Assembly: GCA_002269645.1 (NCBI GenBank)
Contig: NIVC01003137.1
Span: 1-48,153 of the forward strand
Direction: 5' to 3'
Length of the DNA stretch: 48,153 nt
Source: Macrostomum lignano
Lineage: Eukaryota
Below, piece after piece: positions 1-48,153 of the stretch. Position numbers and translations under genes: made by a program. How positions within the stretch are numbered: position 1 is the stretch's first letter; each line of letters starts with the position of its first letter. The notes below the pieces were generated by a model. That model did no database searches. It was given only the letters and a program-made list of their open reading frames with translations, and was not told the origin of the DNA.

Positions 1-104
1 GTTAAAATAGAAAAGACTATATTAAATATCTAAACACCGCGTCAGCCAATCAGAATAGAGACTCAGCAATAAACCAATCAAAATCATTTCAAACCTGCGA
101 TTCA

Positions 105-110
105 TTTATT
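105..110 (-). terminator. Candidate AATAAA polyadenylation signal of PCM1
   Basis: tttatt on plus strand about 410 nt past the PCM1 stop codon. Confidence 0.4.
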
Positions 111-156
111 CACTATACTAAAATGAGTTGATTCTATCTTAAGAATTATATTCTAA

Positions 157-455
157 AGCCTAGCCAATCAGAATCAAGCCTAGCCAATCGGAATCAAGCC
201 TAGCCAATCAGAATCAAGCCTAGCCAATCAGAATCAAGCCTGGTCAATCAGAATCAAGCCTAGCCAATCAGAATCAAGCCTAGCCAATCAGAATCAAGCC
301 TAGCCAATCAGAATCAAGCCTAGCCAATCAAAATCAAGCCTGGTCAATCAGAATCAAGCCTAGCCAATCAGAATCAAGCCTAGCCAATCAGAATCAAGCC
401 TAGCCAATCAGAATCAAGCCTAGCCAATCAAATCAAGTCTAGCCAACCAGAATCA
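157..455. repeat. 20-bp minisatellite (agcctagccaatcagaatca), about 15 copies
   Basis: Direct tandem repeat, downstream of the PCM1 stop. Confidence 0.95.
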
Positions 456-518
456 CACAATTTAGAATGTAGTCAAGTCAAAAGCCAGCCAATCAGAACA
501 AAGCCAGGGCGCAGCCAA

Positions 519-3500
519 TCAGGACTCAGTCTCCTCAGCCGTGGCGTCCTTCAGCGTGACCGTGACGAAGCCGTTGTTGCTCTTGCCATCAGCCGAGGAC
601 ACCTCGTACTGGTCGGCGTCGGCCGCGGCCGAGCCAACTAGGCCAGCCCCGTTCTCGGGCCCGACCAGCGTCTCCAGCATCTCGGAGCGCAAGTCGGCAG
701 CTGGTGGCGACTCTCCGCCATCGCCGCTGCCGCTGCCGCCGTCGCCAGTCTCAGCCTCGACTGCCTGAGCAGCCTGGACCTGAGGCCGCTTCTCGCTAGG
801 CCGCTGCGCGTCCTTCTCCTCGGCGTCGATTACCGCGGCCACGCGCGGTGAGCTGGCGGCGAATCGGAGAGTTTAGGACACTTATTTGATGCCAACACCC
901 GCCAATGCCTACTTGTAGTAGTAATTGACAGTCAAAGTTCTTAGCGGGATAATTTTTCCAGCAAGTTACTAATATCGCGGAGCAAGAGATTTTAAGTGCA
1001 TTGTGATGCATCCCAGGCCAGTCTTTGTCCTCTATCCAGCCCAGTCTTTGTCCTCCTCACCCCTTCCGTATCCTCTCCACCACCGTCGCTGTCGTCACCG
1101 GCCGCGGCCACGGAGCCGCCCTCGACCTCCTCCTCTTCGGAGCCGATCAGTGTCATCTCGCGTGTCTCGCTGGCCGCCAGCTGTACCGCCACGCCCGACG
1201 TTGCCGCCTTCAGCCTCCTCGTCCTGCTGATCCTCAGCCTCCTCTTCATCAACTTCCTCCTCTTCATCATAGTCTTCCTCTTCCTCCTCCTCCTCCTCCT
1301 CGTCATCGCCAGTTTCCTCCGCTTCGTAGTCGACGCCGCTGCCATCGACACCCTGCCGGTTGGCCTCATCCAGACTGGCGATCAGGCGGTGGAAGGCCAG
1401 TTCGTTGAACAGGGTCTCGCTGAGGTCCACCAGCAGGTCCTCCAGGCAGTCCGTGAGACGGCGGCCCTGGTATCTGAAAGGCAAAGGGGAACCGATGGGT
1501 TTTGGGTCTGGACCAATCAGAGAACAGCAGGCTATTCTGGACCAATCAGAGAACAGCAGGCTATTCTGGACCAATCAGAGAACAGCAGGCTATTCTGGAC
1601 CAATCAGAGAACTGCAGGCTATTCTGGACCAATCAGAGAACAGCTGGCTATTCTGGACAAATCGGAGAACTGCAGGCTATTCTAGACCAATCAGAGAACT
1701 GCAGGCTATTCTAGACCAATCAGAGAACTGCAGGATATTCTAGACAAATCAGAGAATAGCAGGCTATTCTGGACCAATCAGGGAAATCAGACAGACTCAC
1801 TTGGCCAGCGCGTCGGTCACCAGGCTGGTAAGCTGCCGAGAGAACAGCCGCTCAAACTCGTCGTCGGAGTCAGCCGACCGCGCCATCGTGGCCGCGGCCG
1901 CTGACTGCTGGGCTGCCATGATGAGGCGAACCCGGCGCAGTGCCAGGTCGCGCAGCCAGGTGAGGAACTGCGGAGTGGCGGTCTCGTGCGCGTGCGCCTT
2001 AACCAGCGGGATGAGGTGGTGCACCACCGCTTTGATCTGCGCGTCAAGGCGGCGACTGTCGAGCAGCGGCTGGCGTGGCGGCACCGGCGGAGGTGGCGGC
2101 TGCTGCTGGCGCCGCTCACGCAGGATTTGCATGGCTCTGCGGGAGATTTGATTCAGACATAGGCTGGCAGTGTTAAACATAGGATCTAGTCGATAGCAAT
2201 TCCGACTCCTGCACCAAAGTCCCGGGTTAGATTTTGCGGCCCGGCCACGTGAACTTGGGTTTCTCGAACATGAGGGTCAGCCCCATAGGCAGCGTGCACA
2301 GGTCTTTCAAAATCCAAATCGCTCACCGGCTGAACTCTAAATCCAAAATCTCTTGATCTGTGAAACTCCTAAATCACGCACCCCACTTTCCAAACTCCCT
2401 AATGAAGTCCCAGATCCCTCACCAGCAAAACTCCCTAATGAAGTCCCAGATCCCTCACCTGCAAAACTCCCTAATGAGATCCCAGATCCGTCACCTGCAA
2501 AATTCACTAATGAAACCCAGATCCCTCACTTGCAAAACTCCCTAATGAAATCCCAGATCCCTCACCTGCAAAACTCCCTAATGAGATCCCAGATCCCTCA
2601 CCTGCAAAACTCCCTAATGAAATCCCAGATCCCTCACCTGCAAAACTCCCTAATGAGATCCCAGATCCCTCACCTGCAAAACTCCCTAATGAAATCCCAG
2701 ATCCCTCACCTGCAAAACTTTCTAATGAGATCCCGAATCCCTCACTCTCACCTGCAAAACTCCGTAACGAAATCCCGAAACTCTCGTCTTCTAAACTCCT
2801 AATTCTAAATCCCTCACCTGTCCAGGTGCACTACGGTGTCGCCCAGGGAGTCCCTGGCAAACAGGGTGCCACCGCTGGCCGCGGCCGCAGCGCTAGGCGT
2901 GGTGGACACGGAGCTGCTGGCATCGTAGTAGGCCACGGGCTCTGCGTAGTCGGCCGCGCCGCCGCCAGCCAGCCGCCGCGCCAGGGCGCGGGCCGCCGCT
3001 CGCCTCACCGCGTCTTCGTCGCCAACACCCGCCGCAGTGTTGGAAGTCGCCGTGGTGGTGGCGTAACTCTCCGAGGGCGTCTGTTCGAAGCCGGCGCCGC
3101 CTGCCGCAGCGGAAGCGCCGGTGTCGCGAAGCCACGGCGGCTGGCGACGGCTGCCACCGGCTGCGCTGCCGACCGAGCTCACCTGCCTGCCGTGGGGTAA
3201 AGGGAACGTAGTGACTAGATCTGGTTGCTATGCTCTTGACACTACGCACCTCTGAATCGGCTGCTATGGTCTAAGTTGGTTGCTATGGTCTGAGTTGGTT
3301 GCTATGGTTTGAGTTGGTTGCCATGGTCTGAGTTGGTTGCTATGGTTTGAGTTAGTTGCTATATATTCTGAGTTATTTGATTCAGAGTTAGTTGCTATGC
3401 ATCCTGAGTTAGTTGCTATGCATCCTGGGTTAGTTGCTATGCATCCTGAGTTAGTTGCTATGCATCCTGGGTTAGTTGCTATGCACTCTGAGTTAGTTGC

Positions 3501-6500
3501 TATGCATCCTGGGTTAGTTGCTATGCACTCTGAGTTAGTTGCTATGCATCCTGAGTTAGTTGCTATGCATTCTGAGTTTCTACGCATCCTGAGTTATTTG
3601 CTATGCATTCTGAGTTAGTTGCTATGCATTCTGAGTTAGTTGCTATGCATCCTGGGTTAGTTGCTATGCATCCTGGGTTAGTTGCTATGCACTCTGAGTT
3701 AGTTGCTATGCATCCTGAGTTAGTTGCTATGCATTCTGAGTTTCTATGCATCCTGAGTTAGTTGCTATGCATTCTGAGTTAGTTGCTATGCATTCTGAGT
3801 TAGTTGCTATGCATTCTGAGTTAGTTGCTATGCATTCTGAGTTAGTTGCTATGCATTCTGAGTTAGTTGCTATGCATTCTGAGTTAGTTGCTATGCATTC
3901 TGAGTTAGTACGAACCCCCAATGTTAATGGATGACTAGGCTGATGCTCATTTCCGGCTAGGCTCTTTGAATCGTCAAACCCACAGTAATCGGAATAAGAA
4001 CAGGCGGTTAACTTAAAAGAAGAAATGATGGCAAAGCATACCGCACCTGCTCAGGTGCCTGTTGACCAGCTCCTGCAGGGCCAGCAGGGCTCGCTGGCGC
4101 AGAAAGTCAGTTGACAGCAGCTGCAGCTCGCGGAACAGCTCAACCAGGTAGTGGGGCCGAGCCTCGTTTTGTGAGATCAGCGCCGCCACCTCCGAGTAGA
4201 TGCTCTCCCTCAGGCTCTCAAAGCCGCCGCGGCCGCCGACACCAGAGCCGCCCGCAGCAGCAGCGACAGCCTCCTCTTCTTCGTCGATCTCTTCCTCCTC
4301 GTCCACGTCCTCCTCCTCGTCGTACGGCACGGGCCCGGTGCCCGCGATGCCCGAGGAGACGCCGCCGCGGCCCAGCGGAGGAGTCCGGCGGCCCCGGAGC
4401 TCCTGCTGCCGCTCATCGGCGTAGGGCAAAGTGCGGGGCGAGCGGAGCGACCCGAGGTCCAGACGGGGCAGCGACTCGGTCTGCGAGCCGGCGGCTGCTG
4501 TCGCTGTGGGCTGCTGCTGCTGCTGCCTGTGGCACTGCTGGTGTGGACAGCTGGGAGGCTGCCAGTACCAGCAGGGCGGTGGCGGTGGTGGAGGCGGCGG
4601 CGGCGGCGGCATTCCGGCATGCGGGGAGTTGAAAGCCGCCAGACCGCTGACCTGCTGAGACAGGCGGCTCATCTCCTGCTGCTGGGCAGCCAGCATGGAG
4701 CAGCACTGCTGCAGGCACAGCAGCACCTGCGTGGCTGAGCCCACACCGCCCAACGGGTCCGGACGGCGTTGCTGGCGCCGGCGCCGACGCGCGTTTGCAG
4801 CCTCCTCCTCTTCCTCTTCATCGTCGTTGTCGTCGTCGTCATCGTCGATGTCCTCCTCTTCCTCCTCGGCGTCGGCCGTGTCCTCAAAGTTGGAGGCCGA
4901 AGTGGAGCCGCCCCAGGTGGCCGCGGCCGAGGCGGTGGTGGCGGCCGTCGGGTCCCCGCCGATGCCGCGCCGGCCGCCACGCAGCTCCTCGCGGAGCAGC
5001 TTCTCGGTGCGCATCCGGCCGTAGACGGTCTCGTTGGTGAGCAGCGAGGTGGTGGCCACCGGCTCCTGGAAGGTGACGCCGGCGCCGCCGACGGTCGCGG
5101 GCTCGGCAGCCCTGCGAGCGGCCTGTCCGCCGTCATCGTCATCGTCTTCGATCTCCTCTTCGTCGTCGTCGTCTTCGTCGCCGACCTCGCGGATTTCGGC
5201 AACCCGAACTCCGCCAGCCGACCGGACAGCCCCGCCACCGCCACCAGCCCTGGCTTTCTCGGCCGCCTCGACGGCTTCGGCGTCGCGCAGGCGGCTCTGC
5301 AGCTGCTCCAGCTGGCCCTGCAGCTCCGACAGGCGCTCCCGCTCTTCCATGAGCTGGCGCAGCTCCTGGGACTGCTCCAGCACGGCCAGGTCGTACAGCT
5401 GCTGCTCCGGCAGGTCGGCCGGGGCCTCCATGCCGCCAAGGGAGGAGACGCCCTCCAGCAGGGACTGCAGCCTGGCCAGCTTGGCCTTGGCGTCCCGCAG
5501 CTGCAGCGCCCGCTGCTGGGTCAGCGGGTCCGCATCCGCCCACTGCCCGCTGTCGGCCTCGGAGGAGGCGGACGCGCCGCCGCCTTTGAAGCCTCCAGAT
5601 GAGACAGCAGCAGCGGCAGCAGCGGGAGCGGCGCCCCTTTCAGAGCCGTCATCGCCGTCCAGGCTGCTGCCGTAGTTCAACAGTCGGCGACGCGCCCGAT
5701 CCTCCTGCTGCGACATCGTGGCGCTGGTGGAACTGCGGCCCGACGTGGCCGAGGCCGGGGCCGCCGGCAGCGACGATTTGGCAGCCGCGGCTGCCGCTGC
5801 GCCTCCTCGATCGGACGCGGCATCAGAGTCTGCGGACCGATGAGATTTGGATTTGAGAGAGCTCGAGACGGCACAGCTAAGTTTTAGGCAAGTTATAGGG
5901 ATCCGGGCCGGTGAGACTGGGATCCGGGCCGGTGAGACTGGGATCTGGGCCGGTGAGACTGCGATCCGGGCCGGTGAGACTGGGATTCGGACCGGTGAGA
6001 CTGGGATCGGGGACGTTGAGACTAGGATTCGGGCAGGTGAGACTGGGATCCGGGCCGGTGAGACTGGGATCGGGGACGGTGAGACTGGGATCAGTCAGAG
6101 AGATTTGGAATCTATCAGAGATTGGGGATCTTTCAGTGAGATTTGGGATTTGTCAGTGAGATTTGGGATTTGTCAGTGAGATTTGAGATCTGTCAGTGAG
6201 ATTTGGGATCTGTCAGTGAGATTTGGATTTGTCAGTGAGATTTGGGATTTGTCAGTGAGATTTGGGATCTGTCAGTGAGATTTGGGATCTGTCAGTGAGA
6301 TTTGGATTTGTCAGTGAGATTTGGGATTTGTCAGTGAGATTTGGGATCTGTCAGTGAGATTTGGGATCTGTCAGTGAGATTTGGGATCTGTCAGTGAGAT
6401 TTGGGATCAAATAGAGGTCAGAAATCATAAATCCAATGACTGACCACCCTGGCCGTGAATGAAGTCGGCCGCTTCCTGATAGTAGGACACCAGCTGCCGG

Positions 6501-9500
6501 ATGCCGCTCAGGCGGTCCCGCACGGAGCGCAGCTTCTCCAGCTGGGCGCGGGCGTCCATGGCGCCAAGGAGGTTGGCGGCCTCGCCGGCGGTGTTGCTGG
6601 CTCGCTGGGAGCTGGCGAGCGCCTGCGGCAGCAAAGATGGCGGAAGGTTTGAGACTAGTAAACCGTTAAATGCTTAATGCTGTGGTCGAACCTTCCGCAG
6701 GTTTTAAACGCGCTAAATTACAATCCCCGGAACTACTTCGTATTTCTGCATACATCTTTCATCTGAAGGCATAATCGAACAAAACCTGCTACAGAAACAG
6801 CAGGACTACTACAGCCTGTGCTACAGAAACAGCAGGACTACTACAGCATGTGCTACAGAAACAGCAGGATTACTACAGCCTGTGCTACAGAAACAGCAGG
6901 ACTACTACAGCCTGTGCATACACTGTCAAGGTGATTCCCACCTGTTGCTCCGTGCTGGTGGTCGACGCCTCCACCCCAGCGGCCCTGAGGGCGCTCAGTT
7001 CGCCAAGCGCCGCGTCCAGACGCGCCTTCTTGGCCTCCAGGTCAGTCAGGCGGCGCGCCAGCCGCGCCTCCGGGTCCGCCGAGGCGCCAGCGGTGGACGA
7101 AGCGGCCGCCGATGTCACAGTTTCGCGCTCCTCCAGCTCCGAGTCCTCGCGCATCGGCGGCGGCGGCGGAGGCGGCTGGTCGTCATCCTCCTCTTCCTCG
7201 TCATCCTCGGCTTCGGCAGCAGCGGCCAGCCGGCCGGCCAGCTTGGCGCCGGCCTCGGCGCGCATCGTCTCACGCTGCCTGGCCAGATGCAGCTGGCGCC
7301 GCTGCTCCGCCTGCTCGCCCTGCATGGCGGCCACCGCCTGGCCCTGCTTGGCCCGCAGCCGCTCCTGGCGCAGCAGCATGTCGCGCAGGTTGTCCCGCTG
7401 CTCGCGGAGTTCGCCCAGCTCGCGCCGGCGGCTGCTCAGCGCCTCCTGAGCGTCGGCCTACAGGCACAGCAACAGGGAGTGGCGTGGTTCTGAAACTCTC
7501 AGCTTAAGCTTGATCAACAATAGTTATCACCGACCTGAGGCTGGTGTCACTGACCTCAGGCTGGTGTCACTGATCTCAGGTTTGGGAGTCACTGACCTCA
7601 GGTTTGGGAGTCACTGACCTCAGGTTTGGGAGTCACTGACCTCAGGTTTGGGAGTCACTGACCTCAGGTTTGGGAGTCACTGACCTCAGGCTGGTGTCAC
7701 TGACCTCAGGTTTGGGAGTCACTGACCTCTTGTTGAGGTCACTGACCTATCACCTATCCAGGGTGCCCTGGACTCAGAGAGAAAAAGGGCTTAGGAAAGC
7801 TTTCATGACCTTAAAAAGGTCCCCCAGACTTCAAGAGGCTCGTAAACCTCAGAAATACTTTTCAGACCCTTTTTAAAGTCCAGAAAAGCCTTCCTGACTA
7901 CATGGGGGGTTTCCAGGCAACAGGGGAGCTTTCATGATCTCAATGAGTTATAGCCCAGACCGGGCCAGACCTGCAAGGCCTGCCGCTCGGCCAGCAGTTT
8001 CCGCATCCGCTCCTGCTCGGACCGCAGCGCCGCCAGCTCTCGCTCGACGCTCTCGTCAACCGGTGCTTCGGAGCCGCCGGTCTCCTCGCCTTCGCCATCA
8101 AATTCGTCATCATCATCGTCGCCGTCGTCTTCGGCGCCAGAGGCGGGCGGCGCTGCCACGGCGGCCTCCGGCACGTCGCCGCTGCCTGGAAGCAGACGGC
8201 CTAGCAAGCTGATGTACTCCTCCTCCTGGGCGGCCAGCTGCTGCATCAGGCTGTCCAGATTCCTACCCTGTTCGCCGCCAACGGAACGGCGCAGGGCCTG
8301 GGCCTGTGGGGAAGAGAAAGTTTTATTGTCTCGCGTTGCGATTCAAAATAAATTCAGAAGCAAATATACTTTTATTGCCATTTGAAGTAGGATAGTTGAA
8401 AGTTTACTTATTTAAGTTATCATTTTTATCTAACAAATTGCTACTGCTGCTACTGTCAGTAGAGTAGTGAGAAAAAACTGTAAAATAGAGCTAAAAAATT
8501 CTGCTTTGGCTGCGGCTTGACTCGATGGCGTGGTTTAAAAGCGATTCCCAACATTTATTTTCGCTACCTAAAGTAGGGTAGTCAACGTTTGTCTAAAGTT
8601 CCAGGCGGCATCAATAAAAAAAGAAATTTTAGTAGGCTCACACACAGATAGTGATTCATCATGCAGACTCTCACACCGGCAGTGACTCATTATGCAGACT
8701 CTCACACCGGCAGTGACTCATTATGCAGACTCTCACTAGCAGTGACTCATATAGATTCTCACACTAGCAGTGACTCATATAGATTCTCACACTAGCAGTG
8801 ACTCATATAGATTCTCACACTAGCAGTGACTCACTATGCAGACTCTCACACTCACTATGCAGACTCACACTAGCAGACTCATATAGATTCTCACACTAGC
8901 AGTGACTCACTATGCAGACTCTCACACTCACTATGCAGACTCACACTAGCAGACTCATAGATTCTCACACTAGCAGTGACTCACTATGCAGACTCTCACA
9001 CTCACTATGCAGACTCACACTAGCAGACTCATATAGATTCTCACACTAGCAGTGACTCACTATGCAGACTCTCACACTCACTATGCAGACTCACACTAGC
9101 AGACTCATATAGATTCTCACACTAGCAGTGACTCACTATGCAGACTCTCACACTCACTATGCAGACTCACACTAGCAGTGACTCATTATTCAGACTCACA
9201 CTAGCAGTGACTCACTATGCAGACTCACACTAGGAGTGACTCATTATATAGATTCTCACACTAGCAGTGACTCACTATGCAGACTCTCACACTCACTATG
9301 TAGACTTACACTAGCAGTGACTTGAACCCCAGCAAAGAAAGTTCAACAGGCCACAAAAAGCGAGAAAATTCGCACCTGTCGCTGATAATCCCGAATCTGC
9401 AGCAGCTTGGCAACCAGCTCGTTCACATCCCGGCCACTGCCAATTGCAACGCGGTCCCCAGCTGGCCGCCTCTGGCCGTCACCAGCGCCGCCTGGGCCCT

Positions 9501-9534
9501 GTGGCTGTCTGGAGTTGGCGCTGCTCTGAGACAT
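519..9534 (-). CDS. PCM1: PCM1-like pericentriolar material / centriolar satellite protein. Exons (minus): 9534-9376, 8303-7971, 7457-6942, 6622-6445, 5829-4047, 3186-2818, 2136-1801, 1473-(1061 or 1099), 852-519; about 1460-1470 aa
   Basis: GT-AG exon chain with consistent phases except at exon 8. PCM1-like motifs: LLQIRDY..., LEKLRSVRDRLSGIRQLVSYYQ, ESIYSEVAALISQNEARPHYLVELFRELQLLSTDFLRQRALLALQELVNRH, ARDSLGDTVVHLDRAM, AKYQGRRLTDCLEDLLVDLSETLFNELAFHRL. Exon 8 has a frame conflict (see findings). Confidence 0.88.
1508..1790. repeat. 29-bp minisatellite (ggaccaatcagagaacagcaggctattct), about 9 copies, PCM1 intron 7
   Basis: Period measured 1510 to 1539. Confidence 0.95.
2395..2765. repeat. 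36-bp minisatellite (ccctcacctgcaaaactccctaatgagatcccagat), about 10 copies, PCM1 intron 6
   Basis: Direct tandem repeat. Confidence 0.95.
3255..3910. repeat. 21-bp minisatellite (ctgagttagttgctatgcatt/c), about 30 copies, PCM1 intron 5
   Basis: Direct tandem repeat; source of the CIATNSE pseudo-ORFs. Confidence 0.95.
5898..6410. repeat. Two adjacent minisatellites in PCM1 intron 4: 21-bp gagactgggatccgggccggt (~5898-6090) and 20-bp gggatctgtcagtgagattt (~6100-6410)
   Basis: Direct tandem repeats. Confidence 0.93.
6785..6915. repeat. 32-bp minisatellite (gctacagaaacagcaggactactacagcctgt), about 4 copies, PCM1 intron 3
   Basis: Period measured 6788 to 6820. Confidence 0.9.
7535..7750. repeat. 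22-bp minisatellite (tcactgacctcaggtttgggag), about 9 copies, PCM1 intron 2
   Basis: Direct tandem repeat. Confidence 0.93.
8660..9325. repeat. Composite ~28-31-bp minisatellite (cacactagcagtgactcactatgcagactct), PCM1 intron 1
   Basis: Direct tandem repeat with variant units. Confidence 0.92.
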
Positions 9535-10034
9535 GAGTAGCTGTGAGCTGAGCAGCTGTGAGCTGTGGGATAGAGCAGGGTTACTCGTACTATAATTTAA
9601 AAATGTCTGTAAGCATCAAAATCACTCTGATAAGGTATCAGCTTGCCCTACATTATCATAATTTCTATATATCAAGTGAATTGCACTTTTTCTTTAATTA
9701 CTTTTACCAATTTGGCCCCATTTAGTATATGCAAGTCATTAAAGTCAATATTTTATACTATAAAAGCTTCAAGAAGTTAAGCAAAGTAGAATACCTTTCT
9801 TATCTATAATTATTATCATCCATTTTCATCCTTCTTTTTAAATGCCTAATACAGCAATCCTTTTATTTGATTTTCGTTATTTACTGAATAATACCATTGC
9901 TACTTGTAATTCTATGTAAAAATTGGGATAAATATGCAAAAGTGTATTTATTTTGTGCTAGGCTACTTGCTTTATGTAATGAATAAATATCTATATATAG
10001 TATAGGTCAGGCTACAATAAAAGCTAAAGCCAAA

Positions 10035-10682
10035 GGAAATGATTATAATAAAATACATTAACAATTTGGCTATCCTGAAGAATGGTCTGTTAAATTCACT
10101 GTATGTACATTTTTTATCTATTGACATGAAACTTGCCAAAAATGAATACTTTCATTATGCTAACATTTTAGAAGTGTTTCAGTATTAAAATTCTATTTGT
10201 GAGGGTTGTAATTGAAATTCTTGGTTTCTTGGCAATTTCTTGGTTTTTTCTAGATTTTTCCAAAATTTAACAACTATTAACAATTATTAGGCCTATGCAA
10301 TTTTGAATTTATGCACTGATGTCACTGGCAAAAATTATGTCTATGACCAAATCTAGTTATAAACTCTGGGGCTTTAAGGAGAGGGGCGCTGCTAAGCTAC
10401 AAATACTGCAAATAAAGTGCTTTTCATTTAAAAATGGCTAGTGAACAACCGTTTACCCTAACATAGATTATGCCACCTCAAGAGGTTCATCTAGGTCCAG
10501 CCTTTGAACTAACAAATATGGACACTTCTAAACATTTCTAAAATGTTGGCATACCTAATGAAAACATTCATTTTTGGAAAGTTTCATGTCAATAGTTAAA
10601 AAATATACATTCAGTGAATTTAATAAATGATTCTGCAGGATAGCCAACAATTCCAATGTAATATCTTATAGCATCTGTTTCC
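10035..10682. mobile_element. Old foldback/MITE-like element with ~150-bp imperfect terminal inverted repeats
   Basis: 10035-10182 (ggctatcctgaagaat...attcactg...ctattgacatgaaacttgccaaaaatgaat...cattttagaa) matches the reverse complement of ~10520-10682. No TSD recognised. Confidence 0.6.
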
Positions 10683-11508
10683 CTAATTACTACCAATAGG
10701 AAATGAATGAAATATATAGAACTAGGCTTATTATCATCTATTTAGACATAGAGCTATAGCTAGGCGCCTATCTTGGTATCTGGCCATTTTGGTCATGCGC
10801 CTTTCATTTTACCTTTTTATCTCTTGTCTTTCTTTTATATTTCTTATTCCCATTGTGTTTAAAGCCCAGAAAAAACAGAAACAAATAAAACAAACAAAAA
10901 ACTGTTGGTTTAGACTGACATCATGCAAATAAGGTTTTTCACTTATGTTATTAGCCCATAAGCCCTTGAAAAATTTGGCTATTAATTTGGATTTAAAGGG
11001 TTACTAATCCCTATAGGTTTAATAACCTAGGCAGATGCAATAGAGCTAGAATTCATGAGGGCAAGATAGCTAGTTAGGCAATTGCCTGCCTAATAATTTA
11101 ATTGTTTAGAGAGCTATGAGCATTGCCTTCCCAAAATTTCAATGACATCAATGAAATTATATCAGAGCATTTGGTCTATGTCTATATTTGTTGTTTTGCC
11201 ATTTGGCTTCTATATCCAAAAAATCAAATTTTGCCTTGGTGTTACCATTGCGTGGCATGCCTGAACCTAGACTAGGCCTAGGCCTAGATATAATTATGGA
11301 AAACAATTTCACTGCCACATATTGATCATTTTTATTTTAATTGCACAAGTATGAAATCTTGACTTGTTCAAATTTGAATAGGGGAGGGGCTACATGAAAT
11401 TGTAATAGGCCTAGGCCTTACCCCAATTTGCCCAGGCTCACGGACTCCTACCTAAGCTACTGGCTATTTATTATTAGAGGCAGGGGGGTTGTGTGCACCC
11501 TGGCACAC

Positions 11509-11667
11509 TTTAAGCGACATCAACATACAACCAGCGAGAGGCAATACTGCCCACTCCACTGACTCCCCTGAGCAGGCATAGGCCTATAGCTAGTATAGGC
11601 TATAAGCGCGCGGATATGTACGCAGGCACACACTCACACAGGAGTGTACAGCGGCCCTAACTTTATT
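11509..11667 (-). mobile_element. SINE-like family X, copy 1, left part (interrupted by the YR element; continues at 13648-13690)
   Basis: Aligns with 35194-35334 (tttaagcgacat...gcgagaggca.tactgccca...gactcccctgagcaggca...gagtgtacagcggcc.taactttattt); right flank atcattaggcatgtacact...gtgccttggg aligns with 35335-35368. Confidence 0.75.
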
Positions 11668-13647
11668 TTAAACACGCCGGAAGGAGCCAAACGAGACAAA
11701 GTCAGTTGCGAAAAGCAGGCAGCGGCCGAGAAAGCGGATCCCAGCGGATCAAGCGAAGCGTTTATTTATTAGTTTAAACGAGTTAATATTTATTGGTTCG
11801 TAAAAAGGAGATAAAAAAATTGAGAAATGGCGGCGGAGCCAAGCCGGGCCGGGTGCAGAGGCTTTAAGCTGGCCGGCGCGGCCAACACCCCCACACCTCA
11901 ACCCCCCGCCAAAGTACAGCGACATGTACAGCGGCACCCTCCGGCGCGTCTAACACCCCTTACTCAGAGAGTAACGATTGCATTAAACACGCCGGAAGGA
12001 GCCAAACGAGACAAAGTCAGTTGCGAAAAGCAGGCAGCGGCCGAGAAAGCGGATCCCAACCCCAATGATGGGGAAGGGAAGGAGTAAAAGCGGGAAGGCA
12101 GTCAGGTGGACGCAGCCTGCAGCTGCGAAGCCATGAAAGAAGCAGAGCGCTGGCGGCGCGACAGGGCAGAGCTGGCAGAAAAGTAGCGGAGAACAGCGTC
12201 CGATCTCCAGACCCCAAGAGCCCGAACGTCCGATTCTGACAAGCCGATTTGATAGCAGAAACTGGCACCCCCACGTCGGATGCTGTGGCCGGAGAAACCA
12301 GCAGCTGGGAGGCCGCACGCAGCCAGACACGCACGAAGACAGCTGATGAACTGGCTGGCTGAGAGCTCGCCTCTGAGGCCGTAGCCAAAGAGTGGCGCCT
12401 TTGGGTCGCTGGTTGGTGACAGGTGCAGGTGAGACCGCAGGGCGCGCACAGGGCAGAGCGGTGACTCTTGAACAGGTGGCAGAAGAACGACATGCGGCGT
12501 CGACCCGAACTGGTTGGTCTTGGACTTAGGGAGGGCCAACTTCCAGCAGCCAGATGAAGCCAACAGGCAGGCCCGCGAGACAGAGCGGCTGCCGCGGGTC
12601 GATAGGAAGTCGCCAAGGCGCAACATGCCCCACCAGCCCACCAGAAGAGCCGCCCAGAAGGCGGCCCTGAGATCTGCGCTTGAGATGGAGCGCGGGAGCT
12701 GCTGATGGATGCTCTTGAGGTGCTCGATGGTCAGCGGCTTCGCCTGTTTGCATCGCAGGCCCAGATGACGTTTGGCGCCGCGGAGGGCCAGCTGCACGGT
12801 GAAGTTTTTCGCTGGGTCGGGGGCGCCGGTGGCTTGGTGCAGAAAAGAGACGGCATGGATGTAGGATCGGAGGCTAGAGAAGGACCGGAGCCGGGTGCTC
12901 ACCAGGTGCGCGATGTAGCGGCAGAGCAGGTCACCGTCAGCTGGAGATGAAGGGCGGCCTGCGCTAACACAGAAGGCTTCCCAGGAGCGCAGCTGGCTGA
13001 GGTAGCATCGCCAGGAGTTGTCCGCCAGGCCGAGGCGGCACAGGTGTCCGGCGGACACAGCGCGGGGGGCGGGCGGCGTCTCTGGAGGGCGAGGGCGACC
13101 TGATGATGATGCTGGCTGAGGCTGAGCCGTCAAGCACTGCTGAGTGTGAAGCTGTTGCTGAAGATCACGACGACGGCCTTCCAGGACTTGCAGTTCGAGC
13201 AGCTCCACCTCCTGCCGCAGCGCAGCCAGCCGGTCGCTCCCCGCCCCCGGAGGCGCCTCGCCCGCGCTGCCGATGGCGTCTTCGGCGTCCGGAGCAGAAG
13301 TCATCTCGGAGTTGTTGAAGTCTTCGTCAGCTTGCTCTAAACCGAGTGCAGTAGACAAGCGCTTGGCAAGCTGTTGTTTGCGGCCCGTAGTAGGCAGGCC
13401 TCTGTTTCGCAGCTCAGCCTTGAGTTGGCGCACGTTTAGTCGCTTTGGGCTGCCACTCATGGCGGTGGCTGAGCAAAAAAATTGAGAAATGGCGGCGGAG
13501 CCAAGCCGGGCCGGGTGCAGAGGCTTTAAGCTGGCCGGCGCGGCCAACACCCCCACACCTCAACCCCCCGCCAAAGTACAGCGACATGTACAGCGGCACC
13601 CTCCGGCGCGTCTAACACCCCTTACTCAGAGAGTAACGATTGCATTA
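11668..13647 (-). mobile_element. RT-less tyrosine-recombinase element with split direct repeats (Ngaro/PAT-like architecture), 1,980 bp
   Basis: 76-bp repeat at 11668-11743 and 11983-12058; 173-bp repeat at 11813-11985 and 13475-13647; both pairs appear identical; single YR ORF; flanks rejoin to match the uninterrupted repeat at 35.2-35.4 kb. Confidence 0.9.
12102..13460 (-). CDS. SAP-domain / tyrosine recombinase fusion protein, 452 aa from the Kozak ATG at 13460
   Basis: SAP-like LNVRQLKAELRNRGLPTTGRKQQLAKRL; YR motifs MLRLGDF (R, 12618-20), KSKTNQFG (K), GHSIRRGGA (HxxR, 12276-87), GVWRSDAVLRY (W, Y at 12183-85); start context gccaccgccATG; intronless and uninterrupted. Confidence 0.92.
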   Translation of the reverse strand: MSGSPKRLNVRQLKAELRNRGLPTTGRKQQLAKRLSTALGLEQADEDFNNSEMTSAPDAEDAIGSAGEAPPGAGSDRLAALRQEVELLELQVLEGRRRDLQQQLHTQQCLTAQPQPASSSGRPRPPETPPAPRAVSAGHLCRLGLADNSWRCYLSQLRSWEAFCVSAGRPSSPADGDLLCRYIAHLVSTRLRSFSSLRSYIHAVSFLHQATGAPDPAKNFTVQLALRGAKRHLGLRCKQAKPLTIEHLKSIHQQLPRSISSADLRAAFWAALLVGWWGMLRLGDFLSTRGSRSVSRACLLASSGCWKLALPKSKTNQFGSTPHVVLLPPVQESPLCPVRALRSHLHLSPTSDPKAPLFGYGLRGELSASQFISCLRACLAACGLPAAGFSGHSIRRGGASFCYQIGLSESDVRALGVWRSDAVLRYFSASSALSRRQRSASFMASQLQAAST

Positions 13648-14598
13648 TCATTAGGCATGTACACTTCACTGTGCCTTGGGGGTTGGCTCTCAAGGCTCTC
13701 AAGCTACGGCCCCCCTAAGCCACTGGCTAACACACTAAGCGGCGCGGTAATGTCAAGTTTCCCGCGTTTATACGCCTCCTAGCTCCTAAAATAAAAGGCA
13801 CAATTACAATTATGTGCATTACTTGTACTACTCTGTACAGACTTTATAGTCACAATTCGAAAAAAAGAAAAACAACCTGAATTTTGAAAATGTATTCACT
13901 GGTAATATAATGATAAATTTTTATTTAATATAATATATTGAATACGATCGTAACAGAAAAATCTGACAGTTCCCACCAGAAATTCCCACGGAGGGAGGGA
14001 CGGCTGGTTGACATAAAATTGTTCTTTTGAAAGAAGTACAAAATGCTAAAATCTACAAATTGAGCTGATTAAAAGTCTAGATTTACTTTTTCAAATGTAC
14101 ATTCATGACATATCAACTTATATAGTTTCAATGTATAAGTCGATTTGTTTTTTATTGATTTTTTTTGTTTAAACTTTTTACACTCACTTTTAAAAATACA
14201 ATTTGGCTATTATTGGTTTTGAAATTAAAATGCTCGCTTAAAACAACCGGATTTTTCTTCATAATCATAAGTCACCATAAGGTTACCTTCTTCTCACAAG
14301 CAAAACTTCTCCAAAAATATTTTCTTCGAAAAGCGCTAGAAAATGCATGCAGTTGGTTAGTTATCTTGCTACGAATTGAAAAACTCTCAGATTATTATTA
14401 TTGCCGATACTACACAGTCTTTTGATTCGGCATCTGCATCTCCTACACCTAGCTTATACCCTGACATGAACTTAGGTCATTGAACTCACAGATGATATGT
14501 TTGAAAGCTTTCCTTGCAACCCATTATTTTATTCATATGGGTCTACAAAGAATGATTTCAGCAGCTGATGTTGTAATTTAGTATGTGTTCAAGCCCAA

Positions 14599-14899
14599 GC
14601 GTTCCTATGCGTTCTATTGTAGCTCGTATTCTATGTCCTAAATTCCCGCGTTGCCGCGATGTCCACTTGCTGTAATACCAGCCTCGCCTCATTTTCAAAT
14701 AGAAAAGCTTTTGCCCGGCTATATGATGTAGCCATCTGCGAAAAACATACGTTAATAGGCTTTCCTGCACAGTTAGTGCATCCTATCGGTCACAACAGTT
14801 GTCTAATACAGATTAAACCTGATCCTAAGCTTAGGCCGCAGAATTTTTCGAAAAATTTTTGAACAGCGGAACTGATCGCTGGCTGCTGCATAGGAACGC
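14599..14899. mobile_element. 301-bp MITE, 12-bp perfect TIR (GCGTTCCTATGC), 3-bp TSD CAA; PIF/Harbinger-like by TSD length
   Basis: gcgttcctatgc at 14599-14610, gcataggaacgc at 14888-14899, caa on both sides. Confidence 0.6.
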
Positions 14900-16027
14900 C
14901 AATTGGCTGCGTAACCCACATATGTCAGTTTCCAAATCAGGGTCATATATTTACATCACCCGCGGCCCCTATCCTATACGCACTGATAATAAAATTATGC
15001 TTAATTTGTATTAAACGTTATGCGTTAAAGTAGTTTGCTTTCAAACATTACTTTCACTGGGATCCTCGGTGCGATTACTAAGTAATTTTCAAGAATATAC
15101 CAATTCTTTTTTCAAGCAGCTTGTGGGGCTGAGCAGGCCAGAGTCCGACCCCCCCCCCCAAGGCCAAAGTCACCAGCGGGTTTGAATTCTTGCGAGGCCC
15201 ACATTACCTGGGCGCTCGTTCACAAAATTTTGCCTAAGGCTTGGGCGATTCTTAACAAGACGTAGAAGGGCCAAGCAAAGGCATTCCTGCAACGAGAAAG
15301 TCAAGGCTGCTGCATGTACACCATGTGTAAGCGCGTACTCGCGTAGTACGCATCCGCTCAGGGGTCAGCGGAATGGTCGCTTGCCTCATCGCGGCTTTGC
15401 TATCTACAGTCTTTATCCATATGCTCAAGCAGCAAAGGTACATCTAGGCATTTACGTTAGGTGTCATGCATGAGAAGTTGAGTCGAGTTGAACATTCGGG
15501 CACAGACTTTGAGCTTTGATTATAAGACACCCTAATTTCTTAGCCTTCAGCAAAACTCTTGCTCCTCGCGTGCAAGTTCAGTCGAGTTGATGTGAAAAAA
15601 CTCACTAAGATAAACAAAAGTCTGGACCGGCGCCACAGTCGTGCCCCTGCAGCTCAGTGAAGCCTCAGCGCTTTCTTGATTGCCTTAAGCAGCCTTTTTA
15701 TCGCTGGATGGAGCGGAGCCCCCGCCCTCTTAATTGTTGACACACGCGGATCGCCTGGGTCAACGCGCAGCACTCGGGCACTCAGCTGGAACGGTCTTTC
15801 ACACTGCGAAGCCCGCTCCGAGCTGACAGGCGAGTCGCTAAGTCCCTCTCCTGGCCCATATTGTTCTTGTGGTCAAGTAGCCTCTAAATTTCTTACTTTG
15901 AATGCTGAGAATTTCTCCGCTGCGCAAGATATTTAAAAAATGGAGGAGGGTTGAAAACTGAGCTGACCCACACGGCCGGTAAACTCTTCAACTTGAGCAG
16001 CTCTCGCTGTCTCCGCTAGGGCCAAGC

Positions 16028-18103
16028 ATGCCAGCCATTCCCAGGCAAAGGCGCTACGATCAGGTGATGGGCGATCGAGAGCCCAAAATCACCGACAAGC
16101 GTTTCGCGCAGGAGCTGCAGCAGAAGCTGGAAGATAAGCAAAGAGTGAGCGGTTTTCTTGCCTGTTTGAGTCTGTCCGAGTACAGCTTCTCTTTCATGTT
16201 CATGAAAACGTCACGTCAGAGATATCGGTATTCTGATCTTCAATCAGGTCCACTAGACCATCCACTAGGTCACTCGAACATCCACTAGGTCACTCGACCA
16301 TCCACTAGGTGACTCGACCATCCACTAGGTCACTCGACCATCCACTAGGTCACTTGTTCATCCACTAGGTCACTCGACCATCCACTAGGTCACTCGACCA
16401 TCCACTAGGTCACTTGTTCATCCACTAGGTGACTTGACCATCCACTGGTCACTTGACCTTCCACCAGATGAATATAGACCCCAATCAGACTCAATTACTG
16501 ACCAGTGCTCCAACAAAACCCCATCAAGATGATGCAGCAGCAGAAGGAGCGCCGCCTGGCCGAGGCTGAGTCCCGCCGGGTCCGCAAGCTGGTGCTGGAT
16601 GGCGTCATCGAGCCGGGCGAGGCCAAAGGCGCAGCTGCAGCCGGCGAGGGCCGCCGCGGCCGGGACGCCGAATGGAAGGAGTTCTGGCCGCCGAATCCGT
16701 ACAAGACGGTGAGGCTCCGCAAAGAATCCTTTCTTTTAATTTGTGGCTCAGTTCAGGAAAGTCTCAAGAACACCTGGGAAGCAGATGTTCAGTGCGGCAT
16801 GCAGATACCAAGCCATATGTGATTGGCACCTGAATTTCAATAATCCATTCCGAGTGGACAGCAAAGTTTAGCTGCAGTTTCGGAAAGCTGAAAATGTCCT
16901 GCAAGCGGCCACCAGTGCAACTCATGCAGCTTCCCTCTCACATTAGCTGTCCATGAATCGGCTCAAAGCATAAATGCACCCACCAACCCTGCCGCCCTCA
17001 GCTGGCTGAGTACGAAGAGGAGAAAAAGCGGAAGGCGGACGAGGCCGGGCGGCAGCCGCACTCGGAGCCGGCGGAGACTCAGAAGGTGAGGCGTCGGACT
17101 GTCTTGCAGTTTGCGTGCAGCTCATTTGCCAACGCTCTTTGCCCGATTTGACGCCACTAGGCGTTGGGGGCCACTAGGGTTGGCGCCACTAGGGCTGGTG
17201 TAACGAGGGCTTGCGCCTCTAGGGTTGGCGCCACTAGGGTTGGCGCCACTAGGGCTGGCGCCACTAGGGCTGGTGTCACGAGGGCTGGCGCCTCTAGGGT
17301 TGGCGCCACTAGGGTTGGCGCCACTAGGGCTGGCGCCACTAGGGTTGGCGCCACTAGGGCTGGCGCCACTAGGGCTGGTGTCACTAGGGTTGGCGCCACT
17401 TGGGTTGATGTCACTAGAGCTGGTGTCCCTAGGGCTGTCGTCCCATGTTTTGGAGACACTAGGGCTGCCGTCCCATGTTTTGGAGACACTAGGGCTGCCG
17501 TCCCATGTTTTGGAGACACTAGGGCTGCCGTCCCATGTTTTGGAGACACTAGGGCTGCCGTCCCATGTTTTGGAGACACTAGGGCTGTCGTCCCATGTTT
17601 TGGAGACACTAGGGCTGTCGTCCCTTGTTTTGGCGCCACTAGGGCTGCCGTCCGTTGTTTTGGAGACACTAGGGCTGCCGTCCGAATTGTTTTGGAGACA
17701 CTAGGGCTGCCGTCCCATGTTTTGGCGCCACTAGGGCTGGCTCGAAGATTCAAAACAACGAAATCGCAAGGTTTCGAGCTGGTGGAAATGATGTGCAATT
17801 TCTGATGAGCCTTTTTAAATTGCCGGGGTGTCAACTCAGTGCCCGCCTGCTCCATTCCAGCTCGCAGAGTCCGAGCCGGCCACCGAGGAAGCCCAGGCCA
17901 CTTCGGCAGCCGCCACCGCGGGCGAGCACCGAGCAGCGGAGTCGGCCGCGCCCGCTGGCCGCTACGAGGGCACCCAGTCGCCGCGCATCGAGGAGCTGAT
18001 GCGCGAGGAGGACCTCGACCAGCTGTACAGCAAGGCCTCGCAAATCGTGTACATCATGACGCCGCCAGCGAAAAGGCAGCAGGCCGCCAAGTTGCACCGC
18101 TGA
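16028..18103 (+). CDS. Uncharacterised spliced gene. Exons ~16020/16028-16144, 16506-16708, 17002-17085, 17861-18103; charged/coiled-coil protein
   Basis: GC3-rich codons. Clean phase-0 GT-AG joins ...PNPYKT|LAEYEEEKKRK...TQK|LAESEP...KLHR*. Exon 1-2 phase unresolved. No family recognised. Confidence 0.6.
16250..16465. repeat. 20-bp minisatellite (ccatccactaggtcactcga), about 10 copies
   Basis: Direct tandem repeat in intron 1 of the uncharacterised gene. Confidence 0.93.
17157..17740. repeat. 15-bp (gcgccactagggttg) grading into 30-bp (ggagacactagggctgccgtcccatgtttt) minisatellite
   Basis: Direct tandem repeats in intron 3. Confidence 0.93.
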
Positions 18104-18416
18104 AGCAGCCATTCAGGAGATGGGACAATGAAAACAGACTCTCAACACTTGCTGCATGTGCACCATTGTCAACGTCTGTAACCGTCTTTTCACACCCAAT
18201 CAAATATTTTCTCAACCACTGAGAAATCTGCAAGTTTCTCCCGTTTGTCATCTCGTCACTGCAGACAGAATCAGCACTCGCTATAAGATTGGGAGTTTTC
18301 CATGTTTAGCCCAAAACATTGGCGATATCTCACCTCCCGGATTTCCAACTTGCAAATGAAGCACGTTCAAAGCACGTGTGTTTTCAAGCTGAAGTGATAA
18401 AGAAAGTTCTAGCGAA

Positions 18417-18735
18417 TACCACAGATACTGTATACCCTAGATGGCTGACTCCACAGATACTGTATACCCTAGATGGCTCACTCCACAGATACTGTATACC
18501 CAATAGATGGCTCACTCCACAGATACTGTATACCCTAGATGGCTCACTCCACAGATACTGTATACCCTAGATGGCTCACTCCACAGATACTGTATACCCT
18601 AGATGGCTCACTCCACAGATACTGTATACCCAATAGATGGCTCACTCCACAGATACTGTATACCCTAGATGGCTGAATCCACAGATACTGTATACCCTAG
18701 ATGACTCACTCCACTGATGGCTCACTCCACATACT
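18417..18735. repeat. 32-bp minisatellite (ctccacagatactgtataccctagatggctca), about 9 copies
   Basis: Period measured 18449 to 18481. Confidence 0.93.
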
Positions 18736-19543
18736 CGTAGAATAAGAAAATTGTCTAAACGAAAAGCTGTATGAATAGCACAGGAGCTATAAGAAAGGCA
18801 AAACATATCAAAGCAGACATGTATATGCAAAACAAAACATAAACATAAGATGAACATTGGGTCTGCTTCTATCGAAAGCAATACCAATTTTTGTGCTGAA
18901 AAATGAAAACTTTCTATCTCCGTAGTGTATTTTTCAGAAAAACCTGCCTCCTAATTTTTTTCCAAAAACGAGGTTTCCTGTCCTACTTGAGTAGTCCTTG
19001 CGCTACTACCGACTGCGGGACCTGGAGACAGGCAGGCAGGCAGGGCTGGGAAACTAATCGTTTCAAAGGCCGGTTTGACAGTACCGGCATTAGTAATCAG
19101 TAAGCGGTCCTTATGTGCGTCCTTGTTCGAGTACTTTAGACTTTCGGGATGCATCTCTCAGTCTGACTGACTCGCCAGTAGCCGCCCCATGCCAGGCCAG
19201 GTGAGAGATGCAGAGTTGCCTGTCACCTGCGTCAAGCCAGTCGCTAATTGGCATTAAAAAATTAATTAATTGCTAATTTTTATGGCTAATTTAGAAGGTG
19301 GATTCTTGAAAATGATGAATGATTGCTGGCTCCGGGGGTTGCATGATCTCCAACCGCTCACCCACCCCACCGATTCTGTGCTTGATTTACCCGAGGCAGT
19401 TCTACAAGTCAGCCAAAATGTTGATATCAGCTAGAAGTCAGAGCTGGGCAGACTGCCTTCATTACTCCATTTTACCTCCTAGTTTGAACAATTCTTGTTT
19501 GAAACCAGCAGGACTTCAATTCAAACACTTAAAGAAACCCCAG

Positions 19544-20125
19544 GGCGTTGTTTTACGAACTGCGTCTTAAGACTGACTCCTAAGTTCCAACTTACGCTCG
19601 AACTTAAGACTGAGCCGTAAATGCGTTTTACAAATTTTAGCTAGCAGAGACACGGTCACGGCTTGTATTACTTCTTGTTCATTGAGTTAATTTTGCATTG
19701 CAAATCACATTCGAATGGCTGATAAAAGAAGACCTAATTTTAGTCAGAAAGAGATTTTGAAATGAACGTCGTCCCCAGGGGTTGACGCCAAACCCGAGGA
19801 ATCCTTTGCATCTCGGTTGCACGACGAGCAATTAAAACGGCAAACATTTTATTCCAACAGATCGGCTCTTGCTGTTCAGATAGCGACTTGAAACTTAGGA
19901 CAACTCTAGATGTGTCCTAAAGTTAAGACCGACCATGACAGTTTTGGTCATAGACAGTCTCTCTTGGTAAAACGCACCAGTCGTAAGTTCGATCTTATCT
20001 TCCATTAGGTCAGACCTTAGTTGGATCCCAGCTAAGATCGACTTTTATCTTCATAGAACACGTCGATCCTACACTCAATCCTAAGTTTGATCTTAAGATT
20101 GAACTTTGGTTCGTAAAACACCGCC
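19544..20125. mobile_element. 582-bp PIF/Harbinger-like MITE, 17-bp TIR, TSD CAG
   Basis: ggcgttgttttacgaac (19544-19560) vs gttcgtaaaacaccgcc (20109-20125), 1 mismatch; cag on both flanks; subterminal cttaag motifs. Confidence 0.72.
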
Positions 20126-20959
20126 CAGCGCTTGCTGAAGTTCAATTTAAACGAAGTTTCATTCCATTGAAACAGATGAAATTCAATTTAGACCGCCTGT
20201 GGCCAAAATCGTCCCGAAGTGACGCGACCTTTGAATTTGAAATTCAAGGGAAACAAAGATATTCTATTTCGGCAGATTTTTGTCAGATATAGATACATTT
20301 TTAAAAAGTTAATCTTCTTTTTTCATTGTACAGCATAAGTCTTCAATTATTGCGCACCAAGAATCGACATGAGTGCTGAAGATGATCAGATTGAAGAATC
20401 GATTACTTTGACCTGCCAAAAGTGCCATGTAGAAGTTAGAAAGCAAAGTTCACTCAAGTGCATTTGGAAATTTTATAGTTTTTATAGTTGCTTCCCGTGA
20501 TAAATTTGAACAGGAAATCTAGCTATAAAGTTTCGAATTTTAAAAACCTTACTGAAGAGGATAAATAAATTTACCTAATAACTCATGAAGATAGAGACTT
20601 AATTGAAATTCTAGCAAAATTCATCAGACTTGGCGCAAGCCAAAATGCAACTGAGGCTTCATATTGGCTTTATAAAGAAGCTTATAATTGATTCTATCTA
20701 GTTAGCCAGTGCGGGTTGTCAAGACCAAGTGCTCCTAGTGGTCCTTGAGCCAGCTTGCATGCATGGTTTAGTCTTGTTTAATTGCTTTTCATGCAAGCAG
20801 TTTTTTCAAACAAAGTAAATGGGGATGCGGTTCTATCATTAACTATTATCTGATCTTATCAGTTTTTGTCAGCCAGGTAGCTGCACAGGTGCTCCTGCGA
20901 TAACCATCATTCAGCATGCAGCCATATCTTGATAATCTCCTTGAAAATGGCTGAACTAA

Positions 20960-22280
20960 TTACTAGCACTCCCGCTAGCACTTCCAATAGCACTCCCAGT
21001 AGCACTCCAACTAGCACTCCCACAAGCACTCCCAGTAGCACCCCAACTAGCACTCCCACAAGCACTCCCACAAGCACTCCCACTAGCACTCCCACAAGCA
21101 CTTCCACAAGCACTCCCACTAGCACTCCCACTAGCACTCACAAGCACTCCCACAAGCACTCCCACAAGCACTTCCACTAGCACTCCCACAAGCACTCCCA
21201 CTAGCACTCCCACTAGCACTCCCACAAGAACTCCCACAAGCACTTCCACTAGCACTTCCACAAGCACTTCCACTAGCTAGCACTCCCACAAGCACTCCCA
21301 CAAGCACTTCCACTCCCACAAGCACTCCCACAAGCACTTCCACTAGCACTCCCACAAGCACTTCCACAAGCACTCCCACAAGCACTCCCACAAGCGCTCC
21401 CACTAGCACTCCCACAAGCACTCCCACTAGCACTCACAAGCACTCCCACAAGCACTCCCACAAGCACTTCCACTAGCACTCCCACAAGCACTCCCACTAG
21501 CACTCCCACTAGCACTCCCACAAGAACTCCCACAAGCACTTCCACTAGCACTCCCACTAGCACTCCCACAAGCACTCCCACAAGCATTCCCACAAGCACT
21601 TCCACTAGCACTCCCACTAGCAATCCCACAAGAACTCCCACAAGCACTCCCACAAGCACTTCCACTAGCACTCCCACTAGCACTCCCACAAGAACTCCCA
21701 CAAGCACTCCCACAAGCACTCCCACAAGCACTTCCACTAGCACTCCCACTAGCACTCCCACAAGAACTCCCACAAGCACTCCCACAAGCACTCTCACAAG
21801 CACTCCCACAAGCACTCCCACTAGCACTCCCACAAGCACTCCCACAAGCACTTCCACAAGCACTCTCACAAGCACTCCCACAAGCACTTCCACTAGCTAG
21901 CACTCCCACAAGCACTCCCACAAGCATTCCCACAAGCACTTCCACAAGCACTTCCACAAGCACTCCCACAAGCACTCCCACAAGCACTCCCACTAGCTAG
22001 CACTCCCACAAGCACTCCCACTAGCACTCCCACAAGCACTTCCACTAGCTAGCACTCCCACAAGCACTCCCACAAGCATTCCCACAAGCACTTCCACAAG
22101 CACTTCCACAAGCACTCCCACAAGCACTCCCACAAGCACTCCCACTAGCTAGCACTCCCACAAGCACTCCCACTAGCACTCCCACAAGCACTCCCACAAG
22201 CACTCCTACTAGCACTTCCACTAGCACTCCCACAAGCACTCCCACAAGCACTCCCACAAGCACTCCCACAAGCACTCCCA
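20960..22280. repeat. 12-bp minisatellite (cacaagcactcc / cactagcactcc variants), about 110 copies
   Basis: Direct tandem repeat ending about 250 bp before the ENaC ATG. Confidence 0.96.
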
Positions 22281-22533
22281 GCAGAGTTTATTTCATAAGC
22301 CGCTCTTCAGGCACTGTCTGACGCAGTCTGCAATTAAAGTTGCGCTCTGGGATATTCAGTGACTTTATCTCATTGGCTCCCAGCTTTTGTCCATGGCAAC
22401 TTAGAGATAACTTCGTAAATCAGAAGCTAAATTGACTCTTGTCAGCGCTTATAAGCCAGATTCTGCTCAAAATTATCTGGCCTTCACTCTGTTTGTCATT
22501 GAGTCCAAGAACGGAGACCCTTTGTGGCCAAGG

Positions 22534-25500
22534 ATGACATCGAGTGACTCAGAGACGGAATCCCCGACGGGCGGCTCCCTGATGTGGCAGCTTCGCGAGA
22601 AGGCACTCGTCGCCTTCGCCCAGCAGACCACCGCGCACGGCCTGGTGCGCCTGACGCAGGGCTCCCAGCTTCGCCGCTTCATCTGGGCCCGGCCATCCTG
22701 GGCGCCTTCGTCGGCTTCTCCCTGAACCTTGCAGAGCTCATCCAGCGGTACCTGAGCTACCCAGTGAGCACCGAGTTCTCCAGAGACGGTGCGAACTTCG
22801 AGTTCCCGTCTGTGACCATCTGCCCGACCAACATGTTCGCCTACGCGTGCTCAGCCGTAGTCAGCAACCACTCTGTTTCAGGTACTCGAGAAGAGAGCAC
22901 AACTTTCTGCTGACTCTGGAGCACATGCATGTACAAAGGTGCCAGTACTATGCGCAGGCACGCACACATACACATGCTCACACAGGGTGTACAGCGGTCT
23001 TGACTTTCTAATCGTCAGTTCGCGGCTTGGGGTTGGCCCCGGCCGATATTTTGTTCACAAGCCCGAAATGAATGCGCATGACCGCACACGGAACCAAACC
23101 AGGGGGAAATGCCTCTCTTTGATGTCACATTTACTTTTTGTAACACACGTACGTTGTACCTGTCTCTCAGGGTGGAATAAATGCTTGGTTTCCATGATGG
23201 AAGGCTCTCCCTACCTGTTCTCTCTGCTCAACCGGACCGACTGGAACGCCTCAATGCCAAAGAATCCGGTGGAGTTTTACCCGGACGGAAAAAACTCGAT
23301 ACGAGCCATGGTGTACCGCGGTCACCTGTTCGCCCAGGCCTACGAATCCGTGATCTACTGCAGGTACAAGAATGAGGACTGCACCTTTGAGAACTTCACC
23401 GAGTATAAAGATGAGGACAGGTACTTGCAAAATGCTTGCCACATTGGACTTCTTTAATATCGGTCAGAAATTGGGGATCAAATGAGCTTCGATCGAATTC
23501 CATTCCAGGTGGTGGTGCTTTTCCTTCAACCCGTCGAATCACACAGTCATCGAGGTGGGCGAAGGCAAGGGGCTCTACCTGGTTCTTCACCTGAGAGGAG
23601 ATGCTTATCTCACTTACGAACAGCAAGTTGACTACGTGCCCGGCTTTCGGGTGGTGCTCCATCAGGCCGGTGAGGAGCTGCTTGCTCAGATCCTCATGCA
23701 GTAACAGCATCTAGTTTGCAAATATGCACAGATTCAAGACTACGCTCGTATGAGCAATGCAGAGTCAAAATCTGAGTTCATGAAAAGAAAAACTTATGAA
23801 GAAAGATTACGAGCATGCGGTATCAGTTCTCAGGTGTCCGTGTGCTCCCAGCCTACTCATCCCTCAGAGTGCAGAGTGTCCGTGCGCTCCCCTCAGCCTA
23901 CGAGTACTCTCCCCTCAGAGTGCAGAGAAAAACAAGATTTCGAAAGATTTCAGGTGAGAAAAAATCTTTCCAAAACACGCACCGGCAGGGTTCAAGCCAG
24001 ACTTGAACATGGGATTCAACGCACCTTATGGCCAGAAGACCTCCGTACAAGTGAAGGCCGAGACCGTCACCAAAGTCAGCCGCAAAGGCTCGCCGTGCAG
24101 CGATGAGCTGCCGAACATCACCTACACGATGGACTACTCGTGGCCTGGAAACTGGGAGAACCAGAGCTTCTTCAGCACCACCGAGGACTGCGTAACGCGG
24201 CTCAAGCAGGAGGAGTTCAAGGAGACGTGCGGCTGCCTCAGCGCTAATCTGGCCCTGCCCAGCGACCTCATGGATGGCACAAAAATGTGTCACGACCTGC
24301 CGGAAGAGGTACAGCAGCGGCTGCCGGCAAAAGCCATTGCAGTCGTATTCAGCAACAATTTCCAATCGATTCTAGATCAATAGCTGTTAGCCACTGCACC
24401 ATGAGCCACTGCCAGCACCAGCCATGACAGTCCAGTCGCTATAGTAGTGCTTTCGTCCCACCTACAACATGTAAATGTCGCTAGCGATGAGCCCTTGGGA
24501 AGTTTTTGGTGTCGCAGCTTCCTGAGGGCCGAAAGCTCGGTGAACACCCTATATAGGTCCCCCTCGCCTGCTCGTTGACCAGACTGCAATCAGATGTACT
24601 GGCGATATTTATCAGGAAGGAGGCAAATTCTTAGCAGGTTTTTAGCGAGAAAATGATGAATGCAACAGTAGCAAGTGATAAGTGTCAGTGGCAGTGACAA
24701 CGGTTGCAGGTAGTCAATTAGCTGTCACTAGCCTAAAAAACTAACGCTATTGATGGTCATGGCGTCGTTAGCCACTGCTACCGTTAGTTCGTTAGCTACC
24801 CGTCATCCAAGTTAAAGCGAGCTGCTCACACTTGCTGCTTTACACCTTGCTCATACTCGTATCTTGATAGCTATTCATGTTCTCAGGAACCATGCTTGAA
24901 TTTATGGGGAATTGTAGCCTAGTGGTCAGAGCGTCGGGACTCACGATTGAAAGGTCGGGGGTTCAATTCTTGACCCACTCGGAACTCTGCAAATTGTTTC
25001 AGTTCACCCAGCTGTAAAAGGGTTTACCAGCTAGCATTAGCTCGGGTAGTTGAGGATATGTGGCGACCGGCCCCCAGTCCTTGGCCTGGTCACTGAACAG
25101 CCGTACGCAGCCTTCAGATGCGCCGCGCATTAACTGCAGCTTAGCTGTTGGTTGTACATCTGGTCCATTAGGGCAGGTGTAATCAATTACTACTCGTATT
25201 GTTATTGAATTCCTAAGAGCAAGAGGTTAGGAAAAAACTTCCTCGGAGTAAAAGGTGTTAAATGTGAAGTAAAAAGTAAAAAGTGGCTGTTAAGCGACAG
25301 ACCATTTGCTTTTCTTTTTTTAAACGCAGGGACAGCTATAAACTTTTCTGGTTGTCCCTGATCTAACCATTGCAACTCACGCGACAATTCTATTCACAGT
25401 ATTTGCTGAAGTACCAAGAACACCGTCTGAACAAGTTCAACATGACCGAATACGTCATTAAGCTCAATAATTCGTGGATTGAGCCGCTCGCAGACTACGT

Positions 25501-26726
25501 TCTGAATCACTGGCACTGGTTCAACAACACCAAGAAGCTGGTTGAATGCTATCACCGAGTCGAGAGCAGGCAGAAAACAGATGGCGTTCGAGTCGACAAG
25601 TGCCCAGTCCGCTGCAGCAACACGCAATACAAAACCGTCACCACCCTGACCTCCTGGCCAAAGGACGTGCCCTTAGCCATTGAAATCCTGAAGAGCTACA
25701 CAAGCAAAATCCTCGCCCGGGTCAGCGGCACTGGCCTGCGAACACTAAGATTGGAGGTATTGCAAAACTTTACCTACGCTTCGCTCAGCCAAGCCGTGGT
25801 CAACCTGACCGCTAAAAACCTGGCATCGTCCAGGGACTTCATCAGCGTGTTGGACGTATATCCAGCGTCCACCAAGGCCAGCGTCTTCACCGAGTCGTTC
25901 GCCTACCCGCTGCGGAATCTGTTCTCCGACTTTGGCGGCATTCTCGGTGAGTTGCAGTCAATTGGATTTTGCGAAAAGTGGCGTGCACAGAGTAGGGCCA
26001 GGGGAGGTTAGCTCTCCTCCAAGGGAATAACTAAGCTAATAGAATAACAGCCGAGCTCAACTATTGCTACCTGTTGGAAGTGGCACCGACGTGGCGCCTG
26101 GGAGGTAGGGGGTTAGTGCATCCACCAACAGAAAGAGGCGTAAAGCAAAGTACCAAAACGCCAGCTACGAGCTACAACACCCCCGCGTAGTCAAAAAGCA
26201 AACTATTGCGCAACTCTATCGACCCCTAAAATAAATAAAATCGAAATTTCACGTCGGTTTTCAGGCGCTGAGAAATTTCGATGACGTAAAACATTGTTAA
26301 GTACATCCATGCATTCTGCTGCTACCGGAATCGACACCTTTTAATATTCGTAGTGGTTAGTTGTAAAGATATGCCCTGCGATTTATTGGTTTCAACAGTC
26401 TGTCACTTCATTGCACCTGTGCAGGCCTGTGGATCGGAGTATCGGTCATCACCCTGACGGAGATGCTGGAACTCGTCATCAACATGGCCCAGCTGGCCTC
26501 GCTCAGGCTAAACACAGCCGCCAAGAAGTTGTCTGCAAAAGTGCAACCCCAGCCGGAAGTGAGTGCGGACCGCAAGCCAGAGGAGGAAGTGCACGTGCAT
26601 CTGCTGGAAGAAGCGACCAAAAACCTGTCCGATGAGTCGACCAAGCGCCGTTTCAAAGTGAGCGAGCGGGACCTGATCGCGCACCGGGGCTCCTGGCTGG
26701 AGAAGATCCAAACACTGCTGGAATGA
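22534..26726 (+). CDS. DEG/ENaC (ASIC/FaNaC-family) sodium channel subunit. Exons 22534-22881, 23171-23420, 23509-23669, 23989-24308, 25400-25946, 26425-26726; apparent 1-bp deletion at 22690/22691
   Basis: TTAHG gating motif, TM1, YLSYPVST, FPSVTICPTN, WCFSFN, PGFRVVLH, CGC, FSDFGGILG|LWIGVSVITLTEMLEL (TM2, GxS filter); all introns GT-AG and in phase. Confidence 0.9.
22905..23040 (-). mobile_element. SINE-like family X, degraded copy 2, ENaC intron 1
   Basis: gcaggcacgcac...ctcacacagggtgtacagcgg...gactttc...cttggggttggc resembles copies 1 and 3. Confidence 0.5.
24903..25204 (+). mobile_element. tRNA-derived SINE (family Y), about 300 bp, ENaC intron 4
   Basis: A-box TAGCCTAGTGG 24915-24925, B-box GGTTCAATTCT 24960-24970, degenerate cloverleaf, body gttcacccagctgtaaaagggt, att-rich tail, possible ttgaatt TSD (24896-24902 and 25205-25211). 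Confidence 0.7.
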
Positions 26727-28574
26727 GGCAAGGACTACTCAAGTAACATAGCTCGTATATACAGGACGCTACACTCGAAATTTATGGTAAATGTTTTGAA
26801 GGCAACTTTTCGCTTAAAAATACACTACAGAGATAGGAGGTTTTAATTTTTTCAGCACAAAAATTGTTATTGCTTTTGATGGGAGGCAGATCCAGGGTTC
26901 ATCTTTTGATATGTTGTGCCTTTCTTATTGCTCCATCGATATTCATAAAGCTTTTCGTTCAGAAATAGTTTTAAAGGCAGGTTTCACCGGAAAAATACAC
27001 TAGGGAGATAGGAAACTTCACGATTTTCAGCACTAAAACAGTGATTGGGTCTCCAAAGAGTGTCAGAGAAAGTTCTAATCACACTATTTTGTTCCTCACG
27101 ATTTTTCATGTTAAATTGTTCTGTCATTATCTTAAACGTTTTTTCAAGTGACAGACCAACTTGACATGAAAAATCGATCGAGTTGTTTTAATCCCAGTCG
27201 CTTTAATCCCAGTTGCCCTCTCTATTGTCTGCCTCCGTGAGTGCTCACCTCCCCACTCGACGTATTGGTCTTGTGCTCCTTCCCCTCTCTCGCTGGTCGG
27301 CACTCCAAGTTTTGGATTTACCGATTCAATCTCATTGAATGTACTTTTGATAATTAAATATAAAAATATCAAAACTGGCTTGAATTTTGCCCGCTGTCGA
27401 GGCTTGATCAGCGAAACTCGAGAAATTTAATCAGGGTGTTTTATACTAGTAGTCACATGGTGCCACCTGTTGAAGGTCCAGAAGCTCCGCCTGGGTGAAG
27501 GCCAGTGACCAACGAAGTCAAAGCTGATGCAGACGCATGTAGTCGACGTGCTGATGAAATTCGGAGGCTTGGCAAGGCTGCACTGAGGCGCGAGGCGCAG
27601 GGCTGAATACACTGGCGCTTATGGGAAAAAATCCGACCTTCGGAATATCTCGACGGTCCGGAGGGCTGACGACTTGATTCTTGATTGACAAGGTGCGCAA
27701 CAAAAAGTCAGCCCGTGTTCTTCAATTTCGTGAATTAATTTACGTTGCCCGTTCCGGCGCAGCAAAAAATTGTCAAGGGAGCCAGGAGGAATTCCCCCTC
27801 TTGGTGGTTCTACCGTTAAAGAACATTAAAATGATGGGAGCAAATTTGCACAATTATTTATTGCATTGTTCCAGTAAAATTCTTTGAATTAAAATACGAG
27901 TTCTATACTTGTTTTTTATACTTGCTTTCGTTAATACTCGAGCGAGCTGCAGTTGTCACTAAATTTTAGCCAGAAACGAAAGAAGATCAAAATGCTAAAG
28001 AGATTTTTCAATCCGAAACAGCTTCAAGCTGATTTTATAAAGTTAAGTATAAAATGTGTTTATATTTGCGAATATGCGTTTTGAGTGCAAGTGCTATTAA
28101 CGAATAAAAAGAATCGATATTAGCCATAAGATTATAACAAATTTTTTTAAGAATTTGAAGATTTTTATTCAGATAATAATGATCAATGATGGGTTTTCCG
28201 AGTTTAAAATAAGGTGCTGACAGAGTCCTAAAACATGCCACAAATTAGTCAGTTCAATTAGCAAAGAATTGGCACAGTGCTACAGAAGAGCACATTTACA
28301 GGGAATACAGGGAGGCTATAATAACAAGTTTCATCATATCAAATAATTGCATGAAGGTTAATAAATGTTAAAACAGCAGTAGCTACAAAATAATCTACAT
28401 CGATTTACATAAATATTAATTATGTGCCAATCCCCGTGTTTAATCATGCTGAAGTTTGCAGTCACTGAGCGCCCTGGCCTCCCACTCAGTCAGATGGTCA
28501 GCCCCAAGGCAGTGAAGATGTGACGAGCAGCAGGTCCCAGAGTTATGAAAAAGGCAGCGAGAGAGCAGCGAGAC

Positions 28575-28918
28575 AGCGCTCATTTTAGCGCCGCAAGCAC
28601 TCATTTTAGCGCCACAGGCACTCATTTTAGCGCCACAGGCACTCATTTTAGCGCCGCAGGCACTCATTTTAGCGCCACAGGCACTCATTTTAGCGCCACA
28701 GGCACTCATTTTAGTGCCACAGGCACTCATTTTAGCGCCACAGGCACTCACCATTTTAGCGCCGCAGGCACTCATTTTAGCGCCGCAGGCACTCATTTTA
28801 GCGCTGCAGAAACTCATTTTAGCGCCGCAGGCACTCATTTTAGCGCTGCAGAAACTCATTTTAGCGCCGCAGGCACTCATTTTAGCGCTGCAGAAACTCA
28901 TTTTAGCGCCGCAGGCAC
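28575..28918. repeat. 21-bp minisatellite (ggcactcattttagcgccgca), about 16 copies
   Basis: Direct tandem repeat. Confidence 0.95.
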
Positions 28919-29235
28919 CATCTCTTGTCGCCCTCAAGCAAAGTTAATGATTTTCAAAACAGGTCAACAAAGGTGGAGTGGGGGGACAAAGCATAGGCAT
29001 GTCCCCCACAGCTCTTCCCTCCTTTCCCCCCGGTGTCGACACTCCTTCGCTACTCCTCCTTCGATATTATTAAAATCCCACAAAGCATACGCAAATAAAT
29101 GTATTTGCATTTGCATGCTTTTTGATTATGCAAATCAGCCATCAGAACCTTCAGGTCATCCCCAGACTAATAATGATCAGGAACTCAGGTGCGATTCTAA
29201 GAATTGAAAATTTGCGTCCTCATTCCAAGGACAAC

Positions 29236-29790
29236 TTAAGTAGAAGGACGCAACACTCGAAATCTGTGGTAAATGTTTTGAAGGCAACTTTTCGCCCTCC
29301 TCCTAATCCATTGCTGTGTCTGGCCGCACACCAAGTTGCTTCTGCTGGCGTCGGCATCGTCACTCATCACCCAGGCGGCCCTCAGCTTGGCGACCAGCTT
29401 CCTGCTCAAAGTGATGAAGCCCACAGCTCTGTCATTAGCGAATGCGGCACAGCGGCGGTACTGCGAGCTCTCTGCAGCAGCGAGTCCATCGATGAGGTGG
29501 CACACTGCGGTGTATTAGAAGAGCGAGCACTGGCGAGTGTCCAAGCCGAACTGGGCCACCTGCAGGCCGCTCGAGGCGCCGTAGAACAGGGCGACCAGGA
29601 TGAGGCACTCGCTGATGCTGGCCGGAGTCTGGGCCGCCCGCACTGCCAGATTCTCAGACAGGCACTGCGGGCTGCTCAGGCGGTGCCAGGAGCTCGGCAG
29701 GCTCTCGCAGTGGACCAGGCAGGCCGCTGCGAGCAGAACGGAGACTGGAGTAGCGATGAAGCTGGTGCAAGATGCAGATGCGAGAGCTCA
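29236..29790 (-). pseudogene. Probable pseudogene of a small secreted Cys-containing protein; in-frame TAA at 29517-29515
   Basis: One GC3-rich frame: FIATPVSVLLAAACLVHCESLPSSWHRL...SISECLILVALFYG...RQCSLF*YTAVCHLIDG...; signal-peptide-like N-terminus; no in-frame ATG. Confidence 0.4.
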
Positions 29791-30489
29791 AGATGAGGCA
29801 GGCGGCAGACATCCTGCATGCAGTAAAATGTATCCTGCTCCCGTTGAGCTCAATCGCCCCTAGCAACCAGCTGTCCAAGCCGTCAGCTCAGACTGCAGCC
29901 ACCTCAGCCCCCCTCCCGATGCCGGAGGGCTCATTAAAGCTCTGAGACTTGACGATTGTCGCTAATGGAAAATCAATTTTCCCGGTTCCAATCGGATTGG
30001 CGACAGCAAAAGACTGCTTTATCCAATCGCCGCGTATCCATCAGTCGAGATTGCTTTCCACTCTGTTTTGCATTCCATTTAGCCAATGTATTTCTTGTCT
30101 TAATTGATAGACAACACTGACGGTTGCTATTGGTAACTGATTTCCATTGCTCTCTACAGTCTGCACAGCTCTAGATTTAACCTGACTTGGCTGCAGGGTG
30201 GTCCGGGAGTCCGTCCTGCAGAGGGATCTTCCGTAGGGAAGATCTTCCGCCTGTCGCCAGGCGGAACTGAGTTTGCATAGCTCAAGGATGCGAAGCGATT
30301 CATAAGCACCGCTTTATATACATGTAACTGTACTGAGTAAGCTTGAAAAGGCTGCTGATGAACATTGGATTATGAAGACCACAGTGGGACCACGCCAAAA
30401 AACTGCACTGCTCCACGACCCACTCTCGTTATTAATATAATTTCGATATCGAAATAAGAACCCATCTTAAGTACTGTTAGCTCAATCAC

Positions 30490-31086
30490 ATGGAGTGACT
30501 GGTTGAGTGTTGAAGTGACTTGGAGAATGCTGGAGTGACTTGGGGAATGCTGGAGTGACTGGGAGAATGCTGGAGTTGGAGTGACTTTGGGAATGCTGGA
30601 GTGACTTGGAGAATGCTGGAGTGACTTGGGGAATGCAGGAGTGACTTGGGGAATGCTGGAGTGACTTGGAGAATGCTGGAGTGACTTAGGGAATGCTGGA
30701 GTGACTGGGAGAATGCTGGAGTGACTGGGAGAATGCTGGAGTGACTTGGGGAATGCTGGAGTGACTTGGGGAATGCAGGAGTGACTGGGAGAATGCTGGA
30801 GTGACTTGGGGAATGCAGGAGTGACTGGGAGAATGCTGGGGTGACTTGGAGAATGCTGGAGTGACTTGGAGAATGCTGGAGTGACTTGGGGAATGCAGGA
30901 GTGACTTGGGGAATGCAGGAGTGACTGGGAGAATGCTGGAGTGACTTGGGGAATGCAGGAGTGACTTGGGGAATGCAGGAGTGACTTGGGGAATGCAGGA
31001 GGGACTGGGAGAATGCAGGAGTGACTGGGGGAATGCAAGAGTGACTGGGAGAATGCTGGAGTGACTTGGGGAATGCTGGAGTGACT
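30490..31086. repeat. 20-bp minisatellite (gagtgacttggggaatgctg), about 29 copies
   Basis: Direct tandem repeat. Confidence 0.95.
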
Positions 31087-31099
31087 AGTTAAGTGCTAG

Positions 31100-31375
31100 A
31101 GTGGGTGGAACTAGTAGTATGGGTTAGCAGAACCTTGCCGAACAGTGCGGAGATAGGAGGGCAGAAAGGCGATGGGCGGAGGTGAGGTGGTGCAAGGAGT
31201 TGGGGTGGGTGGGCAGAGTGGCGGGTTGGAGGTGAGGCCGGCGCAAGGAGGGAGGTGGGTCGGCTGAAAGTTAGCAGAACGCTGCCGAACAGTGTGGAGA
31301 TAGGAGGGCTGAAAAGGCGATGGGCGGGGTGGAGGTGAGGCCGGCGCAAGGAGGGAGGTGGGTCGGCTGAAAAGT
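31100..31375. repeat. Imperfect ~145-bp G-rich tandem duplication upstream of the PC4-like ORF
   Basis: gttagcagaac...gccgaacagtg.ggagataggaggg and ggtgaggccggcgcaaggagggaggtgggtcggctgaaa each occur twice. Confidence 0.75.
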
Positions 31376-31548
31376 TATGATAAGGATTATCATAATTAAG
31401 CAGAGTCTCAGGATCATTGCATTAACTTACTATCGTAGCACATGTTTGCATTGAAAAGAATAAAATAATCAGGGTTCTATATTATTCCAACAACATAGTT
31501 CCCACAAGCAGCTATATCAAACACCCACCCCACTCCTCTCCGAAAATA

Positions 31549-31556
31549 TATATAAG
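31549..31556 (+). promoter_or_regulatory. Candidate TATA box (TATATAAG) for the PC4-like ORF
   Basis: About 75 nt upstream of the ATG at 31629. Confidence 0.45.
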
Positions 31557-31628
31557 GGGGCCAGTTTTTCTGATGCTTAGCTAAACGACTTCAGCTATTC
31601 TGATCAATTTCTAAATAACTCTTAAGAC

Positions 31629-32342
31629 ATGGATTTGTGCGACGGATATAAAATCCAAGTTCAGGACTACGAAGGGCATCGCTTCCTCGCTATTCGGCGT
31701 TTTTATCCTGCTGAAGGAGGCTTGAAGCCCGGCATCCCTGGCTTCAATTTGAATCTCTACCAATGGGAGAAACTGAAGCAGCTCAAACGACATCTCGTAC
31801 ATTCTGCGGTCCATCGGCACAACGTAACGGTGAAGCTTGGATTCGATAAGCTAGTTGTTGTGAGCGGCGGAAAAATTTGGCTCAAAAGACTGCCCGAGGA
31901 CTGCACAGAAGACTTTCTGAGACGCAACTCGGTTCTACTTACACCTGCACTGTGGCTCGAACTTTGGAAGAAAACCAGCTGGATTGAAGACGAGCTGAAG
32001 GGCAAAGCGGAAGAGGAGTATCAGCTGGAAGAGGACGACATGAAGACAATGATTAAAGTTGAGCATCAGCCAAGTGGTGAGGAAGCTGATGAGAGGGAGA
32101 CACTGCTCATTGCTGCAAGTGAGAGGTCTTCACCTGCGGCATCATCATCATCCATCGGGCGCATTCCTCCGCAAGATAGCGACCTGAGGCAGGATCCGAT
32201 TTGGTATCAGATCCGTGCGGCTACCGGTCTACAGGGTACTGGCAGCGACAACAGCGGTGCTAGCAGCAAGCGGAAGCTTCCTTGGCCTCTGCGCCGGCAG
32301 GATGCAGTGAAGTTGCCGAACCTGGACTCTGATGAGGAGTAA
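31629..32342 (+). CDS. Intronless PC4/Sub1-like ssDNA-binding domain protein, probably two tandem PC4 folds plus an acidic/Ser-rich tail, 237 aa
   Basis: KIQVQDYEGHRFLAIRRFYPAEGGLKPGIPGFNLNLYQWEKLK parallels PC4 YVSVRDFKGKVLIDIREYW...MKPGRKGISLNPEQWSQLK; a second SVLLTPALWLEL...SWIEDEL segment repeats the pattern. Confidence 0.78.
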   Translation: MDLCDGYKIQVQDYEGHRFLAIRRFYPAEGGLKPGIPGFNLNLYQWEKLKQLKRHLVHSAVHRHNVTVKLGFDKLVVVSGGKIWLKRLPEDCTEDFLRRNSVLLTPALWLELWKKTSWIEDELKGKAEEEYQLEEDDMKTMIKVEHQPSGEEADERETLLIAASERSSPAASSSSIGRIPPQDSDLRQDPIWYQIRAATGLQGTGSDNSGASSKRKLPWPLRRQDAVKLPNLDSDEE

Positions 32343-32367
32343 AAACTAAAAAAAAACTATTTGACAG

Positions 32368-33300
32368 TACACAAACACACACAGACATGCACAACACACA
32401 CAGACATGCACAACACACACAGACATATACAACACACACAGACATGCACAACACACACAGACATGCACAACACACACAGACATGCAAAACACACACAGAC
32501 ATGCACAACACACACAGACATGCAAAACACACACAGACATGCAAAACACACACAGACATGCACAACACACACAGACATGCACAACACACAAACACACACA
32601 GACACGCACAACACACACAGACACGCACAACACACACAGACATGCACAACACACACAGACATGCACAACACACAAACACACACAGACATGCACAACACAC
32701 AAACACACACAGACATGCACAACACACACAGACATGCACAACACACACAGACATATACAACACACACAGACATGCACAACACACACAGACATGCACAACA
32801 CACACAGACATGCAAAACACACACAGACATGCACAACACACACAGACATGCAAAACACACACAGACATGCAAAACACACACAGACATGCACAACACACAC
32901 AGACATGCACAACACACAAACACACACAGACACGCACAACACACACAGACACGCACAACACACACAGACATGCACAACACACACAGACATGCACAACACA
33001 CAAACACACACAGACATGCACAACACACAAACACACACAGACATGCACAACACACAAACACACACAGACATGCACAACACACAAACACACACAGACATGC
33101 ACAACACACAAACACACACAGACATGCACAACACACACAGACATGCACAACACACAAACACACACAGACATGCACAACACACAAACACACACAGACATGC
33201 ACAACACACAAACACACACAGACATGCACAACACACACAGACACGCACAACACGCACAAAAACACACGCAGACACACAGACAGACATATACAACACACAC
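32368..33300. repeat. CA-rich ~19-21-bp minisatellite (acacagacatgcacaacac), about 45 copies
   Basis: Starts about 25 bp after the PC4-like stop; source of the CVC/HT pseudo-ORFs. Confidence 0.96.
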
Positions 33301-34116
33301 AGGGGGGGGGGGTTCACAAACTCGAAATTTCACAATGTCGAAAACTCAAGTGTGCTCAGGAGTCAGGAGTCAGCGAAATGGGCAGGATTGCCTATTAAAA
33401 GACTCGAAGTTGAAAAGCTGGAAAATTGAAGCAGTTCTGCTATGAAGCTGAAAGAGACGCAGGCAAAGAACAGATACGCACAAGGCAGCTGGAGTTCAAT
33501 TGGGGAATGACGAGATGTTACTTTAATTTTTGTAGCAAAATACGCGCTTAAATATTTGTTATTGATTAGAAGCGGAGGCAATTATATTTATTATTCAGTT
33601 TTTGCAGAGACCAAGGGCGCAGCAAATTCGAGCTGGATTCGGTGCTGACGGCTCAGGACAAATTGGATTCGATTCGAAGTAGAGAACAGAATTGAAAAAT
33701 TATTTCTGATTTCTAACAATTTATACTAATAATATAATAATAACGGGGTACTAAAAACCGAGAAAATAACGAAGACGCAAACTCGGAAAATAAAAATAAA
33801 CCCAGTAGATGGGGCATTTTCAGAGAGAGAAAATGTGCTTGGCCGGCAAAGGCGGGGGCGGCGGAGCGATGAACGGTGGCACACAGGCAGGCAGGCAGCG
33901 GGGCTACGGGCCGCTAATTGAGTCAGTAATAAATGCAGACAGACGGACAGGCAGACCAGACACAGACAGGGACAGAAACAGTGAATGGAAGCTTTCAGAC
34001 TGTAGAGCAGCTAAACGGGTGCATAACTGAGCAGCGGGGTGGAGACGGGGCTGACGCGAGCGGGAAGGCTTGGACTGAGCAGTCACTGCTAACTGAAGTC
34101 GGGTGCGAAAGGAACT

Positions 34117-34122
34117 TTTATT
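34117..34122 (-). terminator. Candidate AATAAA polyadenylation signal of KPNB1
   Basis: tttatt about 10 nt past the stop codon. Confidence 0.45.
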
Positions 34123-34131
34123 GAACTGCGC

Positions 34132-37100
34132 TCAGGCCGTCTGCAGGTTCTTCAGCTTGCGAATCTCCTTGGTGGTCCACACGGCCAGGGTCTTCGCCTT
34201 TGACACCTTGCTGCGGCGGCACTTCTGCAGCATGGCGCTGAAAACGTCCTCGCTGACGGCGGGCAGCAGGTCGGCGCCGTAGGCGGTCACCAGGTCGCTG
34301 CGATGGCGGACAGGGGAGTTGAGGCTCACTGAGACCAGCCGCTGAGTTGCAAAGTAAACCAGCTTATCTTCTGTGTAATCAAGCTTATCTGTGTAAACAA
34401 GCTGAGCTTACCTACTGACAATCTGAGCTTATCTACTGGCAATATGAGCTTATCTACTGGCAATATGAGCTTACCTACTGGCAATATAAGCTTATCTACT
34501 GACAATGTGCCTCTGAGATTATCTACTGACAATCTGAGCTTATCTACTGACAATCTGAGCTTATCTACTGACAATCTGAGCAATATCTACTGGCAATATT
34601 AGCTTATCTACTGAGATCCAGATATAGGTCAGGAAACTGACAGAACAGAGCCCCTCTATCCAACAGGAAATTTCTCAACAGCTCAAGTCTCACCCCAGCA
34701 GGCCGCAGGCGCAGCCGAGCACCTCGTCAGTGGAGACGGGGTCGCGGGCAACCATGGCAATGAAGTGCAGCATGGGCTGCACAGCCGGCTGGATGGAGCG
34801 CAGCTCCTGAGTGTGCGGAGTCGGCCCGTTGCCCTTCAGGCCCTGCACAATGCCGGTGTAGGCCTCCAGGCAGGCCTCGCGCAGCTCGTTCAGGTAGTCC
34901 ACCTGGTCCGGGTTGCTCACGTCCACCTGGGCCTGGCTGGCCTGCTGCAGGGTGTTGATGACGATCTCCAGGAACTTGAAGAAGCCCGGGCCCAGAGCCA
35001 GGGAGAAGTCGGAGAAGGCGCTGATCACGCTGGGCTTCACGCTCTGGTCGACGGCCTGCGAGCTGAGCAGCTCCACCAGGATGACGAAGATCTCGTCAGT
35101 GTAGGGAGCGATGCGCTCGCCGAGGGCGCGGCAGAGGTCGCCAAGCAGGCCGACTGCGTTCATGCAGATCTGGCAGCGACGGGAGGTGCATTCTTTAAGC
35201 GACATTGTCACACAGGACACAGCCGGCGAGAGGCATTACTGCCCATTCTACCGACTCCCCTGAGCAGGCACACAAGTGCGCGGATACGCACAGGCACGCA
35301 CTCACATGAGTGTACAGCGGCCGTAACTTTATTTGTCGTTAGGTATGTACACTTTATTGTGCCTTGGGATTCAAATTTAGCCCCAAATTAATGACTGCAC
35401 TTGGAATCGAGCCTGGGACGCTGGCACACCAGAATGCCACGCTAGACAACTAGGCTACGCCCCCCCCCCCGAAAGATGCGTTACAGGACTAAGCTTTAGA
35501 GCATTAATCCACGAGTAAGTGACTCAGATTGACTAGTAAATGAGGATTTAGGAGGCTGGCCCAGCAACTAAGGTTCTGGGAGGCTGGTGGCCCAGCGACT
35601 GAGGATCTGGGAGGCTGGCCCAGCAACTAAGGTTCTGGGAGGCTGGCCCAGCAACTGAGGATATGGGAGGCTGGCCTAGCAACTAAGGATCTGGGAGGCT
35701 GGCCCAGCAACTGAGGATATGGGAGGCTGGCCTAGCAACTGAGGATCTGGGAGACTGGCCTAGCAACTGAGGATCTGGGAGACTGGCCCAGCAACTGAGG
35801 ATATGGGAGGCTGGCCCAGCAACTGAGGATCTGGGAGACTGGCCTAGCAACTGAGGATATGGGAGGCTGGCCTGGCAACTGAGGATCTGGGAGGCTGGCC
35901 TAGCAGCTGAGGATATGGGAGGCTGGCCTAGCAACTGAGGATCTGGGAGGCTGGCCTAGCAACTGAGGATATGGGAGGCTGGTGGCCCAGCAACTGATGA
36001 TCTGGGAGGCTGGCCTAGCAGCTGAGGATATGGGAGGCTGGCCTGGCAACTGAGGATCTGGGAGGCTGGCCTAGCAACTGAGGATCTGGGAGGCTGGCCT
36101 AGCAACTGAGGATCTGGGAGACTGGCCTAGCAACTGAGGATCTGGGAGGCTGGCCCAGCAACTAAGGTTCTGGGAGGCTGGCCCAGCAACTGAGGATATG
36201 GGAGGCTGGCCTAGCAACTAAGGATCTGGGAGGCTGGCCCAGCAGCTGAGGATCTGGGAGGCTGGCCTAGCAACTGAGGATCTGGGAGGCTGGCCTAGCA
36301 ACTGAGGATATGGGAGGCTGGTGGCCCAGCAACTGATGATCTGGGAGGCTGGCCTAGCAGCTGAGGATATGGGAGGCTGGCCTGGCAACTGAGGATCTGG
36401 GAGGCTGGCCTAGCAACTGAGGATCTGGGAGGCTGGCCTAGCAACTGAGGATCTGGGAGGCTGGCCTAGCAACTGAGGATATGGGAGGCTGGTGGCCCAG
36501 CAACTGATGATCTGGGAGGCTGGCCTAGCAGCTGAGGATATGGGAGGCTGGCCTGGAAACTGAGGATCTGGGAGGCTGGCCTAGCAACTGAGGATCTGGG
36601 AGGCTGGCCTAGCAACTGAGGATCTGGGAGACTGGCCTAGCAACTGAGGATCTGGGAGGCTGGCCCAGCAACTAAGGTTCTGGGAGGCTGGCCCAGCAAC
36701 TGAGGATATGGGAGGCTGGCCTAGCAACTAAGGATCTGGGAGGCTGGCCCAGCAGCTGAGGATATGGGAGGCTGGCCTAGCAACTGAGGATCTGGGAGGC
36801 TGGCCTAGCAACTGAGGATATGGGAGGCTGGTGGCCCAGCAACTGATGATCTGGGAGGCTGGCCTAGCAGCTGAGGATATGGGAGGCTGGCCTGGCAACT
36901 GAGGATCTGGGAGACTGGCCTAGCAACTGAGGATCTGGGAGGCTGGCCCAGCAACTGAGGATCTGGGAGACTGGCCCAGCAACTGAGGATCTGGGAGGCT
37001 GGTGGCCCAGCAACTGAGGATCTGGGAGGCTGGCCCAGCAACTAAGGTTCTGGAAGGCTGGTGGCCCAGCAACTGAGGATATGGGAGGCTGGCCCAGCAA

Positions 37101-40100
37101 CTGAGGATCTGGGAGGCTGGCCCAGCAACTAAGGTTCTGGGAGGCTGGTGGCCCAGCAACTGAGGATATGGGAGGCTGGCCCAGCAACTAAGGTTCTGGG
37201 AGGCTGGCCCAGCAACTGACACTCTGGGAGGCTGGCCCAGCAACTGAGGATCTGGGAGGCTGGCCTGGCAACTGAGGATCTGGGAGGCTGGCCTAGCAGC
37301 TGAGGATATGGGAGGCTGGCCTAGCAACTGAGGATCTGGGAGGCTGGCCTAGCAACTGAGGATCTGGGAGGCTGGCCTAGCAACTGAGGATATGGGAGGC
37401 TGGTGGCCCAGCAACTGATGATCTGGGAGCCTGGCCTAGCAGCTGAGGATATGGGAGGCTGGCCCAGCAACTGAGGATCTGGGAGCCTGGCCCAGTAACT
37501 GAGGATCTGGGAGGCTGGCCTAGCAACTGAGGATCTGGGAGGCTGGCCTAGCAACTGAGGATCTGGGAGGCTGGCCCAGCAACTGAGGATCTGGGAGACT
37601 GGCAGTTCCACAGCTGACTGGCCAGCAAGCCACAAGAAACGGGAGCTGAATCGTCTACCTGGGTTTCAGTAACGGAGCGCAGGCAGGAGAGCAGCACCGG
37701 CTTGAAGACCTCCATGTACTTGATGAAGTCCTCGCCAAGGCAATCCACCAGGGCGGCCATGGCCAGCAGGGCGTCCTCCTGCACGCCGCTCTGCTGCTCA
37801 GCCTCATCGTCGGCGGGCTGGTGCTGCTGCACCTGCTGCTGGGTGAGCATCCGGAGCAGCAGCTCCATGACAGCGTCGGCAATGTTGGGCGCATCGTTGC
37901 GGTCGATCTTGTGCAGCACGGACTGCAGGGTGGCGCACAGCATGCTCTGCAGCTCGTTCAGCTGGGCCCGGTCGTGCGAGGTCTGCAGCTTGTCGGCCAC
38001 GTCCTATACGGATGGTTGGAGAAAAATCACAATTCAATGATATTTATAGCTGCTACTGGATTGGCTACTTGAAGTAGTTGGTGATTGGGTTCAAGCTGAA
38101 TAAGTTTATCCGTGTGCCAAAAGTGGAGTCGAACCCGGTTGACACTGCCAGGACCATTTTCTGTCCTAATATAGATTCCAATTTCAAGCATTAGCTAGAC
38201 TGAACAGAATTTTTTGTCCGCCATGCAAGATTTTTGCGCCACGCTCTATACTTGCTACTCACCTCGTATCAGTAGACAAACTCCGACATGCAAGTCGATT
38301 TTAATTTAACAGACTAACACTCAGTTTGGGACTTGCAGCGCGGCGAAATTGTTTTCCCCAGAACCCAGTCAACCCGATGCAAACGGTAACTAGGCCAAGA
38401 AATTTGCCAGGGTCACCTGCTTCGCCCAGAGTCCTTTCAGAATCGTTGCGGGTGAATAGAAAAGAAGTGACTCTTGACGACTCTAAAACGTCACGGTAAA
38501 AAGAGCCAAAAAGTCGTCATGGCGACGCAAGTGACTCTGGGGCGATACTGTTGTAATGACTCTGGGGCCGTGGAGTCGTATCTGAGGCGAGCCAGAGTCG
38601 CCGTAGAATCACTGAATTGTGTCTAAAGCGCATCTGCGGCACTTAATGAACAACTCTATTTATTCTACTTGAGTTAGTAGAAAGTTCAGCACGTTGATGC
38701 GCTCCTGACTCAACAGTCGCATCTCCATCATATTACCAGTCGTTTGAGTCGTTGGAAAGTCACACGAGTCGTACCAGAGTCGCTAGAGTCAGTGGTTAGT
38801 TTGCAATGACTCTTTAGCGACTGCTGGCACAATAACGTTTGCAACGGGCAACACAGCATACTCAGGGGCGGATTTAGGGGGGGGGGGCGACCGCCCCCCC
38901 CCCAATAATAGCTTGACCGAACATATTGTGCCCCCTAAACTTGATTCTTTGCCCCCAAACGCCTTTTTTGCGCCCCTAAGCTTGATTTTTCGCCCCCAAA
39001 AGCATTTTTTGCGCCCCCTAGCTTAAAAATTGGCGCCCCTTACACTCGTGTTGGCGCCCCAAACTTGGACCGCCCCCCCCAAAATGAAACTCTAGATCCG
39101 CCACTGGGCTAATCATGTTCGCTGGCCTTGCCTGAATGCTCTTGAGCCGCTGCATCACAATAAGCGTGGTTTTCTGCAGGGTGGCGTAGCAGTCCCTGGG
39201 CGAGTGCTTCAGCATCTCCATCAGCGCGTGGTAGGCCGCGTTGCGCAGGTTGTGCTGCCCTGCCTCCTGCCGGTCCGTCGTCTCCAGCAGCTTGCCGACG
39301 ATCGGCTCGAAGAAGCCGCTCAGGCAGTAGGTCTCCACCTGGGCGCTGCGGTTGTCCGACGTGCCGGCCTGGTGGTGAGATTCAGGTGGCGTTTGTGGCA
39401 AACAGTGAGATTCAGGTGGCGTTTGTGGCAAACAGTGAGATTCAGGTGGCGTTTGTGGCAAACAGTGAGATTCAGGTGGCGTTTGTGGCAAACAGTGAGA
39501 TTCAGGTGGCGTTTGTGGCAAACAGTGAGATTCAGGTGGCGTTTGTGGCAAACAGTGAGATTCAGGTGGCGTTTGTGGCAAACTGTGAGATTCAGGGGGA
39601 GATTTGTGGCAAACAGTGAGATTCAGGGGGAGATTTGTGGCAAACTGTGAGATTCAGAGGGAGAATTGTGGCAAACAATGAGGTTCAGTCAAGCAGGGCC
39701 GCTTCACCTGGCTGACTGCCTGGTCGTAGGCGGCGGAGGCGAGGCTGCTGAAGGCCCAGCAGACGTTGGCAGCCACCCGCGGCTCGGCTCCGAGGCCCTC
39801 CACCAGGCCGTGCAGCAGCGGGTTGAGGAACTTCTCCTGCACCACCAGGCCAGGCAGGGTGTCCAGCACGCGGCCGATGGTCCAGGCCGAGGTGTCGCGG
39901 ACAACATTTGACGGATCGCGCAGCAGCTCGATGATGACGGGCAGGGCGTTCTCAACCAGGCTGCGCAGGTTGTCGGGGTCCGGGCCCTCCAGGATGCAGC
40001 CGAACGACATCACGGCGGCGTCGCTGTAAAATAGTGGTGTCGGCGTGGAGAGCTCTAAGAATCCAAAGCAAACATGGATTATCCCCATGCCTGGCTTACA

Positions 40101-43100
40101 ATCCCCAATCCACATGGATTATCCCCATGCCCCGCTAACAATCCCCAATCCACATGGATTATCCCCATGCCCCACCAACAATCCCCAACCCACATGGATT
40201 ATCCCCATGCCCCGCTAACAATCCCCAATCCACATGGATTATCCCCATGCCCCACCAACAATCCCCAACCCACATGGATTATCCCCATGCCCCACCAACA
40301 ATCCCCAACCCACATGGATTATCCCCATGCCCCTCAAAAACTCCCCAACCCACATGTATTATCTCCATGCCCCGCTAACAATCCCCAAACCACATGGATT
40401 ATCCCCATGCCCCAACAATCTCCAACCCACATGGATTATCCCCATGCCCCGCTAACAATCCCCAAACCACATGTATTATCCCCATGCCCCGCTAACAATC
40501 CCCAAACCACATGGATTATCCCCATGCCCCACCAACAATCCCCAACCCACATGGATTATCCCCATGCCACACCAACAATCTCCAACCCACATGGATTATC
40601 CCCATGCCCCACCAACAATCTCCAACCCACATGGATTATCCCCATGCCCCGCTTCAATCCCCAAACCACATGGATTATCCCCATGCCCCGCTAACAATCC
40701 CCAACCCACATGGATTATCCCCATGCCACACCAACAATCTCCAACCCACATGGATTATCCCCATGCCCCGCTAACAATCCCCAAACCACATGGATTATCC
40801 CCATGCCCCGCTAACAATATGCAACCCACATGGATTATCCCCATGCCCCACCAACAATCCCCAACCCACATGAATTATTCCCATGCCACACCAACAATCT
40901 CCAACCCACATGGATTATCCCCATGCCCCACCAACAATCTCCAACCCACGTGGATTATCCCCATGCCCCGCTAACAATCCCCAACCCACATGGATTATCC
41001 CCATGCCCCGCTAACAATCCCCAAACCACATGTATTATCCCCATGCCCCGCTAACAATCCCCAAACCACATGGATTATCCCCATGCCCACCAACAATCCC
41101 CAACCCACATGGATTATCCCCATGCCACACCAACAATCTCCAACCCACATGGATTATCCCCATGCCCCACCAACAATCTCCAACCCACATGGATTATCCC
41201 CATGCCCCGCTTCAATCCCCAAACCACATGGATTATCCCCATGCCCCGCTAACAATCCCCAACCCACATGGATTATCCCCATGCCACACCAACAATCTCC
41301 AACCCACATGGATTATCCCCATGCCCCACCAACAATCTCCAACCCACATGGATTATCCCCATGCCCCACCAACAATCTCCAACCCACATGGATTATCCCC
41401 ATGCCACACCAACAATCCCCAAACCACATGGATTATCCCCATGCCCCGCTAACAATATGCAACCCACATGGATTATCCCCATGCCCCACCAACAATCCCC
41501 AACCCACATGGATTATCCCCATGCCGCTCTAACAATCCCCAACCCACATGGATTATCCCCATGCCCCACCAACAATCTCCAACCCACGTGGATTATCCCT
41601 ATGCCCCGCTAACAATCCCCAACCCACATGGATTATCCCCATGCCCCGCTAACAATCCCCAACCCACATGGATTATCCCCATGCCCCACCAACAATCTCC
41701 AACCCACGTGGATTATCCCTATGCCCCGCTAACAATCCCCAACCCACATGGATTATCCCCATGCCCCGCTAACAATCCCCAACCCACATGGATTATCCCC
41801 ATGCCCCACCAACAATCTCCAACCCACGTGGATTATCCCCATGCCCCGCTAACAATCCCCAACCCACATGGATTATCCCCATGCCCCGCTAACAATCCCC
41901 AACCCACGTGGATTATCCCCATGCCCCACCAACAATCCCCAACCCACATAGATTATCCCCATGCCCCGCTAACAATCCCCAACCCACATGGATTATCCCC
42001 ATGCCACACCAACAATCCCCAACCCACATGTATTATCCCCATGCCACACCAACAATCCCCAACCCACATGTATTATCCCCATGCCCCACCAACAATCCCC
42101 AACCCACATGGATTATCCCCATGCCCCACCAACAATCCCCAACCCACATGTATTATCCCCATGCCCCACCAACAATCCCCAATCCACATGGATTATCCCC
42201 ATGCCCCACCAACAATCCCCAATCCACATGGATTATCCCTATGCCCACCAACAATCCCCAGCTAACATGGATTAACCCAACACCACACTGAATACCCACT
42301 AGAACACAGGGATTATCCCTAGTCCACAAGGATCATCTGGAGGCCACGCACCGGAAGCGCCAGTTCTCGGACCGGATGTGGTCGTTGACGAAGGGCAACA
42401 CGGCGCCCACGATGGCATCGCCGGCGCACTGGGCCAGCAGCATGAGGCAGACCGTGGCCGCCTTGCACGGGCCCCAGTCGTCCTCGTCGTCCTGCTCCTC
42501 CTGCCTGGTGAGGGTGGCGGTGAGAATGGGCACCAGGTAGGGCAGGGCGCCGCGGGCGTAGTGCTTGCTGCTGACGGTGGGCGGCAGGCCCTTCTCCTCG
42601 CTCTCCTGCTCGTCGATGGCCAGGTCGATCTCTTCCTCGCACACGGTGGACCAGAACTCGATGCCCTGCAGGGCCACCTCTTCCACCTCGCTCTTCATCG
42701 CCTCGTAGGTGATCTGAGGTGTGGGGGATTTAGCGATTGGTTTGGACCCTGGATGTTTAATTGGGACTGGACCCTGGATATTCAATTGAAACTGGACCCT
42801 GGATATTCAATTGAAACTGGACCCTGGATATTCAATTGAAACTGGACCCTGGATATTCAATTGGGACTGGACCCTGGATATTCAATTGGAACTGGACCCT
42901 GGATATTCAATTGGGACTGGACCCTGGATATTCAATTGGGACTGGACCCTGGATATTCAATTGAAACTGGACCCTGGATATTCAATTGGGACTGGACCCT
43001 GGATATTCAATTGGGACTGGACCCTGGATATTCAATTGGGACTGGACCCTGGATATTCAATTGGGACTGGACCCTGGATATTCAATTGGGACTGGACCCT

Positions 43101-46100
43101 GGATATTCAATTGAAACTGGACCCTGGATATTCAATTGAAACTGGACCCTGGATATTCAATTGGGACTGGACCCTGGATATTCAATTGGGACTGGACCCT
43201 GGATATTCAATTGAGACTGGAGTTTGAATTAAAAATTTAAAATGACAGATTTTTAGAGTCCATGTGATAAGCGAATGTTAGCAATTTAAAGATAAAACAC
43301 GAATACAATAAAACGTGTAGCAGGTCAGAGTAGCGGGGAATAACAAATGAGAGTCTCAGCGGAAAACCCCGTTGTTCTCAGCCTGCAGAAGCAGCAAAAT
43401 GGCTTTAATGTAGGAGACAGGTTTCATGCGCCGCAGATGCACTGCTCGGGTGGCTGGGGCACTTCTTTTAGTCTCCGATTGCAAAATGACATTTTACTGT
43501 ATTGCAATACTACTTACTATAAGTAGAAGAATACGGCTAAGATAATTGCAGCCAATGTACTCACGGCAAACAAGGCCTGGTTCATATAGGTCTCCATGTA
43601 CTGATAATACAGATTCATAATCTTGACCAGGCACTGCAGGGCGGCCACTTTGATGCCGGTCTCGGCGCACTGGGTGGCCTCGCACACCACCTGCATGATG
43701 TAGTGCCGCTCCGCGTCAATGTCGAAGTTCTGCTTGGTGAACTCCAGGCTGTTGAGCAGGGCCTGCGTGGCCGCCAGCCGCACGTTGCTGTTCTGCTCCT
43801 CCTTCTTCATGCCGTTCACGATGGCCGTGAGGATCTCGTTGCTCTGCGCCGACAGGAAGTTCGGGTCCTGGGGGTGCGGGGGCGGCTTGATGGAGCTGGG
43901 ATACTGGGCGATTCCATGTGGAAGATCTGTTGGAGGGGTCGATCACATGTTGGATCTGTTAAGGGGCGATTCCATGGGAGGATCGGATCTTGGGGATTCC
44001 TATGGGGAGGATCGGGGGATTCCCATGAGGATCGGGGGATTCCCATGGGGAGGATCGGGGATTCTCATGGGGAGGATCGGGAGGATTCCCATGAGGAGGA
44101 TCGGGGGATTCCCATGGGGAGGATCGGGGATTTCCATGGGGAGGATCGGGAGGATTCCCATGAGGAGGATCGGGGGGATTCCCATGGGGAGGATCGGGGG
44201 ATTCCCATGAGGAGGATCGGGGATTCCCATGGGGAGGATCAGGGGGATTCCCATGAGGAGGATCGGGGGATTCCCATGAGAAGGATCGGGGATTCCCATG
44301 AGGAGGATCGGGGGGGATTCCCATGGGGAGGATCGGGGGGATTCCCATGGGGAGGATCGAGGGGGATTCCCATAAGGAGGATCGGGGGATTCCCATGGGG
44401 AGGATCTGATGAAGGATGAGAGAACCTGGTGGGGGAGGGCGATTCCTGCGGGTAGACAGTCTAAATTAAGGTGGACAGGCAGACACACCCAGACAGGTAG
44501 ATGCAGCAGACAGGTAGGCACAACAGCAAGGCAATGCAAAAAATAGCTGTGTAAAATTGCTAAATAAACAGTATGAAAACTAGTCTAATGAGACAATTTC
44601 TAAGACCGTTGACAACATAATTGATTAATATTGGAATAAGCTGGCCGATTTAATGAACCAGAGTATGCAGTCAGCAGTAGAAATAAATATCAGCAGATAT
44701 CGGATCACTACGCAACCGAATTATGATAATTAATAAACAAATTGCAAGCCAATTCAGTCAGATTAGGCAAACTGCAGCCGGCAATGAGAAAGGGATTTAA
44801 GTCGGATAGCCATAATTGGGGATTAGAGATTAACTGTTAAGCTGCTACCAAACTACAGCTGGCAGTTGGTCAACTGGCCAGCAAGCACGCAGTGATTGAC
44901 AGGTAAATGCATCAATTATTGAAACTGCAAGCCATCGAAAGCAAATAAAATGTCAATATTGTGATAACAAAGGGCAAGGAGAGGAAGAATCCTAACAGAG
45001 CCGCAGCTTACCATCTTGACGAGTGCAGGGCGGCGAGCGGGGGGCGGGGAGGCAGAGGGAGATGGGCGGCGTTTAGCAGGTGGAATCTGATGTAGACTGC
45101 AGTTCAATAACAAATGCTGACTTACCTGGCATGAAACTTCACAATTATGACATTCAAAAAATGTAATAATAGAGAATTGTGATACTTATAAGAATTATGA
45201 CCATACATGCGCAACACATGGCCGACTGGCGTAGTACTAATTAGATGACGAGGTATTCAGCCTTAATAAGACAATTATAGTTACTTCTGCCATTTACCCA
45301 CAATTGCGTTAATTTTTGCTCTAGGGTTTCTTTCACAGGTAAGTTGCATTTTTGGTCAAACAGTACTCGTAAGTCACACGGCCAGTGTAAATCAGGGGGG
45401 GGGGTTGCGCATGTATGATTATGACATTCGAGATCATGACACTCGAGAATTATGATATTCGAGAAATATGTTTTAGATAGAAAAACGATATTAGAGAATA
45501 ATGATATGATTTTCAATCTAGCATACATGTAATTGACATATTTAAATTACCTGAAAATGATGGTTACAATCGAGACGAACTTGAAGTAGCAAAAATGTCA
45601 GTAAGCATAAAAACATGACAAACAACTCACAATATCCTGGCAGATGTAGCCAATGGCCTGTAGAGTGGCCTGCTTCTTCAGCGGAGTGCTGGCCTGGTCC
45701 ACAACGTTAGCAACCAGCACCTGCATGAGGTTGGCCCACTGGCCGGCCGGCAGCTCGATCACGGCGATGTAGGCCACCGCCTGGGCGGCGGAGCTCTGCA
45801 CCTCCGTGCCCAGGGTGAGCAGGCACTGCGGGGGTCAAGGTTCAATTTGGGGCTCTACTGAAGGGGTGACATAAGCCTATTTAGTTGCGTTCTAACCACA
45901 ATCAAATATGCTTAACTTACATCGCTGGCAGTTTATGCAAAAAACTCACACAGCCCTCAGACGCGACGCGCAATTGCATTTTAATTTACATGTCATAGCA
46001 ACATGGCAGATGAAACAGGCTTTTTACATTTTACACATCAGATACTCGGCTTTTCGTTTCTTAGAAAATCTTTTACAGGAGACTTCAGCGCCAGGGTTTA

Positions 46101-47648
46101 CATTTTACACATCAGATACTCGGCTTTTCGTTTCTTAGAAAATCTTTTACATGTGACTTCAGCGCCAGGGTTTACATTTTACACATCAGATACTCGGCTT
46201 TTCGTTTCTTAGAAAATCTTTTACAGGTGACTTCAGCGCCAGGGTTTACATTTTACACATCAGATACTCGGCTTTTCGTTTCTTAGAAAATCTTTTACAG
46301 GTGACTTCAGCGCCAGGGTTTACATTTTACACATCAGATACTCGGCTTTTCGTTTCTTAGAAAATCTTTTACAGGTGACTTCAGCGCCAGGGTTTACATT
46401 TTACACATCAGATACTCGGCTTTTCGTTTCTTAGAAAATCTTTTACAGGTGACTTCAGCGCCAAGGTTTACATTTTACACATCAGATACTCGGCTTTTCG
46501 TTTCTTAGAAAATATTTTACATGTGACTTCAGCGCCAAGGTTTACATTTTAAACATCAGATACTCGGCTTTTCGTTTCTTAGAAAATCTTTTACAGGTGA
46601 CTTCAGCGCCAGGGTTTACATTTTACACATCAGATACTCGGCTTTTCGTTTCTTAGAAAATCTTTTACAGGTGACTTCAGCGCCAGGGTTTACATTTTAA
46701 ACATCAGATACTCGGCTTTTCGTTTCTTAGAAAATCTTTTACAGGTGACTTCAGCGCCAAGGTTTACATTTTACACATCAGATACTCGGCTTTTCGTTTC
46801 TTAGAAAATATTTTACATGTGACTTCAGCGCCAAGGTTTACATTTTAAACATCAGATACTCGGCTTTTCGTTTCTTAGAAAATCTTTTACAGGAGACTTC
46901 AGCGCCAGGGTTTACATTTTACACATCAGATACTCGGCTTTTCGTTTCTTAGAAAATCTTTTACAGGTGACTTCAGCGCCAAGGTTTACATTTTACACAT
47001 CAGATACTCGGCTTTTCGTTTCTTAGAAAATCTTTTACAGGTGACTTCAGCGCCAAGGTTACTTCCAGCGCTGAGGCAATTCTCCATTCCGCTGGCTCCT
47101 GAGCACATACAAACGCGACAATATTGTAAGCAGGCACGCACTCATGCTGTACGACACGCTCACGCTCAATCAGGGTGTACAGTGGCCCCGACTTTCTTAT
47201 AGCCGGCGTGTACACTCTCTGTGCGACAACTTCCTCATGGGTTTACCGCTGAGCTGCTGTGCCCCAATCAAACAGGACAATGGACAAACAGGATAATTCA
47301 AATAGAGTTTAAGAATGACAGCTTACATTCTCTTTAATGTAGCTCCTGTCAGCCTCCGGAATGGTGAGCCACTGTTGGCCCAGCTGCATCCTGACTGAGC
47401 TATTCTTGGAGTACAGCTGGTTCTTGAGCTGCAGGCCGGCCTGCATCCTGACGAAGGTGGTGTTGTTAACATCGCGCAGGATCTCGGACAGCTGGCGTAG
47501 GAACTGCACCTAGAACAGGGAGGCCACCGGGTTTTATCCAGCTGCTAATGGCAGGATAATTAGCACGGCTGCACACACCAATAACTCACCAGATTCTGGT
47601 TGGCTGCATCTTGCAGAAAGTTGAGCGCAGTCTCGCGCTGGGCCTTGT
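34132..47648 (-). CDS. KPNB1: Importin subunit beta-1, 5-prime partial. Exons 47648-47590, 47509-47327, 45825-45631, 43867-43565, 42713-42352, 40023-39708, 39368-39132, 38003-37659, 35169-34694, 34297-34132
   Basis: Continuous in-phase chain (2642 nt) with importin-beta motifs: [120 protein letters not shown]. First exon is beyond the window. Confidence 0.96.
34375..34615. repeat. 21-bp minisatellite (ctgacaatctgagcttatcta), about 11 copies, last KPNB1 intron
   Basis: Direct tandem repeat. Confidence 0.92.
35185..35465 (-). mobile_element. SINE-like family X, copy 3, uninterrupted, with a tRNA-like head
   Basis: Minus strand A-box-like TAGCCTAGTTG (35457-35447) and B-box-like GGCTCGATTCC (35413-35403); body homologous to the flanks of the YR element. 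Confidence 0.7.
35545..37605. repeat. 28-bp (31-bp variant) minisatellite (gggaggctggcccagcaactgaggatct), about 72 copies
   Basis: Direct tandem repeat in a KPNB1 intron. Confidence 0.96.
38863..39106. mobile_element. 244-bp MITE with CAG termini (hAT-like ends)
   Basis: CAGGGGCGGATTTAG vs reverse complement of CTAGATCCGCCACTG (13/15); internal gcgcccctaagctt subrepeats; no TSD seen. Confidence 0.6.
39376..39680. repeat. 30-bp minisatellite (gtgagattcaggtggcgtttgtggcaaaca), about 10 copies, filling almost the whole intron
   Basis: Direct tandem repeat. Confidence 0.95.
40070..42290. repeat. 40-bp minisatellite (cacatggattatccccatgccccaccaacaatccccaacc), about 55 copies
   Basis: Direct tandem repeat filling the intron. 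Confidence 0.97.
42745..43220. repeat. 25-bp minisatellite (actggaccctggatattcaattgaa/gg), about 18 copies
   Basis: Period measured 42791, 42816, 42841. Confidence 0.95.
43960..44405. repeat. ~23-24-bp minisatellite (ggggaggatcgggggattcccat), about 18 copies
   Basis: Direct tandem repeat. Confidence 0.93.
46023..47060. repeat. 74-bp tandem repeat, about 14 near-identical copies
   Basis: Period measured 46097, 46171, 46245. Confidence 0.97.
47068..47225 (-). mobile_element. SINE-like family X, copy 4
   Basis: ccagcgctgaggcaattctccattccgctggctcctgagca...caggcacgcactca...gtgtacagtggcccc.actttc...tgtacactctctgtgc aligns with copies 1 and 3. Confidence 0.6.
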
Positions 47649-48153
47649 CTACAACAGTGGTTGAATGAGAACTTAGGAATTGCATACAAATTAAATGTAA
47701 TTAGCCCATTGACCTTTTAATACAATTGAGAACCATACAAGCAATTATTAGCAAATACTACTTACTACTTACCATGCCTGTATTATTGTTTTAATGTGTC
47801 TTGTTTTGCACACAAAAATGTAGGACCTAAAGTTCTGGCATATAGATGGTACACACAGAGGCCAGAGCAATAGCAAAGAATTACTTTGACTACTCCTAAC
47901 CATGGTATTAATAGACTAAAACTGAAGATTATCTACTTTCCTCTAATTATCTTACAAACCAATAGTAGGAACCTTAGCGATATTTGAAAGCCTATAAATG
48001 TTAAAAATTCATTTTAAATATATATATTTTTATTTTATACTCATGGATATTATAAGCAAAGACATAATAAGCCAAAAGTTATATATATTTAAAAAGAGAA
48101 TTTTTAAGTTTTCTAATTTTTCAAATTTAGTCCTCTCATTAATGCTTCATAAA

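What the first reader, a model, noticed from the sequence alone, without database searches (positions are those of the whole stretch)
11668..13647. Compact RT-less tyrosine-recombinase element with perfect split direct repeats
Seen: on the ORF strand the order is A1(13647-13475) - ORF - B1(12058-11983) / A2(11985-11813) - 69-bp spacer - B2(11743-11668). Both repeat pairs look identical, so the insertion is young. Known: A1-ORFs-B1A2-B2 split direct repeats define Ngaro/PAT/TOC1-type YR retrotransposons, which need RT/RNase H to make a circular intermediate. Cryptons are YR-only but have no such repeats. Seen: this 1,980-bp element has one ORF and no RT or RNase H motif I could find in any frame. 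Inference: it is either a semi-autonomous YR retroelement that keeps its own integrase and borrows RT in trans, or an undescribed DNA-only YR transposon class.
Basis: partly seen in the sequence, partly recalled or inferred. Interest (0 to 1): 0.92.

Follow-up and report, generated by a model that had tools for sequence, protein, structure and literature searches.

The report
RT-less recombinase-only flatworm retrotransposon derivative
This is a young 2-kb mobile element in a Macrostomum flatworm genome that keeps the split end-repeats and the recombinase of a Ngaro-type retrotransposon but has lost its reverse transcriptase, so it most likely copies itself with borrowed enzyme; it is an unusual variant of a known kind, not a new class.

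Summary
On the minus strand the order is A1 (173 bp), one ORF, B1 (76 bp), A2, a 69-bp spacer, then B2. Both repeat pairs are 100% identical. A TAA trinucleotide sits at the B1/A2 junction and at both outer ends.

The ORF (ATG 13460, 452 aa) encodes a SAP motif, a long helix, a disordered linker and an intact Cre-like tyrosine recombinase (R-K-H-R-W-Y all present). No RT or RNase H is detectable in any frame of the 48-kb window.

The host is Macrostomum lignano or a close relative. Its gene models show other copies at other loci, and paralogous recombinases (38-42% identity) that sit directly behind RT/RNase H and a SAP-bearing Gag. All Macrostomum recombinases form one clade nested among RT-linked ones. 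The SAP/helix module is the N-terminus of that family's Gag, joined to the recombinase at about 13099/13097.

The best reading is a compact Gag-N::YR derivative of a Ngaro-type retrotransposon. It keeps every cis feature and its own integrase and most likely borrows RT in trans. A DNA-only, Crypton-like route is not excluded but is disfavoured. This is a new variant of a known kind, of moderate interest.

The parts
13475..13647 (-). A1, the 5' terminal split direct repeat (173 bp). It begins with the TAA crossover trinucleotide (13647-13645) and contains the element's only TATA-like motif, TTAAAG, at 13529-13524.
   Evidence: 100% identical to A2. Motif scan. The promoter role is inferred.
13461..13474 (-). 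14-nt leader between A1 and the ATG, with a Kozak-like context (GCTCAGCCACCGCC-ATG).
12102..13460 (-). Single ORF of 452 aa plus stop, encoding a Gag-N::YR fusion protein.
13346..13448 (-). SAP helix-loop-helix DNA-binding motif (aa 5-38).
   Evidence: Pfam SAP E 3e-11. PDB SAP hit 1zrj. AF2 helices at 10-19 and 27-38. The same module sits at the N-terminus of the Gag-like models P0007 and P0012.
13131..13244 (-). Single long helix (aa 73-110), a candidate coiled coil. It is homologous to the coiled-coil segment of the family's Gag.
   Evidence: AF2 helix H73-110. 85-90% identical to P0012. Comparable segments occur in P0007, P0073 and P0008.
13095..13101 (-). Junction between the 5' (Gag N-terminal) module and the YR module (..atcatcatcagg|t|cgccct..).
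   Evidence: P0012 matches the window up to 13099 (frame +2) and then continues into a Gag core that is absent here. P0006 starts at 13097, and the YR homology of P0009 and P0007 starts at about 13100. The junction lies in an AF2-disordered linker, aa 111-136.
12105..13049 (-). Cre-like tyrosine recombinase with core-binding and catalytic domains (aa ~138-452). Catalytic residues are R281, K314, H392, R395, W418 and Y426.
   Evidence: phmmer vs PDB hits Cre at 1.6e-9 over aa 143-426. Conserved columns in the 42-sequence alignment. pLDDT >90. Foldseek hits Cre at 2e-12, target TM 0.75-0.79.
12059..12101 (-). 43-nt segment between the stop codon and B1.
11983..12058 (-). B1, the internal copy of the 3' repeat (76 bp). 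Together with A2 it forms the internal B-TAA-A 'circle-junction' template.
   Evidence: 100% identical to B2
11813..11985 (-). A2, the internal copy of the 5' repeat. It overlaps B1 by the TAA trinucleotide (11985-11983).
11744..11812 (-). 69-bp AT-rich spacer (32% GC). It carries the element's only three AATAAA hexamers (11794-11789, 11770-11765, 11766-11761), 17-45 nt upstream of B2.
   Evidence: The poly(A) function is inferred.
11668..11743 (-). B2, the 3' terminal split direct repeat. It ends with TAA (11670-11668).

Best explanation
The 1,980-bp unit is a young, compact, RT-less derivative of a Ngaro-type tyrosine-recombinase retrotransposon lineage native to Macrostomum.

What it keeps:
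- the complete cis apparatus: A1, the internal B1-TAA-A2 junction, and B2;
- a TATA-like motif late in A;
- poly(A) signals just before B2;
- one intact fusion gene, in which the first ~120 residues of the family's Gag (SAP DNA-binding motif plus a long helix) are joined through a disordered linker to a complete Cre-like recombinase.

Proposed life cycle. The anatomy is shown; every step below is inferred from the established DIRS/Ngaro model.
1. Transcription starts late in A1 and ends at the start of B2.
2. RT/RNase H, and probably full Gag, from full-length relatives in the same genome copy this RNA in trans.
3. The internal B1-A2 copy serves as template to restore the missing ends and form a circular DNA with a B-TAA-A junction.
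4. The element's own recombinase recombines that TAA with a genomic TAA, leaving the insert flanked by TAA with no true target duplication.

Origin: either an internal deletion of the Gag core, RT and RNase H, or reverse transcription of a spliced SAP-helix/YR messenger. The same YR-side boundary recurs in three subfamilies, and the same SAP-helix/YR junction recurs in a second subfamily, so the second origin is a live possibility.
For: Anatomy.

The recombinase is intact:
- Cre match in PDB, 1.6e-9.
- R281 and K314 invariant; H392, R395, W418 and Y426 at least 90% conserved.
- AF2 pLDDT >90 and Foldseek Cre 2e-12.

No RT/RH in any frame of the window.

Host and copies:
- P0006 (95% identity), P0012 (90%) and P0016 are M. 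lignano gene models.
- Their host parts are absent from this window, so they lie at distinct loci.
- P0016 reads contiguously through the same SAP-helix/YR junction.

RT-bearing paralogs in the same genome:
- P0073 has a YLDD motif matching the RT motif C of P0112.
- The P0073/P0009 block directly upstream of the YR aligns to the connection/RNase H of Ngaro-type RT ORFs (hhalign 97.7%, E 2e-12, 187 columns).
- P0007 has SAP, coiled coil, Gag core, a CCCH knuckle, the start of an RT, then YR.
- P0012 has the same 5' module and then continues into a Gag core.

Tree: all Macrostomum YRs form one clade (84.5% bootstrap), nested among RT-linked YRs.

Outside relatives are gag-RT-YR units bounded by direct or split repeats: L001, L005-L007, L009 and L011, and P0069 and P0112.

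Literature:
- In DIRS-type elements a trinucleotide at the circle junction also flanks each insert, and DIRS-1 RT acts in trans on an RT-deleted construct (PMC7192593).
- SIRE corresponds to the A2-B2 part of VIPER (PMC6681497).
Against: - No DNA of any other copy of this family could be retrieved. That the 2-kb form is fixed and that it carries the same A/B ends elsewhere therefore rest on protein gene models, which are chimeric and may contain predicted introns.
- No full-length element with these exact A/B ends has been seen.
- Transcription start, poly(A) use, trans-complementation and circle formation are all inferred.
- RT/RNase H in P0073 and P0009 is not recognised by Pfam or PDB sequence search, only by BLAST to RT motif C and by profile-profile alignment.
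- Recent work on DIRS-1 found mainly linear single-stranded cDNA rather than circles (PMC7192593), so the circle step is itself uncertain.
Confidence: 0.6

Rival explanations
1. DNA-only, Crypton-like mobility. The element's own recombinase excises it as a double-stranded circle by recombining the two outer TAA sites and reintegrates it at another TAA. No RNA or RT is involved, and the split repeats are inherited baggage. This would be a Crypton-like DNA transposon newly born from a retroelement.
For: - YR is the only gene, and it is intact.
- Both ends and the internal junction share the same TAA core, so excision is chemically the reverse of integration.
- The SAP-helix-YR architecture recurs in a second subfamily, P0008.
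- Kojima & Jurka could not rule out that some Cryptons derive from DIRS-like elements (PMC3212892).
Against: - The YR nests within RT-linked YRs.
- There is no DUF3504 match, unlike animal Cryptons (criterion from PMC3212892).
- It retains perfect 173-bp and 76-bp split repeats, and its poly(A) signals sit after A2 rather than after the ORF. Both only make sense for an RNA-templated cycle.
- Cryptons have no long terminal repeats.
Confidence: 0.1
2. Immobile by-product. This is a one-off internal deletion, or a recombination product between copies, of a full-length element. It is a dead end, and the identical repeats only reflect how recently the parent inserted.
For: - Only one copy is visible in the window.
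- Internally deleted copies are common in YR retroelement families (fragmented DIRS-1 copies, PMC7192593).
- No DNA of a second short copy could be obtained.
Against: - The ORF is intact and in frame across the junction, with a good start context.
- P0016, at another locus, reads through the same junction, and P0006 starts at it.
- A second subfamily, 40% identical, shows the same SAP-helix/YR junction (P0008) alongside an RNase H-linked sister at 87-92% identity (P0009).
Confidence: 0.15
3. Origin variant, compatible with the best explanation for propagation. The short form is not a random deletion but a reverse-transcribed copy of a spliced subgenomic mRNA, in which a Gag N-terminal exon is joined to an acceptor just upstream of the recombinase. 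Full-length elements would normally use that mRNA to express SAP-helix-YR.
For: - The YR-side boundary is the same residue position in three subfamilies: window/P0006 'G|RPRPPE', P0008/P0009 'RAP..', P0007 'G|RLPATP'.
- The 5' side up to the junction is also alignable between the window and P0008.
- Within one young subfamily, a short model (P0008) and an RNase H-linked model (P0009) coexist.
- The junction sequence ..CAG|G.. fits an exon-exon consensus.
- The junction lies in a disordered linker.
Against: - P0012's continuation after ..IIIR implies ...AGG AAA..., which is not a GT donor if that model is colinear.
- All of this evidence comes from automated gene models, whose 'junctions' may themselves be predicted introns.
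- No transcript data were available.
- A search of the paper library turned up no report of splicing in Ngaro elements; I read hits only in the DIRS-1 paper.
Confidence: 0.25
4. Assembly artefact. The A/B duplication arose from mis-joined reads of a repeated element.
For: Perfect identity of both repeat pairs, in a genome that is very repeat-rich.
Against: The arrangement is exactly the canonical A1-...-B1A2-B2 order, with a unique 69-bp spacer, a consistent TAA at all three junctions and unique flanks. An assembler error would not be expected to produce that.
Confidence: 0.03

Closest known systems
Ngaro-type YR retrotransposons (Goodwin & Poulter 2004; order gag - RT/RNase H - YR, with A1 ... 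B1A2 ... B2 split direct repeats downstream of the YR)
   Same: - Same repeat architecture, with the internal repeats downstream of the YR.
- Cre-like YR of the same clade.
- Trinucleotide at the junction and both flanks.
- Relatives in the same genome have RNase H directly followed by YR, with no methyltransferase.
- The N-terminus of the ORF is a piece of the family's Gag.
   Different: - No RT, RNase H or Gag core.
- 2 kb, against about 5-6 kb for the complete relatives read here (L005 unit period 5,441 bp; L009 repeat spacing 6,158 bp).
- YR is expressed as an in-frame fusion to a SAP/helix Gag fragment.
- It cannot be autonomous for reverse transcription.
SIRE / VIPER (Trypanosoma) and TOC1 / TOC3 (Chlamydomonas): non-autonomous derivatives of YR retroelements
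   Same: They are short derivatives that keep the terminal split repeats of an RT-bearing parent. SIRE corresponds to the A2-B2 segment of VIPER (PMC6681497), which is directly analogous to the A2-69 bp-B2 tail here.
   Different: SIRE is a ~435-bp unit with no described protein gene (PMC6681497). From my own recollection, not checked here, TOC1 also lacks a recombinase. This element keeps an intact recombinase, so it is autonomous for integration.
Cryptons (YR-only DNA transposons; CryptonA/I in animals)
   Same: The only gene is a tyrosine recombinase. A circular intermediate and recombination at a short shared core are proposed for both.
   Different: - Cryptons have only 4-6 bp terminal direct repeats, and animal Cryptons have no terminal repeats.
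- CryptonA YRs match Pfam DUF3504; this one does not.
- This YR nests among RT-linked YRs.
TR-GAG / LARD / TRIM-type derivatives of LTR retrotransposons (recalled from general knowledge, not checked here)
   Same: A short internally reduced retroelement that keeps the terminal repeats and at most one protein, and relies on relatives for RT.
   Different: A different order of elements. The retained protein there is Gag, not the integrating enzyme.
Cre recombinase of phage P1 (structural and mechanistic analogue)
   Same: Two-domain fold, with R-K-H-R-W-Y including the Trp that is typical of Cre. Best PDB match by both sequence and fold.
   Different: About 20% identity. This protein has an extra N-terminal SAP motif and long helix, and sits in a eukaryotic transposon context.

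Membership tests
Ngaro-type YR retrotransposon | Encodes a tyrosine recombinase with the R-H-R-Y catalytic set | tested here: met
Ngaro-type YR retrotransposon | Split direct repeats A1 ... B1A2 ... B2, with the internal pair downstream of the YR | tested here: met
   Definition taken from PMC4157794 and PMC13465315.
Ngaro-type YR retrotransposon | Encodes RT and RNase H (and no methyltransferase) | tested here: not met
   No RT/RH in any frame of the element or the window. The feature is present only in paralogous Macrostomum gene models (P0073, P0009), where RNase H abuts the YR with no MT. The element is therefore a derivative of the lineage, not a full member.
Ngaro-type YR retrotransposon | Gag-like ORF1 | tested here: inconclusive
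   Only the N-terminal ~120 aa (SAP plus helix) of the family's Gag is present, fused to the YR. The Gag core and zinc knuckle seen in P0007, P0073 and P0012 are absent.
Ngaro-type YR retrotransposon | YR groups phylogenetically with RT-linked YRs | tested here: met
   NJ tree, (Macrostomum clade 84.5%).
DIRS/Ngaro integration signature | The same trinucleotide at the circle junction and at both flanks of the insert | tested here: met
   TAA at 11985-11983, 13647-13645 and 11670-11668. Rule as stated in PMC7192593.
DIRS1-like | Inverted terminal repeats plus an internal complementary region; methyltransferase domain | tested here: not met
   No inverted repeats within the element. No MT.
PAT-like | Split repeats with the internal pair upstream of the ORFs (A1-B1A2-ORFs-B2), plus MT | tested here: not met
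   The internal pair lies downstream of the ORF. No MT.
Crypton (DNA transposon) | YR is the only transposition enzyme encoded | tested here: met
Crypton (DNA transposon) | No long terminal repeats; only 4-6 bp direct repeats (none in animal Cryptons) | tested here: not met
   173-bp and 76-bp split direct repeats. Criterion from PMC3212892.
Crypton (CryptonA, animals) | YR matches Pfam DUF3504 (DIRS/Ngaro YRs do not) | tested here: not met
   No DUF3504 hit at E<=1. Criterion from PMC3212892.
Crypton (DNA transposon) | Moves as DNA without an RNA intermediate | not testable with these tools
   Needs an intron-marked reporter or detection of excision footprints.

The most novel reading that the evidence does not exclude
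The element, and the parallel SAP-helix-YR form in a second Macrostomum subfamily, could be a retroelement caught turning into a DNA transposon. In that case this recombinase-only unit excises and reintegrates as DNA through its TAA sites (a 'Crypton born from a Ngaro'), or it is the retro-copied product of a dedicated spliced recombinase mRNA. Either would give a concrete, experimentally tractable link between YR retrotransposons and Cryptons, whose evolutionary direction is unresolved.
Probability: 0.12. Interest if true: 0.8.

Novelty: new variant of a known kind. Interest (0 to 1): 0.5.

Why it matters
Derivatives of YR retrotransposons described so far, such as SIRE, are short units without a described recombinase gene. 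Cryptons, which carry only a recombinase, lack long end repeats. An element that keeps the full retro-style ends plus a working-looking integrase, while discarding RT, sits between those two kinds.

It offers a small natural substrate (2 kb, one gene) for testing three open points in a transgenic-amenable animal:
- whether YR retroelement RT acts in trans;
- whether circular junction intermediates really form;
- whether the recombinase alone can move such an element as DNA.

It also shows that Gag of this flatworm lineage begins with a SAP DNA-binding motif. Fused to the recombinase, that motif may steer integration to AT-rich DNA. If the element is only a recent deletion copy, it is an ordinary non-autonomous element.

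Tried and rejected
- Exact-protein look-ups of the ORF (452-aa ATG form and 484-aa GTG form) in public assemblies: not on record.
- Word-indexed homology searches returned very little. The single protein gave 5 distant hits, the 42-sequence profile gave 5 hits, and the N-terminal module gave none. So no DNA of other Macrostomum copies could be fetched, and copy number and fixity of the 2-kb form could not be measured directly.
- Metagenome scans: the single protein found no relatives. A 3-sequence profile found only 6 distant loci.
- Pfam and PDB sequence searches did not recognise the RNase H-like block of P0073/P0009. Profile-profile comparison did.
- Rfam: no RNA family in the window.
- I considered reading the structure as a tandem heterodimer [A-ORF-B][A-spacer-B], formed by a circle integrating into a SIRE-like solo unit. 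It is topologically identical to the canonical split-repeat layout and cannot be distinguished from it here. I kept it only as a note.
- I looked for inverted-repeat recombinase binding sites around the TAA cores and for similarity between the flanks and the element. Only a 5-bp palindrome and an 11-mer (GCCGCTGTACA, expected about 0.1 by chance) turned up. I judged both not significant.
- Canonical splice signals at the junction could not be evaluated without the full-length genomic copy.
- A YR phylogeny against named Ngaro, DIRS, PAT, VIPER and Crypton references was not possible because no reference sequences were available. I used context-labelled relatives instead.
Full report
**Observation.** The repeats are exactly as reported. 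A is 173 bp (13475-13647 = 11813-11985) and B is 76 bp (11983-12058 = 11668-11743). Both pairs are 100% identical, and neither occurs anywhere else in the 48-kb window. On the minus strand the order is A1 - ORF - B1/A2 - 69-bp spacer - B2.

B1 and A2 overlap by the trinucleotide TAA, and the same TAA forms both outer boundaries (...TGA|TAA|TGCAATC... and ...GTGTT|TAA|AATAAAG...). Given the composition of the flanks, this has a chance probability of about 4e-4.

The single long ORF most plausibly starts at ATG 13460, in a Kozak-like context, and stops at 12102-12104, giving 452 aa. Pfam recognises only an N-terminal SAP motif.

**The protein.**
- Residues ~143-426 align end to end with Cre recombinase (phmmer vs PDB, 1.6e-9).
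- In a 42-sequence alignment, R281 and K314 are invariant and H392, R395, W418 and Y426 are at least 90% conserved. All six are present here.
- An AlphaFold2 model (mean pLDDT 84, above 90 over the recombinase) shows four parts: a SAP helix-loop-helix (10-38), one 38-residue helix (73-110), a disordered linker (111-136), and a two-domain recombinase.
- The best PDB fold matches are all Cre (Foldseek 2e-12, target TM 0.75-0.79, ~310 columns).

The recombinase therefore looks functional.

**No RT.** HMMs built from Ngaro-type RT/RNase H ORFs, searched against all six frames of the whole window, give only noise (best E 0.5-4). The YR profile hits only this ORF (7e-149).

**Host and copies.** The window carries metazoan exons: PCM1 C-terminus, ASC channel, PC4 and importin-beta repeats. 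It is packed with minisatellites.

An exhaustive HMMER search found about 12,000 YR relatives. The closest are Macrostomum lignano gene models:
- P0006: 95% identity to aa 122-450.
- P0012: 90% identity to aa 1-99.
- P0016: a degenerate copy.
- P0007, P0008, P0009 and P0073: 38-42% identity.

These models are chimeras with host genes (methionine synthase, GPCR/cadherin, Mab-21, PH domain). None of those host parts occurs in this window, so the copies lie at different loci.

**Relatives carry RT.** Within Macrostomum:
- P0073 has a GYLDDFAVAG motif that matches the RT motif C of an RT-YR protein.
- The block directly upstream of the YR in P0073 and P0009 aligns to the connection/RNase H part of Ngaro-type RT ORFs (hhalign 97.7%, E 2e-12, 187 columns). 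Pfam and PDB sequence searches miss it.
- P0007 has SAP, a coiled coil, a Gag core, a CCCH knuckle and the start of an RT before its YR.

Outside Macrostomum, every relative whose context could be read and that looks eukaryotic is RT-linked:
- P0001: an ORF with a weak, sub-threshold RT match (RVT_1 E 6e-4) sits directly upstream of the YR.
- P0003: gag-RT-YR, as two tandem units in L005.
- P0002: RT then YR, with split repeats in L009.
- P0069 (a fungus) and P0112: RT-YR polyproteins.
- L011: gag-RT/RH-YR. L010: RT-methyltransferase-YR.

A neighbour-joining tree puts all Macrostomum YRs in one clade (84.5% bootstrap), nested among RT-linked YRs and far from bacterial integrases. The window YR is sister (61.5%) to the P0008/P0009 pair.

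**The ORF is a Gag-N::YR fusion.** P0012 shares the SAP-helix module with the window up to 13164 in frame 0. It then shares 13134-13099 in the +2 frame ('LDGSA.ASIIIR'). After that it continues into a Gag core resembling P0007 and P0073, which the window lacks. On the other side, P0006 begins at 13097, and the YR homology of P0009 and P0007 begins at about 13100. The two modules therefore meet at about 13099/13097, inside the disordered linker.

The same YR-side boundary recurs in three subfamilies. P0008 (SAP-helix-YR) has the same junction as the window although it is only ~40% identical, and its YR is 87-92% identical to that of P0009, which is RNase H-linked. P0016 also reads contiguously through the junction.

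This argues against a one-off accident. It leaves two origins open: an old short lineage or deletion, or reverse transcription of a spliced SAP-helix/YR messenger. Neither can be tested without genomic DNA or transcripts of the full-length copies.

**RNA signals.** The only AATAAA hexamers in the whole element are three clustered in the 69-bp, 32%-GC spacer, 17-45 nt before B2. The only TATA-like motif lies in A, 55 nt before its end. A transcript would then start late in A1 and end early in B2, with A2 and B1 holding the missing end sequences. This is the logic of split-repeat YR retroelements. It is an inference from motif positions, not a demonstration.

**Literature.**
- Cryptons have only 4-6 bp terminal direct repeats, and animal Cryptons have none.
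- CryptonA YRs match DUF3504, whereas DIRS/Ngaro YRs do not (PMC3212892). This protein has no DUF3504 hit.
- Split direct repeats define Ngaro, PAT and VIPER elements (PMC4157794, PMC13465315).
- In DIRS-type elements a trinucleotide at the circle junction also flanks each insert. DIRS-1 RT was shown to act in trans on an RT-deleted construct, although the cDNA seen was mostly linear and single-stranded (PMC7192593).
- SIRE, the short VIPER derivative, corresponds to the A2-B2 region (PMC6681497), like the A2-spacer-B2 tail here.
- No paper in the library links Macrostomum to YR elements.

**Verdict.** The element is a young, compact, RT-less derivative of a Macrostomum Ngaro-type retrotransposon lineage that keeps its recombinase. 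It most likely propagates through RNA with RT supplied in trans and integrates with its own recombinase at TAA (confidence about 0.6).

The alternatives are:
- an immobile by-product (about 0.15);
- DNA-only, Crypton-like mobility (about 0.1);
- an assembly artefact (about 0.03).

The spliced-mRNA origin (about 0.25) is compatible with the main explanation. Because the RT/RNase H criterion is not met, I do not file the element as a Ngaro element proper. I treat it as a new variant of that kind, of moderate interest.

**What failed.**
- Look-ups of the exact protein found nothing.
- The word-indexed searches returned almost nothing.
- Metagenome scans found only distant loci.

As a result, copy number, fixity of the 2-kb form and the existence of a full-length parent with the same A/B ends remain untested at the DNA level.

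Noticed in passing
window 4013-5716 (-): A 567-aa ORF at ~69% GC whose C-terminus matches PCM1_C (Pfam 3e-29). It looks like a large exon of a pericentriolar-material-1-like host gene. Exon GC contrasts sharply with the 31-45% GC surroundings.
   Followed up: partly
window 25370-26011 (+), 31629-32342 (+), 39018-39581 (-): ORF fragments matching the amiloride-sensitive sodium channel (ASC, 3e-8), the transcriptional coactivator PC4 (6e-8) and importin-beta TPR repeats (7e-12). These are host gene exons and confirm a metazoan origin.
   Followed up: partly
window-wide, e.g. 96-490, 3306-3980, 17092-17706, 20902-21900, 30457-31216, 32288-33300, 35417-37500, 39972-42000, 42643-43321, 45875-47210: Extraordinary density of minisatellite arrays (periods 12, 15, 19-21, 25, 28-30, 36, 40, 74-76 bp), some with strong GC or AT skew. 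They account for many of the long spurious ORFs in the window.
   Followed up: no
window 10066-10157 and 10556-10647: A 92-nt inverted repeat pair, 88% complementary, with 398 nt between the arms, in AT-rich DNA about 1 kb from the element. It could be a MITE-like or foldback element.
   Followed up: no
window 11262-11285, 11395-11418, 11574-11593, 10744-10763: Short recurring TAGGCCTAGGCCT / CTATAGCTAG motifs in the DNA flanking the element's 3' side. Possibly remnants of another dispersed repeat into which the element inserted.
   Followed up: no
proteins P0110 (Glandiceps talaboti), P0018 (Patella vulgata), P0144 (Argopecten irradians): RefSeq gene models from other marine invertebrates encode related YRs (30-36% identity) with a 140-170 aa N-terminal extension. 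P0110 has a coiled-coil-like stretch and is annotated 'integrase/recombinase xerD homolog'. 'N-terminal extension + YR' proteins may be widespread, but their genomic context could not be fetched.
   Followed up: partly
L005 (GCA_030719055.1 contig JAPJDW010000291.1) 572-10259: Two complete gag-RT-YR units in head-to-tail tandem (period 5,441 bp) on one contig. This is either a tandem insertion or an assembled circular or multimeric form of a Ngaro-type element.
   Followed up: no
window 13135-13163 (-) versus P0012: The M. lignano model P0012 skips about 29 nt here and changes reading frame between the SAP-helix module and the Gag core. This could be a very short intron, an indel between copies, or a frameshift site in the full-length element's Gag. 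It is unresolved.
   Followed up: partly
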